The notes under the pieces: generated by a model | What the model was told of the DNA's origin: nothing | The model's database searches: none | The model's input: only the letters and a program-made list of their open reading frames with translations | Source of the DNA: an uncultured Candidatus Saccharibacteria bacterium | GTDB lineage: Bacteria > Patescibacteriota > Minisyncoccia > Phycocordibacterales > UBA918 | Length of the DNA stretch: 64,000 bases | Assembly: GCA_964469295.1 (NCBI GenBank) | Contig: CAYXYJ010000003.1 | Location: 12,595 to 76,594, forward strand | Direction of reading: 5' to 3' | Shown here: one piece after another, positions 1 through 64,000 of the stretch | How the letters are laid out: the number at the start of each line of letters is the position of its first letter | Numbering within the stretch: position 1 is the stretch's first letter | Program-made: the position numbers and the translations under genes

Positions 1-354
1 GTCGCGGCCAAGGCTTCAGTGGAATCCTCCACTAATTCGGGGAACGATCCTTCGGTCACCCCCTCTTGAGCCAACAACCCATCAAGTGATTGTTCCCGCT
101 GCTTACGATACGCATCAATAATCAGATTATTGAGCACTTTGTATAGAAACGGTCGATAATTTTCGACGTGTTGACCATTTTTTACATACATCCACACTTT
201 GGTAAAGGTATCATGAACGAGGTCAATGGCCCGTTCCCGATCACTTATACGCAACAACGCGTGCCGGAATAAGGCATTGTTATATTCTTCGTATGCTTGC
301 AAAAAACGGTGTTCTTGGCTTCCCGCAGCGCTTGTTGAATGAGAACCAGCCATG
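1..354 (-). CDS. RNA polymerase sigma-70 family (ECF-type) factor, C-terminally truncated by window edge
   Basis: Minus-strand translation from ATG at 352-354 gives MAGSHSTSAAGSQEHRFLQAYEEYNNALFRHALLRISDRERAIDLVHDTFTKVWMYV..., a sigma-70 region-2-like sequence. The ORF runs off the window start and was not in the ORF track because no stop is present. Confidence 0.6.
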
Positions 355-524
355 TGGAAACCATTATATAGGTAGACGGCGGGCAATGCCATTCCTTACG
401 GGTTGATTGGTATAAAAAGTGGCGGTCACCACCGTGATGGAAACCGCCTTGGTTTAGGGTGCTTTTGCACCCATCCCTGCAGCCAGGGATACCATTAAGT
501 ATATCAAACCTTCTCAGAAATACC

Positions 525-1448
525 TTAAAACCAACCCTTTTTCTGAAAAACTCGACCCAAAATCACCAAAATAACGACATTTAACCCTAAAATATAGAAA
601 AAGGCGTGCGGGTTATCTTGAAACGGCAACGCCACATTCATACCGTACAAAGACGCCAACACCAGCGGCACGGTCAACAGAATCGTTAAAACCGTCAAAA
701 TACTAAGAGAATTATTCAACCGGCTCGTCATAATGGCTTCAATTCCCCCACGCATATTCTGAATTGTCTTCAAAATAGACCGGGCCTGATTAACCACCTG
801 ATTATTGGCGATAATAATATCTTCCATATCGTCAATATCTTCATTAAAAAGCTGCATGTAATTGCCTTTTGGCACCTGTTGGAGCCAGGCATTAGTCGGC
901 ACGAGCGCATCCACCATACTATTTAAACGAGACTCATATTGTACCAACCGTTCAATTCCTCGCATGCCAATTTTGCTGAGACGCACCCGTTCTCGTTGCA
1001 CGGCTTTACGTAATTTCACCAATTCCACGTCATATGCTTTGGTCAGGGCTTCCACCATCACAATAAAAAGCTTGGCTTTTTGGGTTGTCACCACTGCCTC
1101 TTTCCCATTAAAAAACGCTTCCAAAAACGGCACCGGACGCAATGCGAGGCTCAATACGAAAGACTCTCCCATCACCAGCAACAATGGTGCTGTTTCGCTG
1201 TCTTCTTTGACTTCTGGAAACGGGTAGCGGGTAAAAAAGTATGTACACCCATCTGATTTCTCAAGCCGTGGCACCTCAAAAAAGTCCTCAGCGTCTTCCA
1301 TCAAATCAGCATCCAAGCCAAAATCAGCTTGTAATTGCTGGATTTCTTCAACCGTCGGCGATTCGGCATGTACCCACACCCCCGTCCGCACGGCATCAAG
1401 TTTCTTTAATTCACTGTCTTTAATGGTGCGAAAGTAATAGGTAATCAT
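525..1448 (-). CDS. corA: CorA-family Mg2+/Co2+ transporter
   Basis: 307 aa with two C-terminal TM helices and the signature YGMNV (GMN motif) before the last helix. Confidence 0.8.
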   Translation of the reverse strand: MITYYFRTIKDSELKKLDAVRTGVWVHAESPTVEEIQQLQADFGLDADLMEDAEDFFEVPRLEKSDGCTYFFTRYPFPEVKEDSETAPLLLVMGESFVLSLALRPVPFLEAFFNGKEAVVTTQKAKLFIVMVEALTKAYDVELVKLRKAVQRERVRLSKIGMRGIERLVQYESRLNSMVDALVPTNAWLQQVPKGNYMQLFNEDIDDMEDIIIANNQVVNQARSILKTIQNMRGGIEAIMTSRLNNSLSILTVLTILLTVPLVLASLYGMNVALPFQDNPHAFFYILGLNVVILVILGRVFQKKGWF

Positions 1449-1502
1449 GTATACAGTTTACCAACACAAAAGCGACATCGCTGTCGCTTTTGTGTTGGTA
1501 AG

Positions 1503-1576
1503 TTGTCGGGGAGCCGAGAATCGAACTCGGACCACTCGGTCCCAAACCGAGCACACTACCACTATGCTACACCCCG
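1503..1576 (-). tRNA. tRNA-Pro (anticodon TGG); CCA not genomically encoded
   Basis: The reverse complement folds as a cloverleaf: acceptor CGGGGTG/CTCCCCG with one U-U mismatch at 6-67, a D-arm with GG, anticodon stem CTCGG/CCGAG with loop TTTGGGA (U33, anticodon UGG, G37), T-arm CCGAG-TTCGATT-CTCGG and discriminator A. It overlaps two spurious ORFs in the track. Confidence 0.8.
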
Positions 1577-1661
1577 GTATTTTGTTGTGGCTATGATAGT
1601 AGCACTCTTCTTTAAAAAAAGCGAGTGTAAACAGCCCCTTTTTCAACACCAATTGATAAAC

Positions 1662-2168
1662 TTATACCGACAATTGAACCCACAATTCATCAAGACTTTG
1701 TATGGTTGTAAACCGGTCATCTAGGACTTTACTCCCCTTCGCCCCCGGCCGACATATACGGATCGGCGTTACTACCGGCACTTGTGTAGCTACCACAGAC
1801 AGGTGCTCAACACTATCATCAACAAAATAAGCGACTGTGCCAGGGATACCAATTTCTAAATATGTCTGTATTACAGAGGCTTTACTTCCCTGTTCCACGT
1901 AGAACATTTGATCAAAATATGGCTCTAAACCACTGAGCTTAAACTTGCATTCTTGCACACCGCGACGCCCAAAGGTAACCAAATGGCAAGAAAAATTAGC
2001 CTCTCGCACGTTCAATATGAAACTGAGTACATCAGGATAGAGAAACCGTGAGAAATCAGCTCCAATACTGCCCGCGATAATACCCTCTATATAGGTAAGT
2101 TCAAGGGAATTATAAAACTGCTCTGTATCAAAGAGCGTCCGGTCAAAATCTAAAAAAATATGCTTCAT
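1662..2168 (-). CDS. HAD-superfamily hydrolase/phosphatase
   Basis: The N-terminal motif FLDFDRTLFD matches the DxDxT catalytic motif I of HAD hydrolases; 168 aa. Confidence 0.6.
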   Translation of the reverse strand: MKHIFLDFDRTLFDTEQFYNSLELTYIEGIIAGSIGADFSRFLYPDVLSFILNVREANFSCHLVTFGRRGVQECKFKLSGLEPYFDQMFYVEQGSKASVIQTYLEIGIPGTVAYFVDDSVEHLSVVATQVPVVTPIRICRPGAKGSKVLDDRFTTIQSLDELWVQLSV

Positions 2169-2223
2169 CTTTAATAAAACTATTCTTAGATTGCACTTAG
2201 TTACACATGAAACTAAAATTCAG

Positions 2224-2658
2224 CTAATTTAGCGTGACATTATCAATAATTTTAATAGTTGCATATGTTTCACGTGGCACAAGTCGCACCGCTGCCACAT
2301 CAATTTGCCAATCACCAGTCCAATTTCGTTCAATCAGCCAACTTTCGATTGCCCGTGCTAACTTTTTCAATTTATACGGATGGACATTCTCTTCCGGTCG
2401 CCAAGTTCCATATGAAACTGCCCGTTCCAGATCGGCTTTCGTTTCATATGAAACGGTTTTGACCTCCACAAAGTGGATTTTGTTGGCCCCTTTTACAATC
2501 ACGTCAATTTCTCCCCACTTTTTTAGGTAATTCATCTCCACCACGGTAAAACCTTTCCGTTTTAGGTAATTAGCGGTAATTTGTTCGCCTTTAGCACCAA
2601 TTATCTTGTTTTGTTGCTTTTTACTCTTATTATCAGCTAGTGGTGAGGCTAGTTTCAT
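2224..2658 (-). CDS. YraN/UPF0102 family endonuclease-like protein
   Basis: The pattern GAKGEQITANYLKRKGFTVVEMNY...GEIDVIV...HFVEVKT is typical of the YraN (UPF0102) family. Confidence 0.65.
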   Translation of the reverse strand: MKLASPLADNKSKKQQNKIIGAKGEQITANYLKRKGFTVVEMNYLKKWGEIDVIVKGANKIHFVEVKTVSYETKADLERAVSYGTWRPEENVHPYKLKKLARAIESWLIERNWTGDWQIDVAAVRLVPRETYATIKIIDNVTLN

Positions 2659-3126
2659 GTGTAACTAGTATAGCAATTACTAGATCAAAAACGTCCAATT
2701 ATAATCACCATTACAACAATACCCGCTAGTTTCATGTGCAACATGTACTGAAAACGGCGCTTTTACAATCATTCAAGTATAAATTTAATCTTGTGTATCA
2801 AAACGGCATGATTATTTTAAAAGTTGTCAAAACGAATGGTAACTGCCCAAATGTTTTAAGATAAATCCTGGTTGTTCTACGTGTAACTAGCGTTAATATG
2901 TACCACGTGAAACGTATAATTATGATGCACTATCCACAGCTTTTGCAAAAAAGGGTTTATTTATAAGCATTTTTTTATTGGTATCCTGTCTTTAATCCTT
3001 TGTCCTTTATACACATGTTCACTGTTTTATCCCCACATCAAAATTGCCCTTGTTATTTTGTTGATTGGTTAAACGTTTTCTTAATCATTATAGAAAAAAG
3101 CCCTGTTTAGGACTTTTTTCTGGGTT

Positions 3127-3200
3127 TGGTGCGGCCAGGGGTAATCGAAACCCCGACTAATCCTTGGCAAGGACTCATTATACCACTTAACCATGGCCGC
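3127..3200 (-). tRNA. tRNA-Gly (anticodon GCC) with encoded CCA
   Basis: The reverse complement reads GCGGCCA...AGTCC-TTGCCAA-GGATT...GGGGT-TTCGATT-ACCCC-TGGCCGC-ACCA, with anticodon loop TTGCCAA (GCC). Confidence 0.85.
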
Positions 3201-3206
3201 AATGTA

Positions 3207-3929
3207 TTATGACGCTTTTGTATCTTTTTCGAGCAACTTTACCCAAGTTTCAAGCTTTTTCTTGAGCAAAGTACTGCCGATTATAATATTAAGAACGCCA
3301 AAATGCAATGTTTGTTTTTGCCCTCGTCCTTGGATAACTTGGTTTTTATAAAATTGGGCAGGGGAAATAGTGGTTTGGCGGCACCAATACTTCATACAGC
3401 GCACCTCGTCGTGCTCGGGGTATAGCAGCAGCCAGCAATGGATGGCTTTCTTTTCGGCACCAAGGTATGACAAGAGAAATGTAATAAACAGGCGGTGTAA
3501 CTCTGGACGGCTGGTAGTAAGCCGGATAGTACGCGTGTTGTGGCGGTCACCGACGGTCATGTACACCATAATACCCGCGATAAATTGTGGGGAAGTACGG
3601 TAGTTTTTATACTCAATTTCCGCTAAACGTACGATTTCCGCATGCTGATGCTTACGTTCAGCCACGCGAGCTTTATTAATCAGCTCTAGGCGTTTTTTAT
3701 TCTGTTGCACAGCAAGCTTTTTATTTTGGACGGCCACTCCCTGTGAAAATATTTCGTGACGGAGCCAATTACTCACAGTGCCCTTAGAAACGTTGCAAAT
3801 CTTAGCTATTTCAGCATACGTGAACCCACGTTTACGAAAAGAAACAGCTTGCTCGTACGCTTCTTGCTTGTATGTACCAACTTTTGTCATTATAAACTTA
3901 GTATACATTATACATTTACCAGTGTTCAA
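3207..3929 (-). CDS. Hypothetical protein with N-terminal helix-turn-helix DNA-binding motif
   Basis: GFTYAEIAKICNVSKGTVSNWL is an HTH-like segment. The rest shows no recognisable family, though weak LAGLIDADG-like strings make a homing-endonuclease relationship possible but unsupported. The gene sits immediately next to tRNA-Gly. Confidence 0.4.
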   Translation of the reverse strand: MNTGKCIMYTKFIMTKVGTYKQEAYEQAVSFRKRGFTYAEIAKICNVSKGTVSNWLRHEIFSQGVAVQNKKLAVQQNKKRLELINKARVAERKHQHAEIVRLAEIEYKNYRTSPQFIAGIMVYMTVGDRHNTRTIRLTTSRPELHRLFITFLLSYLGAEKKAIHCWLLLYPEHDEVRCMKYWCRQTTISPAQFYKNQVIQGRGQKQTLHFGVLNIIIGSTLLKKKLETWVKLLEKDTKAS

Positions 3930-3941
3930 ATATAGAGTAAT

Positions 3942-3972
3942 AACTGAGCCGGTAGGGGATACCGGCTCAGTT
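3942..3972. terminator. Hairpin aactgagccggta-gggga-taccggctcagtt, terminator for the 3988..4263 gene
   Basis: It is a perfect 12-bp inverted repeat, followed on the minus strand by a T-rich run. Confidence 0.6.
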
Positions 3973-3987
3973 CGTTGATCTTATTAC

Positions 3988-4263
3988 TTACTCACCGATG
4001 ACGACCTGACACCCAGCTGGGCCGGCATGGACTGCTGTACTCTCATCAGTCACACGATACCGATCACCAGGCAAGACATCACGACACCGATCACCTGACA
4101 CCACGAGGAGTCCTTCAGTCACAAAAACACTGCTACCGATCACCAGTGCTGTCAAAACTGCACCTGGTAGCACTTTTTCTTCGTAGATAGTGGTATATCC
4201 TTCTTTTTCTAATTGTTCTATACAGCGTTCAGATAGTTCCATAGGGGTAATATAGCAGTACAT
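3988..4263 (-). CDS. Small cupin-like protein (hypothetical)
   Basis: 91 aa; VTEGLLVVSGD...VLPGDRYRV...STAVHAGPAG resembles the two conserved cupin barrel motifs. Confidence 0.4.
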   Translation of the reverse strand: MYCYITPMELSERCIEQLEKEGYTTIYEEKVLPGAVLTALVIGSSVFVTEGLLVVSGDRCRDVLPGDRYRVTDESTAVHAGPAGCQVVIGE

Positions 4264-4287
4264 AGTATACTGGGAATTAATTGTCTT

Positions 4288-4737
4288 ATGAAGTTGCTCA
4301 CCCTACAGAATACGTGGATTATTGTAGCGCCACAACTGGTGCGTTGTATCGGCCGACTCACAATCGGTCGTCACGGCGGTGAGAAAGCGTTAGCGTTTGC
4401 CTGTTTCCCGTTTATTGTAGTAAAAAACCAATCAGTTGCCACTCCAATACTCATCAATCACGAAAAAATTCACTTTGCACAACAAATCGAGACATTATTT
4501 ATAGGATTGTTCATCTATACATTACTTGAAGATGTGTACCACTGGTTTATTTTTGGGAAACGTGGCACCGAACGATACTTGTGGCGTAGTAGTGAACAGG
4601 AAGCATACCGAAATCAAGAAAATCTCGATTATATATACACACGACCTCATTTTGCACTCTTTCACTACCGACGTGACAAAAAACAGCTTTTTTTCATTCC
4701 TGACAAGGCACCACAGGTGATTATTCAAGACTGCTAA
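4288..4737 (+). CDS. Hypothetical protein with HExxH(+E) zincin-like motif and a hydrophobic segment
   Basis: INHEKIHFAQQIE contains HEKIH plus a downstream Glu, followed by a TM-like stretch FIGLFIYTLL. No confident family assignment. Confidence 0.4.
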   Translation: MKLLTLQNTWIIVAPQLVRCIGRLTIGRHGGEKALAFACFPFIVVKNQSVATPILINHEKIHFAQQIETLFIGLFIYTLLEDVYHWFIFGKRGTERYLWRSSEQEAYRNQENLDYIYTRPHFALFHYRRDKKQLFFIPDKAPQVIIQDC

Positions 4738-4786
4738 ATACATAAACCACCCCTCGCAGATGTTTTATGTATTTATTAGATCACGT

Positions 4787-4801
4787 GCCAGGACTCGAAC
4801 A
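4787..4801. repeat. 15-nt direct copy of the tRNA-Arg 3' half (tgccaggactcgaac), a partial tRNA-derived fragment
   Basis: It is identical to 4962-4976 inside the tRNA-Arg gene. A second T-loop-like copy (cttcgagtcc) lies inverted at 4858-4867. Neither folds into a full cloverleaf. Confidence 0.5.
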
Positions 4802-4956
4802 CTACATGTCCGGTACACCTTTTGGAACTTTTTTCGACTTCGTCTCAAAAAGTATCTCAAAAGGTCTTCGAGTCCGGTCGTGAGCGACATCTAGTCACTC
4901 ACTCAGCTGCACAAACAAAAAATGGCAAGCTTGCGCTTGCTCATTTTTTGTCTTTG

Positions 4957-5028
4957 TGCACCTGCCAGGACTCGAACCCAGAATAACTGATCCGAAGTCA
5001 GTTGTGATATCCATTTCACTACAAGTGC
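4957..5028 (-). tRNA. tRNA-Arg (anticodon TCG); CCA not encoded
   Basis: The reverse complement reads GCACTTG-TA-GTGA...ACTGA-CTTCGGA-TCAGT-TATT-CTGGG-TTCGAGT-CCTGG-CAGGTGC-A; anticodon UCG. Confidence 0.8.
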
Positions 5029-5091
5029 AATATCTACATCATACGGTGACAACAGGGAAAAAGCAATAATTTCTGCTACAATGTCAACATT

Positions 5092-6561
5092 ATGATTCGT
5101 TTGACTGATATTCCGCTCGAGGTACGAGTAGTGGCTGAGACATTGGAAGTAGCTGGCTATGAAGCCTATCTCGTCGGCGGATGTGTCCGCGATTTACTCC
5201 TCGGCAAGGTGCCTAAAGATTGGGATATTACCACCGATGCTGTACCAGACGCGATTATAGCGTTGTTCCCCGACAGTTATTGCAATAATGAGTACGGCAC
5301 GGTCGGAGTAAAAACGGAGAGCGAAGACCCACGGCTCTCAGTCATTGAAGTCACCCCGTACCGTAGTGAGGGGGCATACACTGACGCCAGACGGCCAGAC
5401 AGTGTCACCTTTGGGGTGTCCTTATCCGAAGACCTCGCTCGCCGTGATTTTACCGTTAATGCCATCGCCTTTCGAATTCATGACGAAAAAACCGTTGATT
5501 TATATGGGGGAATGAGTGATTTAGAAGCGCGACGATTGCGCGCCGTCGGGAATCCCAATGCACGTTTTGCCGAAGATGCTCTGCGGATGATGCGAGCGGT
5601 GCGATTGGCGGCCGAACTTGATTTTATGATTGATGCCGATACCATGCAGGGGATTTTTAGTAATCGCGACCGGCTGGGACAGATTGCCGTCGAACGAATT
5701 AGTGCGGAATTTTCCAAGCTAGTTTTGTCTGCCACCCCCATGCAAGGCATGGTATTTCTTGAAAAACTTGGCTTATTACCGTTTGTATTACCCGAAATCG
5801 AACCGGCAATTGGGTGTGAACAGGGTGGTATTCATGCCTACGACGTATATGAACACTTACTGCGCACCATGCAAGCCGCTGCAGACAAAGAATATACCCT
5901 CGAAATGCGCTTAGCGGGCTTGTTACATGACATCGGAAAGCCAGCGACCAGGCGCACTGGCGGGAAAAATAAGCATTACACGTTTTTCGGCCATGAAGTG
6001 GTTGGTGCGCGGATGGCCAAAGCCATTCTCGAACGCCTGAAATTCCCGCGAGACACCATTATAACGGTCGAAAAACTGGTACGCTGGCACATGTTTTTTG
6101 CGGATACCGAAGAAATCACTTTATCGGCCGTACGCCGCACGATCACGAGAGTCGGGGAAGACCAAATCGAAAACCTGTTAAATTTACGCGTTTGTGACCG
6201 CATCGGCACCGGACGGCCGAAAGAGCAACCCTTCCGCTTCCGCAAATACAAAGCCATGGTCGACGAAGCCTTGCGTGACCCGATTTCGGTCAAAATGCTT
6301 AAAATGGACGGGAATCGAATTATGGAACTTACCGGCGAAAAACCAGGCCGAAAATTAGGCTTTATTTTGCACGCATTATTAGAAGAAGTGCTCGTTGATC
6401 CCGCCAAAAACACTGATGACTACCTCGCAGCACGCGTGAAAGAGCTCATTGTACTTGATGAAATAACGCTTGAAACGCTTGGCAAAGCCGGTAAAGAGAA
6501 ACAAGCTGAGGAGGAAGAAGCCGCTCTCAAAGCCATCGCCCGCGAGCATAAGGTGGGGTAA
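5092..6561 (+). CDS. cca: tRNA nucleotidyltransferase (CCA-adding enzyme) with HD domain
   Basis: The N-terminal pol-beta-like head has GGCVRDLLLG...DWDITT, and the HD domain has LLHDIGK; 489 aa. Its presence is consistent with nearby tRNAs lacking encoded CCA. Confidence 0.85.
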   Translation: MIRLTDIPLEVRVVAETLEVAGYEAYLVGGCVRDLLLGKVPKDWDITTDAVPDAIIALFPDSYCNNEYGTVGVKTESEDPRLSVIEVTPYRSEGAYTDARRPDSVTFGVSLSEDLARRDFTVNAIAFRIHDEKTVDLYGGMSDLEARRLRAVGNPNARFAEDALRMMRAVRLAAELDFMIDADTMQGIFSNRDRLGQIAVERISAEFSKLVLSATPMQGMVFLEKLGLLPFVLPEIEPAIGCEQGGIHAYDVYEHLLRTMQAAADKEYTLEMRLAGLLHDIGKPATRRTGGKNKHYTFFGHEVVGARMAKAILERLKFPRDTIITVEKLVRWHMFFADTEEITLSAVRRTITRVGEDQIENLLNLRVCDRIGTGRPKEQPFRFRKYKAMVDEALRDPISVKMLKMDGNRIMELTGEKPGRKLGFILHALLEEVLVDPAKNTDDYLAARVKELIVLDEITLETLGKAGKEKQAEEEEAALKAIAREHKVG

Positions 6562-6924
6562 GACTGCAAAAAAGACGAAGAAACCACTGATTGCACAATA
6601 GCGCAATTGGCGGTTTCTTCGGTGAGATTTAATTTTTAAGCAGATTTTCGGCAAGGGACCGCGTGGAATAAAAAATATTTTTAAGAATTAGTATTGGATG
6701 AAATACGAAGAAAACAGCCGGAAAAATTACTAACCGTATATGGACATACGGTGCAGCGATTTTTCCGGCTGTTTTGTGAAGTAGTTCGCCAACAATAAGC
6801 TCTAAAAATAGAAAAAGGCCTGGGGGAATCGAAAGCTGTTACTGCGTAACCGCTACCGGTGCCCCGAGGCCTTTTCGAGCTTTAGTGTGAGGTAATTCCT
6901 CTAATTTGGTGCTACATAGTGTAG

Positions 6925-6954
6925 TTTATAACCAATGATTTAAGCTCTTATAAT
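6925..6954 (+). promoter_or_regulatory. Sigma-70-like promoter (TTTATA - 18 nt - TATAAT) pointing into an ORF-poor region
   Basis: -35 tttata at 6925-6930 and -10 tataat at 6949-6954. No downstream CDS of convincing length. Confidence 0.35.
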
Positions 6955-6959
6955 GTGAG

Positions 6960-7333
6960 AAATCAATGTTGCTTGCATATACATTCGGAAGTCCGTTTCA
7001 GCCGACTTTCGACACTACGTGCAAGAAGATTTCTCGTTGTGGTTGGATCTTCTTAAGTTGTTGAACGTTAGAGTTTTGGAGGTAATCTCTATTTTTTACA
7101 AGGATCTCTTTACGGGGGAGATCCAGGGTTCAGGTCGTAATGTCTTTTATGAACTGAACTCTGGATCTTCCTGCGCGCCCTCTCTGGGCCTGTCACTATA
7201 GTATGTCCTTTATAATTACTCGTAAAGGACAGACCTGTGAGTAATTGGGGATTACTCGGAAAAACTTTGTCCTTTATGCGCAATAATGTTCCTGAAAGCA
7301 AAAAGAGCCTTGCAATGCAAGGCTCTTTTTGCT
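6960..7333 (+). ncRNA. Candidate ~370-nt non-coding transcript of unknown class
   Basis: Bracketed by the promoter above and an intrinsic terminator at 7300-7330 (followed by TTTTT). It is rich in local stem-loops, for example gtcctttat-aattactcg-taaaggac and gagtaat-tgggg-attactc. Only short low-quality ORFs are present. No tmRNA tag frame or RNase P P4 consensus was found. Confidence 0.3.
7300..7330. terminator. Bidirectional intrinsic terminator aaaagagccttgc-aat-gcaaggctctttt
   Basis: A perfect palindrome flanked by A-run and T-run. It serves xth on the minus strand and the candidate ncRNA on the plus strand. Confidence 0.7.
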
Positions 7334-7375
7334 TCCTGTTTCTACTATTGACATTTATGAGTTCTGTATTTTTAT

Positions 7376-8185
7376 TTATTCAGTGGAAATTGGTATATTG
7401 ATGGTTACTGAGATGGGGCAGTGATCTGACCCCAACACCTCCGGATAAATGCGTGCTTGTTGTAGCAATGGTACCAACTGTGAAGACACCATAATGTAAT
7501 CAATCCGCCAACCGATGTTTCGTTCACGTGCGTTGCCCCAGTGTGACCACCACGTATAGTGTCCTGGTTCATCCGGATAATACTGACGAAAGGTGTCCAC
7601 AAACCCAGCGTCTATCATCGCCGTAAAACCAGCTCGTTCTTCGTCAGTGAAACCCTTTTTTCCCGTGTTTTCACGTGGGCGAGCCAAATCCAGCGCCGTG
7701 TGTGCCACGTTAAAATCACCACAATAGATGACGGGCTTTTTGGCTTCTAATTCCACCATATACGCGAGAAACGCTGGGTCCCAGGCTTGGCGCATAGGGA
7801 TACGGGACAGATCGTCTTTGGCATTTGGTGTATAGACGGTCACGACAAAAAAATGTTCAAATTCAAGGGTAGTAATCCGTCCTTCGGTAGTGGTATCGCC
7901 ATAGGAATCGGTTAATGTATACCGTTTGGCAATATGCGTCGGTAATCCGTAAAACACTGTAACGGGGGTGTATTTAGTGAAAATAGCGGTACCAGAATAA
8001 CCCTTTTTAGTCGCTGAACACCAATATTCTTCATATTCCCCAAAGTCGATGTTCGTATCAGATTGCTGTGCTTTGGTTTCTTGCACGCAAAATATGTCTG
8101 GGTTGTGTTTTGCTAAAAAATCAGCAAGGAGACCCTTTTTATGAACGGCTCGGATACCATTGACGTTCCATGAATACAGCTTCAT
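7376..8185 (-). CDS. xth: Exodeoxyribonuclease III / AP endonuclease
   Basis: MKLYSWNVNGIRA...CVQETK...SDHCPI, the EEP-family ExoIII signature; 269 aa. Confidence 0.9.
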   Translation of the reverse strand: MKLYSWNVNGIRAVHKKGLLADFLAKHNPDIFCVQETKAQQSDTNIDFGEYEEYWCSATKKGYSGTAIFTKYTPVTVFYGLPTHIAKRYTLTDSYGDTTTEGRITTLEFEHFFVVTVYTPNAKDDLSRIPMRQAWDPAFLAYMVELEAKKPVIYCGDFNVAHTALDLARPRENTGKKGFTDEERAGFTAMIDAGFVDTFRQYYPDEPGHYTWWSHWGNARERNIGWRIDYIMVSSQLVPLLQQARIYPEVLGSDHCPISVTINIPISTE

Positions 8186-8203
8186 CCTGGTATACTATGG
8201 TAC

Positions 8204-9199
8204 ATGAGTGAGAAATACAAACCGCATACCTATTCCGGCGAAACGCCCCATGATTTTGACCGGCCATATCGCACTGATGATTTGGAACCGGTTATCGTTC
8301 CGCCGGAAGGTACAGAAGCGGTCGCTGCGGTGCAGGAGGTAGTCAATCGTATCGATTACCAGGTGTTGCTTGATATTTTTCGCGAGGAGTACAGTAAAGC
8401 TGGTATTGACCGTGATACCCTGGTCGCCATTCCTCGTTCCCGGGTCCAGGTTATCTATGCGCCGGGAGTGACTTTTGTGGGGCGCTATCGATATTATGAT
8501 GAGCAAATACAATTAAACGCAGCCAAACTGATGAAAGCAGGTGGGGTAGATGTAACTAAAACGCTCCACACGTTTATTCATGAACAATTGCACTATATTT
8601 CAACCGCTGAGGAAATAATTGACGATATCACTGACACATTACACGTCGGGGTGGAAAAAACTGCTTTTTTTACTCACGAAGACATCCCAAGCAAAATCAC
8701 CCACGAATTTCTTAACGAAGGATTAACAGAGATTATTACCGGTCGCATCCTGCATGCCTATACGACACGAGTTGGTAATGGGAGCAACAACAGCACCAAA
8801 ATCGACTTCGAGAACGGCTTTAACATTGCCCATTATATACAAAACCAAGGAATAATTCGTCGGTTGATTATATTTTATAGTGTCCTTACTGATGTACCGG
8901 AACCTACCGTCGAAGATAGTTTTGTGCGAGCGTACCTCAGAAACACCAGTTTGTTTACCCATGAAATGACTGCCCTATCACTTACTATTGAGAACACCAC
9001 TATTTCTGGCAGTGACTTAGAAATAATCACTACGTGTCTTGAGGAAGGTATATTCAACGAAGTTGAATGGGCTGAAATCGCGAAAAGGTTTTTGCCAGTA
9101 GAAAAAAGGGTGGATTTTTTACATCGGCTATACGTGCTTGGCGAACAAAAAATAGCCGCTATTGAAAATAAAATAGCGGCTCAGAGGAACGAAATCTAA
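8204..9199 (+). CDS. Hypothetical cytoplasmic protein with HExxH motif
   Basis: 331 aa with no signal peptide. TFIHEQLHYISTAEE contains HEQLH plus a downstream Glu. No family recognised. Confidence 0.4.
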   Translation: MSEKYKPHTYSGETPHDFDRPYRTDDLEPVIVPPEGTEAVAAVQEVVNRIDYQVLLDIFREEYSKAGIDRDTLVAIPRSRVQVIYAPGVTFVGRYRYYDEQIQLNAAKLMKAGGVDVTKTLHTFIHEQLHYISTAEEIIDDITDTLHVGVEKTAFFTHEDIPSKITHEFLNEGLTEIITGRILHAYTTRVGNGSNNSTKIDFENGFNIAHYIQNQGIIRRLIIFYSVLTDVPEPTVEDSFVRAYLRNTSLFTHEMTALSLTIENTTISGSDLEIITTCLEEGIFNEVEWAEIAKRFLPVEKRVDFLHRLYVLGEQKIAAIENKIAAQRNEI

Positions 9200-9368
9200 T
9201 GCGACCAGCGGTGGAAAGTTTCATAGTCTGCCTACTACTGAGTAGGCACTTGTAATTACCGACAGATGTGCTTTAATATACCCAGCGAAACAATTAACTC
9301 CTTGAGGCAAGGACAACGTTGATCAGGTGTAGTGATGTTTTGTTTTAAACAAAAAATAAATAAAAAAT

Positions 9369-9566
9369 ATGACAGGTACAATTGTACGCAAGACTGATAA
9401 GGGCTTTGGTTTTATTCAACCAGACGATGGTGGAAAGGATGTGTTCTTCCACGCACAAAACGTCGTTGACGGTCTCTTTGATGAATTGCAAGAGAAAGAA
9501 AAGGTGGCTTTTGATCTTGAAGAAGGTCCAAAAGGCCCAGCTGCTGTAAACGTTCGTCGTGCCTAA
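9369..9566 (+). CDS. Cold-shock protein (CspA family)
   Basis: KGFGFIQPDDGGKDVFFH carries RNP1/RNP2-like motifs; 65 aa. Confidence 0.85.
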   Translation: MTGTIVRKTDKGFGFIQPDDGGKDVFFHAQNVVDGLFDELQEKEKVAFDLEEGPKGPAAVNVRRA

Positions 9567-9582
9567 TACGCATAGCGTCTAG

Positions 9583-9623
9583 GAAAATCGCGGTGATGAC
9601 GACTGTCATCACCGCGATTTTCT
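9583..9623. terminator. Intrinsic terminator gaaaatcgcggtgatgac-gac-tgtcatcaccgcgattttc
   Basis: A perfect 18-bp palindrome immediately after the csp gene. Confidence 0.75.
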
Positions 9624-9719
9624 AAACCCCGCCGCGCCTTAACCAATCGTTAGGAGCATACAAACCTATGTAACGCTGTACCTGTACCGTCATAGAAAGG
9701 AATACGACGCCGGAAAAGG

Positions 9720-9747
9720 TTGCAATTTTGGCAGAATATGCTATAAT
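9720..9747 (+). promoter_or_regulatory. Sigma-70-like promoter TTGCAA-16nt-TATAAT upstream of rpsO
   Basis: ttgcaattttggcagaatatgctataat leaves a ~100-nt leader before rpsO. rpsO leaders are classically autoregulatory. Confidence 0.5.
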
Positions 9748-9847
9748 GGTAGGAACCTTCGCAGGTTACTATTTGATAGTTACTGTGCCAGCATTGTGAT
9801 ACGGTGCGGGTATCTACACAATAACTATCCTCAATACCATCAATTTT

Positions 9848-10114
9848 ATGTTAAGCAAACGCGTTAAAGAAAACGTTCTCAAACCAGTAAAACGTCACGA
9901 TACTGACACCGGATCACCAGAAGCACAAGTGGCTCTTTTGACTCGTCAGATTGAAGAGTTATCGACTCACCTTCGTAAACACAAAAAGGATTTTCACTCT
10001 CGTCGTGGATTGTTGCAATTGGTAGCAGATCGCCGCAAGCAACTAAAATACCTCGAACGAAAAAATGAGGCCACGTATACTGGACTCATTGAAAAACTCG
10101 GTTTGAAGCGCTAA
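9848..10114 (+). CDS. rpsO: 30S ribosomal protein S15
   Basis: [50 protein letters not shown] is the canonical S15 sequence. Confidence 0.92.
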
Positions 10115-10214
10115 CAGTATTGCTCCATTTGGAGCAATTTGTTTTTTAAGCAAAAAAGCATATCATAAGCGAAGGAGTAGAATTTTTATACAAACACACT
10201 AGTTAATTTTATAT

Positions 10215-10799
10215 ATGGGAATCATTAGACATCCCGAGCAACGCGTTGCCGTGCTCATTGATACACAAAATTTGTATCACAGTGCCAAAAATTTATACAA
10301 ATCGAAAGTAAACTTCGGGGCTGTGGTGAAAGCAGCTGTCGGCGAACGAAAACTGATTCGCGCGTTATCATACGTCGTGAATACTGAAACCGGGGAAGAA
10401 GCGCCGTTTTTTGACGCCCTTGAGAAAGTAGGGATTGAAGTGAAGACGAAGGATTTACAGATATTTTTTGGTGGTGCTAAAAAAGCGGATTGGGACGTAG
10501 GCCTGGCCATTGACGCTATTAAGCTCGCTCAAAAAGTCGACGCTATTATTCTCGCTACCGGCGATGGCGACTTTGTGCCTTTAGTCGAATATGTAAAAAG
10601 CCAAGGATGCCAAGTGGAAGTTATTACTTTTGGTCGGTCAGCTTCGGGACGATTGCGTGATGTAGTGGATGATTTTATTGATCTTGACGAAAATCCACAC
10701 GAATTTTTGATTGGAGCAAAAATTCGTACTCGTGGCGGCGGAAATGGAAAACTTCGTAAACAAATTAAACAAATTGTTGGCACAGATACCGATGACTAA
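10215..10799 (+). CDS. NYN/LabA-like (PIN-related) domain protein
   Basis: RVAVLIDTQNLYH...ILATGDGDFVPLV is the NYN/LabA pattern. It is inserted between rpsO and pnp. Confidence 0.65.
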   Translation: MGIIRHPEQRVAVLIDTQNLYHSAKNLYKSKVNFGAVVKAAVGERKLIRALSYVVNTETGEEAPFFDALEKVGIEVKTKDLQIFFGGAKKADWDVGLAIDAIKLAQKVDAIILATGDGDFVPLVEYVKSQGCQVEVITFGRSASGRLRDVVDDFIDLDENPHEFLIGAKIRTRGGGNGKLRKQIKQIVGTDTDD

Positions 10800-10885
10800 A
10801 CGTGGGACACGGGTATCGTTATCTGTATTCTAGCAACTTCTATCCGCGGTGACTTGCCAGTTTGGGATGGTGGTTGCTATGCTAT

Positions 10886-10908
10886 GAGGGCGGCCTACGG
10901 CCGCCCTC
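10886..10908. terminator. GC-rich hairpin gagggcggcc-tac-ggccgccctc between the NYN gene and pnp
   Basis: A perfect 10-bp stem followed by T-rich sequence. It is one of a recurring family of gggcgg/ccgccc palindromes in this window. Confidence 0.5.
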
Positions 10909-11007
10909 TTCGCTATTATTTATTCACCCACAAGTGTCCGAGGTCGATAGGTTTCAACCATTTGAAATCTAAAACTTCGGACTCTTTGGTTTTACTTCAA
11001 AGTTTTC

Positions 11008-13128
11008 ATGATTACCGAACGTTACGAGATGTCATTTGCTGGGCGGCCGTTAATAATTGAATATACTGATCTCGCCCACCAAGCCAATGGTTCAGTAATG
11101 GTGCGGTATGGTGACACGGTCATTCTCGTGACTGCGGTGATGGGACATACAGTGCAGCCGGATTTACCGTTTTTTCCGCTGTCAGTAGAGTTTGAAGAAA
11201 AATTTTATGCCGCCGGGGCGATTCTAGGTAACCGGTTTCAACGACGGGAAGGGAAACCGAGTGATGAAGCCATTTTAAGTGCCAGAATAGTTGACCGTAC
11301 CATCAGACCATTATTTGACCACCGACTACGTCGTGACGTGCAAATCGTAGTGAGCGTCCTGGCTATCGGTGACGATGATCCAGATATTTTAGCAGTCATC
11401 GGCACGTCATTGGCTCTCGCCAGCTCCAATATCCCTTGGAATGGGCCAGTGGGGGCAGTGCGGATTGCTAAACGCAAAGATACTGGTGCGTTATTGCTCA
11501 ACCCAACCTATACCGAACGGAATGCTGGTCCTTTTGAATTTGAAGTGTTGTCTTGCGGAAAAGGGGGTACTATTAATATGATTGAAACCGCCGCCTACGA
11601 AGTAAGTGAGGACGATATTGTCACTGTTCTTGAAGCAGCGATGACTCTCCACCATGACCTCGTATCATTTCAAAACGAAATCCTGGCCCAACGAACACTC
11701 CCAGTCAAATATGTCATTCCCGCATCACTGCCGCATAATGAAATGGAAACGTTATTCCGTGATACGTTTGCTACCAAATTGGGCGCCACACTGTTCTCTA
11801 ATCAACCCGGGAAACGACACCTCCATACCCTAAAAGATGAGTGGGTTGCCGCCACAGAAGCATTGCCAGATGCCCCAAGTAGCCGAGTAGCCGAAGTGTT
11901 TTTTGAAGAGATGATTAATGATGCCATTCATGTTGGAGCGATTGAATTTGGGAAACGTGCTGATGGTCGAGAGCTTGACGAAGTCAGACCTCTCTATGCA
12001 CAAGCGGGAGGTATTTCGCCAGTCCTTCATGGTTCAGGCATTTTTTATCGTGGTGATACTCATATATTAACCGCACTAACGCTGGGTGGGCCTGGCGACG
12101 CGCAAATCATCGATACCATTGAAGACCGATCATCAAGCAAACGGTTTATGCACCACTATAACTTTCCGCCGTTTTCAGTGGGAGAAACCGGTCGTGTTGG
12201 GGGATTTAACCGACGAATGATCGGACACGGTGCTCTCGCAGAAAAAGCCTTAGTGCCAGTGATTCCCGACCAAGCGACGTTTCCGTACACCATTCGACTC
12301 GTATCTGAAACCATGGCCAGTAACGGATCAAGTTCAATGGGGTCAGTGTGTGGCAGTACTCTGGCGCTCATGGATGGCGGTGTGCCCATTACTCGACCGG
12401 TGGCTGGCATTGCTTCGGGAGTCATGATTGACGGTGATCGGTACGCGTTGTTAACAGATATCCAAGGCCCAGAGGACGAACATGGTGATATGGATTTTAA
12501 AGTGGCCGGTACTCGCGTCGGTATTACCGCCATCCAGATGGATGTAAAAGTAGGCGGTATTTCTTTACCCATCCTAACGGGGGCATTAGAAAAAGCCCGC
12601 CTCGCACGACTCCATATTCTTGATACCATTGAAGCCACCATTGCAAAGCCACGCCCACACCTTTCACCCCGGGCGCCGGAAATTATTTCACTAACGATTG
12701 CTCCCGAACAAATTGGGTTAGTCATCGGCAGTGGTGGCAAAACTATTAATAAAATCAAAGACGATAGCGGTGTTGAAGATATTTCTATTGAAGATTCTGG
12801 AATCGTATTCATCACCGGAAAAAACGGCAGTGCCAGTGTCGCCGCCAACCATATTCGTGCGCTCACCAGAGTGTATACCGTAGGCGAAGAAGTCACCGGC
12901 CCCGTTACACGACTAGCCACCTTTGGTGCTTTTATAAAAATTGACGACCGCAACGAGGGATTGGTTCATATTTCGGAAATCGCCCCAATTCGCCTCGATA
13001 CAGTTGAACGGGTGTTGACCATTGGTGAAACTGTCCGCGCGGTTGTCGTCAAAGTAGAAGATGGAAAAATTGGACTATCGATTAAAAAAATTGATCCTGA
13101 CTTCGCCAAACGTAAGGGGATTGAATAA
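11008..13128 (+). CDS. pnp: Polyribonucleotide nucleotidyltransferase (PNPase)
   Basis: 706 aa with two RNase PH domains and C-terminal KH and S1 domains (ISLTIAPEQIGLVIGSGGKTI..., EEVTGPVTRLATFGAFIKI). It follows rpsO in the classic arrangement. The true start may be the internal Met at 11029. Confidence 0.95.
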   Translation: MITERYEMSFAGRPLIIEYTDLAHQANGSVMVRYGDTVILVTAVMGHTVQPDLPFFPLSVEFEEKFYAAGAILGNRFQRREGKPSDEAILSARIVDRTIRPLFDHRLRRDVQIVVSVLAIGDDDPDILAVIGTSLALASSNIPWNGPVGAVRIAKRKDTGALLLNPTYTERNAGPFEFEVLSCGKGGTINMIETAAYEVSEDDIVTVLEAAMTLHHDLVSFQNEILAQRTLPVKYVIPASLPHNEMETLFRDTFATKLGATLFSNQPGKRHLHTLKDEWVAATEALPDAPSSRVAEVFFEEMINDAIHVGAIEFGKRADGRELDEVRPLYAQAGGISPVLHGSGIFYRGDTHILTALTLGGPGDAQIIDTIEDRSSSKRFMHHYNFPPFSVGETGRVGGFNRRMIGHGALAEKALVPVIPDQATFPYTIRLVSETMASNGSSSMGSVCGSTLALMDGGVPITRPVAGIASGVMIDGDRYALLTDIQGPEDEHGDMDFKVAGTRVGITAIQMDVKVGGISLPILTGALEKARLARLHILDTIEATIAKPRPHLSPRAPEIISLTIAPEQIGLVIGSGGKTINKIKDDSGVEDISIEDSGIVFITGKNGSASVAANHIRALTRVYTVGEEVTGPVTRLATFGAFIKIDDRNEGLVHISEIAPIRLDTVERVLTIGETVRAVVVKVEDGKIGLSIKKIDPDFAKRKGIE

Positions 13129-13145
13129 TTATTAGTGAAAAAGCT

Positions 13146-13169
13146 AATCAGCGATACTAATCGCTGATT
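13146..13169. terminator. Hairpin aatcagcgat-act-aatcgctgatt after pnp
   Basis: A perfect 10-bp stem followed by TATTTT. Confidence 0.6.
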
Positions 13170-13227
13170 ATTTTAAACGTGAAAAACTCACTGCTATTGT
13201 GGTATCGGCATGCGATACTAATAGCAA

Positions 13228-15501
13228 ATGGCGCGTTCATCATCATCGTCAGTTCTTTCGCCCGTGCGAACCTATGCGCACGATCTTGATGATGCCCGAG
13301 AAAAGCGGAGAGTACCGAAAACGGCGACCACTAACAGTAATATCAAATCAGCGACAGCATCTCCGGTTGTATTGGTACATCACCATAGCGACAATGCTTC
13401 AGTAACACCAATAACCACTACACCATCTTTATCCACGACTGCACAACCAACCAAAACCGTTACAGCAACCGCAATCAAGTCCGCCGCGAGCGAAAAGCAG
13501 CCGTCATCATACGCTGACACAACTACCCCAAAACACCCAGCCGAAAAACCACTTCCCGATACACCAGTACTATTAACAGCCACCAATAGTCGTGATACTA
13601 GTTACGAAGCGACTATTATTACTGATGCTAAACATAAACGATTTCGCTTGTTCCCGGCTATTGCCGAAGCGACAACCAATTGGTGGCAAGATAAACAACA
13701 ACAAAAACGTGACAAAAATAAACCAACGTACACTGTTCCTAGTGTGGAACACCGTAAAGGTATCGTCGAAAAAGCCACATCCGTTACCGCCCGGGGCACC
13801 ACCCAAGATCACGCGGCGATTGTTGCCAGATTAAAGACCGAAAAAGAAGAGCGACTGAAATCTGGAGCAGGAGTACCGCCGCCTCAAGCAGTCAGTAAAC
13901 CACTTCCGACTCCCACCTGGGATACTGATACCGCTATTTCAAAAGTGGTAGCGACGGGAATAGATCCAGTTCATTCGTTATCGCTTGATACAGCAACTGC
14001 ATCTGATGTTACCCCGATAAACGTTGTAAAAGAAACGGCCCCAAACACCACAGCAACGGAAAACAATCACCGTGACACGACAACAACAAACAGCCCAACG
14101 ACAATGCCGGACACAGATACAACCAGAACGACAAACACAAACATCTCGCCAACCGCACCCGTAACAAAAAAACCAGCAACCCCTGACAGGGTCCCAACTA
14201 TACTTTCTCAATCCACGAATGAACCGGAATCGATGACATCCCCGACGCCAACAATAGACAACGAGGGAACAAAGGTGACGACGACAACCACAGTTGACAT
14301 CACACCATCAGCAACGGCAATACCCATCTCGAATGTCGTGGTTGTTCCACGAATAAAGCCAAAAATTCCTCAGCTTGCTACTAGGGCTTTTACTCATGAA
14401 GAAGATGCGGAATCTGACAATGAATCATTAGATACGGCTGTTATTGAATCAACCGGTGTGATTACTGAACATGAAGATTCAGTCATTCCTTTGGCCTCAG
14501 ACGCTACCGATGCTGTCTTTGACGCCACTGAGGAAGAACTACCAACAGGAATCACTATCACTCCAATAAAAATCAAAGACCGGATTGTACCAATGATTCC
14601 AACTCCTTATGATGTACCGACTCCGCCAGCAACACCGATGTCAGTTACAGAGAACGTCATCGCTACTCCTGCCCCGCGCACCGTTGAAGACATTGCGCCA
14701 ACATTGTCTCCAAGCGTTACCGCCGTAAAAGACGCAGTTTCAGCTCGGAAAGAAGTTTTGCGCGAACAGGCGATTACTACCGCATCGTTACCAGCCAAAC
14801 GCCGATTGACCTTGCCAGTAATAGCACCGTATCTCGTTGCCGGAATATTTATTCTTATTACTGTTGGTACCATTAGTTATTTTGTTGTGACGAGCACTGC
14901 GACTATTAATGAAACCGTACCGCCAACCAACGGAACCACCTTGCCAACCACCCCAATCACGACTGGTAGCAACACCTCACTGCCACAATCGGCCGTATCA
15001 GCGCGGCTGGCGACAATGAGTCGCAGTGCTTTGTACACCGCGTTAACTATTGGCACCGAAACTGAATCATTTATCACGGTGACACCACTTCATCCCAATA
15101 CCGGATTACCGTTAACTACCCGTGAAATCCTCAATATTATCAACCGTCAATTACCTGCCGATTTTATTGGTGAAACCACGTCGTTGATTACAGGATCATA
15201 TCGTGGCGCCCCTGTCATCGTAATTATTACGAACAATTATGATGTCGCCAAAGGGAGTATGTATGGGTGGGAAGATACCCTGAGCAGTGATTTAGCACCG
15301 TGGTTTGGACCAACCATTCGTTCCCTCGCTACATCGAGTCAACCAGTCGGTTTTACTGATTCGAGCTACAACCAATACGATATTCGAACACTAACTAATG
15401 GGGTCAATCAATTGCTGTACACCGTGACGATGCGGGGTACGATTATTATCACCACCACCGACATGGCATTATCCAATCTATTAAGTTCGTACGGTAATTA
15501 A
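13228..15501 (+). CDS. Large Thr/Pro-rich low-complexity protein with one TM helix (hypothetical surface protein)
   Basis: 757 aa. Long T/P/A-rich repetitive stretches are followed by the TM segment LPVIAPYLVAGIFILITVGTISYFVV and a ~200-aa C-terminal domain. All overlapping ORFs in the track are its alternative frames. Confidence 0.5.
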   Translation: MARSSSSSVLSPVRTYAHDLDDAREKRRVPKTATTNSNIKSATASPVVLVHHHSDNASVTPITTTPSLSTTAQPTKTVTATAIKSAASEKQPSSYADTTTPKHPAEKPLPDTPVLLTATNSRDTSYEATIITDAKHKRFRLFPAIAEATTNWWQDKQQQKRDKNKPTYTVPSVEHRKGIVEKATSVTARGTTQDHAAIVARLKTEKEERLKSGAGVPPPQAVSKPLPTPTWDTDTAISKVVATGIDPVHSLSLDTATASDVTPINVVKETAPNTTATENNHRDTTTTNSPTTMPDTDTTRTTNTNISPTAPVTKKPATPDRVPTILSQSTNEPESMTSPTPTIDNEGTKVTTTTTVDITPSATAIPISNVVVVPRIKPKIPQLATRAFTHEEDAESDNESLDTAVIESTGVITEHEDSVIPLASDATDAVFDATEEELPTGITITPIKIKDRIVPMIPTPYDVPTPPATPMSVTENVIATPAPRTVEDIAPTLSPSVTAVKDAVSARKEVLREQAITTASLPAKRRLTLPVIAPYLVAGIFILITVGTISYFVVTSTATINETVPPTNGTTLPTTPITTGSNTSLPQSAVSARLATMSRSALYTALTIGTETESFITVTPLHPNTGLPLTTREILNIINRQLPADFIGETTSLITGSYRGAPVIVIITNNYDVAKGSMYGWEDTLSSDLAPWFGPTIRSLATSSQPVGFTDSSYNQYDIRTLTNGVNQLLYTVTMRGTIIITTTDMALSNLLSSYGN

Positions 15502-15533
15502 CATTTGACTAAGCGTGTTATACTGAAAGGTAT

Positions 15534-15914
15534 ATGACACCAGAGATATTGGCGAAACAATCAACAGCATTAGTGACTGAACGTGATGCCTTGATGCGAG
15601 ATTTGCTCGACATTGCGACATACAATGCCGAAACCGGTGATTTTGAACCATTACCAGCTACGGATAATGTTGACGATAGCGATGAAGCTGATCTTGGTGA
15701 TGGTTATGAAGAAACCGCCGAGCACATTGCCACCTTGGCCTTACTCGAAACCAGATATCGTAATGTTGTGCGGGCGTTAGAAAAAATCGATCACGGTACT
15801 TATGGAATATGTGAAATCAGTGGGGGACCCATCGAACCAGAACGTCTCCAAGCCAATCCGGCCGCCCGAACGTGTCTCGCTCACCTTGAGGACGAAGCTG
15901 ATTTGCCGTTATAA
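15534..15914 (+). CDS. DksA/TraR-family regulator-like protein (degenerate zinc finger)
   Basis: A coiled-coil N-terminus is followed by GICEISGGPIEPERLQANPAARTCLAH, resembling the DksA C-terminus with only two Cys retained. Confidence 0.5.
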   Translation: MTPEILAKQSTALVTERDALMRDLLDIATYNAETGDFEPLPATDNVDDSDEADLGDGYEETAEHIATLALLETRYRNVVRALEKIDHGTYGICEISGGPIEPERLQANPAARTCLAHLEDEADLPL

Positions 15915-15926
15915 TATTTTTCTACT

Positions 15927-17447
15927 ATGTCCATAGCGACAGTACACACCATTCAGCCAACGGTTATGGGTGGTACGGTCATTACCGTTGAGGCGGACAT
16001 CACGCGCGGGTTACATTCGTTTACCGTCGTCGGTTTGGCTGGCAAAGCGATTGAAGAAGCCAAAGATCGCGTCAGTAGCGCTATTAAGCAAAGTGGGTTT
16101 CCAGCACCAAAAACCCAAAATCACAAAATTGTTATCTCACTATCGCCCGCTGATCTGAAAAAAGAAGGGCCGTTATTTGATGTACCGCTGGCGTTGGCGT
16201 ATTTGATTGCAAGCGATGCCATTACCGTAACAACCGCCGAACAAATTATTACCGTCGGGGAATTAGGCCTTGATGGTAGTATTCGTCCCGTAAAAGGAGT
16301 ACTGAATGTGATTATTGCCGCCAAAGCTGCTGGCGCCTTTGCTGTCATTGTACCCGCCCTCAATCTTGCCGAAGCATCATGTATTGATGGTATTACCATT
16401 TATGGTGCCAACACTCTGACTGAAGTCATTGCGCATTTAACCGCCACCGCAGACAAACCTTCACCATTAACTCCCGCCACCCTCACGGATCTCAATCCTC
16501 ATTGGAATACCGCCGCCGTAAACCTCGAGGATGTAAAAGGACAAGAAAGTGCCAAACGAGCACTCATCATTGCAGCCGCTGGTAGACATAATGTTATCTT
16601 AGTCGGACCGCCCGGAACCGGTAAAACAATGCTTGCCCGTTGCTTTCAAGGATTATTACCACCCTTATCTCGATCGGAGGCGCTCGAAGTGGGTATGATT
16701 CGATCAATTGCGGGTGAAACGATGGATATTGTTAGTACCAAACCACCATTTCGCGCACCTCACCACACCGCCTCGTACACCGCTCTCGTTGGTGGCGGGA
16801 CTCATCCTCGACCGGGTGAAGTCACCCTCGCACATAAAGGGGTCTTATTTATGGATGAGTTTCCCGAATTCGACCGGCGGGCGCTTGATGCATTGCGACA
16901 ACCACTGGAAGATCGAGTCGTCAGTATTGCCCGGATACAGGGAACAATGGTGTTTCCGGCTGATGTGATTTTGGTAGCGGCGATGAATCCTTATCGCGGA
17001 GTTGAAGATGGTACTGTTGATTTAGCTCGGGCCATGACCGAAACGTACCGCGGTAAAATTTCTGGACCAATACTCGATCGAATTGATTTGTGGATTGAAG
17101 TCCCACACGTCCCCTACGAAACCCTGGCTCAAATCCGAACCGCCGTCAACGAAACCGCCGATGCCCGTGAGCTCATTACCCACGCTCGTGAACGACAATC
17201 ACATCGTCTTCGGGGTCGCGGAATTACCACTAACGCCAGTATGACCAGTCGTGACATTGAGGAAACAGTACCATTATCTCCCGACGTCACTGCATTGTTA
17301 GAAACATCAGCCAAAAGATTAAACTTATCGCCACGCAGCTACCATCGATTAATTAAAGTCGCTCGGACAATTGCTGACCTCGATACCGCTGACACCATTA
17401 CCACCGCACATTTACTTGAAGCGTTACAATACCGTATTAAACTATAA
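15927..17447 (+). CDS. comM: YifB/ComM-family Mg-chelatase-like AAA+ ATPase
   Basis: Lon-like N-domain; Walker A GPPGTGKTMLA; Walker B VLFMDEFPEF; 506 aa. Confidence 0.85.
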   Translation: MSIATVHTIQPTVMGGTVITVEADITRGLHSFTVVGLAGKAIEEAKDRVSSAIKQSGFPAPKTQNHKIVISLSPADLKKEGPLFDVPLALAYLIASDAITVTTAEQIITVGELGLDGSIRPVKGVLNVIIAAKAAGAFAVIVPALNLAEASCIDGITIYGANTLTEVIAHLTATADKPSPLTPATLTDLNPHWNTAAVNLEDVKGQESAKRALIIAAAGRHNVILVGPPGTGKTMLARCFQGLLPPLSRSEALEVGMIRSIAGETMDIVSTKPPFRAPHHTASYTALVGGGTHPRPGEVTLAHKGVLFMDEFPEFDRRALDALRQPLEDRVVSIARIQGTMVFPADVILVAAMNPYRGVEDGTVDLARAMTETYRGKISGPILDRIDLWIEVPHVPYETLAQIRTAVNETADARELITHARERQSHRLRGRGITTNASMTSRDIEETVPLSPDVTALLETSAKRLNLSPRSYHRLIKVARTIADLDTADTITTAHLLEALQYRIKL

Positions 17448-17480
17448 ATCCGTTCCATACATGGAACGGATTTATAGTTG
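17445..17480. terminator. Bidirectional terminator ctataaatccgttccat-acatggaacggatttatag
   Basis: A perfect palindrome between convergent comM and the M23 peptidase gene. Confidence 0.7.
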
Positions 17481-17509
17481 TGTCGCAAACAATCGCAAAC
17501 AATTACTCA

Positions 17510-18613
17510 TTAAAAAGGATTTTTAGCGCCACGCACTTCAAAGTGTAGGTGGGGGCCAGTTGATTTGCCCGTATTACCCGAAGCACCAATTACTTCACCA
17601 GCCGTTACATAATCACCAACTCCAACAGTATTTGCTGACAGGTGAGCATAAAGTGACTGTGTGCCGTTAGCATGTTTGATTACAATGTATTGTCCATACC
17701 CACCGTTCCAGCCCGAACTTTTCGATACAATTACTTCACCGGCGGCCGCCGCGCGAACTGACGTTCCAATAGAAACTCCAAAGTCAACCGCATTATAGCC
17801 ATGGATACCCTGAGTCTTAATCGCTCCCGGCACTGGATGAGAGAAGCCGGTAGTGGTTTTGTTACTACCAACACTAGCGGTGACTTTTGCTGGTACCGCC
17901 GTATGCAGTGCACCACCCGGAATTACCAATGTCATACCAACCGTTAAATCACTTTCATTGGTTAATTGGTTGAAACTAAGAATTTCTTCTTTTTTGCCAT
18001 CATATTTCTTGGCAATTGAATCAATGGTGTCACCAGACTTCACCACATGCCGCACTCCTTCAACCGGTAATATAATCAAGGTCTGTCCTGGCTTTATCGC
18101 TTTAGCACTCGCTAAATCGTTCGCCCATAAAATAGTATTGGTGGTCACATCAAACATTTCCGCGATCATCGATAATGAATCTCCATCACGAACTGTGTAG
18201 ACACTAATTTCACCATTATTGCGGTTACTGCTCATTTCGTCTTTTCCTACCGGACCAGTAGCCACCAACGCTCCATCAGTGGCTAAAATGTCCGCTCCAC
18301 CACGAGCATTATTCGGATCAGCATTAACGGCGGCCGTTAACACGGGTGTATCTAACACCAAATCAGTCTTGATAACTTCTGGAAAAGCCACCGCATCAGT
18401 AGTCGTTTCATTAAACAAAGAAAAAACCCCAGCATGTACCGATAATGGAATCACCACGGCGATTAGACCAAGGATACATTCTATAACAATAGAAGCTGAC
18501 TGTGGGGCCTTGTGGTATGTCTGTACAATCGAACGAACGGAAAGACCGGTCGGTACATCATGGGGTTGAGGTTGAATAGAGGTTCTTTTATGGACACGCC
18601 GCACTGCTGTCAT
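17510..18613 (-). CDS. LysM-domain M23-family peptidoglycan metalloendopeptidase
   Basis: Two LysM repeats (YTVRDGDSLSMIAEMF..., HVVKSGDTIDSIAKKY...) plus an M23 core (HGYNAVDF...GNTGKSTGPHLHFEVR). N-terminal TM anchor. Confidence 0.85.
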   Translation of the reverse strand: MTAVRRVHKRTSIQPQPHDVPTGLSVRSIVQTYHKAPQSASIVIECILGLIAVVIPLSVHAGVFSLFNETTTDAVAFPEVIKTDLVLDTPVLTAAVNADPNNARGGADILATDGALVATGPVGKDEMSSNRNNGEISVYTVRDGDSLSMIAEMFDVTTNTILWANDLASAKAIKPGQTLIILPVEGVRHVVKSGDTIDSIAKKYDGKKEEILSFNQLTNESDLTVGMTLVIPGGALHTAVPAKVTASVGSNKTTTGFSHPVPGAIKTQGIHGYNAVDFGVSIGTSVRAAAAGEVIVSKSSGWNGGYGQYIVIKHANGTQSLYAHLSANTVGVGDYVTAGEVIGASGNTGKSTGPHLHFEVRGAKNPF

Positions 18614-18848
18614 TACGGTAAAAAACGGAAGCGAGATATTGCTATCTCGCGAATCATCAACGAACGATGATTGGTGACCATAATTGTACTAAGCAACAAG
18701 AGAAGGACAATTGACGAATGTGAATTTTTGCGGTGTCAGTACTGAATGGGTGATTGGAGCTTAATTTGAAAGTTATAATTACTATTGACTTGTTCCAAAA
18801 AAATGTGTTGTAGTTTAATTATGGTCATCCCCAAGGCATTTTTTACGG

Positions 18849-20837
18849 TTGTGGTATAGTATGGCGGACATGGAATCTCCTTACCCGCCGTACGCAGCAA
18901 TGTTAAATAAAGCGCAACGGCAAGCCGTTTTACACTTACACGGACCGCTCCTCGTACTGGCGGGGGCGGGATCGGGTAAAACTCGCGTCATTACACATCG
19001 TATAGTGCATTTAATCCACTCTGGCGTTAATCCTCGGCATATTTTGGCGGTCACATTCACTAACAAAGCGGCCAAAGAAATGCGCGATCGTGTCGAAACG
19101 CTCATTCACACCTATCTCCCCAGTGACCGGTCGAGTATCGACGCTTGGCCCACGGTTACTACCTTTCATGCGCTCGGAGTACGGATTTTACGTGAACACC
19201 ACGATACGCTTGGCTTGCGGCGACACTTTACCATCTATGATCGCAGCGATAGTACGAGAGCCATGAAACTCGCGATTGAACGAGCCAATTACAATCCCAA
19301 AGAATTCGAGCCGAGAAAAATTCTCGGTAAAATTTCACGAGCCAAAGGTGACGCGGTAACTGCTCGCGAATTTTTGGACAACGCATCATCATACCCTGAC
19401 CGCGTTGCCGGTGAATGTTGGATAAAATACGAAGAAATTTTGCGAGGCGAGCAGGCACTTGATTTTGATGATTTGTTGGTAAAAACTTTATTATTACTGC
19501 GTGAATATCCCTATGTCCGAGATATTTTGGTACAACGATATCAATATATTCATATCGACGAATACCAAGACACCAACCGGGTGCAGTTTGAAATTGCTCG
19601 GTTACTCGCTAGCGATCAACAAAACATTTGTGTTGTCGGTGATATTGATCAAAATATTTATTCTTGGCGCGGAGCCGATATAAAAAACGTTTTACAATTT
19701 GAACGGTATTTCCCGACCGCCACCACAATTTTACTCGAGGAAAATTATCGATCTACCAAAACGATTATTGGTGCTTCCAATGATATTATCAGTCGCAATA
19801 AAAACCGGGTTGATAAAACTGTCTTTACAAGTAATGATGACGGTGAAAAAATCACTCTGTACGCTGCCATGAATGGTACCGACGAAGCTGAATATATTGC
19901 CCGTACGGCCGGAACCTTAATCAAAGATGGAGTCGCACCCTCAGCCATTGCGGTCTTATATCGTACTAATTTCCAATCACGGGCGCTTGAGGAGCAGTTT
20001 CTCAACTATGGGGTGGGATACCAACTTCTTGGCACAAAATTTTACGAACGAAAAGAAATAAAAGACGTGTTGTCCTATCTACGATTAGCGGTTAACCCTG
20101 ACAGTATCGGTGATACCGCTCGGATTATTAACGAACCCGCCCGAGGGATTGGAAAAGTCACGTTGTTAAAAATTCTTGAAGGCAAGCGGGCGGAATTAAC
20201 CGGGGCAACCGCCGAGAAAGTAAACCGTTTTTATACGATGATGTCTGACATCACTGACGAAGCTCGCACCAAAGCGCTTTCGGAAACGATTTCATTTATT
20301 ATTAAACGAACGGGCCTCGAAACTGAATTAAAGAAATCTGGCACTGACGAAGATTTATCCCGATTGGAAAACTTGCGGGAGTTAGTGACCATTGCCGCTC
20401 GGTTTGATGAATTGAGCCCCGATGACGCCGTGGCAGCGTTCCTTGAAACCGTGGCGCTTCAGAGTGATCAAGATGAACTGAAAGACAAAACGGAACAAGA
20501 CGCGGTTCGGCTGATGACGATTCATGCCGCCAAAGGACTTGAATTTCCGTATGTATTTATTTGTGGTCTCGAGGAAGGATTGTTTCCGCATGAACGAATT
20601 GACGACGGAGAAATTGACCTAGAAGAAGAACGACGATTATTTTACGTTGCATTAACGCGAGCCGAGAAAAAAATATATCTGACGTATGCGCATATGCGCG
20701 TTATTTATGGCAGTCAAAGAATAAACGTCCCTTCATCGTTTTTAAATGACATTAGCCGAGATTACGTTGAAAGTAGTAATCCTAGGGGGTGGGGCAACAC
20801 GTCGTCGGGGTACGAAACGACAATTTTTTTAGACTAG
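18849..20837 (+). CDS. UvrD/PcrA-family ATP-dependent DNA helicase
   Basis: LLVLAGAGSGKTRVITHRI (Walker A), DEYQDTN, and the remaining SF1 helicase motifs; 662 aa. Confidence 0.9.
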   Translation: MWYSMADMESPYPPYAAMLNKAQRQAVLHLHGPLLVLAGAGSGKTRVITHRIVHLIHSGVNPRHILAVTFTNKAAKEMRDRVETLIHTYLPSDRSSIDAWPTVTTFHALGVRILREHHDTLGLRRHFTIYDRSDSTRAMKLAIERANYNPKEFEPRKILGKISRAKGDAVTAREFLDNASSYPDRVAGECWIKYEEILRGEQALDFDDLLVKTLLLLREYPYVRDILVQRYQYIHIDEYQDTNRVQFEIARLLASDQQNICVVGDIDQNIYSWRGADIKNVLQFERYFPTATTILLEENYRSTKTIIGASNDIISRNKNRVDKTVFTSNDDGEKITLYAAMNGTDEAEYIARTAGTLIKDGVAPSAIAVLYRTNFQSRALEEQFLNYGVGYQLLGTKFYERKEIKDVLSYLRLAVNPDSIGDTARIINEPARGIGKVTLLKILEGKRAELTGATAEKVNRFYTMMSDITDEARTKALSETISFIIKRTGLETELKKSGTDEDLSRLENLRELVTIAARFDELSPDDAVAAFLETVALQSDQDELKDKTEQDAVRLMTIHAAKGLEFPYVFICGLEEGLFPHERIDDGEIDLEEERRLFYVALTRAEKKIYLTYAHMRVIYGSQRINVPSSFLNDISRDYVESSNPRGWGNTSSGYETTIFLD

Positions 20838-20840
20838 GGG

Positions 20841-20883
20841 GAGACCGGGGCGGGCGGCCCTACGGGCCGCCCGCCCCGGTCTC
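20841..20883. terminator. GC-rich perfect palindrome gagaccggggcgggcggccc-tacg-ggccgcccgccccggtctc
   Basis: A 20-bp perfect stem directly after the uvrD stop. Confidence 0.8.
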
Positions 20884-20936
20884 CTCGGTTTGCACCACCC
20901 TAGATACTTTTGGTATGCTGACCATACACAATATAT

Positions 20937-21758
20937 ATGTCTCAGCCAGCAAAAGACGAGGTTTCAGAAAAATTTCAACACAAAAAATCGCTTGGGCAAA
21001 ACTTTCTTACCAGTGATATCGTCCCGAACTGGATGTGCGACGCCGGCACCGTGACTGCCGGAGATACAGTGGTAGAAATTGGGCCAGGCAGTGGCGCGTT
21101 AACAGCGGTACTCCTCGCCCGCGGTGCCATTGTCCACGCGATTGAAACTGACCATCGAGCAGTAGCGCTGCTATCCGACACTTTCCGCACCGCTCTTGTC
21201 ACGGGACAACTTATACTGCACCACGCTGACATGCGTGCATTTGACCTAACAACAATCTCGCTCACAGTACCGTATAAAGTCATCGCTAATATTCCGTATT
21301 TTTTATCTGGGTTTTTGTTACGAACAATGCTCGAAACGACCCCGCCACCAACAACATTGGTATTTTTGATGCAAAAAGAAATGGTAGAGCGTATCACCAA
21401 AGATCCAAAATCATCATTATTGTCATTATCGGTAAAAGTCTACGGCACGCCAAAATACCTAAAAACGGTATCGCGAGGGCATTTTCTCCCCCAACCAAAC
21501 GTCGATTCCGCTATTTTAGCCGTTACGAACATTAGTCACCAACACTTGCCCACTTCAACTGCTCGCGAACACTTTTTTACCTTATTACACCTCGGTCTTG
21601 GTTCAAGACGAAAACAACTTATTGGTTGTCTCGCTCATATATATGAGCGAGATCGTCTCGCAGAAATTCTCGCTACACTAGATAAGCCGATTACCGTCCG
21701 GGGCGAAGATTTATCCGTTACTGACTGGATTACTCTTGCCACGATGCTCTCCAAATAG
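20937..21758 (+). CDS. rsmA: 16S rRNA (adenine1518/1519-N6)-dimethyltransferase
   Basis: KSLGQNFL hallmark, SAM motif VVEIGPGSGALT, and NIPY. Confidence 0.9.
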   Translation: MSQPAKDEVSEKFQHKKSLGQNFLTSDIVPNWMCDAGTVTAGDTVVEIGPGSGALTAVLLARGAIVHAIETDHRAVALLSDTFRTALVTGQLILHHADMRAFDLTTISLTVPYKVIANIPYFLSGFLLRTMLETTPPPTTLVFLMQKEMVERITKDPKSSLLSLSVKVYGTPKYLKTVSRGHFLPQPNVDSAILAVTNISHQHLPTSTAREHFFTLLHLGLGSRRKQLIGCLAHIYERDRLAEILATLDKPITVRGEDLSVTDWITLATMLSK

Positions 21759-21870
21759 TGACGGTCATTCTCTTACGAGAAATATGTCAATCCGAATAAA
21801 AATACCTCGGGTAGTACACAATTCGTTTATAAACGAGTAATTTATGGTTATGCCCTTGCTATACTAAAGA

Positions 21871-22761
21871 GTGATGCAAGTCAGTCGAAAAGTCGCCGGT
21901 GCGTCCATCGTGGGTATGGGGTTGGTTTGTGTTGCATTTGGTATGAATATGCTTTCACACGAACAATTACAAGAACAATCAACCACCAACCCGGCGACGG
22001 TCATCAATACCCCAGCCCGGACATACATTGCGGTCACTGACACAAATGGTAACGGTATCGAAGATTGGCGCGAAGAATTCCTAACCGAAGAACCCATCGT
22101 CATGGCGAGCACCACCACGTTTGTCATGCCAGAGACTATTACCGACCAAGTCGGTATTGATATGTTTGAATCAATGGTGCGCGGCAAAGCGCTTGGTCCA
22201 TTTGCTGATACCGAAACAGAATTAGTCGATACTGCTACTGCCCGCGCGATTAAAGCTGGTACCGATACCATGTATACCGAACGGGATATTGTCACCACTA
22301 ATACCAACAACATTACAGTGCGGGCGTATGGTAACGCCTTAGGACAAAGTGTGGTCGATAACAGCAGTAAATACGGTGACGAACTCGCCATCGTCAACCG
22401 CGCCCTCCAAACCAATAACGGCACTGAGTTAGACAAACTGAACGATATTGCCCTTTCCTATAAAAAACTTCGTGATGAAGCCCTTAATACTCCCGTTCCA
22501 GACCAATTTATTCGGGTCCATCTCGATCTCATCAACACTTATAATGCGATGTATAACACCATTTCCGGCCTCCAATTAGCTGTGAGTGATCCAATGGTGG
22601 CGCTCGTCCGGATCAAACGGTACCAAGATGATGCTCTCGGGTTACAGTATGCCATCAGCAATCTGATCACCGCACTTGATCCCTATAATTCCGTCTTTTA
22701 TGCTGATGACACGGTGATGATACTCGTGGCGCTTGCTGTTATGCACGAAAATAATCTATGA
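21871..22761 (+). CDS. Hypothetical membrane-anchored or secreted protein, first gene of the T4SS-like cluster
   Basis: An N-terminal hydrophobic segment VAGASIVGMGLVCVAFGMNML precedes a hydrophilic domain. Translationally coupled to the next gene. Confidence 0.4.
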   Translation: MMQVSRKVAGASIVGMGLVCVAFGMNMLSHEQLQEQSTTNPATVINTPARTYIAVTDTNGNGIEDWREEFLTEEPIVMASTTTFVMPETITDQVGIDMFESMVRGKALGPFADTETELVDTATARAIKAGTDTMYTERDIVTTNTNNITVRAYGNALGQSVVDNSSKYGDELAIVNRALQTNNGTELDKLNDIALSYKKLRDEALNTPVPDQFIRVHLDLINTYNAMYNTISGLQLAVSDPMVALVRIKRYQDDALGLQYAISNLITALDPYNSVFYADDTVMILVALAVMHENNL

Positions 22762-24092
22762 AATCAATCACCTCAGCGTTCACCATATTCTTAATTGTTT
22801 GCGTTATTGGTACGTCAGTGCACGTGCAAAAGTCGAACGCCTTCTTTTTTGGATTATTGGGTGGGGGCATTGCTAACAATGCCTACCTTGCACAAATTGC
22901 GGCGAACACCCAAATCAGTTCCACCATGGAAAGTGCCCAAAACTCCCGAGAATTGGCCGACACTATCGCCTGGCAAGTGGCCAAACAAATGGTGAGTAAC
23001 ATGACCCGCAGTTTGATTAACTGGATTAATTCAGGGTTTCAAGGGCGACCAGCCTTTATCCAAGATTTAAACCAGTTTCTTATTGACGCACTGGATAACG
23101 TCGCCGGTGAATACATTGCCGAACTGGCGGGCAGCGATTTTATTTGTTCACCGTTTCGACTGGATGTGCAAGCCGCGCTCACTATTAATTATCAACAAGC
23201 CCGCAGTGGCATGCCCTCCGGTGGCGACGAGAGTATGTGTACGGCTACTGGTATCGTGAGTAACATCGAAAATTTCCTCAATGGCACCATTAATAGTTGG
23301 GATGAGTGGCTCACCGTGACCGCCAATCCGCAGAATACTCCATACGGCGCCTACCTTGAAGCCGAAGCCAAATTAAACGCTCGACTGGTTAATGCCGCTG
23401 GTCAAGAAATAGAAATGGCCGACTGGGGTGACGGTTTTATGTCTCAATCTGTTTGTGAACCAGTCGAAGGGGGCGGGGAAACGTGTACGGTATCCACTCC
23501 CGGAACACTCATTAACGAAGCCCTCAGCTTCCAAATCACGACCGGCCCACGATCACTCATCGAAGCGGACGAAGTCAATGAATTAATTGGTGCCTTAGTC
23601 AACCAACTCGCGCTTCAGATGGTTAATGGTATAAATGGATTATTGGGACTCAGTCAACGAAATCCTTCCACTGGCCGATCGTATCTTGACAACGCCGTCG
23701 CGGACGTACCCGATATTGACCTCACCCCTTATCGCACCGAACTTGATGCTGCCCACGCTCGAGAAGTCGCGTTTCTTACCCTGATTGACGCGACCTATGC
23801 CTCAGCGACCGCCAATCATGCCAGTACGAGTAGTAGCACCGTCGCGGGCATAGTGCGAGAACTTGAAACCTTACGTCCCCAAGTTGTCGCCAACATTGCG
23901 TCAACCTCCGCCTTACGTAACCGTTTTATTAATGCGACAAGTAGCACCGGTACGAGCACTGATAGTATCTACCAACGTATCGTTATTGATTTTCTTGCCT
24001 TAAAGAGTAACGGAACCTTACATAGTCAAGCCTATGTCGATAGTCGACGCGAATATTGGCGATTAGTTCTTGACGGTACCGAGGTTGAATAA
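22758..24092 (+). CDS. Hypothetical secreted protein (signal peptide), T4SS-cluster associated
   Basis: MKSITSAFTIFLIVCVIGTSVHV is a signal peptide. Start overlaps the previous stop (ATGA). Confidence 0.4.
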   Translation: MKSITSAFTIFLIVCVIGTSVHVQKSNAFFFGLLGGGIANNAYLAQIAANTQISSTMESAQNSRELADTIAWQVAKQMVSNMTRSLINWINSGFQGRPAFIQDLNQFLIDALDNVAGEYIAELAGSDFICSPFRLDVQAALTINYQQARSGMPSGGDESMCTATGIVSNIENFLNGTINSWDEWLTVTANPQNTPYGAYLEAEAKLNARLVNAAGQEIEMADWGDGFMSQSVCEPVEGGGETCTVSTPGTLINEALSFQITTGPRSLIEADEVNELIGALVNQLALQMVNGINGLLGLSQRNPSTGRSYLDNAVADVPDIDLTPYRTELDAAHAREVAFLTLIDATYASATANHASTSSSTVAGIVRELETLRPQVVANIASTSALRNRFINATSSTGTSTDSIYQRIVIDFLALKSNGTLHSQAYVDSRREYWRLVLDGTEVE

Positions 24093-24219
24093 TTTGCCTA
24101 TCAATTACGTGTTGCTGGGGAGTGGTTTTTGTTACTTATAGACAGTTTTTAGATAAAAAGGAGCCGCAAAACCATCATCACAATGGTATGATAGAACAGA
24201 CACTTGGAGGTCAACTGTT

Positions 24220-26400
24220 ATGTTGTCGCGTCTTTTTGCAAAACCGCTTACCCGCACCATCTGTATTGGGTTTTTTGTCGGAATTTGTTTATTTTTTGTT
24301 GGGACAATCGTCGTTTCGGCCCAAGTTACTCCTAATAGTGACTATCAGGTCGTACAGTGTACAGGTGAGGAATGTTCCAGTGGGCTGCTGAAATGGTTAT
24401 TGGATTTCGTGATTGTGGTATTTGGTAGTTTAGTGGGACTATTCGGTTCTGCTTTTGACTGGTTTATTGGTAATTTTATCATTGATTTTGGCCTTCATTA
24501 TCAATCAAGCAACTTCGGGGCAGTGATTGACGGAGTCTGGTCGACTGTTCGGGATATTTTCAATTTGACTTTTATTTTTGGTCTTATATATATCGGTTTT
24601 CAAATTATTTTGGGTACCAATGATTCTCAGGCCAAAAAAACCATTCCCATGTTGATTTTGGCGGCTCTCCTCGTTAATTTCAGTCTCTTTATTACCAAAT
24701 TTATCGTAGATTTTTCCAATATCGCTGCAGTGGAGGTCTATCAATTATTTGAAAGTTCAGCGAATGCCTATGGTAGTAGCGTTGGTGGCTATGGCGGAGC
24801 CAGTATTTCGCAAGCCTTTATGAATGCCCTCGGTATCTCTTCGCTTTTTGGTCAATTACCAGCCGGAGCAGAGTTGCTCTACATTTTTGGCATGCTGATT
24901 GTGTTTTTAGTCCTTATTTATGTGTTTCTGGCCGGCGCCATTTTAATTGCTATCCGGTTTGCAATGTTATCTTTGTACCTTGTATTTTCACCCGTAATGT
25001 TTATTGGGTGGGTATTTCCAGGATTTAATAAATATCAACAACAATTTTGGAGTGGATTCTTAGGTCAAGCATTTTTTGCTCCGGCGTTTTTATTCATGTT
25101 GTATTTGTCTTACCAAATTGTCTCGACATTTAGCGGAGATACTCACACTAATTTTAATACATTAACTGTTAGCAATGGGAGCACCGTTACGAGTGGATTT
25201 TTGGCGGTAATGCCACTATTTTTAATGACGGTGGTTTTTTTACTCGCTTCTATGGCTGTCGCCAAAGGCATGAGTCGCCAAGGCTCAGAATACGCGGTCA
25301 AAGGCGTTGATTGGATGTACAAAAAGGGAATGGGTGCGGTGAAGGGTGCCGGGCAAGCAGTTTCTTATGTCCCACGTGCTGGTGCACGATATGGAGTTAA
25401 TAAAACTGGCGAATGGAGTGAAAAGAAACTTAATAGTCTGCAAGCACGGGATGGAAAATTAGGTAAACTATTAAGTACAAACGCCGTGGATAAAGCGTTG
25501 AGAGGTGGAACAACAAAAATGCAGAAAGCCGAAATGGGTACGGGTACTACAAACAAAGCCGAGAAGGAATATAGAGCAATTACCACTAACCGTAATGCGG
25601 GTCTACAAGAAAAGAAGTCTCGTGAAGCGGCGATTGCTACCGCCGCGGCGAATTTTGCTGAACTTGATGCGTTACGCAATAAACCAAACCGTACTAATAA
25701 TGAAACAAATCGATTAATTTCTCTTGAAACTGAGGCTGCTCAAGCTCAAAATTATATTAATCAACTTGACAAGGGTGAAATCGAAAAACTCGACAAAACT
25801 ACGCGTAAGGCATACGCAACTAAATTTAATGCCGATCAAATGAAACATATTCTCGATAGCGAGAAAATTACAAATGACGAAAAGGAATCAATTATTGAAG
25901 CCCGAAGAGAGAAAATTAGAAACAACACGACATCACCTGGCAACATCATGAAGTTGACTCGCGACGAACTTGAGACATTGGGATTTGATTGGATGACAAA
26001 TAATGTCCAGAATTTAACACACTCTCAATTTGATGATTATATTAAAAACAATAAAAAACTCACTCCTGAATTAGTTAATTCATTCAAGTCAGTTAGAGAA
26101 TCGAAGATTTTGCAATCCATTGAAGACGGCTCTGCGGGTGGTTTACTGACCGAATTGAAAAAGAAACCAAAAGAATTTGCTCAGTTACCCAAACAAGTTT
26201 TCACAGATAGACGCTATGTAAATATTATCCCTTACCTGACCGTTGGAGTACTTGAACAAATTGCGCACGAGAGAATTCTTGATCAAAATCAACGGTTTGC
26301 TATAAAAGGATTTTTGACTCATGGCGGACGCGGTAGTACCCCAACTGAAGTGATTGCATATTTAAGTTCAGATAAAGGAAAAGAATATTATGGACCATAA
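24220..26400 (+). CDS. Polytopic membrane protein, VirB6/TrbL-like candidate, with long C-terminal coiled-coil extension
   Basis: A signal/TM segment and at least six TM helices fill the first ~350 aa. A ~370-aa charged coiled-coil tail follows. GGAGG RBS 8 nt upstream. The architecture is that of VirB6-like channel subunits, but sequence similarity cannot be verified here. Confidence 0.4.
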   Translation: MLSRLFAKPLTRTICIGFFVGICLFFVGTIVVSAQVTPNSDYQVVQCTGEECSSGLLKWLLDFVIVVFGSLVGLFGSAFDWFIGNFIIDFGLHYQSSNFGAVIDGVWSTVRDIFNLTFIFGLIYIGFQIILGTNDSQAKKTIPMLILAALLVNFSLFITKFIVDFSNIAAVEVYQLFESSANAYGSSVGGYGGASISQAFMNALGISSLFGQLPAGAELLYIFGMLIVFLVLIYVFLAGAILIAIRFAMLSLYLVFSPVMFIGWVFPGFNKYQQQFWSGFLGQAFFAPAFLFMLYLSYQIVSTFSGDTHTNFNTLTVSNGSTVTSGFLAVMPLFLMTVVFLLASMAVAKGMSRQGSEYAVKGVDWMYKKGMGAVKGAGQAVSYVPRAGARYGVNKTGEWSEKKLNSLQARDGKLGKLLSTNAVDKALRGGTTKMQKAEMGTGTTNKAEKEYRAITTNRNAGLQEKKSREAAIATAAANFAELDALRNKPNRTNNETNRLISLETEAAQAQNYINQLDKGEIEKLDKTTRKAYATKFNADQMKHILDSEKITNDEKESIIEARREKIRNNTTSPGNIMKLTRDELETLGFDWMTNNVQNLTHSQFDDYIKNNKKLTPELVNSFKSVRESKILQSIEDGSAGGLLTELKKKPKEFAQLPKQVFTDRRYVNIIPYLTVGVLEQIAHERILDQNQRFAIKGFLTHGGRGSTPTEVIAYLSSDKGKEYYGP

Positions 26401-27061
26401 CATTTCCAACATAAGAATGGATATCATTAAACAGGCCTCTGATAAGGTGCTGTATCTTTATAATCATGTCAGTTTGAGTAATTTTGCTTCAACACTAGAC
26501 AGTGTGTTCCACACAAATGTAGCACAGGATTATACGTTTGATTTGTTGGTTGGCGACATTATTCTCGGATTTTACCGGATTGAAGACACGGTACCACTGT
26601 TACAACAAGAGCTCGGGCTTGATCCAAAAACCGCGGCGTTATTAGGCGCAGAAGTGTTGGAATTTCTGGCACCATTATCTGATCCCAATTGGCAACCACC
26701 AGCTGAAGAAGAAATGGAGGACACGCCCGGCGAAGGGGAGGTCCCTGTAGTCGCTGCTACTGTGCCAGCTTCAACCACCACTGCTACCACCAAAACAACA
26801 GAGACCACTCCAGTCATACCAACCACCCCAACCCCACTCCATACCATGGCGGCGGATATGGCTACATTGCGACAATCGCCAACTCCGGCGCCAAGCTACC
26901 TGGGAGCACCGACCCCGGTCGAAACGGTTTATCGTTCTGAACAACCGCCGTTGCGGCAAACGTTATCTGATTTGCCAACCTATCAATCACCATCGACACC
27001 ACCGGTTCAACCGCCGACTCCAGCCGCATCTGATCGACCACGATGGAGTACTGACTATTAA
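26390..27061 (+). CDS. Hypothetical Pro/Thr-rich protein (cluster-associated)
   Basis: 223 aa with no TM. Overlaps the upstream gene by 11 nt. Confidence 0.35.
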   Translation: MDHNISNIRMDIIKQASDKVLYLYNHVSLSNFASTLDSVFHTNVAQDYTFDLLVGDIILGFYRIEDTVPLLQQELGLDPKTAALLGAEVLEFLAPLSDPNWQPPAEEEMEDTPGEGEVPVVAATVPASTTTATTKTTETTPVIPTTPTPLHTMAADMATLRQSPTPAPSYLGAPTPVETVYRSEQPPLRQTLSDLPTYQSPSTPPVQPPTPAASDRPRWSTDY

Positions 27062-27127
27062 GTGGAGTAAACAGTGGGCGGGCATAGCCCGCCCGCTGTT
27101 TACTATTCCCATGTATAATAAGCGGAC

Positions 27128-27538
27128 ATGCAGTTTGAAACACCACAATTTATTGAAATTGATGATAAAATCTTTGGCCCCTTAACATGGAAACAATTTC
27201 TTTATGTATTTGGTGGTGGCATTATGACCTTGGTGCTTTTTTTCATGGTACCATTTATTGTCTTTTTACTCATTGGGGTACCGATCGCCGCTCTTTCTGC
27301 CGCTTTGGCGTTTTACCCCATTAACAATCGACCTTTCGAGAATTTTCTCGAAGCGATGTTTAATTATTTTAGTCGGCAGCGGCTGTATCACTGGCAACAA
27401 AAGAAGAATGTCGTGTATCGCGATACTGACACCACCAGTGTTCACAATCCTATTCTCACCGATACCCTCATGAAAAAACGCGACATCAGTGCGATTGCCC
27501 GCCGACTGGAAATTGATGCCATTCAAAAGAAACAATAA
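27128..27538 (+). CDS. Small two-TM membrane protein, VirB3/PrgI-like candidate
   Basis: 136 aa. IEIDDKIFGPLTWKQFLYVFGGGIMTLVLFFMVPFIVFLLIGVPIAALSAALAF shows two hydrophobic helices immediately upstream of VirB4, the conserved VirB3-VirB4 order. Confidence 0.4.
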   Translation: MQFETPQFIEIDDKIFGPLTWKQFLYVFGGGIMTLVLFFMVPFIVFLLIGVPIAALSAALAFYPINNRPFENFLEAMFNYFSRQRLYHWQQKKNVVYRDTDTTSVHNPILTDTLMKKRDISAIARRLEIDAIQKKQ

Positions 27539-27543
27539 TTACT

Positions 27544-28167
27544 ATGGCCAATTCTTCTACCGCTACCCAAGATTTTGTTCCAATCCGTGATATCCAAAAC
27601 GGGATGGTGATTCTTAAAAACGGCCAGTTATGCAAAGTCCTCCTCGCTTCATCCATCAATTTTGCGTTGAAATCAAGTGATGAACAACGAGCTATTTTGT
27701 TTCAGTTTCAAAACTTTCTTAACACGTTAGATTTTTCGATACAAATTTACGTCCAGTCACGACGGCTAAATATCGAACCATACATAGCAAACCTTGAAGC
27801 GCTCGAACCTATCCAATACAACGATTTGATGCGAGTGCAGTTGCGTGAATACATTGAATTTATCCGCACGTTTACCACCGAAGTGGACGTCATGAGTAAA
27901 AATTTCTTTCTCGTTATTCCGTACACGGCGCCCCGTATTGATATTAAAAAAAGCGTTGCTAGTGTACTTGGTCGTGGGAAAATTCTGGAAACAAACACTC
28001 TTGAAGAGCAACGGTTGCAACTTGAACAACGACAATCAGTCGTCGAACAAGGATTAAATCGCATTGGTGTTCGTACCATCGAATTAAATACCGACGAATT
28101 GGTCGAGTTGTTCTATCACATATACAACCCCACTGATGTCACCGGCGCCGCGCCTAAGGTACAATAA
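27544..28167 (+). CDS. VirB4/TrbE-family ATPase, N-terminal domain piece (split gene or frameshift)
   Basis: DFVPIRDIQNGMVILKNGQLCKVLLASSINFALKSSDEQRAILFQFQNFLNTLDFSIQIYVQSRRLN matches the conserved N-terminal region of Gram-positive-type VirB4 proteins. It stops 5 nt before the ATPase ORF, which is in another frame. Confidence 0.55.
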   Translation: MANSSTATQDFVPIRDIQNGMVILKNGQLCKVLLASSINFALKSSDEQRAILFQFQNFLNTLDFSIQIYVQSRRLNIEPYIANLEALEPIQYNDLMRVQLREYIEFIRTFTTEVDVMSKNFFLVIPYTAPRIDIKKSVASVLGRGKILETNTLEEQRLQLEQRQSVVEQGLNRIGVRTIELNTDELVELFYHIYNPTDVTGAAPKVQ

Positions 28168-28172
28168 AATGT

Positions 28173-29969
28173 ATGGGACTATTCGATAAACTTGCGGGCA
28201 ATAATAACACCAGCCCCATTGAAAACGTCAGCGAGGGGTTATTAACCCTCACCGATGTGATTGCGCCGTCAGCAGTATCCATCGGACCACGTAGTGTCAA
28301 TATCAGTGGTACCATTGCTCGGGTATTTCATGCGGTGGCGTACCCGCGGTTTCTTACTGATGGTTGGCTTGAACCAATTCTAAATCTCGAAAAGGAACTG
28401 GATGTATCGATTGTCATTCATCCCATGGATACCGCCGAAACGTTAAAACGCCTCCAGAAAAAAGTGGCTGAAGTCCAGAGCCAAATCAACGTGCGCGCCA
28501 GTAATGGTCAAGTGCGTGACCCCCAACTCGAAGCCGCCTATCGCAACATCGAAGATCTCCGCGACAAATTACAACAATCGGAAGAAAAAATGTTTAAGGT
28601 GGGATTGTACATTGCGATTTATGGCGATTCTGATACCAAAGTAAACAAAGTGGAAAATGATATTAAAGGGATTCTCGATTCACGGTTAATCTACATCAAG
28701 CCGAGCCTCTTTAAACAAGAGCAGGGGATTCATAGCGTGTTGCCAACTGCCACCGATGAGCTCCTCGAACACAGCCAATTTAATTCTTCACCCTTATCTA
28801 GTTTCTTTCCGTTTACCTCATTTGATCTCACCTCTGATAACGGCATTTTATACGGTATCAATCGTCACAATTCCTCACTCGTGCTCTTTGATCGTTTTTC
28901 TCTGACGAACTACAACTCCGTGACGTTTGCTACCTCTGGTGCCGGGAAGTCATACAGTATCAAACTGGAAATTCTCCGGTCACTCATGTTCGGAACGGAA
29001 GTCATCGTCATCGATCCCGAACGAGAATATGAATATCTCGCCGAATCAACTGGCGGCCGCTTCTTTAATATTTCACTGTCTTCCGAGCACCACATCAATC
29101 CGTTTGATATTCCACCACCCAGTGATGATGAGGAACCTGCCGACGTATTACGATCGCAAATTGTTCATTTAATTGGCTTATTCCGTTTGATGCTTGGTGG
29201 TCTATCGCCTGAGGAAGAAACCATTATTGATTTGGCCGTCCGGGAAACGTACGCACTTAAAGATATCACTGAGCAGAGTAATTTTGCTGAACTCGAACCA
29301 CCGTTGTTATCGGATTTTGAAATGGTACTCGCTGGGATGAACGGGAGCGGGTCACTTATCAGCCGGCTACAAAAATACACCTCGGGTACCTGGTCTGGGT
29401 TTATGAACCAACCAACCAACGTTGATATCAACCAAAAATTTGTCGTCTTTAGTCTGCGTGACATGGAAGACGAATTAAAGACCATCGCCATGTTTATTAT
29501 CACCAACTACATTTGGGCCGCCATTCGGCGGCGGTTGGTAAAGCGTCTTCTCGTCATTGATGAAGCGTGGTGGATGATGAAATCCGAAGATACCGCTTCG
29601 TTTTTATTCTCGCTTGCAAAACGCGGCCGTAAATATTATTTGGGTATCGCAACTATTACCCAAGACGTGGACGATTTTTTGCGTTCTCCCTATGGTGTGC
29701 CGATGATCACGAACTCTTCGCTCCAATTTCTGATGAAGCAGTCACCGACGGCGATTGATAACATTCAACGGACTTTCAATTTAACGGATGAAGAAAAGTA
29801 CCTGTTACTCGAATCCGATGTGGGGGAAGGGCTTTTCTTTGTAGGATTGAAACACGTCGCCATCAAAGTCATCGCCTCCTACACCGAAGACCAAATCATT
29901 ACGTCCGATCCGTCGCAATTGCTCAAAATTCAAACCGCTCGACGCGAATTACGCAAACGTGGTGTGTAG
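28173..29969 (+). CDS. VirB4/TrbE-family conjugal transfer ATPase (C-terminal two-thirds)
   Basis: IAPSAVSIGPRSVNISGTIARVFHAVAYPRFLTDGWLEPIL (VirB4 pattern); Walker A TSGAGKSYS; Walker B LLVIDEAWWMM. The upstream in-frame region stays open back to 28158, consistent with a -1 frame change joining it to the N-terminal piece. Confidence 0.8.
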   Translation: MGLFDKLAGNNNTSPIENVSEGLLTLTDVIAPSAVSIGPRSVNISGTIARVFHAVAYPRFLTDGWLEPILNLEKELDVSIVIHPMDTAETLKRLQKKVAEVQSQINVRASNGQVRDPQLEAAYRNIEDLRDKLQQSEEKMFKVGLYIAIYGDSDTKVNKVENDIKGILDSRLIYIKPSLFKQEQGIHSVLPTATDELLEHSQFNSSPLSSFFPFTSFDLTSDNGILYGINRHNSSLVLFDRFSLTNYNSVTFATSGAGKSYSIKLEILRSLMFGTEVIVIDPEREYEYLAESTGGRFFNISLSSEHHINPFDIPPPSDDEEPADVLRSQIVHLIGLFRLMLGGLSPEEETIIDLAVRETYALKDITEQSNFAELEPPLLSDFEMVLAGMNGSGSLISRLQKYTSGTWSGFMNQPTNVDINQKFVVFSLRDMEDELKTIAMFIITNYIWAAIRRRLVKRLLVIDEAWWMMKSEDTASFLFSLAKRGRKYYLGIATITQDVDDFLRSPYGVPMITNSSLQFLMKQSPTAIDNIQRTFNLTDEEKYLLLESDVGEGLFFVGLKHVAIKVIASYTEDQIITSDPSQLLKIQTARRELRKRGV

Positions 29970-29983
29970 TATACTAGTGACAT

Positions 29984-30634
29984 ATGGCCGAACCGCGCTA
30001 CCAAACTATCGATAGTGATTTTCGTGATGAGCAAGAAAAGCGAACTGGATTTGGCATCAGAAACGCTCAAATGCAAACCGGCAACGTACGCCAACAACCA
30101 AGACAATTAATGGCAGAAGAGGGGAAATCCCCAACACCAACCCGACCAGGGAAAATGAGTGTCCCAAAATCAAGCGCTTTCGGTAGTCCAAAAAAACTGG
30201 CGGTTAATCGAGCCAAAGCAACAGCCACCACCCTCCAAATCGTATTATGGGCCGTTGTGCCATCGTTTTTTGTGTTTATTGTCTGCATTGTTTGTTTAAT
30301 AACCTTTGGTGCCTACAATATGACCCCAACCTGGATTCAAGAAGGGGTAAACAAAGTAGCATATATACTCGGTTGGCAACAAGACGTCCTCCAAACGTTG
30401 TTTTGGATTACGTATATCATACAAATGGTAACGGTCCTTACTATCATGGCTGGTGTTGTTGCTCATTATTCCATTCGGGGTGTCCGGTGCTTGGGGGGAA
30501 GAGAGGCTGGTGTGTTTAAAAAAATGATTTTTGGCATGATGGCTGTTTTTTGTTTTATTCCAGGCACGCCGATACTTGTCATACCAATTTTTGGTACCTG
30601 TTGGATGTTATTGGTTTGCGCCTATCCCAACTAA
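29984..30634 (+). CDS. Hypothetical membrane protein (4 predicted TM helices)
   Basis: An N-terminal ~90-aa soluble basic region is followed by four hydrophobic helices. Confidence 0.4.
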   Translation: MAEPRYQTIDSDFRDEQEKRTGFGIRNAQMQTGNVRQQPRQLMAEEGKSPTPTRPGKMSVPKSSAFGSPKKLAVNRAKATATTLQIVLWAVVPSFFVFIVCIVCLITFGAYNMTPTWIQEGVNKVAYILGWQQDVLQTLFWITYIIQMVTVLTIMAGVVAHYSIRGVRCLGGREAGVFKKMIFGMMAVFCFIPGTPILVIPIFGTCWMLLVCAYPN

Positions 30635-30675
30635 CCACTCGTAGAGTGACTAGTCGATTGCTATACTTATGATGT

Positions 30676-31638
30676 ATGCGATTGTTATGTAGCCTGTTCA
30701 TTTTGATGTGGGTGTTGCCCCTGACTACCAACGCTCAATTTACGCAATCATTGTTTAATGAGCAATTTGCTATTTCGGTATCGCCACAATACCCGAATCC
30801 TGGCGACACCGTCACCGCAACAGTGAATGATTATTCACTTGGTGCTACTGGTGGTTCAATTGCCTGGTTTATTGACGGGAAAGCGGCTACATCAAGCGTG
30901 AACGCTCGATCAATCACCTTTATTGCGGGGGCACCACTTACTCCCACAACCGTGCGTGCTGATTTACGGCTCGGTACCGGGGAAGTATTAACTGCCTCAC
31001 AAACTATCGTCCCACGCTATCTCGATATCATTGTCGAACCACAGACATATGTACCACAATGGTATAGTGGTCGCGCTTTACCCACCAACGGATCTTTGGT
31101 GCGACTTACGGCACTGCTCCACGGCCAAAATGGCCCAGTTGACCATACGGCCTATACGTATACTTGGAAAGTAAATAATAATGTCATTGGCGGTGGTGGG
31201 GTTCGCGGTGGCTACCAAACCACTTACACCGTCCCGATTGGACAATCACACTTGGTATCTCTAGAAATTACCGATACTACCGGTCGGATGGTGAGTAAAA
31301 AAAATATCACAGTCGGTACCGGCGAAGTTGACGCAGTTTTATATGAAGCCAACCAACTCTATGGTCTCGGTCACCGGGCCATCGGGAATAATCGTGTCAT
31401 GACTGGAAATTCATTAACCATTGAAGCCGTTCCTTATAATCTTGATCTGCGAGCGTTATACGGCAACATTTTTACTGAATGGAAAATTAACAATCAAAAA
31501 GTCACTGAAGTGGGTAAAAGTCCTTTTACCATTACTCTCGGTCGACAGGGTTTTGGTGCGGTAACCTTAGGTTTCAAGGTACGAAATCCTGACGCCCTCC
31601 TCCAGGGTGACGAAGTCAGTACGGTATTACAATTTTAA
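30676..31638 (+). CDS. Hypothetical secreted beta-rich protein
   Basis: MRLLCSLFILMWVLPLTTNAQ is a signal peptide; 320 aa. Confidence 0.4.
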   Translation: MRLLCSLFILMWVLPLTTNAQFTQSLFNEQFAISVSPQYPNPGDTVTATVNDYSLGATGGSIAWFIDGKAATSSVNARSITFIAGAPLTPTTVRADLRLGTGEVLTASQTIVPRYLDIIVEPQTYVPQWYSGRALPTNGSLVRLTALLHGQNGPVDHTAYTYTWKVNNNVIGGGGVRGGYQTTYTVPIGQSHLVSLEITDTTGRMVSKKNITVGTGEVDAVLYEANQLYGLGHRAIGNNRVMTGNSLTIEAVPYNLDLRALYGNIFTEWKINNQKVTEVGKSPFTITLGRQGFGAVTLGFKVRNPDALLQGDEVSTVLQF

Positions 31639-31640
31639 TT

Positions 31641-32819
31641 ATGAAAAAGATTTGGCTTTTTATCCTTGGCGGTATCCTCATCATTGTATTGGGAGGATTT
31701 TGGATATACAGTTTTCTCTATGGCAGTACTAGTAACAGTAGTGCTGTCTTTACCGATTTTAATCTCTTTGGTGGCAATGACACCCCAATAGTCACCGAGC
31801 CACTGCCACCACCAGTCACGGAAACACCAACCGTTGATGTCGCCAGTGCACCATTGCGACAATTAACGACGAGACCAGTCATTGGTATGCGGGCGATTAC
31901 TGTTGGTACCACTACCGTTATGCGGTATGTCGAAGCGGGTACCGGACATGTCTTTGCGATTGATTTAACCACAGGCGCCGAAACGCGAATTTCACAAATT
32001 TCGGTACCGGTGGCTAGTGAAGCGGTGTTCAGTCCGAGTGGCCAATACGTCGCCATTCGTTCTGGGTACGATACCACCAACGAAGTGAGTGTTATCAATC
32101 TTGATGCCATGACGCCAACATCTACCGTTTTGCCGTACCAAATTGAAGATGTTACCTTCGGGTACAATAACCAACTGTGGTTTACCGAATTTGTGAGTGG
32201 TAAAACGGTTGGAAAACAGTACGACCCTACCACTCGGCTCACAACAAATTTATTCACTATTCCATTTACGGCCGTCACCATTGAATGGAGTACCAGCAGC
32301 AGTACACCGCACTACGCGTATACCAAACCAGCGCCAGATTTTATTGGGTATGGCTACGAAATTAAAAATGGTGGCATCGTGCGCCTACCCTATAGTGGCT
32401 ACAATGTACGACTTTATAGTGTCAACGCTGGACTGGTTATTACCAAATCAGAAGGGGTAAATGGCCAAATAGCAAGCTATTTCTATCATGGTGATGATAA
32501 CGGTAGCCGATCAGTCTATCCAATTTTGGGCCACGAAAAATGTGTGTCCCTGACTCGAACCGGAGTATTTTGCGCCACCAATGACAATACGTATCAAAAC
32601 AGCACTCAACTCACCCGCTGGAGCATGGGGGTATTGTCAAGTTCTGACACCTTGTATCAAATTGGTTTCAGCGGATCGGCACAACGGATATTGGAATTAA
32701 AAACGGAAACTGGTCGAGATATTGATGTCATGAATATGGACAAAACAATCGACGGGAAAATGGTATACTTTACCAACGCCAACGATAAAACCCTGTGGGT
32801 CTATGACATCGATAATTAA
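31641..32819 (+). CDS. Hypothetical N-terminally anchored extracytoplasmic protein
   Basis: KKIWLFILGGILIIVLGGFWIY is an anchor followed by a beta-rich domain. Directly follows the previous gene (TAATTATG). Confidence 0.4.
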   Translation: MKKIWLFILGGILIIVLGGFWIYSFLYGSTSNSSAVFTDFNLFGGNDTPIVTEPLPPPVTETPTVDVASAPLRQLTTRPVIGMRAITVGTTTVMRYVEAGTGHVFAIDLTTGAETRISQISVPVASEAVFSPSGQYVAIRSGYDTTNEVSVINLDAMTPTSTVLPYQIEDVTFGYNNQLWFTEFVSGKTVGKQYDPTTRLTTNLFTIPFTAVTIEWSTSSSTPHYAYTKPAPDFIGYGYEIKNGGIVRLPYSGYNVRLYSVNAGLVITKSEGVNGQIASYFYHGDDNGSRSVYPILGHEKCVSLTRTGVFCATNDNTYQNSTQLTRWSMGVLSSSDTLYQIGFSGSAQRILELKTETGRDIDVMNMDKTIDGKMVYFTNANDKTLWVYDIDN

Positions 32820-33945
32820 CCGCGGTACATTTTTTGTAGCTGGCCTCATTACCATTATCTGGTGTGGTTTTTTTACTGTAGCTTTGGCTGCTGACTATGT
32901 ACCACTCGTGAATATCCCGGCGGTCGCCAACCCCAACAACATCAACGACTATATTAACGCGTTATATAATTTATCGATTAGTATCGCGGCCTTGATTGCG
33001 GTGGTCAAGATTGTTATCGCTGGTGCCAAGTGGATGTTTGGAAGTACTTCGATTAGTAGTATTCAAAGTGCGAAACAAGACATTCAAAATGCGTTAATTG
33101 GGTTGTTGATTATTATTGGTGCCGTGTTGATTCTAAATACTATCAATAGCGATTTGACCAACCTCACCATTTTTGATGAAAGTGATAGGGTAGTGGTAAA
33201 TGATACGCCGTCCAATGGTTTGTTTGTCACTATGGATCAAATAAAGGCAGCTTGTGAAGAAAATCCTGAGGCTATGGATTGTAGCCTGGAAATACGTTGC
33301 AATGACAATGACATTGGTAACTTCATTTTTGGTAGCGCGTTTTGGGGAAATATGGAATATATAACTAATCCCAACGATATTAGCTTAAGTTGTGGAGTGA
33401 TTTGCAAAAACATCGGTGGATATATGGATTACGGCTTGGCAATAGACGGAACAGACGCAAAGTGCCATATCAGTAAAACTTTAATGAACAATTTAATTAG
33501 CGACTATTTTGAAAAATTAGTGACAGATCAATGCTCATCTGGACGGGTTGATGGTGAAATCTGTCAGATTGAACTTTGTAGTGAACACGACTTAAACAAT
33601 AATACCTACAATGGAAATAGCCAACAAGATTTTAGTAGATGCGAAGCAGAATGTCTAGAAGAAAGACAGGGCTCTTATTTTGACACTCGTAGTGGTGCTT
33701 GTATATTTACGGGTGATTATTACCTGACCGAGGAAGAATGTTCGGAACGCGTTCATATGACCTGGTCTGACGAAGAAAATGTTTGTTATGACCAAACCAC
33801 GACTCAAAGCATTGCGTGTGATTTCTTTGAAAGTACTGGTACCTATGATTGTAGTATAGCGAGAGGCGAGTGTATTGATAATACTGATGTACCAGGAACA
33901 CCAGTTACCGCTGCCGACGGGCGATCTATTTACTGTGTACAGTAG
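32803..33945 (+). CDS. VirB2/TrbC-like pilin-type module fused to a ~260-aa Cys-rich extracellular domain
   Basis: Signal peptide ending ALA-ADY, then two hydrophobic helices (LSISIAALIAVVKIVIAGAKWMF and ALIGLLIIIGAVLILNTI). This is the classic T4SS pilin topology in the first ~125 aa. A domain with more than 20 Cys follows (CEENPEAMDCSLEIRCNDND...CIDNTD...). Overlaps the upstream gene by 17 nt. Confidence 0.4.
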   Translation: MTSIINRGTFFVAGLITIIWCGFFTVALAADYVPLVNIPAVANPNNINDYINALYNLSISIAALIAVVKIVIAGAKWMFGSTSISSIQSAKQDIQNALIGLLIIIGAVLILNTINSDLTNLTIFDESDRVVVNDTPSNGLFVTMDQIKAACEENPEAMDCSLEIRCNDNDIGNFIFGSAFWGNMEYITNPNDISLSCGVICKNIGGYMDYGLAIDGTDAKCHISKTLMNNLISDYFEKLVTDQCSSGRVDGEICQIELCSEHDLNNNTYNGNSQQDFSRCEAECLEERQGSYFDTRSGACIFTGDYYLTEEECSERVHMTWSDEENVCYDQTTTQSIACDFFESTGTYDCSIARGECIDNTDVPGTPVTAADGRSIYCVQ

Positions 33946-33962
33946 TTAGCGTCTCTATACAT

Positions 33963-34694
33963 TTATCGATGCTTGCGAACAATGAGTTCCTGCACCACCA
34001 TGGTGAGGTTACTAACAATAAAATATAACGCGATGGCGGCTGAGAAGGTGTAGGAAATGAACGTCGTAAAGATTGGCATGACGTATTTCATCTGCAACTG
34101 CATATTGCGCATAAAATCATCTTTAAAATCTGCCGTTTCACCAGACTTTTTTGGTGGTAATGTAGGCAATGATAGCGACGTACTGGCAAACTGCGTAATC
34201 CCTGCAAGAAGGGCCAAGGCCAGACTCGCTTCGGCGATATTAAAGTGACCCAAAAATAACATCGATATTTCATCCGGCATCGGAACAAACGAATATAAAA
34301 TTTCCGGATTAATATTTGGTAGTTTGATACCACCACTACCATACATCGCCACAATACCTAAAGCAATAATCACCGGAAGCTGGATAAACAGCACAAGAAT
34401 ACTGGCAAACGGACTGACTCCGGCCTCTTTATATAATTCCATCATCGCTTTCGCTTGCGCTTCACGGTTGTCTTTGTGGGAGAGTTTAATTTCTTTAAGT
34501 TTTGGTTCAATCTCACGCATTGCTTTTTGTGTTTTCACCATTTTAATTGACAGTGGAAAGAGGAGTACCTTGACCCCAATAACGGTCGCAATAATCGCTA
34601 ACCCCACATCGCCGTGCGGAAAAACATCCAAAAAGAAAACGAGGGTGTTGTAAATTGGATCAAAGAAAAACGAGTGCCAAATAAATGAAAACAT
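33963..34694 (-). CDS. yidC: YidC/Oxa1-family membrane protein insertase (short form)
   Basis: 243 aa; GLAIIATVIGVKVLLFPLSIKMVKTQKAMREIEPKLKEIK is typical of the YidC core; downstream of rnpA. Confidence 0.8.
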   Translation of the reverse strand: MFSFIWHSFFFDPIYNTLVFFLDVFPHGDVGLAIIATVIGVKVLLFPLSIKMVKTQKAMREIEPKLKEIKLSHKDNREAQAKAMMELYKEAGVSPFASILVLFIQLPVIIALGIVAMYGSGGIKLPNINPEILYSFVPMPDEISMLFLGHFNIAEASLALALLAGITQFASTSLSLPTLPPKKSGETADFKDDFMRNMQLQMKYVMPIFTTFISYTFSAAIALYFIVSNLTMVVQELIVRKHR

Positions 34695-34706
34695 AGTGTG
34701 GCTATT

Positions 34707-35042
34707 TTAGCGCGATTTACTGATTCGCGCGAGAAGCCCGACTAATTCGGTCTGTAATATCAGTCGATTGGCTTTACTGGCACCGGGTTTATATAACACT
34801 ATTACTACTCCAGTTGGTATGCTAGCAACATTGTTAGCAAGTGTGCCATACGCTCGGCGGCGGAGCTTATTTCGCACTACGGCTCGTTTGGATACCTTTT
34901 TACTGACAACAACACTGAATTTTGCCAATTCATGCGGGACAAAAACGACCGATTGCCATTGACCATGAAAACGGAGGGCGTCGCGTTTGGTAAAAAAATT
35001 GCTAAACTCCAAACGAGAGAGACGGGCAGAACGAGCAAACAT
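34707..35042 (-). CDS. rnpA: Ribonuclease P protein component
   Basis: 111 aa; KKVSKRAVVRNKLRRRAYG is the RNR motif of RnpA; between rpmH and yidC. Confidence 0.8.
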   Translation of the reverse strand: MFARSARLSRLEFSNFFTKRDALRFHGQWQSVVFVPHELAKFSVVVSKKVSKRAVVRNKLRRRAYGTLANNVASIPTGVVIVLYKPGASKANRLILQTELVGLLARISKSR

Positions 35043-35086
35043 ACCAAATTATACCAAAACGACTACAGCAATACGTAAAAAAGCTC

Positions 35087-35236
35087 TTATCGAGCTTTTT
35101 TAACCGTCAACTTGGCCCGGCCTTTGCGACGACGAGCTTGGACTACTTTTCGTCCAGAAGTAGTAGCCTGGCGAACGAGAAACCCGTGAGTGGTCGCCCG
35201 CTTTTGCTTACTTGGTTGATACGTTCGTTTACTCAT
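35087..35236 (-). CDS. rpmH: 50S ribosomal protein L34
   Basis: Absent from the ORF track (<60 aa). Minus-strand translation from ATG at 35234-35236 gives [49 protein letters not shown], the canonical L34. Confidence 0.9.
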
Positions 35237-35568
35237 AGCACTATTTCTAAATTATCGCCCAACTATACATGAATATAGCAAAATAGCAACCGCTCTCGTA
35301 AACGACGGTATTTTCATTACATATTCCTACAACAATAAACAACTCCTAACAAAAGCTATGTAAAACGAGCACTTTATTTTTATTAACACCAATCCATCAG
35401 TACATATTCGTCATCTAGTCGCTTGGCAGGGAATAGAGAATACGGAGTGAGGTGTCGGTGTCATTTTATACACAGCTTATACACAGTTGCAGAGTCTGAA
35501 GAAAAAATGAGGGGTACTTTTCATTCATTTTTTTTGTAACCGTTTACAGCAAATATGGAACGGGTATA
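35237..35568. promoter_or_regulatory. AT-rich rpmH-dnaA intergenic region with DnaA-box-like sites and a dnaA promoter (part of oriC region)
   Basis: Two ttatacaca sites (8/9 match to TTATCCACA) near 35470-35490. TATAAT at 35556-35561 with tttaca upstream. Confidence 0.5.
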
Positions 35569-36975
35569 ATGCTTGGTACGTTACCTTCCTGTATGCAACC
35601 AACCACTCATCAACCAACAAACAGCATCGTCCGTACCGAACAGATTGACGTAAAAAAACTGTGGGATGATGCGTTGGTAAAAATTGAGTTGGGAATTACT
35701 CCCGCTAATTTCAAAACTTGGTTTCGCGATACTCAAATTATTTCACTTGAAGATGGTACTCTCACGATTGGTGTGCCTAGTGTCTTTGTACGTGATTGGT
35801 TGCAAGACAAATTTCAATCAATGATTTTAAAAACTCTCCGTGAATTAACTCCCTATGTGCGGAGCCTCGAATATGCCGTGGTACAACGGAGTGATCGACG
35901 GACAGAAACTACTAAGACTCAAACCATCAACGCTGCGTTGCCACTTGAAGATTATTACATCAATAAAAGTGATAACTTAAATCCAAAATATTCTTTTGAA
36001 AATTTTGTGGTTGGTCCCTACAATGCACTGGCTCACGCTGCGGCCAAAACTGTATCGGAAAAACCTGGTATTGCTTATAATCCACTGTTTATTTATGGAA
36101 AAACCGGTCACGGTAAAACTCACTTGATTCAAGCGGTGGGTAATCAAATCAAAAAAACTGGCAAAAAAGTATTTTATGTAACCAGTGAACGCTTTGCAGT
36201 TGATTATTTTAATGCCCTCCAAAGTGGCAGTGCCAATAGTTTCAAAGATAAATACCGCCAATATGATGTTCTCATCATGGACGATGTACAATTTTTAGCC
36301 ACCAAGGAAAAAACTCAAGAGGAATTGTTTCATCTTTTTAATGCTCTCCATGATACGAACAAACAAATCGTTTTCTCGAGTGATATGCACCCAGCATTAT
36401 TATCTGGCATGGAAGATCGATTGCGATCGCGGTTTGCTCAGGGAATGATTGTTGATATTCCAACCCCAGACACCGAATCCCGCGCCGCGATTTTGCGTGC
36501 CAAAGCGGCCCAAAACAGCATTACTTTAAGTGACGATGTAGTGGAACACCTCGCCACCACCATCGAAGGAAATATCCGTGAACTAGAGGGGGCGTTAAAT
36601 ACTATTATGTGTCAGTCACAACTACTTGGTCGGACACTTACGATTGATGAAGTAAAAGCTATCATCAAAAACAGCTCTCGTCCGCGCAAAACCCTCGCAG
36701 TTGGGGATGTGGTTGATAAAGTGGCTCGGTTTTTCGACATCGACGCGGCCAGTATTTACGAAAAAACCAGACGAAAAGAAGTAGTGAAGCCCCGACAAAT
36801 TATCATGTTTATTTTACGGGAAGACTTCCAGGTATCATATCCCGCCATTGGTAAAAAATTAGGTGGTCGCGACCACACCACAGTTATTCATTCCTGTGAA
36901 AAAATTAAACACGATATCAAACTTGATAAAGAACTTGAAGAGGAAATTACCCAAGTGCGATTACTCCTTAAATAA
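35569..36975 (+). CDS. dnaA: Chromosomal replication initiator protein DnaA
   Basis: AAA+ core GKTGHGKTHL, LIMDDVQFL, and C-terminal DNA-binding helix ...MFILREDFQVSYPAIGKKLGGRDHTTVIHSCEKI. The annotated start lies 7 nt after a -10 box, so the true start may be the ATG at 35593. Confidence 0.95.
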   Translation: MLGTLPSCMQPTTHQPTNSIVRTEQIDVKKLWDDALVKIELGITPANFKTWFRDTQIISLEDGTLTIGVPSVFVRDWLQDKFQSMILKTLRELTPYVRSLEYAVVQRSDRRTETTKTQTINAALPLEDYYINKSDNLNPKYSFENFVVGPYNALAHAAAKTVSEKPGIAYNPLFIYGKTGHGKTHLIQAVGNQIKKTGKKVFYVTSERFAVDYFNALQSGSANSFKDKYRQYDVLIMDDVQFLATKEKTQEELFHLFNALHDTNKQIVFSSDMHPALLSGMEDRLRSRFAQGMIVDIPTPDTESRAAILRAKAAQNSITLSDDVVEHLATTIEGNIRELEGALNTIMCQSQLLGRTLTIDEVKAIIKNSSRPRKTLAVGDVVDKVARFFDIDAASIYEKTRRKEVVKPRQIIMFILREDFQVSYPAIGKKLGGRDHTTVIHSCEKIKHDIKLDKELEEEITQVRLLLK

Positions 36976-37006
36976 AAAATCACTTGTAGAATTACAAGTG
37001 ATTTTT
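36975..37006. terminator. Terminator aaaaatcacttgta-gaat-tacaagtgattttt after dnaA
   Basis: A perfect 14-bp stem flanked by A-run and T-run. Confidence 0.7.
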
Positions 37007-37012
37007 TATTTT

Positions 37013-37354
37013 TAAATCAATATCCTTACAAACCACTGTCTTATAAAACTATTCTTACTGGGTATAACTATGCGGATAAACTCGGGTAAAACCACCCTAA
37101 AACCTGTCTAGAGTAGTGGTAAATAAAGTGGTAGTATTACCATATTGCGGTAAAAAGTTGGGGAATAATCATTAGAGTTATACCCAACAAAAAGGTGTCC
37201 TTGGATTCATCCACACCAATTTACCCACGATACACAAGCTAATCACCAATATCTGGTTAACGATTGTGGATGAAAAACATATATAATAGAACATATTTTT
37301 GCGTTATTAACACTTCCACACTCCTAATAAGAGAGTTTAAAATAGTTTTTAAAA
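37013..37354. promoter_or_regulatory. dnaA-dnaN intergenic region with DnaA-box-like sites (candidate oriC core)
   Basis: tgcggataa (37068-37076), tcatccaca (37205-37213) and tgtggatga (37266-37274) are each 8/9 matches to TTATCCACA. AT-rich. Confidence 0.5.
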
Positions 37355-38449
37355 ATGAAAGTAACGGTCAATCAACAAGAACTCATCAACACCCTTGAAC
37401 TCTTAACACGGGTGAGTACCAAACACGTCACCTTACCTGTGTTGCAGTGTGTTCATATTAAAACGTTTGATACGAAAATAGTTTGTACTACCACCAATCT
37501 TGAAATTAGTATTGAATCACCAGTAACAGCAACCGTAATCGAAGCTGGTGTGGTAGCGGTCTACGCACAAACTTTATTACAGTCAATTCAATATAATACC
37601 CAAAAAGACATCACCTTAACGGCAGTTGATGGGGTGTTAAAAATTGAAAGTGGGCGAAGTGTTACAAAAATTAATACAATGGTGGCTGATGATTTTCCGA
37701 TTATTACTCACCTTGAAACCACAGGGGTGATGGTAAAAAGACAAACATTTGCTCTTGGTATTAAAACTGTTGCTTTCGCAGCGTCGGTATCATCTATTAA
37801 GCCAGAATTAGGAAGTGTCTTTATTCAACAAAAAAAAGAACATTCCCTTACCTTTGTAGCGACTGATTCATTTCGTTTAATGGAAAAAACCGTGCCACAA
37901 CAAGGGGTGATATTATCACAATCGCTTCTCGTTCCACAAAAAAATGCGATTGAATTAGCGCGGGTGTGTGAGGTGTTAACGGAAGATCCTGAACTTCTGG
38001 TTACTGATAATCAATGTGCTTTACGGTTTCCGAATGGGGTGTATGTTATTTCTCGCTTGGTAGCAGGAACTTTCCCTGATTATGAAGCAATTATTCCAAA
38101 AGAATATACCACTCATGTAACAGTGTTAAAACAAGACTTGGTGCAGTGTTTTAAAAAGACACAAATTTTCTTAAATAAATTTATGCAGGTGACTCTTGGA
38201 GTGTCTGATGGATCTTTGTTAGTATCGTCTCAAAACGGTGAATTAGGTACTACCGAAGATGTTGTGCGTGTGGATACTGAGGGATCTCCGTTAACACTTA
38301 ATTTTAATCAGCAGTACGTTCTTGATCCACTTTCACATATTACCGACGACAGTATTGTTTTACATTTTGCTGGGATTGGCAGACCGTTGGTATTAGGAGG
38401 GGTGGCTGATATATCTTTGCGGTATTTAGTGATGCCGATGAATCGATAA
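37355..38449 (+). CDS. dnaN: DNA polymerase III beta subunit (sliding clamp)
   Basis: 364 aa with three-domain clamp organisation. N-terminus MKVTVNQQELINTLELLTRV. Position immediately after dnaA. Confidence 0.9.
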   Translation: MKVTVNQQELINTLELLTRVSTKHVTLPVLQCVHIKTFDTKIVCTTTNLEISIESPVTATVIEAGVVAVYAQTLLQSIQYNTQKDITLTAVDGVLKIESGRSVTKINTMVADDFPIITHLETTGVMVKRQTFALGIKTVAFAASVSSIKPELGSVFIQQKKEHSLTFVATDSFRLMEKTVPQQGVILSQSLLVPQKNAIELARVCEVLTEDPELLVTDNQCALRFPNGVYVISRLVAGTFPDYEAIIPKEYTTHVTVLKQDLVQCFKKTQIFLNKFMQVTLGVSDGSLLVSSQNGELGTTEDVVRVDTEGSPLTLNFNQQYVLDPLSHITDDSIVLHFAGIGRPLVLGGVADISLRYLVMPMNR

Positions 38450-38453
38450 AATA

Positions 38454-38495
38454 AGAATAAAAGAACGGTGGCCATGGCCACCGTTCTTTTATTCT
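38454..38495. terminator. Bidirectional terminator gaataaaagaacggtggcc-atg-gccaccgttcttttattc
   Basis: A perfect palindrome between convergent dnaN and tyrS. Confidence 0.75.
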
Positions 38496-39727
38496 ACATT
38501 AATCAACACTCGATCTTTTTTACCGCGTCGTAATACGGCCAATCCTGAGGCGTATGATTCCAGGTTTTTCTCGCTATCAGTGATAATAACTTCATTAATA
38601 GCCACCGCACCGTTTTGAATAAATTCTCGCGCCGCTCGTTTACTGTCTGCTAACCCAACACTGATAAGGGTATCTGTAAGCGAATTATTTGCTGATAGTG
38701 TGACTGCTTTGCCACTTTTTGTGACAGCGGCAATAGTTTCGGCAGAAAGTGAAGAAATGGTAGTAGTGCCAAATAACACATCAGTCACAATCTTGGCGGT
38801 TATTAAGGCTTCCTCACCATGAATAAAACGAATTACCTCGTCCGCCAGTGTCCGTTGTGCGAGACGAAGACTCTTGTCATTGGTATGAGTTTCGGCAATA
38901 GCCGCAATATCATCAAGTGATAAGAATGTAAATAATTTTAGATAATCAACGACACTTTCATCGCTTGTATTAAGCCAGAATTGGTATAATTCGTATGGAG
39001 TGGTTTTGTGATCGCTTAACCACACCGCATTTCCCATACTTTTACCAAATTTTTTACCGGTGGCTTTATCAACGACCAGTGGCATCGTTAAGGCGTAGGT
39101 AGTGTCTCCGGTGACTCGACGAATTAAATCAATACCCGCGACCAGATTGCCCCACTGATCAGAACCGCCAATTTGTACGTCAGCGTTGTGAGTTTGGTGT
39201 AAATGTAAATAATCGTAGGCTTGTAAAAGAGAGTACGAAAACTCGGTATACGAAATACCATTTTCACTTTCCATTCGCTTCGCTACCGATTCTTTTTTAA
39301 TCATCGCGTTAACGGTAAAGTGTTTTCCGACATCACGCATAAAATCCAACGCCGATAGTTTTGACAACCATTCATAATTATTTACAAATGTGATGTCGCC
39401 GGTACTGACGGCACGGATGCCCTTTTCCATGACGGCGCATTGATCGGTGATTTTTTCTACTGACGCTAATTCCCGTTCAGTGTCACGACCAGAAGGGTCG
39501 CCAATCAGGGCTGTCCCGCCGCCAAGTAAGAGGATGACTCTATGTCCGTCATTCATAATGTGGTTTAACAACATAAACGGCACTAAGTTTCCGATATGAA
39601 TCGCATCTGCTGTTGGGTCGATTCCTAAATACACCGTCCGTTTGGTACCGTCTAATATGTCTGCGACAGTCGGGGCTGAATATTGGTAAATAAAGCCTCG
39701 AGCGAGTAATTCTTCGGATAAAGTCAT
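38489..39727 (-). CDS. tyrS: Tyrosyl-tRNA synthetase
   Basis: HIGNLVPFMLL (HIGH-class), KFGKS (KMSKS), and a C-terminal S4-like domain; 412 aa. Confidence 0.9.
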   Translation of the reverse strand: MTLSEELLARGFIYQYSAPTVADILDGTKRTVYLGIDPTADAIHIGNLVPFMLLNHIMNDGHRVILLLGGGTALIGDPSGRDTERELASVEKITDQCAVMEKGIRAVSTGDITFVNNYEWLSKLSALDFMRDVGKHFTVNAMIKKESVAKRMESENGISYTEFSYSLLQAYDYLHLHQTHNADVQIGGSDQWGNLVAGIDLIRRVTGDTTYALTMPLVVDKATGKKFGKSMGNAVWLSDHKTTPYELYQFWLNTSDESVVDYLKLFTFLSLDDIAAIAETHTNDKSLRLAQRTLADEVIRFIHGEEALITAKIVTDVLFGTTTISSLSAETIAAVTKSGKAVTLSANNSLTDTLISVGLADSKRAAREFIQNGAVAINEVIITDSEKNLESYASGLAVLRRGKKDRVLINVE

Positions 39728-39815
39728 GCGTTTACTGTATCACAACCGTATCGTCAAGTAACTAGACATTTTGTGCTACTATTGTTGGTATAATGAAATT
39801 ATTTTCTAAGTCTGT

Positions 39816-42077
39816 ATGCGTTTGTTACAACGAAGTTGGTGGAAAAAGCACTATAAAGACGTCATTATCGACGGGGTTATTGTTCTATTTGTTGGAATGG
39901 TATTACTTGTCAGTGTTGTATTGATTTGGGTATCAACTTTGGAAATCCCTGACCTGTCTTCATTTGAAGATCGTCGAATTTTACAATCAACCAAAATTTA
40001 CGATCGAACGGGTGAAATTTTACTCTACGATTTACACCAAGACGTTAAACGAACGATTATTCCGTACGAACAAATTTCTCGTCATCTTAAAAACGCTACG
40101 GTCGCCATTGAAGATGAACGATTTTATAGTCATTTTGGAATTGACATTCAAGCGATTCTCCGGGCGGCGTTGGTAAATACTTCCCAAGGAGATTTGCTTG
40201 GTGGACAAGGTGGGTCTACGATTACTCAACAAGTAATTAAAAACTCAGTTTTAGAAAACGAAAAGAAACTGTCTCGTAAAGTAAAGGAAGCAATTCTCTC
40301 AATAAAATTGGAACGGACTCTCTCAAAAGATGAAATTTTAGGTGTTTATTTAAATGAAGTGCCGTACGGAGGTACGATTTATGGGGTAGAAGAAGCGTCG
40401 CAGTCATTTTTTGGTAAAAAAGCGGCTGATGTGACACTCGCTGAGGCAGCGTATATTGCGTCACTTCCCCAGGCTCCAACCTATTTATCACCATACGGTA
40501 ATAATCGGGACGCGCTTGAAGCGCGCAAGCGAACAGTACTCGCCAAAATGTATGAACAAGGCATGATTACTAAAGAAGAATTTACGGCTGCCAATGATGA
40601 AGTCGTCACATTTTTACCCCAAGCGGTAACCGGTATTCGAGCGCCACACTTCGTGATGTTTATTCGAGAACAATTGGTCGAAAAGTACGGCGAAGAAGCA
40701 CTCGCCGAACGAGGATTTCGGGTTATTACTACTCTTGATTACACCTTGCAACAAGAAGCGGAAAGAATTGTGGCAGAAAAAGGTGCGTCAAATGTGGAAC
40801 GCTTTAAAGCCGATAATGCCGGTATGGTAGCCGTTGATCCAAAAAATGGTGATTTGCTCGTTATGGTGGGGTCACGCGATTATTTCAGTGAAGATATTGA
40901 CGGTAATTTTAATATCACTCTAGCAGAACGACAGCCGGGCTCTTCGATTAAGCCGTTTATCTACGCCACCGCTTTCAGTAAAGGGTATTTACCAAATACG
41001 ATTTTATTTGATGTAAAAACGCAATTTTCGCCACAATGTCCGCCGGATAGTTGGAGCTCTGAGTCACCATGTTATTCACCCAACAATTATAACGGTAAGT
41101 TTCTTGGTCCAATATCAATGCGTAATGCCTTGGCCCAGTCGCTCAATATTCCAGCGGTAAAAACTCTCTATTTAGCTGGAGTAAAAGACTCTTTAAAATT
41201 AGCGGCTGATATGGGACTCACAACACTTAATGATCCTGATCGGTATGGACTGACGCTCGTGCTTGGCGGCGGCGAAGTGCGATTGATAGATATGTCTTAC
41301 GCCTATGGGGTGTTTGCGAATGAAGGGGTGCGAGCTGAACCTCGCAGTATCCTTAAAATCGAGGATGCCCGCGGTAATTTGGTCTATGAAAGTAAAGTGG
41401 AAACTAAACGGGTACTTGATCGAAATGTCGCATTGATGATTAGTGATGTGTTAACCGATAATGTCGCGCGTACACCGTTGTGGGGAGCTAATTCTTTGGT
41501 TAATTTCACTACCCGAGATGTTGCTTCAAAAACTGGTAGTACAAACAATTTACGTGATGCGTGGCTGATGGGGTATGCCACCAATATTGCGGTGGGAGCG
41601 TGGGTAGGAAATAATGACAATAGTCCGATGGGAGGTGGGTTGTCTGGATTAATTGTGACGCCAATGTGGCGCGAGTTTATGGATTTTGCACTCGAAAAAC
41701 TACCAGACGAAAAGTTTGCTCAACCACAAATTGATTTAGCTGGCTCCAAACCAATTATTCGTGGAGATTATATTGATAGTTCGATGATAATTGAACAATT
41801 AAATGCTTCTCATACCGACCAAGTGAGTGCGGATGCAATTATCGGTAATATTCATAGTATTTTGTACTACGTCGATAAAAATAACCCAAATGGTCCTTAT
41901 CCAACCAATCCAGCCAATGATCCTCAATTTTATAATTGGGAGTGGTCAGTCCAACAGTGGAAAAATGCTACCTATGGGCCAATCTTATCACAAATCGCCA
42001 GTAGTACCTCGATAAATGACAACGATGATGAAGAAGAGGATGACGAAAATGAATCTCGGCCGCGTAATCGTCGATAA
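39816..42077 (+). CDS. Class A penicillin-binding protein (glycosyltransferase + transpeptidase), PBP1A-like
   Basis: GT51 motifs (EDERFYSHFGIDIQAILRA, GGSTITQQ), transpeptidase SSIKPF, SxN and KTG-like motifs, N-terminal TM anchor, acidic C-terminal tail. Confidence 0.9.
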   Translation: MRLLQRSWWKKHYKDVIIDGVIVLFVGMVLLVSVVLIWVSTLEIPDLSSFEDRRILQSTKIYDRTGEILLYDLHQDVKRTIIPYEQISRHLKNATVAIEDERFYSHFGIDIQAILRAALVNTSQGDLLGGQGGSTITQQVIKNSVLENEKKLSRKVKEAILSIKLERTLSKDEILGVYLNEVPYGGTIYGVEEASQSFFGKKAADVTLAEAAYIASLPQAPTYLSPYGNNRDALEARKRTVLAKMYEQGMITKEEFTAANDEVVTFLPQAVTGIRAPHFVMFIREQLVEKYGEEALAERGFRVITTLDYTLQQEAERIVAEKGASNVERFKADNAGMVAVDPKNGDLLVMVGSRDYFSEDIDGNFNITLAERQPGSSIKPFIYATAFSKGYLPNTILFDVKTQFSPQCPPDSWSSESPCYSPNNYNGKFLGPISMRNALAQSLNIPAVKTLYLAGVKDSLKLAADMGLTTLNDPDRYGLTLVLGGGEVRLIDMSYAYGVFANEGVRAEPRSILKIEDARGNLVYESKVETKRVLDRNVALMISDVLTDNVARTPLWGANSLVNFTTRDVASKTGSTNNLRDAWLMGYATNIAVGAWVGNNDNSPMGGGLSGLIVTPMWREFMDFALEKLPDEKFAQPQIDLAGSKPIIRGDYIDSSMIIEQLNASHTDQVSADAIIGNIHSILYYVDKNNPNGPYPTNPANDPQFYNWEWSVQQWKNATYGPILSQIASSTSINDNDDEEEDDENESRPRNRR

Positions 42078-42091
42078 ATTAAAATCCTCAG

Positions 42092-42382
42092 TTATATAAT
42101 CCGGACGGGCGCGCTCTCTACTCCCAGACGCCCTTTAAGGTGGTCAATAATTTCAGCTTCGTGACGACGTACTTCATGGACGACAATAGCGGGCGCTCCA
42201 GTGGCGAGGGTTCTGGTCGTCACCGTATAGCGACACTTGTCTTTGGTAATAGTGATACCGGTAACGTCAAAAATTACTTCTACAGCCGCGTCAATCACGC
42301 TCCCTTGTGGTGCTTTAAGTACGTTGCGGTATTTAGCAAATAAATCACCAGCTTTCACCAGTTCACGATGTCGGTGGGCCAT
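42092..42382 (-). CDS. DUF721/DciA-like small protein (tentative)
   Basis: 96 aa with size and pattern consistent with DUF721 proteins, which are typically near the origin and dnaN. Assignment from memory of the family pattern only. Confidence 0.35.
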   Translation of the reverse strand: MAHRHRELVKAGDLFAKYRNVLKAPQGSVIDAAVEVIFDVTGITITKDKCRYTVTTRTLATGAPAIVVHEVRRHEAEIIDHLKGRLGVESAPVRII

Positions 42383-42411
42383 ATGACATCATGATATGGC
42401 AGTACTGGTAA

Positions 42412-42446
42412 AAAAGAAAGGCCGGCGTACCGCCGGCCTTTCTTTT
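42412..42446. terminator. Terminator aaaagaaaggccggcg-ta-cgccggcctttctttt
   Basis: A perfect 16-bp palindrome overlapping the stop of the acidic-protein gene. Confidence 0.7.
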
Positions 42447-42783
42447 ACATCTCGTCGACGTCGTCAAATCGGTCAAAGTCAACATCCTCAGCATCCTCCT
42501 CGAGATCTTCATCCTCCTCGAGGCTGTCTTCGTCGTCTTCCTCTTCATCATCAGTATCTGATTCTGGTAATATACCAAATCCCTCCATTAAATCGTCCTC
42601 TGTATCAGTTTCATCGCCACCAACATCATCAAGTAAATCATCGGCTAACGTCGCGTCTTCATCTTCTGGTAATTCTTCTTCTAATTCATCGCCGTCGTTG
42701 TGTGTGACAAAATTGATCATATACATTACTACTGTTATGTGTGAAAGGTTGTACCAAAATCTCAGTTGGTTTGCAACTGTCAC
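42445..42783 (-). CDS. Highly acidic (Asp/Glu-rich) small protein, hypothetical
   Basis: About 80 residues downstream of MINFVTHNDGDE... are more than half D/E, with no hydrophobic core. Alternative starts at 42726 or 42720. Confidence 0.45.
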   Translation of the reverse strand: MTVANQLRFWYNLSHITVVMYMINFVTHNDGDELEEELPEDEDATLADDLLDDVGGDETDTEDDLMEGFGILPESDTDDEEEDDEDSLEEDEDLEEDAEDVDFDRFDDVDEM

Positions 42784-42795
42784 GTTCGCACGATT

Positions 42796-43275
42796 TTACC
42801 GATTTCGTCCGTGTTGTGCAAGGGCGGTAATACCAACAGCAATCGCATCGTATTCATCGTCTTTGGCATTAGTATGAATTGTTGGAATTAAACGTTTCAC
42901 CATGGCATAGACTGCATTTTTATCACTACTGCCATACCCGGTGACAGCAACTTTTACTTCTTGTGGTCCAAATTCAAAAATATCAAGCATTGCTTTGCTG
43001 GCTTCATAAATAATGACCCCTCGCGCTTGGGCTACACCAATACCAGTGGTAATATTTTTATTAAAATAGAGTGTTTCAACCCCCAAAGCTGTGGGTGAGT
43101 ACGTATTAATAATAGAAGCAACATGAGTACCAATAACCGCAATACGGTCAGATAAAGACGCTGCCCGGTCGGTTTCGAGGCACGTGGAAAATAGCAATAC
43201 TTCCTTTCCGTTTTGGTATTCTATGACAGCAACCCCACACCGATCATATCCGGGATCAATGGCTAATACGCGCAT
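42796..43275 (-). CDS. ruvC: Crossover junction endodeoxyribonuclease RuvC
   Basis: MRVLAIDPGYDRCGVAV... with the catalytic DPG, E and D/H residues. The ORF-track N-terminal extension (MGPLGPT...) runs through a terminator hairpin and is rejected. Start placed at ATG 43273-43275. Confidence 0.85.
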   Translation of the reverse strand: MRVLAIDPGYDRCGVAVIEYQNGKEVLLFSTCLETDRAASLSDRIAVIGTHVASIINTYSPTALGVETLYFNKNITTGIGVAQARGVIIYEASKAMLDIFEFGPQEVKVAVTGYGSSDKNAVYAMVKRLIPTIHTNAKDDEYDAIAVGITALAQHGRNR

Positions 43276-43296
43276 AAAGTAAGCATACCACGGAGT

Positions 43297-43330
43297 AAAA
43301 AGCGTGGGGCCTAAAGGCCCCACGCTTTTT
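43297..43330. terminator. Hairpin aaaagcgtggggcc-taaa-ggccccacgctttt between yebC and ruvC
   Basis: A perfect 14-bp stem. Possibly a partial terminator or attenuator inside the yebC-ruvC unit. Confidence 0.55.
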
Positions 43331-43880
43331 ACTCAATCTCTTCTTCCGTGCTATCAGCAGTGGTGAAAATTTCCTGTACGTCTTCTTGTTCTTCAATCGC
43401 TTCGATTAATGAGGCCAGCTTTTCGCCATCAGCATCAGACAGTTCAAGCGGATTTTGTGGAATATACCCGTCAGCCGTTTTGGTAAAAGCCCACATCGCT
43501 GTGCCAGGTGTGCCCAAGGTGAGTCCTTGTTTGGTAAAGATGTGGCGAATTTCGGGCGATGTGCGGTTGTTATTGTCCGTGACGGCAGTAATAATCATCG
43601 CGACGCCACCGGGGCCGAAGGCTTCAAAGACCACCTCTTCGAGATTGGCGCCGCCCGCGCCGGCACCTTTGGCGACGGCGCGATCAATGTTCTCTTTGGG
43701 CATAGAATCTTTTTTGGCCCGGTCAATCACTGCAATCAGTCCTGGTGAGGTCAGGTTCCCGTTACATTTGCGCGATTCCATGGCAATCAAGGCCGCGTGT
43801 TTGCTAAATACCTTACTCTTCTGTGCATCGGTCGCCGCTTTCTTGTGTTTAATCTTTGACCATTTGTTATGTCCACTCAT
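43329..43880 (-). CDS. YebC/PmpR-family probable transcriptional regulatory protein (short variant)
   Basis: MSGHNKWSKIKHKKAATDAQKSKVF... is the YebC N-terminus. At 183 aa it appears to lack roughly 60 aa of the usual middle region. Confidence 0.75.
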   Translation of the reverse strand: MSGHNKWSKIKHKKAATDAQKSKVFSKHAALIAMESRKCNGNLTSPGLIAVIDRAKKDSMPKENIDRAVAKGAGAGGANLEEVVFEAFGPGGVAMIITAVTDNNNRTSPEIRHIFTKQGLTLGTPGTAMWAFTKTADGYIPQNPLELSDADGEKLASLIEAIEEQEDVQEIFTTADSTEEEIE

Positions 43881-43922
43881 GCCCGTTTTTCTTAAGAGCG
43901 TAGCGAATTAGAAAAACGAGGC

Positions 43923-43958
43923 CGTCAGAATTGGCTATCCCTAATGCCAATTCTGACG
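43923..43958. terminator. Terminator cgtcagaattggc-tatccctaat-gccaattctgacg downstream of ruvB
   Basis: A 13-bp perfect stem followed on the minus strand by TTTTTCT. Confidence 0.65.
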
Positions 43959-43998
43959 TCGTTATCTAATCGTTGCGCGTGATTAATCTCCGATTCTA

Positions 43999-45012
43999 TT
44001 ACTTTAGTATATTTTGTAAATGTGTGTAAGCGGTAGCACTCGCTACTCGACCGCGGGGTGTTCGTTCAATGAGGCCTTGGCGAATGAGATATGGTTCGAT
44101 GACGTCTTCGATAGTTGACTGTTCTTCGCCAGTAGCGGCGGCGATGGTATTTAGTCCCACTGGCCCACCGCCGAATTTATTAATGATGGCATCAAGGACG
44201 GATCGATCGGGTCGAGTCAGTCCGAGCGTATCAATATCAAGTAATTGAAAGGTGCGGGTAATAATTGTTTCATCAAGGTCGCCTTTTTCTAATTGCGCCA
44301 AATCCCGGCACCGTTTTAACAAATAATTGGCTGTCCGTGGGGTAGCTCGGCACCGTTTCGCAATCGTCGCCAAAATCATGGTGTTGCTCGACACTCCGAT
44401 CAAGTTGGCCGATCGAACGAGAATCTCAGTGATTTCTTCATTCGAATAAAATTCAAGTCGGAAGGTGCCACCAGAAAACCGTGAACGGAGTGGCGCGGAC
44501 AAAAGTGAAATACGAGTCGTTGCCGCCACCAAAGTAAATGGCGGGAGTTCCAATTGCACCGTGCGAGCCGATGGTCCTTTGCCAATAATGATATCAAGGA
44601 CGCCTGATTCCATGGCGGGGTAGAGCACTTCCTCGATGCTTTTTGATAGGCGATGGATTTCGTCAATGAATAATACGTCTCCAGGTGATAGGTTGGTCAA
44701 AATTGCTGCGAGATCAGCGACTCGTTCAATTGCCGGACCAGAAGTCGTTTTCATATTGGTGCCAAGGGTGCGGGCAATGAGATGGGCGAGAGTGGTTTTC
44801 CCAAGACCGGGTGGTCCATATAATAAAATGTGCTCGGCGGCGTGCCCGCGTTCTTTGGCTGCTGTCAGCAAAATACGGAGGTTTTCTTTGATTTTTTCTT
44901 GCCCGATGTATTCGTCCCAGTGTTGCGGGCGCAATGTCTGGTCGAGGTGTCCAGCGTCGTCGCGAGTAATTGGTTTTTCGGTGGCCATGGACTGTAGTAT
45001 AGCAAAAAGCAC
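43999..45012 (-). CDS. ruvB: Holliday junction DNA helicase RuvB
   Basis: LLYGPPGLGKTTLAHLIA (Walker A), FIDEIHRL (Walker B), and a C-terminal winged helix; 337 aa. Confidence 0.92.
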   Translation of the reverse strand: MLFAILQSMATEKPITRDDAGHLDQTLRPQHWDEYIGQEKIKENLRILLTAAKERGHAAEHILLYGPPGLGKTTLAHLIARTLGTNMKTTSGPAIERVADLAAILTNLSPGDVLFIDEIHRLSKSIEEVLYPAMESGVLDIIIGKGPSARTVQLELPPFTLVAATTRISLLSAPLRSRFSGGTFRLEFYSNEEITEILVRSANLIGVSSNTMILATIAKRCRATPRTANYLLKRCRDLAQLEKGDLDETIITRTFQLLDIDTLGLTRPDRSVLDAIINKFGGGPVGLNTIAAATGEEQSTIEDVIEPYLIRQGLIERTPRGRVASATAYTHLQNILK

Positions 45013-45169
45013 ATATAAATGTGGTAACTTGACAAAAAGTCCATACTATGCTAATATGGATTTATACGGTTCTCTTGTTCACAGTGTTATTGCCCTTGCA
45101 ACTCATACTGCTGATATCGGTCTATTACAGTCAAAATAAAAAACGCTCAACAAGAGCGCGATTTTTGTG

Positions 45170-45325
45170 TCTTTTCCATCGAGAAGATAACTCTCTAAGC
45201 AACGCGAATACGTTGCGAGGATTATTGGGGTTCCTCCCTTTGAGGAGGGTGACTCTGGAATTCCTTAGCGCGGTATTCACTTTCAATACGGAAGCTTGCT
45301 TAGAGAGTTATACTCTCGATCAGTC
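45170..45325. ncRNA. Candidate structured RNA element (~155 nt) closed by a 16-bp perfect helix
   Basis: ataactctctaagcaa (45187-45202) pairs perfectly with ttgcttagagagttat (45295-45310), extendable by tcgaga/tctcga. Inside are at least three local hairpins (caacg-cgaata-cgttg; cctcc-ctttg-aggagg; gtatt-cactttc-aatac). A terminator-like hairpin cgctc-aacaa-gagcg with flanking A/T runs lies at 45143-45157. The only ORF here (45048..45392) is implausible. Confidence 0.35.
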
Positions 45326-45432
45326 ACTGCGTTATTTTGTACAGAGAACAAAACGTGCGTTGACTATAGCGCACTCGTTCGTGACTGACTAGATTGACCA
45401 ACTGCAGTTTTGTAGTTGGGATTAAGTCAAGT

Positions 45433-45479
45433 AAACGACAAACGCGGACGGCCCAAAGGGCCGTCCGCGTTTGTCGTTT
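45433..45479. terminator. Terminator aaacgacaaacgcggacggccc-aaa-gggccgtccgcgtttgtcgttt
   Basis: A perfect 22-bp palindrome directly after the pilB stop. Confidence 0.8.
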
Positions 45480-47209
45480 TACACGATGTGAGAAAAAAAG
45501 TCGTCATCATGGTCATCGCTTTTTGTATCCGTCACGACGCGCCGACTTTGATTAACATCAACAACCCGTTCCAATTCGTCAAACGTCGTCAGGCCAGATA
45601 ATACTTTAATTAATCCATCTTGAAGCATGGTGGGAATATGTTGTGGCAAGGCTGCGTCAAGTATCATGTGTTCTCGTGGGTCACGAATGACAATGTCTTC
45701 CACTCGATCATCCATCGCAATAGCTTCAAATACGCCGACCCGACCAGAAAATCCAGTATGACCACACGCATCACAACCGACACTGTCGTACACCACCGTA
45801 TGACCATCTATTGTTACTGGCTCGGGGTAAGAACTCAGTGCTTTTTTTGCCATGGTAATTTCTTCGGTTGAAATTACTCGGGGTTTTTTACAGTGTTCAC
45901 AGAGAACGCGAACCAAACGTTGCCCTAACATAATATTAAGTGAACTACTAATAATACGAGGGTCAACGCCTAAATCAATTAAGCGAGGGAATCCACCGGC
46001 GGCGCTGTTGGTGTGGAGGGTAGAGAAGACAAGGTGTCCCGTTTGAGCGGCGTGAATCGCCGTTTCCGCTACTTCACGATCACGGATTTCGCCAATCATA
46101 ATGATATCGGGGTCTTGACGTAAAATCGCTCGCAAGCCTGACGCAAAAGAATAATCTGGACCGGTTTGGGTTTGTACAATACCATCAAGTTTATATTCAA
46201 CCGGGTTTTCAATCGTAATGATTTTTTTCTCACTATCATGTACCGCCCGTAAAAAGGCATACAGCGCAGTGGTTTTTCCGGAACCAGTTGGGCCGGTGGT
46301 AATAATGAGTCCGTTTGGACGTTTTAACTCTTGTTCCATTCTGGCCCGTAAAAACGGATTAAGGGCCAGTTTATCCATACTGAAACTGGCTACTCCCGGA
46401 TCAAGTAATCGCATAACGATTGATTCGCCGACAGCGCCCGGAATGATTGAACTACGTACTTCAATGGCTCGTTCGCCAAACACAAATTCAAACCGACCAT
46501 CCTGGGCTTCTTTCCGTTCGTTTAGCCGCATGCCCGACAGTAATTTCAAACGTGACATCAAGCGACCGTACAAATGATTGTCAATAGTGGCGACATCTAA
46601 AAGCACACCATCAAGACGATATCGTAAACGAATATGTTGTTCGGTTGGTTCAATATGAATATCTGAAGCACGCAACGCGAGGGCTCCGGCAAACATCAGT
46701 TCGAGAGTTTCGGAAATGCGGCGCGGACTATTAATGCGTGATACCGTATCAATAGCGGTGGCGACATCCTCGATGTTTTCCATGGTATGTGCGCGTCGCA
46801 AAATATCATCAGGATTGATATCCAATACCCCTTTTTTGCTTGCGGTGGTGGTTTTTTGGTCAGCATATCGGGCCAATCCGTGATCAATACTGGCGGTAGA
46901 GGCGATGTGGGGTAGCACGGTAAAGCCCTTTTTTTCTAGGAGCGCCAAGGCGGCTTTGGTAGCAGTATCATTCGGGCGATTAACTGCTACTGACAAAGTA
47001 TTCCGCATTAACGCAAAGGCCACCAGCCGTGATTCTTTGGCAGTTCGTTCAGGAATTTTCATGAGTGCTTCGGGATTGATGGTGACACCAAATAAATTGA
47101 CATACGGAATCCCGTACTGTGGTGCCAGGGCACGCAAATATTCTTCTTCGCCCCGTTTTCGTAAATCAGCGATGTGCGAAAGAGCGTTTGTATCATTAAA
47201 ATCTACCAT
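45479..47209 (-). CDS. Type II/IV secretion system ATPase GspE/PilB family
   Basis: N-terminal T2SSE_N-like domain, Walker A GPTGSGKTT, Asp box, Walker B, and a CxxC...CxxC tetracysteine motif (CEHCK...CDACGHTG); 576 aa. No other pil or gsp genes adjacent. Confidence 0.85.
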   Translation of the reverse strand: MVDFNDTNALSHIADLRKRGEEEYLRALAPQYGIPYVNLFGVTINPEALMKIPERTAKESRLVAFALMRNTLSVAVNRPNDTATKAALALLEKKGFTVLPHIASTASIDHGLARYADQKTTTASKKGVLDINPDDILRRAHTMENIEDVATAIDTVSRINSPRRISETLELMFAGALALRASDIHIEPTEQHIRLRYRLDGVLLDVATIDNHLYGRLMSRLKLLSGMRLNERKEAQDGRFEFVFGERAIEVRSSIIPGAVGESIVMRLLDPGVASFSMDKLALNPFLRARMEQELKRPNGLIITTGPTGSGKTTALYAFLRAVHDSEKKIITIENPVEYKLDGIVQTQTGPDYSFASGLRAILRQDPDIIMIGEIRDREVAETAIHAAQTGHLVFSTLHTNSAAGGFPRLIDLGVDPRIISSSLNIMLGQRLVRVLCEHCKKPRVISTEEITMAKKALSSYPEPVTIDGHTVVYDSVGCDACGHTGFSGRVGVFEAIAMDDRVEDIVIRDPREHMILDAALPQHIPTMLQDGLIKVLSGLTTFDELERVVDVNQSRRVVTDTKSDDHDDDFFSHIV

Positions 47210-47297
47210 AGCTGAGGCTATTGTAGCACCAACTCACGAGACCGTGGTACGGGTAAAGGGGAATCCTCGCACTTTTTTGGGGTGGTGTTACAATGCG

Positions 47298-47750
47298 ATG
47301 GTAATGGAATGGACAATTACGACACCGGAAGAGTTATCGACGGTGGTTAACACCGTGTTAGCGACAGCGACGACTAATGGTGAATCAAATAAAGCGACGG
47401 TCATTGCCTTAGCTGGCGATTTGGGTGCTGGAAAAACCACGTTTGTAAAAATGCTCGCACAGCAGTTGGGGGTGACTGATACGGTAACCAGTCCGACGTT
47501 TGTCGTAATGAAACAATACGAAACACCGTCACCACAATTTTCACATCTCGTTCATATGGATGCGTATCGAATCACTGATCAAGCGGAATTACTACCACTC
47601 CATTTTGCCGCACTCCTTGATCAACCCCAGACGCTCGTGTGTATCGAATGGGCGGAATTGATTGCAGAGGCGTTGCCAGCATCGTATCATCGAATACATA
47701 TCGACACGGTATCAGACACCGTCCGTCACGTTACCTATGAGTCACAATAA
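47298..47750 (+). CDS. tsaE: tRNA threonylcarbamoyladenosine biosynthesis protein TsaE
   Basis: VIALAGDLGAGKTTFVKMLAQQLGV...SPTF is the TsaE/YjeE P-loop signature. The ORF-track start at 46905 is an antisense read-through of pilB. Start placed at ATG 47298 (MVMEW...). Confidence 0.8.
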   Translation: MVMEWTITTPEELSTVVNTVLATATTNGESNKATVIALAGDLGAGKTTFVKMLAQQLGVTDTVTSPTFVVMKQYETPSPQFSHLVHMDAYRITDQAELLPLHFAALLDQPQTLVCIEWAELIAEALPASYHRIHIDTVSDTVRHVTYESQ

Positions 47751-50142
47751 AAAAACCGAAGAAACACTAGTGTTATTGGATACACATGCCATTTTACATC
47801 GGGCGTACCATGCCTTGCCTGATTTTACGTCGCCAACCGGCGAACCGACTGGTGCTTTATATGGAGTGGTGACGATGTTGTTGCGTATTATTGAAGAATT
47901 TTCACCGACGTATATTGCTGCTTGTTATGATTTGCCTGAACCGACTTATCGACACACCGTCTACGAAGCCTATAAAGGAACGCGGAGTAAAACCGACGAG
48001 GCGCTAGTGATGCAAATCAAACGTTCCTATGACATCATCCGGGCGTTCGGTATCCCGGTGTACGAAATGCCTGGTTTTGAAGCTGATGATATACTCGGCA
48101 CAATTGCGGCGGTGACCAAATCTACTCCCGCCTTACGGGTGGTGATCGCCTCTGGTGATATGGATACGTTACAGTGTGTCGACAAAAATCGCGTGGTCGT
48201 ATTTACGTTGAAAAAGGGTATTAAAGACACCGTTGTCTATAACGAACAGGCGGTGATCGAACGATTTGGTTTTGGGCCAGCGCTCGTTCCCGATTACAAA
48301 GGACTTCGCGGTGATGTATCAGATAATATTGTCGGAGTGAAAGGTATTGGTGAGAAAACGGCTACAGAGTTATTAATCAAGTTTGGTTCGCTCGATACCC
48401 TCTATCAAACACTAAAAAAACATCCCGAGAAATTAACCGCCGCTGGTATCAAAGCGCGCATTATTGAATTATTAACGGTGCATGAAGATGAGGCCTTGTT
48501 TTCAAAAATGTTAGCGACGATTCGTACGGATGCGCCAATTGAATGGTCGTTGACTCGCGCTAAATGGCAAGAAACCGCGGATATGACCACCATTCAAAAA
48601 ATTTTTACCGAGCTTGGGTTCCGGTCGGTATTATCACGAGTATTGCAGTTGTTTGAGGGGGCGCCGTTGCTTGAGAATAATGATGTTCCACCGCACGAGT
48701 CCGTGCCAGCGTATGATGAAACACAAATAAAACGAGCAGCGTTATTGTTGTGGCTACTTGAAAGTGAACGAACCAATCCATCAATAGACGATATTATCGA
48801 ATACGGTCGAGCGTATTATAAAACCACTGATCTCGATAAAATTATTATCCACTTGGAAAAGGCATTAAAAGAGCAGGGTATGTGGTCAGTATTTACTGAT
48901 ATTGAAGAACCGCTGATGCCAGTGCTTCAGACAATGTCTGCGGTTGGTATGTGTCTTGATAGTGCGTATTTGGCGTCTCTGTCAAAAACTATGCACAGCG
49001 AGTTGCGGACACTCGAAACAACTATCTATGCGTTAGCGGGTGTGGAATTTAATATTAATTCACCAAAACAACTAGGCAATGTAATTTTTGATACGTTGGG
49101 CTTAAAACCAAAAAATCAGAAAAAAACGGCGGGTGGGCAACGGTCAACCAAAGAATCAGAATTGGAAAAAATGCGTGAGGATCATCCGATTATTCCCGCC
49201 ATTATGCGGTATCGTGAATTGCAAAAACTAGTATCAACGTACATTGATAATTTACCTACTTTTGTCGCGAGTGATGGGCGGTTACATACCACATTTATTC
49301 AAACCGGCGCGGCGACGGGGCGCATGGCGACAGAAAAACCCGGATTGCAAAATATCCCAGTTCGTACCGAAGAAAGTCGCGCCATTCGCCGCGCCTTTAT
49401 CGCCAGTCCCGGGTACACGTTAGTATCAATTGATTATTCACAAATTGAATTACGAGTAGCGGCAATATTAGCGCATGATGAACATTTAATTGATATTTTT
49501 AAACGGCAAGAAGATGTTCATACCGGAGTGGCGGTGCGAGTATTTGGTGTACCGCCAACAGAAGTGACCAAAGAGATGCGGCGGAAAGCCAAGGTGATTA
49601 ATTTTGGCATTTTGTACGGTATGGGCGTCAATGCCCTGCGTGGTAATTTGGGGGCAGATACTCCTCGTGAAGAAGCACAACAATTTTATACTGCGTACTT
49701 TAACACGTTTACCCGTTTAGCGACGTATTTGGAAGAAACTAAAGAATTTGCCAGACAACAGGGCTATACCGAAACGTTATTTGGTCGGCGTCGATTATTC
49801 CCCGGTATTAATTCTGGCGCGCCGTTTATTCGGGCAATGGCCGAACGGATGGCTATTAATGCACCGGTGCAAGGAACGGCGGCTGATATGATGCGTATTG
49901 CCATGGTTCGTATTGCTACCCGGTTGGCAAACGAAAACAGTACCAACACAGTCCGAATGGTATTACAAGTGCACGATGAATTATTATTTGAAATAAAAAC
50001 TGAAAATTTAGACAAAGCCATTCCGGCTTTGGTTCATGATATGGAAACGGTACTCGATGGATACGAAACGTACGGGGTGCCAATATCAGTTGAGGTTGCT
50101 ACGGGTAAAAATTGGGGAGAGTTAGAACCATATAAAAAATAA
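47737..50142 (+). CDS. polA: DNA polymerase I
   Basis: 5'-3' exonuclease domain (LVLLDTHAILHRAYHA...), central domain, polymerase motifs A (LVSIDYSQIELR), B (RRKAKVINFGILYG) and C (VHDE). Start set at ATG 47737 (MSHNKK...), overlapping the tsaE stop. Confidence 0.95.
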   Translation: MSHNKKTEETLVLLDTHAILHRAYHALPDFTSPTGEPTGALYGVVTMLLRIIEEFSPTYIAACYDLPEPTYRHTVYEAYKGTRSKTDEALVMQIKRSYDIIRAFGIPVYEMPGFEADDILGTIAAVTKSTPALRVVIASGDMDTLQCVDKNRVVVFTLKKGIKDTVVYNEQAVIERFGFGPALVPDYKGLRGDVSDNIVGVKGIGEKTATELLIKFGSLDTLYQTLKKHPEKLTAAGIKARIIELLTVHEDEALFSKMLATIRTDAPIEWSLTRAKWQETADMTTIQKIFTELGFRSVLSRVLQLFEGAPLLENNDVPPHESVPAYDETQIKRAALLLWLLESERTNPSIDDIIEYGRAYYKTTDLDKIIIHLEKALKEQGMWSVFTDIEEPLMPVLQTMSAVGMCLDSAYLASLSKTMHSELRTLETTIYALAGVEFNINSPKQLGNVIFDTLGLKPKNQKKTAGGQRSTKESELEKMREDHPIIPAIMRYRELQKLVSTYIDNLPTFVASDGRLHTTFIQTGAATGRMATEKPGLQNIPVRTEESRAIRRAFIASPGYTLVSIDYSQIELRVAAILAHDEHLIDIFKRQEDVHTGVAVRVFGVPPTEVTKEMRRKAKVINFGILYGMGVNALRGNLGADTPREEAQQFYTAYFNTFTRLATYLEETKEFARQQGYTETLFGRRRLFPGINSGAPFIRAMAERMAINAPVQGTAADMMRIAMVRIATRLANENSTNTVRMVLQVHDELLFEIKTENLDKAIPALVHDMETVLDGYETYGVPISVEVATGKNWGELEPYKK

Positions 50143-50147
50143 TCAAA

Positions 50148-50206
50148 GAACGCCGCCGGGCTTGCCCGGCGGCGTTCGCAGCATCACGCCATGGCGTGAT
50201 GCTGCG
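50148..50206. terminator. Two adjacent palindromic hairpins (gaacgccgccgggc-ttg-cccggcggcgttc; cgcagcatcacgcc-atg-gcgtgatgctgcg)
   Basis: The first follows the polA stop. The second overlaps the stop of the minus-strand receiver-like gene. Convergent terminators. Confidence 0.7.
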
Positions 50207-50564
50207 AAATGAGTGATTCGATGATTTCGGTCGTCCAGATGTCACCCTGGAAAAACGTCGCAAACGCGTAATGCACCTGTATCGAAATGGGAATTTGCCA
50301 GCAGTGACATTTGCGGTCCTCGCAAATGTAGTCCGATGGTTGGTGATGACGAATCACCACCAGAGGTTTTTCGTCAAATTCATCACGAACGGCAACCAGA
50401 AATTTTCTGGCCCAGTTGTTTTTCACTTGGGCGTCTGCGAGGACGATATCGAAATTTTCGTTCCCGAGCATTTCGAGACCCTCGTCGTAGGTTTGCACCC
50501 TGGTGATGTCGCCATTCTTGATTACTGGCGACAGTTGCAGTGATACCAATAGGATTTTTGTCAT
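50184..50564 (-). CDS. Orphan CheY-like receiver-domain protein (degenerate)
   Basis: MTKILLVSLQ...FDIVLADAQV...PLVVIR follows receiver beta-alpha order, but the usual acidic pair after beta1 is replaced (SLQ). No kinase nearby. Confidence 0.35.
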   Translation of the reverse strand: MTKILLVSLQLSPVIKNGDITRVQTYDEGLEMLGNENFDIVLADAQVKNNWARKFLVAVRDEFDEKPLVVIRHHQPSDYICEDRKCHCWQIPISIQVHYAFATFFQGDIWTTEIIESLISQHHAMA

Positions 50565-50630
50565 CCTGATCTCCTTTTTTGAGCTGTCCGTCCGCTACCT
50601 TACTGCTTAGTACTGTCTCTGTCAACCAAA

Positions 50631-51365
50631 TTGGTGCACACCCTCTGGTATACTACACCCATGATTACCGTTTTTTACGGCACTGATACCCTTACCATTC
50701 GACAAGCGGCCAGAGACCGGCTCGCGACATTAGTTGACCAAGGGTATCAAATGGAACAATTTTCTGATGATGTACCCACAACGGCGGATATTGCTCGAAT
50801 GGTGGGATCGGTATCGTTATTTGGTGCCGCCTCAGTCTATTTGCTTGATCAGCCATCAGACAGTGAGGAATTCTGGGAAGCGATATTAGCATCAGTAACC
50901 GATTTACTTCACAGTTCTAACCATCTCATTATTATTGAGAGAGGATTACTGGCTCCCGCAAAAAAGAAATTAGGGATACCTGGCGTAGAGATGCACGAAT
51001 GTATGGCAACAGTAGCTAAGAGTAGCTTTGACCCGTTTTTGATTAATGACGCCTTGCTCGCCAAAGATAAAAAATCATTATGGGTATTGTTACAGCGAGC
51101 GCGCCTACAGGGAATTCCGGTTGAAGAAACGATTGGAATTTTGTGGTGGCAGTTAAAATCGTTGCGACTGGTAGCTATGTCCGCATCTGCGGCCATGGCT
51201 GGCATGAAATCGTATCCGTATGATAAAACCAAGAGATCATTGCGGAATTTCAAACCAGGTGAAGTCGAGTCGTTATCACGAACGTTGTTACGGGTCTATC
51301 ACGATGGTCGGGGCGGAGTAAAAGATATCGACAATGCTCTGGAAGAGTGGGTGTTACAGGCATAG
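50631..51365 (+). CDS. holA: DNA polymerase III delta subunit-like (HolA), short form
   Basis: ITVFYGTDTLTIRQAARD... and overall pattern resemble HolA clamp-loader delta. Possible alternative start at 50661. Confidence 0.5.
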   Translation: MVHTLWYTTPMITVFYGTDTLTIRQAARDRLATLVDQGYQMEQFSDDVPTTADIARMVGSVSLFGAASVYLLDQPSDSEEFWEAILASVTDLLHSSNHLIIIERGLLAPAKKKLGIPGVEMHECMATVAKSSFDPFLINDALLAKDKKSLWVLLQRARLQGIPVEETIGILWWQLKSLRLVAMSASAAMAGMKSYPYDKTKRSLRNFKPGEVESLSRTLLRVYHDGRGGVKDIDNALEEWVLQA

Positions 51366-51417
51366 TTGATTTCTTCGGTAAAATACAAGTTTACTCGCTT
51401 GAGTCGTTCGTAAAGTA

Positions 51418-51460
51418 AAACAAAAACTCTATGACAACATTTGTCGTAGAGTTTTTGTTT
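51418..51460. terminator. Bidirectional terminator aaacaaaaactctatgacaa-cat-ttgtcgtagagtttttgttt
   Basis: A near-perfect 20-bp palindrome between holA (+) and tRNA-Lys (-). Confidence 0.7.
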
Positions 51461-51461
51461 G

Positions 51462-51537
51462 TGGTGCGCCCACCAGGGATCGAACCTGGGACCTTCTCCT
51501 TAAAAGGGAGCTGCTCTACCGGCTGAGCTATAGGCGC
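51462..51537 (-). tRNA. tRNA-Lys (anticodon TTT) with encoded CCA
   Basis: The reverse complement reads GCGCCTATAGCTCAGCCGGTAGAGCAGCTCC-CTTTTAA-GGAG...GGTTCGATCCCTGG-TGGGCGC-ACCA. Confidence 0.9.
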
Positions 51538-51648
51538 ATAAATTCCGTGCGAGCACTATACCATATGACACATATTAATCAACTCGTATCTGGTTGGCGA
51601 GAATTGTTGATGCTAGTGATGCTGTTGTTATTTTGGTACCATACCGCA

Positions 51649-52119
51649 ATGCGATATCTCATGCTTGATAATATTCGGAGTGCTCATAACGTAGGTTCAA
51701 TTTTTAGGACGGCTGATGCTGCCGGAGTCAGTAAAATTTTTCTCATCGGCACCACTCCGTGTCCGCGTGATCGGTTTGGTCGGCCGGTGGCAGAAATTGA
51801 AAAGACGTCTCTTGGTGCCACCAAGACTGTGCTCTGGGAATACCACGCAGTGCCTACGACGGTGATGGCACAGTTACAAAAAGAGAACGTGGCGGTGGTA
51901 TCAATCGAGCAAACGCCACAAAGTATATCTCTGTACACGTATGTACCGCCCGTTGCGGTGTGTTACGTTCTTGGTAATGAGGTTACTGGTGTGTCCAAGG
52001 AAATTATTGCCGCGTCAACAGTTGTGGTGGAAATTCCCATGTATGGTCATAAAGAATCATTAAATGTGTCTGTGGCGGCCGGTATTGTGTTGTTTTGTAA
52101 TCGCTCGGCGGTGGCGTAA
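51649..52119 (+). CDS. SpoU/TrmH-family RNA 2'-O-methyltransferase
   Basis: LDNIRSAHNVGSIFRTADAAGV...YVLGNEVTGVS...IPMYG...SLNVSVAAGIVLF are SPOUT motifs. The track start (51547) overlaps tRNA-Lys, so start is placed at ATG 51649. Confidence 0.75.
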   Translation: MRYLMLDNIRSAHNVGSIFRTADAAGVSKIFLIGTTPCPRDRFGRPVAEIEKTSLGATKTVLWEYHAVPTTVMAQLQKENVAVVSIEQTPQSISLYTYVPPVAVCYVLGNEVTGVSKEIIAASTVVVEIPMYGHKESLNVSVAAGIVLFCNRSAVA

Positions 52120-52121
52120 AC

Positions 52122-52154
52122 ACGAGCGGGCGGGGCTACGCCCCGCCCGCTCGT
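52122..52154. terminator. GC-rich palindrome acgagcgggcgggg-ctac-gccccgcccgctcgt
   Basis: A perfect 14-bp stem between convergent trmH-like and Mur ligase genes. Member of the gggcgg/ccgccc palindrome family. Confidence 0.75.
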
Positions 52155-52159
52155 AGGTC

Positions 52160-53434
52160 TTACCCTAATTCAGCCAAGATTTCTTTTGCCACTGCAGCGT
52201 CACTCCAAGGGATTTTGGAATTATTGGCCCCCATAATATACGGATCAGTACCTTTCCCGGTGATAAGGACATACCCACCATCAGGAACCATTTCGACTGC
52301 TTGTTTAATTGCCTCACGACGATCCATGATGATATCGAGTTTACTCTTATCTTCGATTCCTTTCGCCATTTGTTCAACGATTTGCCGCGGGTTTTCATCA
52401 TATGGATCTTCGTTGGTGAGGATAATATGGTCACAATATTGTTCGGCAATGTGAGCCATTTCGGGACGCTTCCAGCTGTCTCGACCGCCGCCACAATTAC
52501 CAAGGACACACACTTTTGGTCCCTGCGGAAACGCTTGATAAAACTGGGTTAACGAATCTGGGGTATGCGCGTAATCAACCACGGCGGTGACGTGTTTTTG
52601 GGCTGTCTCACTCGTATAAAAATGTTCTACCCGACCGTGAATTGGTGGCAGATTACGCAAGGCTCGTTCGATGGTTTTCATCGGTATACCGTACGCGGTG
52701 GCAATGGTCACTGCCGCCAGAGCGTTATAGACATTAAATAATCCAACGAGCGGGACCCGGATAGTGGTACCGTCAATCACAAACGTCACACTGTCTTTGT
52801 GTAGTGAATGTAATGAGAGTCGCCCCAAATGATACGGTAGTTTCTGTTCAACCGGGAAGTCGAGGAAGTCTTGACCGTGCTCATTATCAGTATTGGCAAC
52901 AATATACCGTGGACGCTTTTTAGATACCGCCACGGCTTCGGCAAGACGTAATTTACAGGCTTTATAATTCGCAAATGAACCATGTGATTCGATGTGTTCG
53001 GGACTGAGATTGGTAAATACCAAGGCATCAAAATCAATAAATTTGTGCCGAAATTGTCTGGCTCCTTCGGAGGTCATTTCGAGGATGGCATATTGGCACC
53101 CGGCATCGACCGCTTGGCGCAAAAACCGTTGCACAAAAAATCGTCCGGGCGTCGTCATCTTGTAGAGGTTACGTTCGTGGGTATCGCCAATACAAAATTG
53201 AATAGTTGAAAGCGAGGCCACAAACGCGCCACTTTCACGGAAAATGTGAGCGATGAGTTCGGTGGTGGTTGATTTGCCTTTGGTGCCAGTAACAGCAATC
53301 ACTGTGATGTGCCGACTTGGGTGGCGGTAGAGAGTCGCACCCAACCACGCCAAACTATAATGATAGCCCGGCCGCAACAGCTTCAATACGCCTTTTGGGA
53401 GGACTTTTTTTACGTAGTACAAAATCGAATCCAT
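52160..53434 (-). CDS. Mur ligase family protein, probable UDP-MurNAc-tripeptide synthetase (MurE-like)
   Basis: P-loop AVTGTKGKSTT, Mur ligase middle-domain motifs, and C-terminal DHIILTNEDP; 424 aa. Shorter than typical MurE. Confidence 0.6.
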   Translation of the reverse strand: MDSILYYVKKVLPKGVLKLLRPGYHYSLAWLGATLYRHPSRHITVIAVTGTKGKSTTTELIAHIFRESGAFVASLSTIQFCIGDTHERNLYKMTTPGRFFVQRFLRQAVDAGCQYAILEMTSEGARQFRHKFIDFDALVFTNLSPEHIESHGSFANYKACKLRLAEAVAVSKKRPRYIVANTDNEHGQDFLDFPVEQKLPYHLGRLSLHSLHKDSVTFVIDGTTIRVPLVGLFNVYNALAAVTIATAYGIPMKTIERALRNLPPIHGRVEHFYTSETAQKHVTAVVDYAHTPDSLTQFYQAFPQGPKVCVLGNCGGGRDSWKRPEMAHIAEQYCDHIILTNEDPYDENPRQIVEQMAKGIEDKSKLDIIMDRREAIKQAVEMVPDGGYVLITGKGTDPYIMGANNSKIPWSDAAVAKEILAELG

Positions 53435-53593
53435 ATTTATATTTTATATATAGTATACGCGTAATTATGCGTGCGGTCACGTCGGTGGTGAAAATTGGTC
53501 ATGATTAAGGAATCAGTGTTAAAGTACACTCGTAAAAACCAAAAACCTGCATCATTGCTGACGCAGGTGGTGGGTGGGGGCTAGCCCCCACCC

Positions 53594-53941
53594 TTAGTTC
53601 GTGGTCGTTGCCGGTTTCGGAAGCAGGTCGGGAACCGGTTCGTAGACGTCGAACCGGAAGCCGTCGCGGGTGGTTTGTCCAGCGAGGCGGAAGGTAGCAA
53701 TCCTCCCGTCTGCCATCGACCCGCGAGTCGGCGGCAGGGTAATGTTTCCGCAGACGTCGGCGACGACCGGGATTTCGATCAGATCGAAATTGGGGAAGGT
53801 ATCGCCAGCCGGGGCGAGAAAGGTGTACTCGGCCGGCTCGTTCCAGGTGCAAGCGGCGCTGTCCGCGAGGGTCAGCGCCGCGGCGGTTTCGGTGCTGATG
53901 GTCGCAGCCATGAGCACCGTGGTCAGAAGCAGATGCTTCAT
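53594..53941 (-). CDS. Small secreted hypothetical protein in a GC-rich (~62-65%) island
   Basis: MKHLLLTTVLMAATISTETAAALTLA is a signal peptide. GGAGG RBS 5 nt upstream of ATG (53939-53941). Terminator hairpin gggtggggg-ctag-cccccaccc at 53564-53587. Surrounding DNA is ~35-45% GC. Two conserved Cys. Confidence 0.55.
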   Translation of the reverse strand: MKHLLLTTVLMAATISTETAAALTLADSAACTWNEPAEYTFLAPAGDTFPNFDLIEIPVVADVCGNITLPPTRGSMADGRIATFRLAGQTTRDGFRFDVYEPVPDLLPKPATTTN

Positions 53942-54050
53942 TTGGTCCTCCAAGAGCTCGCTAGACCATCGCGGACACCACAGGTGTGGGCCGGACTAGC
54001 GATTGAACATATTATATACCATATCCTAGACATTTTGTAAAGTACCTTGT

Positions 54051-55025
54051 TTGGTGTGCATAAATATGGCGATATTTTACGCCGTAATTTCGTATACTTA
54101 CGGTATGGATATCGATACATCAGACGCAGTGATTTATGAAAAGAAACAGCTCCCTAAAGGGGTAAAAAAATGGGGATTTATTATCATTTGTACCGTTGGA
54201 GTAGTCGCTGCGTTGTGGTATGGCTGGCGGTGGAATAGCGAACGGGAAATCACCGCTTTGCAGGAAGGTCTCTCACTGGTTGAAGTACCCCCAGAGATGA
54301 TTCACCAGCAACCGGTAGGATATTTGGTGTATGAAGCACCGGATAATTTTTTACCTAAATCACTGGCCGAGCAATTTAACATGATGCCGGGTGAAACTAC
54401 GAACCTAGCGAGTGAAGACGATGAAGAATTGTCTCTCGTGCGTGATAATGACGATGCTCCAATAATTGCGAAAACTACTCCTGAATTGCCAAAACTGTGG
54501 TGGATGCGTGATATCCGTAACAATCTCGATATTCAGGTTGCTGCTGACGACGTCCGGCTAGAAACAACCAATAATTGGTCTATTGAAAATGGTGCCGTGA
54601 TGCGTCGTAACGATGACGGCACGGTGGCGTCGTATGTGCGCGAGGGCGACAATACGCCATTGACGCACTCACTCATCACATCCTCATATGATGAGAGTTA
54701 TATATTTGTAGCCAATCAGCAAATGAATACGCTTACGGTGTATGCGGTGGATCCAGAAAGACCACTCTTGCCGTTGGTCTATACGACGACAGTCGCGCAT
54801 GGCGATATTGTATCAATAACAACCGCACCGGATTTAAATCGGGTAGTCATCGTCACGACCAATAAAATCGGCACTTTCCTTTCGTATTATGATGCGTACA
54901 GCGATCGGGTGATTAAACAAGAACAGTTAGCAGATATGGCCACTCCGGTGACATTATTGGATTGGGTAACAATTAATCCTGTCGCTTCAGATTTACTTGA
55001 AGTAATTGAAGTGGAAGGAAATTAA
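54051..55025 (+). CDS. N-terminally TM-anchored extracytoplasmic beta-rich protein (hypothetical), module copy 1
   Basis: KWGFIIICTVGVVAALWYGW is an anchor. Stop overlaps the start of the giant gene (TAATG), indicating translational coupling. Confidence 0.45.
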   Translation: MVCINMAIFYAVISYTYGMDIDTSDAVIYEKKQLPKGVKKWGFIIICTVGVVAALWYGWRWNSEREITALQEGLSLVEVPPEMIHQQPVGYLVYEAPDNFLPKSLAEQFNMMPGETTNLASEDDEELSLVRDNDDAPIIAKTTPELPKLWWMRDIRNNLDIQVAADDVRLETTNNWSIENGAVMRRNDDGTVASYVREGDNTPLTHSLITSSYDESYIFVANQQMNTLTVYAVDPERPLLPLVYTTTVAHGDIVSITTAPDLNRVVIVTTNKIGTFLSYYDAYSDRVIKQEQLADMATPVTLLDWVTINPVASDLLEVIEVEGN

Positions 55026-57922
55026 TGTATGACTATTGTATGCGTATTTTAACTGAAAAATTTTCCGTTGCCTTTATTATCATGGTGCTGCTGGTACCTT
55101 ACATTACCTATGCATATCCAGCGGGAACACCTTCTTGGGATGATTGGGATGGTGATGGTAATCGATGGACTCATGGTGAAGATAATGATGGTTGGACTTC
55201 GTCTGGAGGTGGTGGTGGAGGTGGAGGTGGGGGGAACAACAATAATCCTCAAACTGTTGAAATTGATAGAAATCTCGGTACAACAGCTAATGTGCAAACA
55301 AATCGTCCGGGCGCAGATTACGTTTTGAGTCATACTCAAGTAATCAATGGTAGAACTTACCAAATATACGATTATACAGGAACCGTACGACCAGTGTTAC
55401 CAGGACAATCAAATCCTAATCCAGCCGGTTTTGTTGCTGTATTAATAAATGATAATAATGATAATGGTCACAGTTGCTCAGCATCGCGTCCCAATCTGGT
55501 GATTGAAGATATTTACCTAGTCCGTACTTCTTCTTCGAGCGAGGATGTGGATGAAGTTAATCTCGGTACAGATATCGAATATCGTCCGTATGCAATTGTA
55601 CGTAATACTTCATGTAAAAGCACAAATAGTTCTGGAAATAATCTTAGCTTACCAAGTGTCGCAGCGAGCGGTTCATTTCCTGTACGACTCCGCATTGATT
55701 ACAACAGTACTGATACGGCCAATCCATCATATGAGTACACCGAACAAATTGGTTTTGTTGGGCCGCTTGGGGGAAACATGAGCATGGCGGTAGCTTTTGA
55801 TCCAGTGACATTTACGAGTTTAGCGAGTCATGTATTTCAGGTGACTGCCGACCCTATTGCCAATCAGCAAAGTTTTGAGACCTGCACGGGCGGTGTGGGG
55901 TGTATCCGGGAAAGTAATGATACTGATAATACTCGCACTGAAACGTTCCGCACAACGCCACCAAGTGTGACGGTTGGGTCGTTTGTGTGGAGCAGTAATG
56001 TGCGTTTAAGTAGCAGTAACAACTATTGGACGACCTGGGATCATTTGACGACACCAGTTCGTGATATGGTCGCCCGGCCGCTCGCCAGTAGTGATCACGA
56101 AGTGGGAATTTATTGGATTGGGAATAAGGTTAATCTCGACCAGTGTACCGGTGTTGGTATTAATAATGATTTGCGTAATACCGCCGATTGGTGGCGAGTG
56201 AATTGGACGGGTTCTAACCATAGTGAGTCAAGATTTTGGGCTGGCCGCAGAGCTAGTGGCGCGTATCCATCGTGGCCAATGGGCTTTTGGTCGGGTGGTG
56301 ACAATTGGGACATTCGGCCGGTGGGGGGGACGATGGAGCAAAAATTAGCGTTTGCTGATAATAAAATCTTTTGGCGGGGTAGTGAGCAATACCATCGGAC
56401 GATGGCAGTGTTTGTGAACCGTGGCTTCCGTCAGGCGGTAGCGGCGGGTAATTATCATGAATATACCGTAACCTGTCCGGCCTATAATGGATCGACGGTA
56501 TCTGATACCCATATCGTCCGGAATGGGACGAGACCGGGGGTGACGTTACCAGTGTCTCTTCAGCCAAATTTACCCGACGTGACAGTGACAGCGGGAGAGG
56601 TGGTAGACCGAGTGCCATTTACGATTCAGAATAATGGGGCGGAAGCCATTTCGGGGATGACCTACACCCTCACTATTAATGGAGTAGCGGTGCATACGGT
56701 AGCGAGTAGTTCACGGGTCACCGCTGGCGGATTATTATCTACTCGTCCGGTAGTGAATTGGACGGCGCCAAATAACGCCCGAAATGTACCCATGGAGTTG
56801 TGCGTGAATCACCCGGGGCGAGCGACGACAACTCCAATCTGTGATCGAGGGGTGATAACAGTTACGGCTGTTCCGACTCACCCATTATCGTGCGATACAT
56901 TCACCATCAGTGACAATACATTAGAAGCTGGCCAAACCGCGACGGTGACTTGGTCAACCAGTAACGCTACATTTGCTACACTACAAGATACGTTAAATGG
57001 CACAACAATGATGGTGGGTGCTAGTGGAACTAGTCCGGCTATCATCTTCAGTCAGAACGCCAATCTTCGTCTCACTGCTTTTCGCGGAGCTGAACGACAA
57101 TCATGTCCAGACATTTTTGTTCAGGTGACTCCAGCGACCAACCCAGATCTCGCGGTAGCAAATTTCACAATTTCTACCTGTACGGATGAAGTGGCAACCA
57201 ATTGCCCAACTACCACTTGGCAGGCAACGGTGCAAAACATTGGTATTACCGCTACCCAGACAGCGCCATATGTACTGCAACGTCGCGTCGGTCCGGCGAC
57301 CTGGACAACCGTAGCGACGGGTAATATTCCCGCATTAGCCATCAGCGCGTCAACGCAAATCAGTGGCACTGTACGCAATATTGTTCCTGGTAATTATGTT
57401 TGGCGGGTGATCGTCAACGAGCCAGAACGGTATCCGGAAGAAACTCGGGCGAATAATATTAGCAATCCGGTTAATTTCATCATCACGCAAATACGAACAC
57501 CGCAATGTAGCGATGGTGATGATAATGATGGTGACGGCTATACCGACCGTAACGATTCTGGCTGCCGTCCCAATCCTAATGAACCGGAAGGACCAACAAA
57601 CACCTACGATCCCGACGACGATTCCGAAGCCGTCGTCGATAATCCCCAAATTACTATTACGGCCAACCCTGCTATTATCCGGTATGGTGATACGGCGACA
57701 ATTGAGTACAGTATTAGTAATCCTAATCCACTGACGTGTACCATGACTGGTCCCGGTATGCCTACAACCATTACCTATCCAGGCAATGTTGGACCAAGTG
57801 AAGCGTTGCAAGGAACGCATATTTCTGCACCACTGACGAGTACCCAAACATTCACTATTACCTGCGGCGCTACTCGAGCTCAGACTACTGTGGAAGTGAT
57901 TCCACTCGCACAGGAAATTTAA
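55025..57922 (+). CDS. Giant secreted surface protein (965 aa) with Gly10 linker, beta-sandwich repeats, CARDB-like domain and Ca-binding-like CSDGxDNDGDG motif, module copy 1
   Basis: N-terminal hydrophobic signal; SSGGGGGGGGGGNNNN; CARDB-like PDLAVANFTISTC...NIGITAT...; PQCSDGDDNDGDGYTDRNDSGC. The last ~33 aa are encoded by sequence identical to the 3' end of 59739..62519. Confidence 0.55.
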   Translation: MYDYCMRILTEKFSVAFIIMVLLVPYITYAYPAGTPSWDDWDGDGNRWTHGEDNDGWTSSGGGGGGGGGGNNNNPQTVEIDRNLGTTANVQTNRPGADYVLSHTQVINGRTYQIYDYTGTVRPVLPGQSNPNPAGFVAVLINDNNDNGHSCSASRPNLVIEDIYLVRTSSSSEDVDEVNLGTDIEYRPYAIVRNTSCKSTNSSGNNLSLPSVAASGSFPVRLRIDYNSTDTANPSYEYTEQIGFVGPLGGNMSMAVAFDPVTFTSLASHVFQVTADPIANQQSFETCTGGVGCIRESNDTDNTRTETFRTTPPSVTVGSFVWSSNVRLSSSNNYWTTWDHLTTPVRDMVARPLASSDHEVGIYWIGNKVNLDQCTGVGINNDLRNTADWWRVNWTGSNHSESRFWAGRRASGAYPSWPMGFWSGGDNWDIRPVGGTMEQKLAFADNKIFWRGSEQYHRTMAVFVNRGFRQAVAAGNYHEYTVTCPAYNGSTVSDTHIVRNGTRPGVTLPVSLQPNLPDVTVTAGEVVDRVPFTIQNNGAEAISGMTYTLTINGVAVHTVASSSRVTAGGLLSTRPVVNWTAPNNARNVPMELCVNHPGRATTTPICDRGVITVTAVPTHPLSCDTFTISDNTLEAGQTATVTWSTSNATFATLQDTLNGTTMMVGASGTSPAIIFSQNANLRLTAFRGAERQSCPDIFVQVTPATNPDLAVANFTISTCTDEVATNCPTTTWQATVQNIGITATQTAPYVLQRRVGPATWTTVATGNIPALAISASTQISGTVRNIVPGNYVWRVIVNEPERYPEETRANNISNPVNFIITQIRTPQCSDGDDNDGDGYTDRNDSGCRPNPNEPEGPTNTYDPDDDSEAVVDNPQITITANPAIIRYGDTATIEYSISNPNPLTCTMTGPGMPTTITYPGNVGPSEALQGTHISAPLTSTQTFTITCGATRAQTTVEVIPLAQEI

Positions 57923-58084
57923 TCACAATTACCTAACATCAACCGCCTGTTCTGGAGAGAACAGGCGGTTGATGTTATTCGTTCATGAGTAAGAGATTTC
58001 GTAAGATCAAAGATATAAAAATCACACCAATGAAAGTGTGATAGTGGGGGTGCGGGCGGTGCGAATGCATCGCCCGCAATGCGC

Positions 58085-58396
58085 TTAGAGCAGGCACTCA
58101 TCGCGCTGCGAGAGCGCGATGTAGCCCTTGACCTCACCGTCTTCTTGAAGAGCGAAAACGATGGGATGGCCATAGTGACCCCAGTCTTCGATGGCCGCCG
58201 CCGCAGCCCAGGCCATTTCTTCGGTGTCGAAGATGACATGGGTCCGGCCACGGCCGTCAACGAAGTCTTGAGACAGGGCAACGATATGCCCCATGTCACC
58301 GGCGGTCAGACACCGCACCGGGGCATCGGCAGCCACGGCGGTAGCAAAGGTAGCGGCGAAGAGTGTCGCCACCATGGCAGTGAAGGCGTTATTCAT
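58085..58396 (-). CDS. Small secreted hypothetical protein in a second GC-rich island
   Basis: MNNAFTAMVATLFAATFATAVAADA is a signal peptide. AGGAG RBS 7 nt upstream. Local GC is far above flanks. A GC hairpin lies downstream at ~58058-58080. Unrelated in sequence to the 53594 gene. Confidence 0.5.
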   Translation of the reverse strand: MNNAFTAMVATLFAATFATAVAADAPVRCLTAGDMGHIVALSQDFVDGRGRTHVIFDTEEMAWAAAAAIEDWGHYGHPIVFALQEDGEVKGYIALSQRDECLL

Positions 58397-58642
58397 CTTC
58401 TTCTCCTAGGAACTCGTCGGATCGCTGTAATAGCTATAAAGAAATTACCCGACGATTGAACTTATTATATAGCACACATGTATTGATTTGTAAATACTGC
58501 ACTTATATATTGAGGTGTTTTGGTAGTTATTTAATTTTGTCACGGACAGCGCAGATTGAAAGTGGATAATGATTATATTGGGGAGTCATAATCGTTATAC
58601 TGGAGTTAATAACACTAACAGCGTTAATTCCATTACTATATT

Positions 58643-59737
58643 ATGAACCCCGAAACTGATGCCGCATTTAGCGGCGAACGAATCAAACTCACTCCAGGCG
58701 AACGTTTTCGTCAAATTGTCATGGTGGTGGGAATAGTTTTGCTCGTCATAGTTGGAGCCAGTAGTTGGTATGTGTGGCACTGGCAACAGACACAGCCAGT
58801 TACGGTGATTAGCCATGGTCTCGAAGAGACCCAGGTGCCAACTAAAAATTTTCTAGTTGGGCAACTGTATTTTAGTGCTATCAGATCTGATGATGACACT
58901 GCTGCACCGTATATATACAAGAAAGATTTCACTGACGATTATATAAATCGAGCATTTGATTTTTCTGCTCTTTCTTATGCGTACAGCAATACACAATACG
59001 ACACAATGGTGACATATATTAATGAATCAGTTGATCCTGATGGACTGCAATTAATTTGGAGAGATCGGCAGACGGGAGAAACTGGGACGCTACCTCGCCT
59101 TACGGGATATTCGGAAATGGAATTAACGGTTTCACCAGATAATATTTATTACGCCTATTCTTATCTTGAAACTGCAGCTAAAAATCCTTCCCAACTAACT
59201 GATTGGGATATAGTACTGATAAATTCTGATACGTTAAAAATTACGGTGGTTAACGGAGCCATGGAACCGCACTTTACTGCTAATGGAAAGTATTTGTACT
59301 ACATGAAAACTGACGGTATTTACCGATATGATATTGAAACAGAGACTCACACATTGGTAAGTAATATCTATCAAGATCTGACTCCAATTGATGATTACAC
59401 TATTTCTGATAATGGTAATGTGCTGGTATTTACTTCACCATCACTGCGTACTATTTCGATACAAGAATTAGATGCAGAGGGGCACAGCACTGAAGTTGGC
59501 GCTGAAGTCGGGGTCGCGGTGCGGTATCGTCAACCGATGATGAGTCCGGATGGAGAAACGTATATTGTGATGGTCGCTAGAGATAACGATTTTGATACTA
59601 CGACACAAACGTATCATACGGTTTTCGGCGAGATTCGTTCATTGTATGGCAAAACAGTTCTTGATACTGTGCCATTTACGGGATTTGTACCTGGTTCGGT
59701 ACAGTTAAATGAATGGAGAGATGATATCCAAAATTAA
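58643..59737 (+). CDS. N-terminally TM-anchored beta-propeller-like protein (hypothetical), module copy 2
   Basis: FRQIVMVVGIVLLVIVGASSWYVW is an anchor. It is rich in Y/D/T repeats (PD40/TolB-like impression only). Stop TAA is 1 nt before the next ATG. Confidence 0.45.
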   Translation: MNPETDAAFSGERIKLTPGERFRQIVMVVGIVLLVIVGASSWYVWHWQQTQPVTVISHGLEETQVPTKNFLVGQLYFSAIRSDDDTAAPYIYKKDFTDDYINRAFDFSALSYAYSNTQYDTMVTYINESVDPDGLQLIWRDRQTGETGTLPRLTGYSEMELTVSPDNIYYAYSYLETAAKNPSQLTDWDIVLINSDTLKITVVNGAMEPHFTANGKYLYYMKTDGIYRYDIETETHTLVSNIYQDLTPIDDYTISDNGNVLVFTSPSLRTISIQELDAEGHSTEVGAEVGVAVRYRQPMMSPDGETYIVMVARDNDFDTTTQTYHTVFGEIRSLYGKTVLDTVPFTGFVPGSVQLNEWRDDIQN

Positions 59738-59738
59738 T

Positions 59739-62519
59739 ATGAAAAATCACCATATGAAACTTAAAATATTTTTTTTCGCCATCTCAGCCATTATTGTGCT
59801 TAGTGTTACTCCATCAAACGCACTCGCTACTGTTGGTGGCCCAACCGAAGTAGGACAAACTGGGTCGGTAACAAATGACGGTTACTTTCAAAATTTTGAT
59901 ACCGGACGAGAACATCTCATTCAATCATCATACGATCAGGCTCGTGATATGGGGAATGTGATTGCGGCAGCCACGGGTCATAATGTCGTAACAGTTTTTG
60001 CGTTGCAAAATGCACGTACTGGAGCCATTCAAGGTTATATTGTTGTGACTCGGTATGTGCCACCAATCGCCACGAGCGGCAGTCGGGATGATGACACTTG
60101 CGATAGTGCTCCCGGTGTAGGATTTAGAGACGATTCAATTAGATTTATCCGTATTACTGATGGGATGCCGGTTGATCGAACGGCGTTATTAACCAATGTA
60201 CCGTATCGCGTGACCGCGGGTGTACAAAACAGTAATTGTTGGCCAACCAATGGTATTTCTCGGTACCACTATAATGACAGCGCGTGGTATACCGGTACGG
60301 AATTTGTCCGTATTAATAATCCGGCTCAATCGTATGGGCAACCACCAGCTAACCGTGGAAACACACCGTATCGTAACCAATTACCGTTTGGTGAAAATGG
60401 TACATTTCCAGTGGAAATCCAAATTGATGAAGGTGACAATGGATCAGTGGATACACGAATGAGCATTAATCAAGTCGGTCCACTTGATGGACAAAGTGGT
60501 TCTAAAACGCATATGATTGCTACAGATAGCAATCTCGACACCCCACGGCAATATCCCTATGAACATTTCTATGTGCACCCGAATACGCTTGATGTGCCAA
60601 CCGGGTACACTACCTTAAATATAAACTCACTCGATCCAACCGAGGGGACTTTTACGCATTCAATGTGGCGATCGCTCCCGTTTGCAGATAGTCGTTGGCG
60701 TATGGGTCCTGGGATAACGGTGATTTCACCAGTGGTGGAATTTGATACAGCCACCACTGGTCGGGTGCGGGCGTACACTGATGTGGGTTGTGGCGGATCA
60801 TTTGGGTGCATCGTTGGGAGTTCAGATGGACAAGGGTTGGATTTTCGAGTGCTTGGTGCACCACAAATAACATTGGGATCGTATATTATTGGGAATAACA
60901 CAATTACTGACGTCAGTACGCGTGAACGACGAGACGTTACTGCCGGACAACAAATTGGTTTGTATTGGAGCGGGAGCAATGTTGATGTAAGTACCTGTAC
61001 TGGTCGAGTGCGATTAGAAAATGGCAGTACCGACAACGATTTTACGGCAGTTGGTGATACGACTGGCCTGACCGCCAATCAGTTGTTACTTATCCCCGCT
61101 AATACCAGTCGTATTGATTCCACTATTACTGAACCGACGACACAATACCGAACATATACCATTACCTGTGGCGTGGCTGGTGGTGGAGATACTGTGTCTG
61201 ATAGTATTATTTTATCCAACGGACCATTATCAGCTACGGTGCAACTTGACCCATTACTGGCAAATATGAGTGTGGCGTATCCCGATACCATCACTTCTAT
61301 TCCGTTTCGTGTACACAACGCTGGGACAATTGGGGTAAATAACTTTACCTATACCTTCACCATTGATGGCCAAACGTATCCGTCTGGGGCGTTTGCTGGT
61401 AGTTTACCAATCGCTACTAATTCTGACGTTTTGTATGGTGTAGTTAATTACCAAGTACCGTTGCGTGATGATGATACGTATACCATCCCAATGCGAGTCT
61501 GTGTGCAGCGTCCACAAATGACTACTGAACAATGCGACAATGCGACAATTACCGTGACCGTGGGGAGTACTATAGCTTCAGAATGTAGCGATGGTATTGA
61601 TAATCTGGATGAGGAAGATACTCTGGCCGATGCGGATGATCCGGGATGTTGGACCAATCCAACTGACCCAATGACGTATTATCCACAAGACACTTCCGAA
61701 ACGAATAATCGGGTTGATACAGCAGTGCCGGATTTGTTGGCAAGTGTTCGACCAATTGATGACTGTACCACCAATACTACTACCTGCTCGATGACGTATC
61801 GCGCTCGTATCAGTAACCTTGGTACCGCCACACCGGTAGGCGAACCGATTCCATATGTTTTTGAACGTCGTCTACGACCAACTGGTGCGTGGCAAACGAT
61901 ACAGACAGGAACCATAATCAATACTATCAATCAAGGAAATTACCGTGATGTCACATTCACTGAAACGTTGACTCTCGGTAATTACGAAGTGCGGGCCCGA
62001 GTAAATCAACCAACACCAAACAGTAATCTTCGAGAAACCATATTCACGAATAATACGAGTGGTCCGGTAGCGTTTACCGTGATGAGGGATGCTATCCCGC
62101 AGTGTTCTGATGGAGTGAACAATGACGCTCCCGAAGATACGTATATCGACGCCGCCGACCCTGGTTGCTGGGCGAGTTCAACCGATTCAACAACATATGA
62201 TCCAAATGATACTACCGAGTCGTTAGTTGTCGCGCCAACCATTACTATTTCGGCACGGCCACAAATCGTACGGTACAACGACACTGCTTCAATTACCTAC
62301 ACTATCAGAGGGGTGAATCCGGTGTCCTGTCAATTGACTGGTCCCGGTATACCGACAGCATCCATATCGTATCCAACGGTAGCCTCTGGCATAACCAATA
62401 CCATTACGGGAACGCACATTTCCGCACCACTGACGAGTACCCAAACATTCACTATTACCTGCGGCGCTACTCGAGCTCAGACTACTGTGGAAGTGATTCC
62501 ACTCGCACAGGAAATTTAA
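59739..62519 (+). CDS. Giant secreted surface protein paralog (~927 aa) with CARDB-like domain and two CSDGxDN...DPGC motifs, module copy 2
   Basis: Start set at MKNHHMKLKIFFFAISAIIVLSVTPSNALA (signal peptide). The track start 59709 overlaps the upstream gene. CARDB-like PDLLASVRPIDDCTT...; motifs SECSDGIDNLDEEDTLADADDPGC and PQCSDGVNNDAPEDTYIDAADPGC. C-terminus identical to 55025..57922. Confidence 0.55.
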   Translation: MKNHHMKLKIFFFAISAIIVLSVTPSNALATVGGPTEVGQTGSVTNDGYFQNFDTGREHLIQSSYDQARDMGNVIAAATGHNVVTVFALQNARTGAIQGYIVVTRYVPPIATSGSRDDDTCDSAPGVGFRDDSIRFIRITDGMPVDRTALLTNVPYRVTAGVQNSNCWPTNGISRYHYNDSAWYTGTEFVRINNPAQSYGQPPANRGNTPYRNQLPFGENGTFPVEIQIDEGDNGSVDTRMSINQVGPLDGQSGSKTHMIATDSNLDTPRQYPYEHFYVHPNTLDVPTGYTTLNINSLDPTEGTFTHSMWRSLPFADSRWRMGPGITVISPVVEFDTATTGRVRAYTDVGCGGSFGCIVGSSDGQGLDFRVLGAPQITLGSYIIGNNTITDVSTRERRDVTAGQQIGLYWSGSNVDVSTCTGRVRLENGSTDNDFTAVGDTTGLTANQLLLIPANTSRIDSTITEPTTQYRTYTITCGVAGGGDTVSDSIILSNGPLSATVQLDPLLANMSVAYPDTITSIPFRVHNAGTIGVNNFTYTFTIDGQTYPSGAFAGSLPIATNSDVLYGVVNYQVPLRDDDTYTIPMRVCVQRPQMTTEQCDNATITVTVGSTIASECSDGIDNLDEEDTLADADDPGCWTNPTDPMTYYPQDTSETNNRVDTAVPDLLASVRPIDDCTTNTTTCSMTYRARISNLGTATPVGEPIPYVFERRLRPTGAWQTIQTGTIINTINQGNYRDVTFTETLTLGNYEVRARVNQPTPNSNLRETIFTNNTSGPVAFTVMRDAIPQCSDGVNNDAPEDTYIDAADPGCWASSTDSTTYDPNDTTESLVVAPTITISARPQIVRYNDTASITYTIRGVNPVSCQLTGPGIPTASISYPTVASGITNTITGTHISAPLTSTQTFTITCGATRAQTTVEVIPLAQEI

Positions 62520-62534
62520 TCGATAAAGAGCACA

Positions 62535-62583
62535 ACTATAACCGAAGAGCCGCCGGGCTTGCCCGGCGGCTCTTCGGTTATAG
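62535..62583. terminator. 49-nt perfect palindrome ctataaccgaagagccgccgggc-ttg-cccggcggctcttcggttatag
   Basis: Lies between convergent giant gene 2 and ruvA. Shares the 22-nt core gccgccgggcttgcccggcggc with the hairpin at 50151-50174. Confidence 0.8.
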
Positions 62584-63141
62584 TTGTTGCAAGGCTGCTT
62601 TCACCAGAGTGGTAGTGCTGGCGTTTTGATCCATCGTGTCGAGCACCTGCCGTACTGATTGAGGATTGTATCCAAGTGCGAGCAAAGTATCAAAAGCATC
62701 CTGATACTGTGCATTTTTTATACCGGTAATTGGTGTCGCGATGATGGCGGTGTCAATTTTATCCTTGAGACCAAGGATAATTTTCTCGGCTGTTTTGCGA
62801 CCAAGACCAGCTAACGTGACTAACTGATCCGCATCATTGTTGCTCACTGCGGTCAAAATAAGCGTGCGGTCGGCTTTATCCAAAATATCCATAGCTGATT
62901 TTGGTCCAATTCCCGAGATGGTGAGTAATAACTCAAAAATTTCTAAATCATGTGGCGTGACAAATCCATACAAATCGTCAGCGGTTTCTCGTAGTGCGTG
63001 GTGGGTGTAGAGAGTCACGGTGTCGTGGGGGAGTAGTGCCGTTCGTTTCGGACACGTAACCAGATACCCTACACCGCTTCCGGTCATAATAACGGTTTCA
63101 GGGATGGTTTCTATGACGGTACCAGTGAGTCGACGAATCAT
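62578..63141 (-). CDS. ruvA: Holliday junction DNA helicase RuvA
   Basis: MIRRLTGTV... OB-fold N-domain, helix-hairpin-helix pair (ISGIGPKSAMDIL, LAGLGRKTAEKII), and C-terminal domain III. The track start at 63237 would overlap rpsT, so the internal Met at 63141 is preferred. Confidence 0.8.
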   Translation of the reverse strand: MIRRLTGTVIETIPETVIMTGSGVGYLVTCPKRTALLPHDTVTLYTHHALRETADDLYGFVTPHDLEIFELLLTISGIGPKSAMDILDKADRTLILTAVSNNDADQLVTLAGLGRKTAEKIILGLKDKIDTAIIATPITGIKNAQYQDAFDTLLALGYNPQSVRQVLDTMDQNASTTTLVKAALQQL

Positions 63142-63230
63142 ACAGTATATTGTACCGCACCAAGCCCAGAAATGGTGGTATTGATTTATTTTAGCAAATA
63201 CCGTATAGTGTGCGGACTTAGAAAAAGTAT

Positions 63231-63503
63231 ATGGCAATTACCAAAAACGCAAAGAAAGCAATCCGCACCAGTGAACGAAAGCGTGTTTACAATGTGCGCC
63301 GAACAACCGCGATGCGCGAAGTTGTAAAATCTGTCCGCAAATCTGTTGCCTCTGGCGATATCGATAATGCAAAGACTTTATTACCAAAAGCTTATAAAGC
63401 GATTGATAAAGCTGCCAAACGTGGTGTTATCAAAGATAATACAGCCGCACGTAAAAAGTCTCGATTGATGGCAGCGATCAAGAAAATTGAAAAGCCTTCA
63501 TAA
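63231..63503 (+). CDS. rpsT: 30S ribosomal protein S20
   Basis: MAITKNAKKAIRTSERKRVYNVRRTTAMREVVK...AARKKSRLMAAIKK is the typical S20. Confidence 0.88.
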   Translation: MAITKNAKKAIRTSERKRVYNVRRTTAMREVVKSVRKSVASGDIDNAKTLLPKAYKAIDKAAKRGVIKDNTAARKKSRLMAAIKKIEKPS

Positions 63504-63565
63504 TTAATGTATGGAGGATACCAAAAACCACCGCACTGCGGTGGTTTTTGGTATACTATGAGTCA

Positions 63566-64000
63566 TGAAAACATCAAACATTATATTAGTTCTAGCGGTC
63601 ATCGTGATTCTTGCCGGTGTCGCTTGGCAGCTTATTTTTAAAAAGCCAATTGCCCCGGTTCCGCCGCCAATGCTCGGAGATGCAACCGTAGTTTCGTATC
63701 AGGATGAAACTGGGAGTGTATGGTCATTGGCCTATGCTGGTGACAAAGTGCAGGTGACGATTGATGGTGAGGTTATTACGGCTGAACAAGTAGTGGCGGC
63801 ATCGGGAGCAAAATACGAAGATAAAACTACCCATACGGTAGTGTGGTCAAAAGGAAATGAAGTAACTGTGACCCGGGGTCAGTCCACCTTGTTTGTTGGT
63901 GCCAAGGTCGAAACAGAGACTACTGAATCTACTGACACCGTAGATACTAATGAAACAACGACGAGCGACAGCGAAAACGAAATGTCTGCCGATGAGATTG
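63566..64000 (+). CDS. MliC-like (membrane-bound lysozyme inhibitor) domain protein, C-terminally truncated by window edge
   Basis: Signal/anchor MKTSNIILVLAVIVILAGVAW, then AASGAKYEDKTTHTVVWSKGNEVTV resembling the MliC SGA(R/K)Y...W.KG motif, followed by an acidic T/E-rich tail. Start chosen at ATG 63566 rather than 63558, which gives a short dead-end frame. Confidence 0.45.

Follow-up and report, generated by a model that had tools for sequence, protein, structure and literature searches.

The most GC-rich stretch of the window, i.e. of the whole 64 kb of DNA that was analysed, is a short island (island 1) that carries a minus-strand gene and lies between murE on its downstream side and a divergently oriented gene module on the other. 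The murE gene (UDP-MurNAc-tripeptide synthetase; 52160-53434, minus strand) matches Pfam Mur_ligase_M and Mur_ligase_C as well as TIGR01085 (330 bits), and it served as the synteny anchor with which the related loci L004-L083 were retrieved. The module on the plus strand (54051-57922) consists of the genes for a TM-anchored protein (54051/54117-55025) and, after it, a CARDB-like surface protein of 965 aa (55025-57922), with weak Pfam matches to CARDB, Lactonase and PD40. A paralogous module is found at 58643-62519, adjoining a second island that is described below; the giant proteins of the two modules are 37% identical (E 4e-65). The same arrangement of a small gene and a module recurs in L006, L052 and L077.

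The chromosomal neighbours include polA, spoU, murE, ruvA, pilB and tRNA genes, and the synteny is conserved with 80 Parcubacteria loci. Two genes separate the island from the nearest tRNA gene, that of tRNA-Lys, at a distance of 2 kb. By its murE and polA, both neighbours of the island, the genome falls in the Parcubacteria near Ca. Kaiserbacteria/Paceibacteria. The organism is a Kaiserbacteria-like Parcubacterium (CPR/Patescibacteria) and not a Saccharibacterium.

Island 1 is a single, self-contained and monocistronic gene on the minus strand. The promoter and transcript-start motif, TTTACAAA-N15-TATATAATA-TG-TTCAATCG (54000-54041, minus strand), is AT-rich (26% GC) and is conserved at the loci L001 and L087. 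The -10 element TATAAT lies at 54011-54016 and the transcript is predicted to start near 54003. Next comes a 5'-proximal leader stem-loop (53958-54002, inverted repeat I5), UCGCUAG...CUAGCGA with an inner CCACA/UGUGG hairpin, which is predicted in the window as well as in L001. The ribosome binding site read from the sequence, GGAGGA (53946-53951; GGAGAA in L001), is located 4 nt ahead of the ATG at 53941. The coding sequence (53594-53941) has 348 nt including the TAA stop codon and encodes a precursor of 115 aa; this assignment is based on the ORF list, third-position GC, dN/dS and the homologs. Directly past the stop codon there is a perfect GC hairpin, GGGUGGGGGCU/AGCCCCCACCC (53572-53593, inverted repeat I2, 11+11 nt, 100% complementary), that is conserved in L001. 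It is followed by an intrinsic terminator found by the terminator scan (53535-53568), i.e. a 10-bp stem ACCUGCGUCA...UGAUGCAGGU at 53545-53568 and then UUUUUGGUUUU with the T-run TTTTTGGTTTT; in L001 this stem is kept with compensatory changes, CCCCACCA/UGGUGCGGG. The fold of the 3' region has z = -5.9. All the elements named by the initial annotation, i.e. the GGAGG site, the minus-strand ATG, the signal-peptide N-terminus and a downstream GC hairpin, are thus found, with the second hairpin and its T-run in addition. An integron cassette was considered and dropped, as each of the cassettes described below has its own promoter and no attC-like site was seen by eye in the sequence.

The N-terminus of the precursor, MKHLLLTTVLMAATISTETAAA, has the layout of a signal peptide of about 22 aa (predicted; 53876-53941, minus strand): an n-region MKH, an h-region LLLTTVLMAATI and a c-region STETAAA, with AXA-type cleavage before LTLADS. 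The equivalent AXA motif in the homolog P0001 is AVA|LP. By sequence, a Sec type I signal peptide is indicated by the charged n-region, the hydrophobic h-region and the small residues of the AXA motif, and our hydropathy-based heuristic was passed. A lipoprotein reading was dropped, as the first Cys lies 15 residues beyond the h-region and the homologs do not conserve the L-x-x-C context. The hydropathy maximum of the mature part stays under the TM threshold, i.e. there is no further transmembrane segment. Positions invariant across the homologs include C31, C64, Y39, F41, FP49-50, PP70-71 and R73, and the AF2 secondary structure consists of five beta strands (pLDDT 50-62). The predicted product would be a small secreted, beta-rich protein with two cysteines and a mature part of about 93 aa. 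It has no significant match to known PDB folds. Searches of Pfam, NCBIfam, PHROGs, PADLOC and a PDB sequence profile assigned no family to this protein, to the island-2 protein or to the proteins occupying the same slot in the relatives.

One may ask whether the island is a gene at all, as several of its frames are open and its transcript is predicted to be highly structured; it could then be a structured non-coding RNA, an assembly chimera or a region coded in another frame. The statement that every frame is open on both strands holds for four of the six frames, which are largely open; the other two have 4 and 5 stops. Against a non-gene, dN/dS relative to the L001 ortholog is 0.20, which indicates purifying selection, and third-position GC periodicity is seen in the minus-strand coding frame only. 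There are also protein homologs, 37-74% identical, that share the conserved Cys and motif columns, and the same locus was found in independent assemblies. Rfam gave no match in the island in E-value mode except a chance miRNA match (E 0.34), and at the gathering threshold it gave tRNAs only in the window. The substitution pattern and the protein homologs effectively refute the non-gene explanation already, and we assign it next to no probability. The proposal of a real minus-strand signal-peptide gene is therefore borne out by the ribosome binding site, the predicted Sec-type signal peptide, the terminator and the dN/dS value.

The compositional island of about 400 bp at about 62-65% GC in low-GC DNA was confirmed: the region 53560-53960 has 63.8% GC and its 400-bp flanks have 44.0% and 42.5%, i.e. 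z = +4.5 relative to the 400-bp windows of the 64 kb (mean 44.9%, sd 4.2%). Two sample counts given earlier were slightly off, 53601-53660 having 37/60 G+C and not 39/60, and 54061-54120 having 20/60 (33%) and not about 35%. The stretch 53551-53990 runs at 62-65% GC against a background of about 45%. In 50-bp GC windows the edges of the island fall at about 53545 and about 53995, which means that the GC-rich stretch is the transcribed unit. The 5'UTR (0.61) and the 3'UTR (0.67) are GC-rich and the promoter (0.26) is not; GC drops from 0.61 to 0.26 over a few bases, exactly at the predicted transcript start, and a second drop is found directly past the terminator.

The GC values of the three codon positions of the coding sequence are 0.60/0.52/0.78. 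The GC3 of the neighbours is 0.42±0.05 with a maximum of 0.54 (41 genes of the window that encode 150 aa or more), so the gene is a strong outlier in codon usage as well. The protein is rich in Ala/Gly/Pro/Arg and poor in Lys/Asn/Ile; nevertheless, the excess at synonymous sites (0.78 vs 0.42) shows that there is more than an effect of amino acid content alone.

Relatives of the protein are few. In an exhaustive HMMER search, three real relatives only (P0001, P0003 and P0006) were found among 1.84 billion cluster representatives (of about 15 billion proteins), and a profile search with the 4-member alignment gave no additional members. Matches to the long repeat proteins P0002, P0004, P0005 and P0007 are spurious, i.e. 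low-complexity or repeat matches to short stretches. These searches place the island-1 protein in a very small orphan family of which four members are known. The GC3 of the four genes is 0.59-0.78, each of them is GC-rich within lower-GC flanks, and the promoters of the homologs are of Parcubacteria type.

The closest relative, L001, has an ortholog at the same locus beside a murE with 88% amino acid identity. The dS between the two copies is 0.94 for the island gene and 1.20 (saturated) for the adjacent murE, an estimate that is imprecise near 1 on 115-118 codons. GC3 is 0.78 in the window copy and 0.73 in the L001 ortholog, and at identical amino acids 54 codons are GC-ending in both copies and 8 are AT-ending in both. 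A dS as saturated as that of murE together with a GC3 that is still 0.73-0.78 indicates long residence without amelioration; the gene has been inherited at this site, upstream of murE, from the divergence of the L001 genome at the latest. On the question whether orthologous loci lack the island, the answer is mixed: the gene is absent at all 80 more distant related loci (80/80; murE at most 75% identical) and present at the same locus in L001. Several of the 80 loci have other GC-elevated genes for small secreted proteins in the slot upstream of murE.

A sister cassette, island 2, is located 4.5 kb from island 1 on the same strand (58010-58494). It forms the second-highest GC peak, has a GC3 of 0.69 and shares the promoter/leader motif. 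Its elements are a promoter identified by motif match (58453-58494), a 5' hairpin in the predicted fold (58414-58455), a ribosome binding site (58400-58406), an ORF for a 103-aa signal-peptide protein with two cysteines (58085-58396), a GC hairpin (58051-58078) and a terminator stem (58021-58042). The island-1 and island-2 proteins have no detectable similarity. The sole database match of the island-2 protein is a 100%-identical fragment; its resemblance to the L077 slot protein is weak (23% identity, pairwise E 2e-5), and homology is not claimed.

The promoter/leader motif (24 specified bases) has exactly 2 matches in the window, i.e. islands 1 and 2, where 0 are expected by chance. A metagenome scan for the motif gave 4 matches, one of which (L087) is a true third cassette; the other three are chance matches in AT-rich DNA. 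The 5' stem covaries across the cassettes: UCGCUAG/CUAGCGA in island 1, UCGUCGG/CCGACGA in island 2 and UCGUUGG/CCGACGA in L087. In L031 two cassettes lie in tandem, and over about 90 nt their promoters and leaders are almost the same. The slot gene of L006/L052 has been inherited together with murE (dS 0.23 for each of the two; omega 0.21). We also note that one cassette with the shared promoter adjoins a transposase-like ORF.

Taking the window and the 80 loci together, 9 of 14 small signal-peptide ORFs have a GC3 at least 0.15 above the long genes of their own genome, and the same excess is found in 1.1% of 437 long ORFs (p 6e-5); the sample is small (11-14 cassettes) and was found by a home-made signal-peptide heuristic that possibly favours GC-rich ORFs. 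The ribosomal protein genes S15 and S20 have a GC3 of 0.35-0.37, which shows that the excess is not expression-linked codon bias. Other GC islands in the related loci are a mixed bag, none of them a known RNA, so a GC island is not always a secreted mini-gene. Literature searches returned nothing relevant on a link between GC3 and secretion.

Such a composition might reflect horizontal transfer from a high-GC donor, an actinobacterial host or another, with the donor's GC content not yet ameliorated. The initial annotation had proposed a host-derived transfer on the premise of an epibiont of Actinobacteria, and it had stated that homologs of like GC content in related genomes of low GC would speak against this. 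Such homologs are what was found: the three relatives from the exhaustive search are GC-rich genes in lower-GC DNA with Parcubacteria-type promoters, and none is in a high-GC organism. A donor homolog was found neither among the 1.84 billion representatives nor in a word-indexed search of 5.8 billion clusters. The premise is not supported by the placement of the genome near Ca. Kaiserbacteria/Paceibacteria by murE and polA; the organism is not a Saccharibacterium and, to our knowledge, Parcubacteria of the Kaiserbacteria/Paceibacteria type are not a lineage known to live on Actinobacteria.

Part of the evidence is nevertheless in line with a transfer, namely the strong contrast at the three codon positions (GC 63.8% vs 44.9%, GC3 0.78 vs 0.42), the amino acid make-up of the protein, the absence of the gene from the 80 related loci, which is compatible with a gain at some point, the slot upstream of murE that holds different small genes in different genomes, and the transposase-like ORF beside one cassette. 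The raised GC1/GC2 and the high-GC-type amino acid make-up would also fit an ancient foreign origin. On the other hand, the syntenic ortholog has a dS of about 0.94, matching murE, and yet keeps its GC3, where a rough two-state amelioration estimate would predict a GC3 of at most 0.64 even from a 100% start. Moreover, a native-type promoter and leader are common to non-homologous cassettes, neither an integrase nor flanking direct repeats nor a tRNA junction is present, and the excess mRNA structure described below is left unexplained. There are no mobility genes near the island and no transposase homolog in the window, and IMG/VR contains no relative of the island-1 or island-2 protein, nor is the promoter motif present there, so a phage or mobile origin was rejected. 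In our reading of these sequences a transfer is weakened by the syntenic, diverged and still GC-rich ortholog, and we consider it unlikely.

The mRNA of the cassettes is conspicuously structured. The minimum free energy of the coding sequence was below that of synonymous-codon permutations in 8 of 8 cassettes (z -1.4 to -4.5), whereas the controls had a mean z of -0.2±1.1 (cassettes vs controls p 4e-7). With dinucleotide-preserving swaps the effect was retained (mean z -1.35 for the cassettes vs -0.08, 10 of 11 being negative, p 0.001). This stricter shuffle gave a weaker signal; z was positive for L031a and only -0.7 to -1.4 for the L001 ortholog. The fold of the island-1 coding sequence is -145 kcal/mol vs -92±11 for ordinary 345-nt chunks.

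GC-biased gene conversion could also raise GC3, if small surface or secreted genes were frequently exchanged between strains at a recombination-prone cassette and repair bias lifted their GC content. The turnover of cassettes in the same slot among relatives speaks for it, as do the enrichment of the UTRs along with the coding sequence and two nearby signs, namely the 98 identical nt common to the 3' ends of the giant paralogs and the near-identical tandem promoters and leaders of L031. However, the GC steps coincide with the bounds of the transcript, which fits a transcript-level constraint better than recombination tracts, and GC3 does not rise at the near ends of the flanking murE and TM-protein genes. 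Neither does gene conversion predict an order of codons that raises fold stability over synonymous permutations. We regard it as improbable.

Another view would be that the gene is of ancient foreign or de novo origin and that its GC is kept for reasons other than RNA, e.g. rare GC-ending codons that slow translation for Sec export or disulfide formation. The enrichment is indeed specific to signal-peptide proteins with two cysteines, and GC-ending codons are the minority codons of the genome (mean GC3 0.42). But the large secreted proteins at these loci are not GC3-rich (0.40 and 0.38 for the 965-aa and 936-aa surface proteins), and both the GC-rich UTRs and the excess of structure over synonymous permutations are unaccounted for. 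This explanation, too, seems doubtful to us.

The interpretation we prefer, with about even confidence, is that of a native, self-contained mini-gene (53535-54041, minus strand) for an exported protein. Its GC content is maintained in this reading, and the structure or stability of the mRNA is probably what selection acts on. The near-consensus AT-rich promoter would give a transcript of about 460 nt that opens with a stem-loop, carries a strong ribosome binding site and has two hairpins in tandem at its end, with the T-run after the second. The 63% GC would be a maintained property of the transcription unit and not a footprint of recent transfer; it is common to island 2 and to most small secreted-protein genes of the related genomes. 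On indirect evidence, RNA-level selection is the most likely cause, with GC-rich codons arranged so as to give an unusually structured mRNA. The structured coding sequence, the 5' stem-loop and the double hairpin at the 3' end may jointly make the message long-lived, slowly translated, or both. The protein would be exported, disulfide-stabilised and active outside the cell, where it probably partners the divergent module of membrane-anchored and giant surface proteins at the cell or host interface.

Small hypothetical proteins with Sec signals have been described in arrays of 4-6 genes next to VirB4/B6/B2 homologs in Saccharibacteria and other CPR (McLean et al. 2020, PMC7427843). These arrays and island 1 have in common small orphan Sec-signal proteins, ultra-small CPR bacteria and a presumed role at the host or cell interface. 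As far as the arrays are described there, they differ from the present single monocistronic genes, which are flanked by murE and TM/giant surface-protein genes; no array beside a T4SS is found among the flanking genes, and the ORFs at about 27-34 kb of the window are more than 20 kb distant. The proteins have no sequence similarity, and in its description of the arrays that study does not report compositional or mRNA-structure anomalies.

Island 1 also resembles a classical horizontally acquired genomic islet in its sharp GC/GC3 deviation, its patchy phyletic distribution and the tRNA gene about 2 kb away. Unlike such an islet, it has no donor, mobility genes or flanking repeats; it has a native promoter, and it has stayed at the same locus across saturated dS without amelioration.

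Stabilising elements of bacterial mRNAs include 5'-terminal stem-loops, as in the E. coli ompA leader, and 3' hairpins. By analogy, the predicted stem-loop at or near the 5' end and the stable 3' hairpins of island 1, again on a message for an exported protein, would be predicted to protect it from 5'-end-dependent and 3'-exonucleolytic decay. In island 1, however, GC enrichment and excess structure extend over the whole coding body as well, and there is no sequence relationship. The product may further be likened to the small secreted Cys-containing effectors of eukaryotic symbionts and pathogens, i.e. short, signal-peptide-bearing, Cys-stabilised and fast-evolving orphans with lineage-specific turnover. 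It differs from them in being a predicted bacterial Sec substrate with two cysteines only.

Compositional outliers are routinely scored as horizontal transfer, and in CPR bacteria such calls serve to guess hosts. Island 1 is an outlier that is long-resident, donorless and part of a class of similarly built genes, and a host-derived reading of it would mislead. More tentatively, and with less than even confidence, we suggest that a dedicated mini-gene class for small secreted proteins with two cysteines may exist in Kaiserbacteria-like Parcubacteria. In it, whole units, each made up of a stem-loop at the 5' terminus, a GC-rich coding body with excess structure and 3' hairpins in tandem, would be driven GC-rich and over-structured by mRNA selection, and a promoter/leader common to the cassettes of one genome would define a small regulon of hyper-stable messages that supply surface or host-interaction factors in ribosome-poor cells. 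If true, a native gene class can have its GC3 shifted by +0.25 to +0.35 through selection, and CPR islands of this kind would be misread as horizontal transfer. They would also make a remarkably strong example of selection on RNA prevailing over the mutational bias of the genome, and the set of probably abundant secreted orphan proteins would provide candidates for the cell-surface and host-interaction biology of Parcubacteria.

The segment at 53560-53960 has a GC content of 63.8% as against 44.0% and 42.5% in its 400-bp flanks, which bears out the ~400-bp GC island described in the initial annotation. In 400-bp windows the 64 kb average 44.9% (sd 4.2%), i.e. island 1, as we call this segment, lies at z = +4.5 and is the top GC peak. 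Its edges, located with 50-bp windows, fall at ~53545 and ~53995, and the GC-rich stretch matches the predicted transcript of a minus-strand gene: the promoter has a GC content of 0.26 and a second fall lies past the terminator. The ORF extends from an ATG at 53941 to a TAA at 53594-53596 (minus strand, N-terminus MKHLLLTTVLMAATISTETAAA). A GGAGGA read from the sequence as the RBS lies 4 nt upstream of the ATG. Two hairpins lie beyond the stop codon, first a perfect 11+11 GC hairpin and next one that carries a T-run. The RBS, ATG, signal peptide and GC hairpin that had been proposed are all present, the T-run belonging to the second hairpin. The earlier spot counts were close but inexact (53601-53660 contains 37/60 G+C, not 39/60; 54061-54120 contains 20/60), and four of the six frames, rather than every frame, are largely open. 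The ORF has GC values of 0.60/0.52/0.78 at codon positions 1/2/3, and the 41 genes in the window that reach 150 aa or more have a GC3 of 0.42±0.05 (maximum 0.54); the excess of GC in island 1 resides at synonymous sites. We are nearly certain that island 1 is a real secreted-protein gene.

The surroundings are ordinary chromosome, with murE (TIGR01085), a SpoU methylase, polA, ruvA, a PilB-type ATPase (45479-47209) and tRNAs. A search with the murE protein among GTDB species genomes retrieved 80 loci. All of them belong to Patescibacteria, and the closest ones, at 70-75% identity, are labelled Ca. Kaiserbacteria, Paceibacteria or Parcubacteria; the downstream order of spoU, a 244-aa gene and polA is kept across related loci. 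The genome is therefore that of a Kaiserbacteria-like Parcubacterium and not of a Saccharibacterium, and neither murE affinity, nor neighbours, nor synteny gives a tie to actinobacterial hosts. We note that murE is apparently leaderless or nearly so (upstream region 53435-53480): in the window and in relatives (L006, L052, L077 and L035, just before position 6001) a TATACT/TATAAT-like box lies ~7-12 nt 5' of its ATG with no visible RBS. The murE protein consists of Mur_ligase_M and Mur_ligase_C without the N-terminal Mur-ligase domain, and matches TIGR01085 from model position 67. Elsewhere, a run of co-oriented genes (27128-33945), which includes a 598-aa ORF as well as genes for several proteins that are membrane-bound or secreted, may be a cluster of the type IV secretion or pilus-like kind. 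One of the closest described parallels to island 1 is the arrays of small Sec-signal hypothetical proteins that lie beside T4SS genes in Saccharibacteria/CPR (PMC7427843). The arrangement in the window differs from these and shares no sequence similarity with them, and a compositional anomaly is not noted for the arrays in the available part of that paper.

A word-indexed search of 5.8 billion clusters gave P0001 as the sole homolog of the island 1 protein (73% identity), and HMMER, run exhaustively over the 1.84 billion representatives that stand for ~15 billion proteins, gave three real relatives, P0001, P0003 (109 aa) and P0006 (111 aa counting the signal peptide). The remaining HMMER matches are repeat proteins and look spurious, and a profile search with the family found no further members. 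The three relatives share two invariant cysteines and the motif Y.F.A..G..FP...I.V....C...T.PP.RG. The P0003 and P0006 genes are GC-rich (~0.57-0.61) with flanks of lower GC. P0006 was deposited without its true N-terminus; the full ORF (480-815 of its contig L003) has a TTG start and a signal peptide, and its promoter resembles that of the window, i.e. TATGGTATATACTATATTCAAC followed by a hairpin. A second small signal-peptide protein (91 aa, ordinary GC) is encoded nearby at L003 976-1251 (minus). The scanned representatives contained no homolog from high-GC organisms, nor did IMG/VR contain any homolog. A host-derived transfer from Actinobacteria, as suggested initially, is not supported by these results: there are three homologs only, none of them from a high-GC organism, homologs of similar GC exist in related low-GC genomes, which the initial annotation itself had named as a refutation, and a diverged syntenic ortholog is still GC-rich. 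A recent actinobacterial acquisition is quite improbable. A GC island of another kind is the 207-aa ORF at L009 644-1267 (minus; no signal peptide, GC3 0.85, in a Parcubacteria locus of 47% GC), which fits a true horizontal transfer or a prophage remnant better than island 1 does.

The ortholog P0001 lies on L001, a 938-bp contig that is syntenic, with the same murE next, and on which the homolog is GC-rich as well. Promoter, leader and terminator are kept, the terminator stem with compensatory changes. For the ORF dN is 0.19, dS 0.94 and omega 0.20, which confirms the minus-strand frame; the protein has a non-synonymous rate about twice that of murE, yet is constrained. For murE (88% amino-acid identity) dS is 1.20, and the comparable value of 0.94 indicates that island 1 has been resident since the two genomes split. 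A rival explanation is an ancient transfer with the GC retained; island 1 is like classical HGT islets in composition but fails their other defining features. GC3 is still high in both copies (0.78 in the window, 0.73 in L001), and at codons for the same amino acid 54 are GC-ending in both and just 8 AT-ending in both. A rough two-state amelioration estimate, an inference of our own that uses a host equilibrium GC3 of 0.42 and ~0.5-0.6 synonymous substitutions per site per lineage, ~80% of them weak<->strong base changes, predicts a present GC3 of at most ~0.64 even from a start at 1.0. The observed 0.73-0.78 therefore indicates that the GC is being maintained.

Island 1 is not alone in this respect. 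In the window and the 80 loci, small signal-peptide ORFs (up to 170 aa, with RBS, K/R n-region and uncharged h-region, outside long ORFs) were collected by a heuristic that may favour GC-rich ORFs; it returned 14, most with two cysteines, and in 9 of these GC3 exceeds the median of the long genes in their own locus by 0.15 or more, a rise seen in just 1.1% of 437 long ORFs (Mann-Whitney p 6e-5). Some GC islands in related loci are not small secreted-protein genes. The ribosomal protein genes S15 and S20 of the window have a GC3 of 0.35-0.37, so the bias does not stem from the codon preference of strongly expressed genes; nor are the genes of giant secreted proteins GC3-rich. In a Kaiserbacteria genome (L031 10077-10960, minus) two tandem cassettes carry different ORFs behind a near-identical ~90-nt promoter/leader with the consensus promoter TTGACA-N17-TATAAT, a hairpin leader and a common AAGGAGGCCAAACCAATG start region, and a related genome has a similar cassette (L034 10041-10380). 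These promoter/leader modules seem to undergo duplication or homogenisation on their own, apart from the ORFs.

Island 2 (58010-58494, minus), without K/R close to its N-terminus, escaped the heuristic. This second-highest GC peak (58026-58425) is built like island 1: a 103-aa signal-peptide ORF (58085-58396, minus, GC3 0.69) with two cysteines, one toward each end of the mature part, and past the stop a GC hairpin and then a terminator. The two proteins have no detectable similarity, and the sole database match of island 2, L084, comes from the same genome as assembled from another run (ERR2586216) and is a fragment with 100% identity. The motif TTTACAAA-N15-TATANAATA-NN-TTCAATCG has two and only two occurrences in the window, one at island 1 and one at island 2 (0 expected by chance). 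A relaxed scan of JGI metagenomes added one more true cassette, L087 1-179, in which that promoter and TTCAATCG precede a hairpin, an RBS and an ORF that is GC-rich, codes for a signal peptide and runs off the contig end. The promoter/leader consists of conserved boxes with unconserved spacers between, and the 5' stem covaries on a conserved UCG...CGAG base (UCGCUAG/CUAGCGA in island 1, UCGUCGG/CCGACGA in island 2, UCGUUGG/CCGACGA in L087). The L087 cassette lies directly downstream of a transposase-like 429-aa ORF (271-1560, minus) with an N-terminal HTH (Pfam HTH_28), a possible hint of cassette mobility; the window contains no homolog of this ORF.

Both islands are located divergently upstream of a gene for a TM-anchored protein and a gene for a giant (~950 aa) CARDB-like surface protein. 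These giant proteins are paralogous to each other: they align at 37% identity overall (E 4e-65) and agree in all of their last 32 aa. Their genes (55025-57922 and 59709-62519) have 3' ends with 100% identity across 98 nt (57827-57924 and 62424-62521), which points either to recent gene conversion or to a C-terminal sorting/anchoring signal that is conserved. The giant proteins start with a signal/TM segment followed by a long poly-Gly run (55025-55330, e.g. SSGGGGGGGGGGNNNN), and the run recurs in homologous upstream genes of L005, L077, L004 and L013. In L006, L052, L077 and L035 such a module and murE flank a small signal-peptide two-Cys gene that occupies the slot of island 1 in the same orientation; the products of these genes bear no relation to the island 1 protein, and GC is elevated, at 0.56-0.61 in the mature parts vs locus medians of 0.41-0.46. 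For the L006/L052 pair dS is 0.23 both for the slot gene (omega 0.21) and for murE. In other relatives the slot holds a multi-TM gene or is empty.

The minimum free energy of the CDS was compared with synonymous-codon permutations that keep the protein and codon counts constant. All eight cassettes have negative z values (-4.5, -1.4, -2.7, -2.5, -3.9, -2.1, -2.3, -2.7), whereas 36 chunks of ordinary window genes give -0.2±1.1, and a z of -2 or lower occurs in one of them (p 4e-7). With a stricter swap, which preserves every dinucleotide count and alters just ~7% of the bases, 11 cassettes have a mean z of -1.35 (10 negative) vs -0.08±0.86 in 20 controls (p 0.001). The island 1 CDS folds at -145 kcal/mol, ordinary 345-nt chunks at -92±11. 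Biased gene conversion and selection for rare codons are rival sources of the high GC; taken with the 5' stem-loop and the two 3' hairpins, the permutation results speak for selection acting on RNA. The high GC of the class is probably kept for mRNA structure or stability, and an RNA-level cause of its maintenance is a tentative proposal that we rate slightly below an even call. Stem-loops at the 5' end and hairpins at the 3' end that stabilise mRNA are known from model bacteria and may be counted, by analogy, among the nearest described things to island 1. The literature, incompletely covered, yielded no description of GC-enriched, over-structured CPR mini-genes.

In the best reading, island 1 is native, an orphan mini-gene for a secreted protein from a class in which high GC is maintained. 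Its message would be long-lived and possibly slowly translated, and its product, judging from gene position, may work with the adjacent surface module.

Follow-up and report, generated by a model that had tools for sequence, protein, structure and literature searches.

Why two deeply diverged genes of one bacterium should finish in exactly the same nucleotides is the question raised by this locus. The two genes lie on the same strand, 4.6 kb apart, within the window, the term used here for the whole 64-kb stretch of DNA that was analysed:

55025-57922, plus strand: gene A, 965 aa, NCBI protein P0001.
59709-62519, plus strand: gene B, 936 aa from its first ATG; the NCBI protein (P0034) starts at 59754 and has 921 aa.

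Both are complete genes with signal peptides, and at these lengths they are large rather than "giant", as the initial annotation had called them. In gene A the signal peptide is followed by a Gly/Asn run and CARDB-like Ig modules, then by an acidic double-disulfide repeat, and last by the C-terminal Ig-like domain that carries the tail discussed below. The product of gene B, also secreted, is paralogous to A and can be aligned with it only across the C-terminal ~500 aa (37-39% identity, E 4e-65); ahead of the tail the two proteins are ~39% identical, in keeping with the moderate identity noted initially. An ortholog of A, P0002, is 45% identical to it, and a homolog search with B as the query returned nothing beyond B itself.

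Against this background of divergence, the last nucleotides of the two genes stand out:

57827-57924, plus strand: copy 1 of a 98-nt exact repeat, consisting of the last 31 codons of gene A (APLTSTQTFTITCGATRAQTTVEVIPLAQEI), TAA and TC (direct comparison).
62424-62521, plus strand: copy 2 of the 98-nt exact repeat, consisting of the last 31 codons of gene B, TAA and TC (direct comparison and repeat search).
57812-57826, plus strand: 5' shoulder of the tract, encoding GTHIS, identical to 62409-62423 at 13 of 15 positions, with both differences synonymous.

The 98 identical nucleotides had been reported from a first reading of the sequence, and direct comparison reproduces them; they cannot be extended by one base on either side. 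A repeat search gives a wider match of 113 nt at 98% identity (57812-57924 against 62409-62521), in which the only two mismatches, CAT/CAC (His) and TCT/TCC (Ser), are both synonymous. Near-identity thus begins one base later than the 57811/62408 first given, the bases at those positions being A and G, respectively. Likewise, the peptides that had been quoted are correct, but the tail common to both proteins is 36 aa long (GTHIS...AQEI) rather than 33, the exact tract covering 31 codons and the stop. At its 3' limit the identity does end at TAA plus TC, 2 nt beyond the stop codon, and the sequences downstream of A and B are unrelated; upstream of the shoulder, at 57812, the similarity between A and B collapses. 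When the A locus was compared with the B locus by blastn, no further significant DNA match was found, the next best being 23 nt at 91% and 41 nt at 78%. The 98/113-nt tract is the sole DNA common to both loci, and there is no third copy of it in the 64-kb window.

Identical tails could in principle arise with no recombination at all, if the C-terminal peptide served in sorting or anchoring and were under purifying selection. Codon usage speaks strongly against this reading. Of the 258 residues that A and B have in common outside the tail, 113 (44%) are encoded by the same codon, and the 55 codons directly upstream of the tail show 58% nucleotide identity; in the tail itself the codon agrees at 34 of 36 residues. 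Synonymous sites between A and B are saturated everywhere outside the tract, and selection on amino acids alone would therefore be unable to yield 31 identical codons. The probability of such a run is 0.44^31, or ~1e-11, and that of a perfect 98-nt run ~1e-20, so that a chance origin of the tract is excluded. It is true that the terminal motif described below shows strong conservation throughout the Patescibacteria and is confined to the very C-terminus, as selection on the peptide would have it. However, conservation in the family is limited to the last ~10 residues, the 20 before them varying, and identity at all synonymous sites is left unexplained. Selection on the peptide alone is thus effectively refuted by the codon test, and we regard it as scarcely credible.

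Comparison with other genomes leads to the same conclusion. Co-resident tails in related genomes, although subject to the same constraint on the peptide, differ freely at synonymous sites (77% identity over 208 nt in L003, and alike in L009 and L080), which argues that the nucleotide identity of A and B stems from a recent homogenisation event. A second instance is found in L113, an independent metagenome contig with another genomic context, where perfect identity extends over at least 110 nt and likewise ends exactly at the stop codon. The codon test and the freely varying tails together support the recent recombination or gene conversion that the initial annotation had proposed.

It could be argued that the identity was created on the computer, by an assembly or consensus-polishing artefact in which one of two merely similar tails was overwritten by the other. 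The sequence is metagenome-assembled, P0001 and P0034 come from a single NCBI contig of 92,622 bp, and an independent assembly of the organism was looked for and none was found. However, a 98-nt repeat is shorter than the maximum k-mers in common use, both copies have unique flanks, and assemblers would not merge tails of ~77% identity such as those of L003. Moreover, the same phenomenon occurs in the independent assembly L113, and two separate datasets, L037 and L095, gave the same assembly of duplicated tails. We consider an artefact improbable.

Could the 98 nt instead be kept identical as a functional DNA or RNA element, for example a structure at the 3' end of the mRNA, an sRNA target or a recombinase site? 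Such an element would account for the identity of every synonymous site, and the tract ends just past the stop codon, beside strong hairpins:

57934-57977, plus strand: perfect 20-bp hairpin, a putative terminator, 12 nt past the stop of A (folding z -5.5).
62530-62590, no strand assigned: hairpin of ~26-28 bp past the stop of B, a putative bidirectional terminator (folding z -8.4), overlapping the stop of the convergent ruvA (62578-63237, minus strand).

The tail also folds slightly better than shuffled sequences, but this signal is marginal (z -2.0, reached by 8 of 200 shuffles), and the two hairpins are unrelated to each other in sequence. Rfam matched tRNAs only and nothing in the tract, no recombinase adjoins it, and a third copy is absent from the window. 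Since synonymous sites of homologous tails vary freely in other genomes, selection at the level of the nucleic acid appears very improbable.

Hairpins behind a 3'-terminal repeat also call to mind diversity-generating retroelements (DGRs). These are frequent in Patescibacteria, where the variable repeat forms the 3' end of a surface-protein gene and has a hairpin behind it. The tail could accordingly be a variable or template repeat, or else the conserved recombination flank of antigenic-variation cassettes. However, the 64 kb contain neither a reverse-transcriptase-like ORF nor a third copy that could act as template, the two differences are T/C rather than adenine-specific, and both copies end complete genes with signal peptides. 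With a single shared segment there are also no two-sided flanks for cassette exchange. Cassettes of the pilE/pilS or vlsE type, which are silent and partial and have conserved segments on both sides, were considered and rejected, no such arrangement being present. We give almost no credence to either form of this explanation.

The age of the duplication, as opposed to that of the tract, can be gauged from the genes that accompany A and B. Each of the two belongs to a cassette in which a membrane-anchored partner gene precedes the gene for the large secreted protein (C with A, D with B):

54051-55025, plus strand: partner gene C, 324 aa, the stop of which overlaps the start of A; it has a membrane helix at the N-terminus and, weakly, a beta-propeller-like signal.
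58643-59737, plus strand: partner gene D, 364 aa; it too has a membrane helix at the N-terminus, and its weak signal is PD40/TolB-like.

C and D could not be aligned with each other and show no real similarity. Each has orthologs of its own elsewhere: in L001 the A-ortholog is preceded by that of C (42% identity, E 5e-73), and in L003 the two tail genes flank that of D (26% identity, E 3e-31). The layout of tail gene, partner, tail gene and ruvA is common to this window, L003 and L037. Separate cassette orthologs and a shared layout indicate that the duplication is old and that the identity of the tails is secondary. As to other elements of the window, a small high-GC ORF (58085-58396) had no match to plasmids by tblastn, and PADLOC found no defence system.

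We therefore favour the view that a recent, short, non-reciprocal recombination between the tandem paralogs A and B, that is ectopic gene conversion, made the tails identical, and we hold this to be probable. The locus has what such an event would leave behind: two paralogs in one genome, a tract of identity that includes synonymous sites, and a duplication older than the tract. The last ~98-113 nt of one paralog would have been copied onto the other. In two old and deeply diverged cassettes, the only stretch similar enough to recombine would have been the last part of the C-terminal Ig-like domain common to both, held similar by selection on the protein because it bears the terminal motif VEVIPxxQEI-COOH. 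The tract reaches as far as homology does, up to the stop codon, and its 5' edge falls where an indel-rich loop breaks the alignment. A mechanism of the RecA/RuvAB type may be envisaged, and ruvA and ruvB are both encoded in the window. Against conversion it must be said that its classical form needs homology on both sides, and here only TC is shared past the stop. It does not account for how the 3' edge was resolved, for which one would have to assume annealing inside the tract or template switching.

Concerted evolution by gene conversion is well known from babA/babB and other Hop genes of Helicobacter pylori, which have near-identical 3' segments, and from tufA/tufB. In all of these, as in A and B, a sharply bounded tract of nucleotide identity lies inside diverged paralogs of one genome, and in the bab genes the homogenised part likewise encodes a conserved C-terminal region. 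Unlike those cases, the tract in A and B is very short (98-113 nt), abuts the stop and has no homology downstream of it; A and B have also diverged much further from each other (39% aa identity), and they belong to an uncultured, ultrasmall member of the Patescibacteria.

What, then, does the copied tract encode? Both proteins end in TVEVIPLAQEI-stop, with no helix after the motif, and close with a similar domain:

57641-57919, plus strand: C-terminal Ig-like domain of A, 93 aa (aa 873-965), from an AlphaFold2 model.
62232-62516, plus strand: C-terminal Ig-like domain of B, 95 aa (aa 842-936), from the alignment.

The model of the A domain (pLDDT 84) has eight strands arranged in a beta-sandwich, the last 6 residues being of low confidence. 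The tract is accordingly predicted to encode the last three beta-strands of the domain and the 6-residue tail PLAQEI, with the end IPLAQEI-COOH. The domain is common to proteins with unrelated N-terminal parts and is encoded by about 2-4 genes per genome. Across the family only the last ~10 residues are conserved and the preceding 20 vary among genomes; the extreme C-terminus, VE[VI][VI]PxxQE[VI]-COOH, is kept in distant homologs and is strictly terminal. In a scan that covered GTDB representatives, the source genome not being among those matched, this motif followed by a stop closes ~90 long ORFs in public data and is never internal, and all motif ORFs with named taxonomy belong to Patescibacteria. 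Motif-bearing genes recur at two conserved places in the chromosome, either in the interval from fusA to tuf or facing ruvA in convergent orientation. Their products form a small set of secreted proteins. Of the best 150 domain matches in a library of 1.84 billion representatives, none but P0001 and P0034 had the exact tail, and a metagenome scan for the exact peptide yielded nothing. A single match in viral contigs was chance-like and was set aside.

The initial annotation had offered selection on a C-terminal signal as the other explanation for the tract. This holds in part: the motif is conserved and terminal in distant homologs, but such selection cannot explain identity of nucleotides. 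Recombination and a C-terminal signal turn out to be both involved, with recombination alone explaining the nucleotide identity. The guess of a C-terminal signal has support, a sorting or secretion tag being a candidate role for a tail that falls into no known sorting-signal family. Pfam and NCBIfam, searched with both full-length proteins and with the 93-aa domain, and in the case of the NCBIfam sorting-signal scan down to E<=10, gave no model of the motif, no known sorting signal and no type IX secretion (T9SS) C-terminal domain (CTD). The CTDs of Bacteroidota (TIGR04183/TIGR04131) resemble the modelled domain in being Ig-like beta-sandwiches of ~90 aa at the extreme C-terminus of proteins with unrelated N-terminal parts. 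In contrast to these, the domain of A and B does not match the CTD models in sequence, occurs in ~2-4 genes per genome, and has its conserved element in the 10 final residues, the carboxyl end being free. To our knowledge, Patescibacteria have neither an outer membrane nor a T9SS. The signals of sortases, exosortases and rhombosortases (LPXTG, PEP-CTERM, GlyGly-CTERM) are likewise short conserved C-terminal motifs of secreted proteins within one lineage. Unlike them, A and B have no hydrophobic helix or basic residues past the motif and end 6 residues beyond the last beta-strand; the tripartite sortase/exosortase signal of motif, hydrophobic helix and basic residues was therefore rejected for these tails.

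No solved structure related by sequence was found, and Foldseek with the modelled domain returned only generic Ig-like folds. The best PDB match, 2oxg_D (TM 0.61), is SoxY, a sulfur carrier whose Ig-like fold bears a functional mobile C-terminal peptide. The model likewise suggests a short flexible C-terminal extension past the last strand. However, the match is weak (E 4e-3) and generically Ig-like, and A and B have neither the GGCGG motif nor a sulfur-oxidation context.

Perhaps the tract marks an undescribed, Patescibacteria-specific C-terminal recognition signal, a tentative proposal that we think less likely to hold than to fail. The signal would consist of the Ig-like terminal domain, the motif VE[VI][VI]PxxQE[VI] and the free carboxylate, which would be read by a dedicated receptor or anchor, PDZ-like or of the propeller kind, for example C and D. 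Identical tails would be useful if both proteins used the same receptor or anchor for their free C-terminus, and conversion would then keep co-resident tails matched to it. While gene conversion as such is ordinary, here it provides a clean, textbook-style tract in an unculturable lineage and points to homologous recombination as a force shaping surface-protein genes in reduced Patescibacteria genomes. Its more interesting by-product is a terminal motif without a Pfam or NCBIfam model, restricted to this lineage and borne by large secreted proteins whose genes adjoin core genes (fusA/tuf, ruvA). If the tail does prove to be an anchoring or sorting signal, it would offer a way to study how proteins are displayed on the surface of these episymbiotic bacteria.

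The 3' ends of the tandem secreted-protein paralogs A and B, each overlapped by a co-oriented partner gene, share a tract of identical DNA that ends where the genes end:

54051-55025, co-oriented with A and overlapping it: partner gene C, one N-terminal membrane helix, faint beta-propeller signals
55025-57922, plus strand: gene A (protein P0001, 965 aa)
58643-59737, co-oriented with B and overlapping it: partner gene D, one N-terminal membrane helix, faint beta-propeller signals
59709-62519, plus strand: gene B (protein P0034, 936 aa; 921 aa in the NCBI call)

By these lengths the genes are large rather than "giant", as the initial annotation had them. Direct comparison confirmed that 98 nt are perfectly identical (57827-57924 versus 62424-62521), with zero further bases matching at either edge, and that the identity ends at TAA plus TC, running 2 nt beyond the stop codon in both genes before unrelated sequence follows. 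A repeat search recovered a longer repeat of 113 nt at 98% identity (57812-57924 versus 62409-62521) with two mismatches, CAT/CAC and TCT/TCC, each synonymous; near-identity thus begins at 57812 instead of 57811. The exact tract comprises 31 codons and the identical peptide 36 aa, in place of the 33-aa tail first described. No meaningful common DNA besides the tract was found by blastn of the A locus against the B locus.

Why should two diverged genes end in the same codons? A and B can be aligned only over the ~500 residues nearest the C-terminus, where they are 37-39% identical; because only 113 of the 258 identical residues (44%) share a codon there, synonymous positions have reached saturation. 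Over the 55 codons that lie immediately 5' of the tract within the same domain, 28 residues are identical and nucleotide identity is 58%. The probability of 31 consecutive identical codons is ~0.44^31, or roughly 1e-11. Peptide-level selection cannot yield such identity, and strong selection on a C-terminal signal, the alternative originally offered, does not hold as its cause. The tract calls for either a recent homogenising event or a function at the level of the nucleotides. A nucleic-acid element behind the identity is unlikely, since the tract has no Rfam match, its fold z-score is -2.0 and the synonymous sites are free to vary in relatives. An assembly artefact that placed one sequence at both genes is disfavoured: each copy has unique flanks, the repeat is short, and independent cases exist elsewhere. 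A diversity-generating retroelement and a cassette-variation model are very unlikely, their defining features being absent from the 64-kb window.

The closest relative of A, P0002 (45% identity), lies in locus L001, where the gene ahead of it has 42% identity to C, and an ortholog of D (26% identity, E 3e-31) lies between the two genes of L003 that end in the tail motif (tail genes). The two cassettes (C+A and D+B) have such orthologs of their own, C and D are not alignable, and L003 and L037 repeat the arrangement of a tail gene, a partner, a second tail gene and ruvA. The cassettes are therefore distinct lineages of long standing, and the identity of their tails is secondary. Identity over the last 95 aa of co-resident tail genes spreads widely: 1.00 in L037, 0.78 in L080, 0.72 in L003, 0.67 in the window, 0.52 in L009, 0.45 in L106, 0.34 in L059 and 0.33 in L084. 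The L003, L009 and L080 pairs conserve the peptide with many synonymous changes at the DNA level, a pattern that is the product of selection alone. In L037, from a Saccharibacteria MAG, a perfect 1080-nt duplication covers the 3' part of the tail gene and runs on beyond the stop codon to take in the terminator; L095, an independent metagenome assembly, has the same arrangement. The tandem tail genes of L113, an independent metagenome contig with fusA-tuf context, are 100% identical over at least 110 nt (1-110 versus 1358-1467), a lower bound because the locus edge cuts the first copy; identity stops exactly at the stop codon, as in the window, with immediate divergence thereafter. Short, tail-limited homogenisation has therefore occurred at least twice independently.

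Ectopic gene conversion between A and B is the best-supported explanation, as the initial annotation proposed under gene conversion or recent recombination, given the saturated synonymous sites, the old cassettes and the recurrence in L113. The C-terminal segment is the only part of the paralogs that selection keeps similar, and hence the sole substrate for homologous recombination. The tract extends to the stop codon, where homology ends, and its 5' edge lies at an indel-rich loop that breaks the A/B alignment. A weak point of this reading is the near-absence of homology beyond the 3' edge, so that resolution must have taken place inside the tract or through template switching. Both ruvA and ruvB are present in the window; the pathway of recombination, which way the sequence was copied and any selective benefit of identical tails are matters we infer.

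A confident model (pLDDT 84) of the last 93 aa of A folds them into an Ig-like sandwich of eight strands; the identical tract forms the last three strands plus the six-residue tail PLAQEI, itself modelled with low confidence. Fold matches are generic Ig-like (best SoxY, E 4e-3), no family in Pfam, NCBIfam, PADLOC or PDB sequences covers the domain, and the literature searches made on it found nothing. Its profile matched 2295 representative proteins, mostly multi-copy Ig-repeat proteins. All homologs found have the same type of terminus: VEVIPLAQEI in A and B, VEVVPPVQEV in P0002, and VEVIPNIQEV and VEVIPTFQEI in the homologous proteins P0003 and P0004. Among 152 sequences compared, P..QE[VI] is found 12 times, in every case at the very end of the protein and never internally. 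Back-translated VE[VI][VI]PxxQE[VI]-stop, scanned across 185,579 species genomes, gave 36 stretches, with ~17 expected by chance by our own calculation. Wherever such a stretch closes a long ORF that shows the ...C...VEV pattern, it comes from Patescibacteria (Kaiserbacteria, Saccharibacteria, Paceibacterota, Parcubacteria and Elulimicrobium, which we take to belong there); the stretches in other phyla either sit in ORFs that are short or involve read-through of TGG. Of the 86 matches in JGI metagenomes, 72 close long ORFs of the same kind, and the one match in viral contigs is chance-like.

Both proteins carry N-terminal signal peptides, weak CARDB matches and acidic double-disulfide repeats. 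A CSDGxDNDxDxxxDxxDxGC motif resembling the NCBIfam acidic double-disulfide repeat NF033662, scoring below cutoff, lies just ahead of the Ig-like modules:

57504-57543: one copy, in A
61582-61621 and 62101-62140: two copies, in B

Near the N-terminus of A, a GGT/GGA/GGG-rich run (55205-55246) encodes ten glycines then four asparagines and may serve as a flexible linker or be prone to slippage; the L037 homolog has a similar poly-Gly run. Unusually long, perfect hairpins follow the stops at 57934-57977 (A, 20-bp stem) and 62530-62590 (B, ~26-28-bp stem, overlapping the ruvA stop), unrelated in sequence and without a clear T-tract. The window's only two GC-rich islands (53551-54000 and 58051-58350; about 63% GC versus 45% overall) each lie directly upstream of one cassette and hold a small ORF:

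53594-53953, minus strand: 119 aa, signal-peptide-like N-terminus
58085-58396, minus strand: 103 aa, signal-peptide-like N-terminus

These ORFs are not alike, and nothing in Pfam, NCBIfam, PADLOC or plasmids matches them; islands and ORFs may be horizontally acquired.

Genes for Pol I, a Mur ligase, a PilB-type ATPase, RuvB, PBP1, TyrRS and DnaN surround the locus, which is therefore bacterial chromosome. Directly after B, and convergent with it, lies ruvA, its product 56% identical to RuvA of a MAG labelled Candidatus Saccharibacteria. When the ORFs of 84 loci were clustered, two recurrent settings emerged. An EF-G/EF-Tu cluster member occurs in 23 loci, where fusA (EF-G) is typically followed by the tail gene, then by a gene for a small membrane protein or one with a Hint domain, and then by tuf (EF-Tu); ruvA occurs in 19, the window included, typically convergent with the tail gene or genes. 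A tail gene sits between fusA and tuf in many Patescibacteria contigs, among them L002, L008, L009, L015, L042, L052, L053, L061, L062, L065, L072, L086, L090, L093, L100 and L113, where a small membrane protein and a Hint/intein-like-domain protein often follow the tail gene, an unusual insertion into a gene order among the most conserved in bacteria. Tail genes convergent with ruvA are seen in L003, L010, L023, L037, L047, L063, L077, L084, L089, L095, L098, L104, L119 and the window (59709-63237). One genome may have one tail gene per setting (L002 with L021; L015 with L010), and tail genes seem to make up a conserved family of modest size, not an extensive sorting regulon. As a phenomenon, the A/B tract would be a further example of gene conversion, a known kind of event; what merits follow-up is the terminal motif restricted to Patescibacteria, together with the conserved settings in which it occurs.

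Follow-up and report, generated by a model that had tools for sequence, protein, structure and literature searches.

Background

Why should a genome of the CPR/Patescibacteria type carry, within 64 kb, two short stretches of markedly GC-rich DNA, each with a gene for a small protein that looks secreted, and each at the same place in a duplicated gene module? Attachment to other microbes is the way of life of CPR bacteria, and to our knowledge almost nothing is known about the proteins that they use at that interface. The DNA analysed here, a stretch of 64,000 nucleotides called the window below, has this pair of GC-rich genes, which we call island 1 and island 2, and also a VirB4/TraG-like and VirB2-like cluster. 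A sequence-only reading had taken the islands as two independent insertions of foreign composition, and their shared slot as a hot spot for the acquisition of small secreted effectors or inhibitors. Are the islands foreign, what do they encode, and how did they come to the same place? The features that bear on these questions are collected in Table 1.

Table 1. Positions of the features of island 2, island 1 and the surrounding module genes in the window.
Feature	Position	Strand	Basis or remark
-35 hexamer TTTACA	58489..58494	minus	read from sequence; the same TTTACAAA upstream of island 1 (54034-54041) and in L051
Extended -10 TGCTATATAAT	58464..58474	minus	spaced 17 nt from the -35, as is the TGGTATATAAT of island 1
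Conserved TTCAATCG block at predicted transcription start	58453..58460	minus	identical in island 1 (54000-54007) and L051
5' leader stem-loop TCGTCGG...CCGACGA	58414..58455	minus	MFE and centroid folds; ends 6 nt before the ribosome-binding site
Shine-Dalgarno AGGAG	58403..58407	minus	6 nt 5' of the ATG
Predicted signal peptide, residues 1-22	58331-58396	minus	read from sequence
CDS of 103-aa protein	58085..58396	minus	ORF list; codon-position composition like that of the island-1 gene; protein annotated in NCBI record
Shadow ORF, 126 aa	58079..58459	plus	mirror frame of the minus-strand gene; without Pfam match
GC-rich hairpin TGCGGGCGGTGC/GCATCGCCCGCA	58051..58078	minus	right after the stop codon; 12-nt arms, 92% complementary, 4-nt loop
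CCCCCAC motif	58044..58050	minus	between the two 3' hairpins; also in island 1 and L051
Intrinsic-terminator-like hairpin ATCACAC...GTGTGAT, then TTTTTATATCT	58011..58042	minus	stem 58042-58021
364-aa N-terminally anchored protein, candidate beta-propeller	58643..59737	plus	PD40 E=0.0013; divergent from island 2
936-aa surface protein of module 2	59709..62519	plus	sub-threshold CARDB-like matches, QCSDGxNND motifs
965-aa paralog in module 1	55025-57922	plus	37% identity to the 936-aa protein
Island-1 unit, counterpart in module copy 1	53535..54041	minus	promoter, leader, CDS, GC hairpin, terminator
Island-1 CDS, 115 aa	53941-53594	minus	ortholog in L051
Island-1 GC hairpin	53572-53593	minus	inverted-repeat search
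Island-1 terminator	53568-53545	minus	counterpart of the island-2 58042-58021 stem

Composition of the islands

The GC content of positions 58044-58425 is 61-63%, against a mean of 44.9% across the window. Measured in 300-nt windows, it reaches a peak of 0.63 at 58011-58460, about 4 standard deviations above the window mean (0.449, sd 0.046). In the whole 64 kb only island 2 and island 1 (53560-53995, or 53471-54050 by 300-nt windows) exceed 58% GC, and the elevation over the flanks on which the sequence-only reading was built is real. The difference extends to codon usage. GC3 is 0.69 in the gene of island 2 and 0.78 in that of island 1, while in the 43 other sizeable ORFs it lies between 0.31 and 0.59. 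The gene of ribosomal protein S20 has a GC3 of 0.35, and so the bias of the islands is not accounted for by translational selection of the kind that acts on highly expressed genes. When a compositional filter (GC3 exceeding the genome value by 0.22 or more, with A3 under 0.13) is applied to the window, exactly the two island genes pass. Applied to other low-GC loci, about 250 kb in all and mostly from CPR genomes, the same filter finds only one gene of a similar kind, to which we return below (L025), and one spurious match.

So sharp a local change of composition in metagenome-derived sequence could in principle come from an assembly chimera, or from contaminating GC-rich reads joined to the contig. 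We find this hardly credible here, since a separate Logan assembly of ERR2586216 spans both junctions of island 2 with 100% identity over 1184 nt, the junctions of island 1 recur in a different organism and sample, and the promoter and terminator, which are of native type, fit the island exactly.

A gene-like unit on the minus strand of island 2

What does the island encode? The sequence supports a gene-like unit on its minus strand, with a predicted promoter, a leader, a ribosome-binding site, a hydrophobic N-terminus and tandem terminators. The extended -10 element was missed by an automated promoter scan, which demands a T at position 6 of the hexamer and a distance of 16-18 nt from the -35. 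The AGGAG ribosome-binding site and the GC-rich hairpin downstream had both been pointed out before, and both are found, the first at 58407-58403 and the second just past the stop codon. Read in this way, island 2 is a complete monocistronic unit with its own putative promoter and terminator, and it is probably expressed. The E. coli ompA and B. subtilis aprE leaders are 5'-terminal stem-loops that stabilise the mRNA. They resemble island 2 in having a stable 5' hairpin upstream of the ribosome-binding site of a gene for an exported protein, the 5' end of island 2 being a predicted one. The hairpin sequences, however, are unrelated to those of the islands and the analogy is one of function only; by this analogy the island stem-loop may stabilise its mRNA.

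Is the open reading frame a real one? Its length is uninformative in this respect, because 35% of the shuffles of island 2 stay free of stops for 104 codons or more. Better evidence comes from the translation start signals together with a codon-position composition of coding type: G1 is.48, G2.15, A3.08 and C3.44, a profile nearly identical to that of the island-1 gene (G1.35, G2.14, A3.09, C3.48). Thus island 2 is likely to be a protein-coding gene, and the 103-aa product with two cysteines described in the sequence-only reading is the one that we also find, at 58396 to 58085. The earlier choice of the minus strand holds as well. The plus-strand ORFs at 58079-58459 and 53675-54040 are exact mirror frames of the island minus-strand genes, and they meet no stop because TTA, CTA and TCA codons are missing from those genes. 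They were rejected as real genes, being shadows of a sort that is usual in GC-rich coding sequence.

The protein and its relatives

The protein starts with MNNAFTAMVATLFAATFATAVAADA and has its cysteines at positions 29 and 101. A hydrophobic run covers residues 4-22, with an 11-residue Kyte-Doolittle mean of up to 1.7, and A20-V21-A22 followed by A23 fits the -3/-1 rule. The N-terminus proposed before as an Ala-rich signal peptide is present, with this hydrophobic run and AVA|A site, but as read from the sequence the predicted cleavage falls after residue 22 and not after residue 25. The n-region MNNAFTAM, moreover, has no Lys or Arg, and with it lacks the positive charge looked for in Sec/SPase I export; the island-1 protein has Lys2 in its n-region. 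With this qualification, the island-2 protein would be exported by the Sec route. The mature part would comprise about 78-81 residues of about 8.6 kDa and be acidic (pI about 4.6), and because one cysteine lies near each end of the protein, a disulfide between Cys29 and Cys101 joining the termini is plausible. Structure prediction, proposed earlier as a check, yielded AlphaFold2 models for both island proteins at low confidence (pLDDT 50 for island 2 and 44 for island 1), and a Foldseek comparison of the island-2 model with the PDB gave no fold match better than E=1.

The island-2 protein is an orphan. In about 15 billion proteins, searched both by a word-indexed method and by exhaustive phmmer, it found identical copies only, namely that on the Logan contig and that on an NCBI contig of 92.6 kb, where the 103-aa protein is annotated. 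Three weak phmmer matches to Fn3, WD40 and Cna_B repeat proteins were dismissed as artefacts of summed repeats, and the best sequence match in the PDB, a redesigned RRM at E=0.01, is not credible. Neither Pfam nor NCBIfam offered a family at E<=1, and JGI metagenomes, IMG/VR, plasmids and phages yielded nothing for island 2, as the same scans of metagenome, viral, plasmid and phage sequences yielded nothing for island 1. Exact look-ups of the 103-aa, 364-aa and 115-aa proteins returned none on record. An equivalent look-up of S20 led to a strain with 99.4% identity (GCA_035907295.1), whose contig ends before the island. The literature was searched for similar islands, and nothing specific was found.

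The ortholog of island 1

For island 2 no ortholog was found in the collections searched, unlike for island 1. The latter has its orthologous locus in a related organism, on a 938-bp ENA contig (L051) that shares 74% DNA identity with the window over 969 nt. The Mur-ligase neighbour on that contig is 88% identical in protein and the island-1 protein itself is 73% identical in amino acids. How has the gene evolved between the two organisms? The differences at positions 1, 2 and 3 of the minus-frame codons number 23, 16 and 51, a pattern which shows that the plus-strand mirror frame of island 1 is not coding. By the Nei-Gojobori method dN is 0.188, dS 0.935 and dN/dS 0.20; the Mur-ligase fragment has a dN of 0.096 and a dS of 1.20. 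Island 1 is a real protein gene under purifying selection, and with a dS of about 1 it is older than the split from the L051 organism. Its leader is identical to that of the ortholog at 61 of 67 positions, against 254 of 347 for the CDS, and so the leader is constrained more strongly than the synonymous sites.

The GC3 of island 1 is 0.78 here and 0.73 in the ortholog. If the gene were a GC-rich newcomer, should it not have drifted toward the native composition in the meantime? We used a crude two-state model of GC3 decay over about 80-100 codons, in which the Mur-ligase fragment served as a clock and the relaxation was about 0.47 per lineage. Free decay to the native GC3 of 0.42-0.47 would then require an ancestral GC3 above 1. 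For differences between strong and weak bases (G/C against A/T) at synonymous third positions the model predicts 0.37-0.40, and 0.25 is observed. The model suggests that the GC-richness of island 1 is maintained and not decaying, although with an equilibrium GC3 of 0.56 it would accommodate a donor with GC3 of about 0.95. The GC content of both islands is probably maintained.

Folding of the island RNA

The islands are also strongly folded. Compared with dinucleotide shuffles, the CDS has a folding z of -5.3 in island 2 and -5.8 in island 1, and the whole island-2 transcript reaches -7.3; in the same test 62 control windows average -0.32 (sd 1.45), two loci among them going as far as -4 to -5. 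The excess is kept under codon shuffling (z -4.3 in island 2 and -5.3 in island 1) and also under permutation of synonymous codons (-2.6 and -4.2), a test in which the mean of 16 native gene segments is 0.04, the sd 1.22 and the minimum -2.04. In the L051 ortholog it is weaker (-2.3 and -1.3), and likewise in the L025 gene (-2.4 and -2.5).

Might island 2 then be a structured non-coding or dual-function RNA, with the ORF as a by-product of GC-rich sequence? GC-rich islands often mark RNA genes in AT-richer genomes, and besides the folding values of the CDS and the transcript this idea can draw on the ORF length, which is not significant. Still we judge it improbable. The twin island 1 evolves as a protein gene, with third-position changes dominant and the low dN/dS given above, its structure is weaker in the ortholog, and in the two-sequence alignment double changes occur in only 6 of 124 predicted pairs. 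In island 2 itself the ribosome-binding site and the ATG are well spaced, the start resembles a signal peptide and the codon profile is that of island 1. Rfam gave no match in the islands, whether the gathering threshold or a limit of E<=1 was applied; the sole hits were spurious microRNA matches on a terminator palindrome, which were discarded. We treat the strong folding of the mRNA as a secondary property and not as evidence for a non-coding RNA.

A tandem module with a shared regulatory frame

Island 2 was said to occupy the equivalent slot of a duplicated module, and the gene map bears this out. A small gene on the minus strand, a membrane protein on the plus strand and a protein of about 950 residues on the plus strand follow one another in the same order and orientation twice in tandem, at about 53535-57977 and about 58011-62560. 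How similar are the copies? Between the large proteins the identity is 37% in the C-terminal halves, and the 364-aa protein is barely alignable with the 324-aa membrane protein of module 1 (E=6e-5 over 44 residues). With the neighbouring module proteins only 20-37% identical between the copies, a small paralog that can no longer be recognised is to be expected, the more so for a protein whose evolution is faster than that of a housekeeping gene. In agreement with the earlier reading, the two island proteins are not similar to each other (BLASTP E=1.9; hhalign probability 0.3%).

Over their final 113 nt the two large genes are 98% identical, which indicates gene conversion between them. Gene conversion thus does act between the modules, and the likeness of the two island promoters could stem from it.

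A scan of genome contigs with the large proteins returned only distant matches, in the region of the QCSDGxNND motifs, and distant relatives of the large proteins were found among low-GC genomes in Saccharibacteria, Peribacteria and Nomurabacteria MAGs. The 364-aa protein matched itself only.

The non-coding parts of the two islands are far more alike than their proteins. Both promoters read TTTACA-N17-TGnTATATAAT, that is, TTTACA, 17 nt and TG(G/C)TATATAAT. The start region GTTCAATCG is identical in both islands and its TTCAATCG core is kept in the L051 ortholog. A 22-nt block of the -10 and start region, TGSTATAKAATAWRTTCAATCG, agrees at 20 of 22 positions in the two islands and has no further occurrence in the window. 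In both leader stem-loops the 5' arm begins in the start block and the 3' arm ends in ...CGA, the stem TCGCTAGTCC/GGTCTAGCGA of island 1 being the equivalent of the island-2 leader stem. In both units 6 nt follow the leader stem, and after them come a GGAG-type ribosome-binding site and an ORF with an export signal. At the 3' side both have, in order, the GC hairpin after the stop codon, CCCCCAC and an AT-richer hairpin with a T-run that is scored as a terminator; the shared CCCCCAC is a 7-mer in two units and could be due to chance. Given this non-coding frame and the tandem layout, we infer that the two island coding regions are paralogs.

Origin of the islands

Is there a scenario that explains the position, the frame and the composition together? 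The one that we prefer, with a probability of roughly 55% for the whole, is that island 2 is a self-contained gene for a small Sec-exported protein, duplicated along with its module, and that its GC-richness is old and has been held. Island 2 would be the leading gene in copy 2 of a three-gene cell-envelope module that stands in tandem. The module would consist of a small exported protein, a membrane-anchored candidate beta-propeller and a surface protein of about 950 residues. The small-gene unit would have been duplicated together with the whole module; its regulatory frame, namely promoter, start block, leader stem-loop, context of the ribosome-binding site and double terminator, would have stayed conserved, and the fast-evolving coding part would have diverged beyond recognition from that of island 1. 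The GC-rich, C3-rich and A3-poor codon usage would be old and held in place, possibly in connection with a strongly folded, stable mRNA. Since a tandem duplication of the three-gene unit brings the two small genes to the same slot in a simpler way, no hot spot is needed.

The main competitor is a version of the earlier proposal, in which GC-rich ORFs of a donor, perhaps the bacterial host of the episymbiont, were captured or swapped independently into the conserved promoter-leader-terminator slot of each copy. It would account well for codon usage that is atypical and alike in the two islands (A3 0.08-0.09 beside the high GC3), and for proteins that are unrelated in sequence between conserved flanking regulatory blocks. 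The CCCCCAC common to both 3' boundaries, and a similar island beside a surface-protein gene in another CPR genome, would fit it too. However, no donor homolog of either protein was found among the 15 billion proteins, metagenomes, plasmids and phages. No direct repeats flank the islands, the closest tRNA lies at a distance of 6.5 kb, and the ORFs beside the islands are the module genes and the Mur ligase, with no recombinase or mobility gene among them. The GC boundary lies at different points in the two leaders. The dinucleotide signature, which the earlier reading had wished to see compared with candidate donor taxa, is no outlier: in composition-normalised distance, set against 670 native windows, island 2 is at the 90th percentile and island 1 at the 68th, a comparison of low power at 380 nt. 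Moreover, island 1 was in place before a split of dS about 1 and has not decayed since, and tandem duplication already accounts for the shared position. We therefore regard independent acquisition as rather unlikely, and two independent foreign insertions at a hot spot, as first proposed, are not supported, the two units having promoter, start block, leader ends and terminator layout in common.

In the model of Lawrence and Ochman, compositionally atypical genes are reportedly those that were horizontally transferred, and their composition is ameliorated gradually. Island 2 is like such genes in its GC and GC3, which are far above the genome norm, and in forming a short block of the size of a gene. 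The islands differ from them in that they have no mobility signatures or donor and stand in a native, duplicated regulatory frame, and island 1 differs further in that it is present in a diverged relative with a GC3 that seemingly does not decay. An integron gene cassette is a promoterless small ORF with an attC imperfect inverted repeat, in an array next to intI. The foreign-looking small ORF of island 2, followed by an inverted repeat, recalls such cassettes. Yet the islands have their own putative promoter and T-run terminator and do not form an array of one orientation, and their stems are simple and near-perfect, with no attC-like core sites on reading.

The case has a more general side. 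A sharp GC island can outlast a speciation event while its regulatory signals are of native type, and thus atypical composition alone does not mean recent transfer. If the maintained GC-richness is true, it would point to selection on the mRNA itself.

Function and similar islands

What might the protein do? As a working hypothesis, drawn from gene order and the joint duplication of the three genes, the product of island 2 would be exported and serve the envelope module next to it as an accessory or a partner. It may be linked in function to the surface proteins beside it, as secreted partner, accessory or inhibitor. In this sense the locus is a compact candidate set for testing, with two orphan exported mini-proteins that each go with a candidate beta-propeller and a giant surface protein. 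Island 2 would be one more orphan gene for a small secreted protein in a symbiont genome, set apart by a composition that is unusual and seems to have lasted long.

In CPR/Saccharibacteria, small proteins with signal peptides have been described that are encoded in arrays next to type IV secretion genes (McLean et al. 2020, PMC7427843). Their members are like the island-2 protein in being small, in carrying an N-terminal export signal, in having no homologs beyond close relatives, and in lying near envelope or host-interaction genes in a reduced genome. Island 2, unlike these arrays, is a single gene that does not stand beside secretion genes and has a codon usage far from that of the genome, and we know of no sequence relationship to them.

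Are there other genes of this kind? A Saccharibacteria MAG of the same mean GC (L025, 45.5%) has a 61% GC island in which the minus strand encodes a protein of about 205 residues with a signal peptide. The gene is provided with a leader hairpin and a terminator. Its GC3 is about 0.7, its A3.08 and its C3.40, and it lies directly upstream of, and divergent from, a gene for a 1260-aa surface protein carrying the QCSDGVNNDGDG motif. The protein is not similar to either island protein. It is a possible third case of a similar kind, at present an anecdote. One may speculate further that the islands are no scars of transfer but members of a small class of CPR genes with a GC- and hairpin-rich CDS that is actively maintained over long times, or else that a conserved 'socket' of promoter, leader and terminator in these modules captures unrelated ORFs and leaves no recombinase signature; to this we give little credence. 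In the former case, selection on mRNA structure or stability, or a local GC-biased process, may be the cause, and such islands would be markers of secreted proteins that are highly expressed, evolve fast and act as partners of giant surface proteins where symbiont and host meet. GC-rich stretches seen in two other loci, a dprA gene in L050 and cytoplasmic-looking paralogs beside tRNAs in L014, are unrelated phenomena.

Ends of the large genes and the island-1 leader

The two large surface-protein genes of the tandem module are 98% identical across their last 113 nt (window 57812-57924 vs 62409-62521), and the last 36 residues of the proteins are identical, while the remaining protein is at most 37% identical. 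This difference points to recent gene conversion, or to a C-terminal signal under strong constraint. The first of these genes is followed by a long near-perfect palindrome (see table), which is probably a bidirectional terminator; its only Rfam matches were spurious ones to microRNAs.

The 5' leader of island 1, a GC-rich gene for a small predicted secreted protein, is 91% identical between the window (53942-54007) and the orthologous locus on a 938-bp ENA contig of a related organism (L051, 64-128), and it folds as a stem-loop immediately upstream of the ribosome-binding site. Since this identity is kept despite near saturation of synonymous sites in the same orthologs (dS 0.94), and since the stem-loop stands just before the ribosome-binding site, the leader may have a regulatory or stabilising role. 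As for RNA folding more generally, control windows 7201-7512 and 38201-38512 match the islands in how extreme their z-scores are, with values of -4 to -5 for each strand. The latter window covers the convergent ends of two genes and may therefore contain terminators.

GC-rich stretches elsewhere

Is there any similar island in other genomes? The Saccharibacteria MAG locus L025 carries one, whose gene encodes a predicted secreted protein of about 205 aa, adjoins a 1260-aa surface-protein gene in divergent orientation, and has a third-position bias resembling that of the window's islands (GC3 about 0.7, A3 0.08, C3 0.40). Two ORFs in a Magasanikbacteria MAG (L014) each adjoin a tRNA gene, with local GC of 50-62% in a 34% GC genome; both lack a signal peptide, and they represent a different phenomenon. 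Within the window, no Pfam match was found for the ORF holding the third-highest GC stretch.

Coordinates of the features discussed
Feature	Location	Remarks
Palindrome	window 57934-57977	CAACCGCCTGTTCTGGAGAGAACAGGCGGTTG; directly 3' of first large gene
GC island	L025 (CAYUOR010000001.1) 6141-6915	minus-strand gene; 61% GC in 45.5% GC genome
Third-highest GC stretch	window 26721-27020	57% GC; within 223-aa ORF 26390-27061
Paralogous small ORFs	L014 6407-6892, 7248-7589	common motif FLDEC..QDWS..LW
VirB4/TraG P-loop ATPase	window 28173-29969	type IV secretion-like cluster
TrbC/VirB2-like protein	window 32803-33945	Pfam match below gathering cut-off
Gene downstream of ribosomal protein S20	L052 (GCA_035907295.1) 387-1256	window from ~63511 onward

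Other features of the window

A type IV secretion-like cluster lies at 27544-33945, in which hypothetical proteins with hydrophobic N-termini flank the VirB4/TraG and TrbC/VirB2-like genes; it is similar to the Saccharibacteria arrangement reported in PMC7427843. On contig L052, the gene after S20 shows precomputed hits to the domains MliC (lysozyme-inhibitor) and META. This contig is 99.4% identical to the window, an identity indicating that public data hold a second strain of the window's species.
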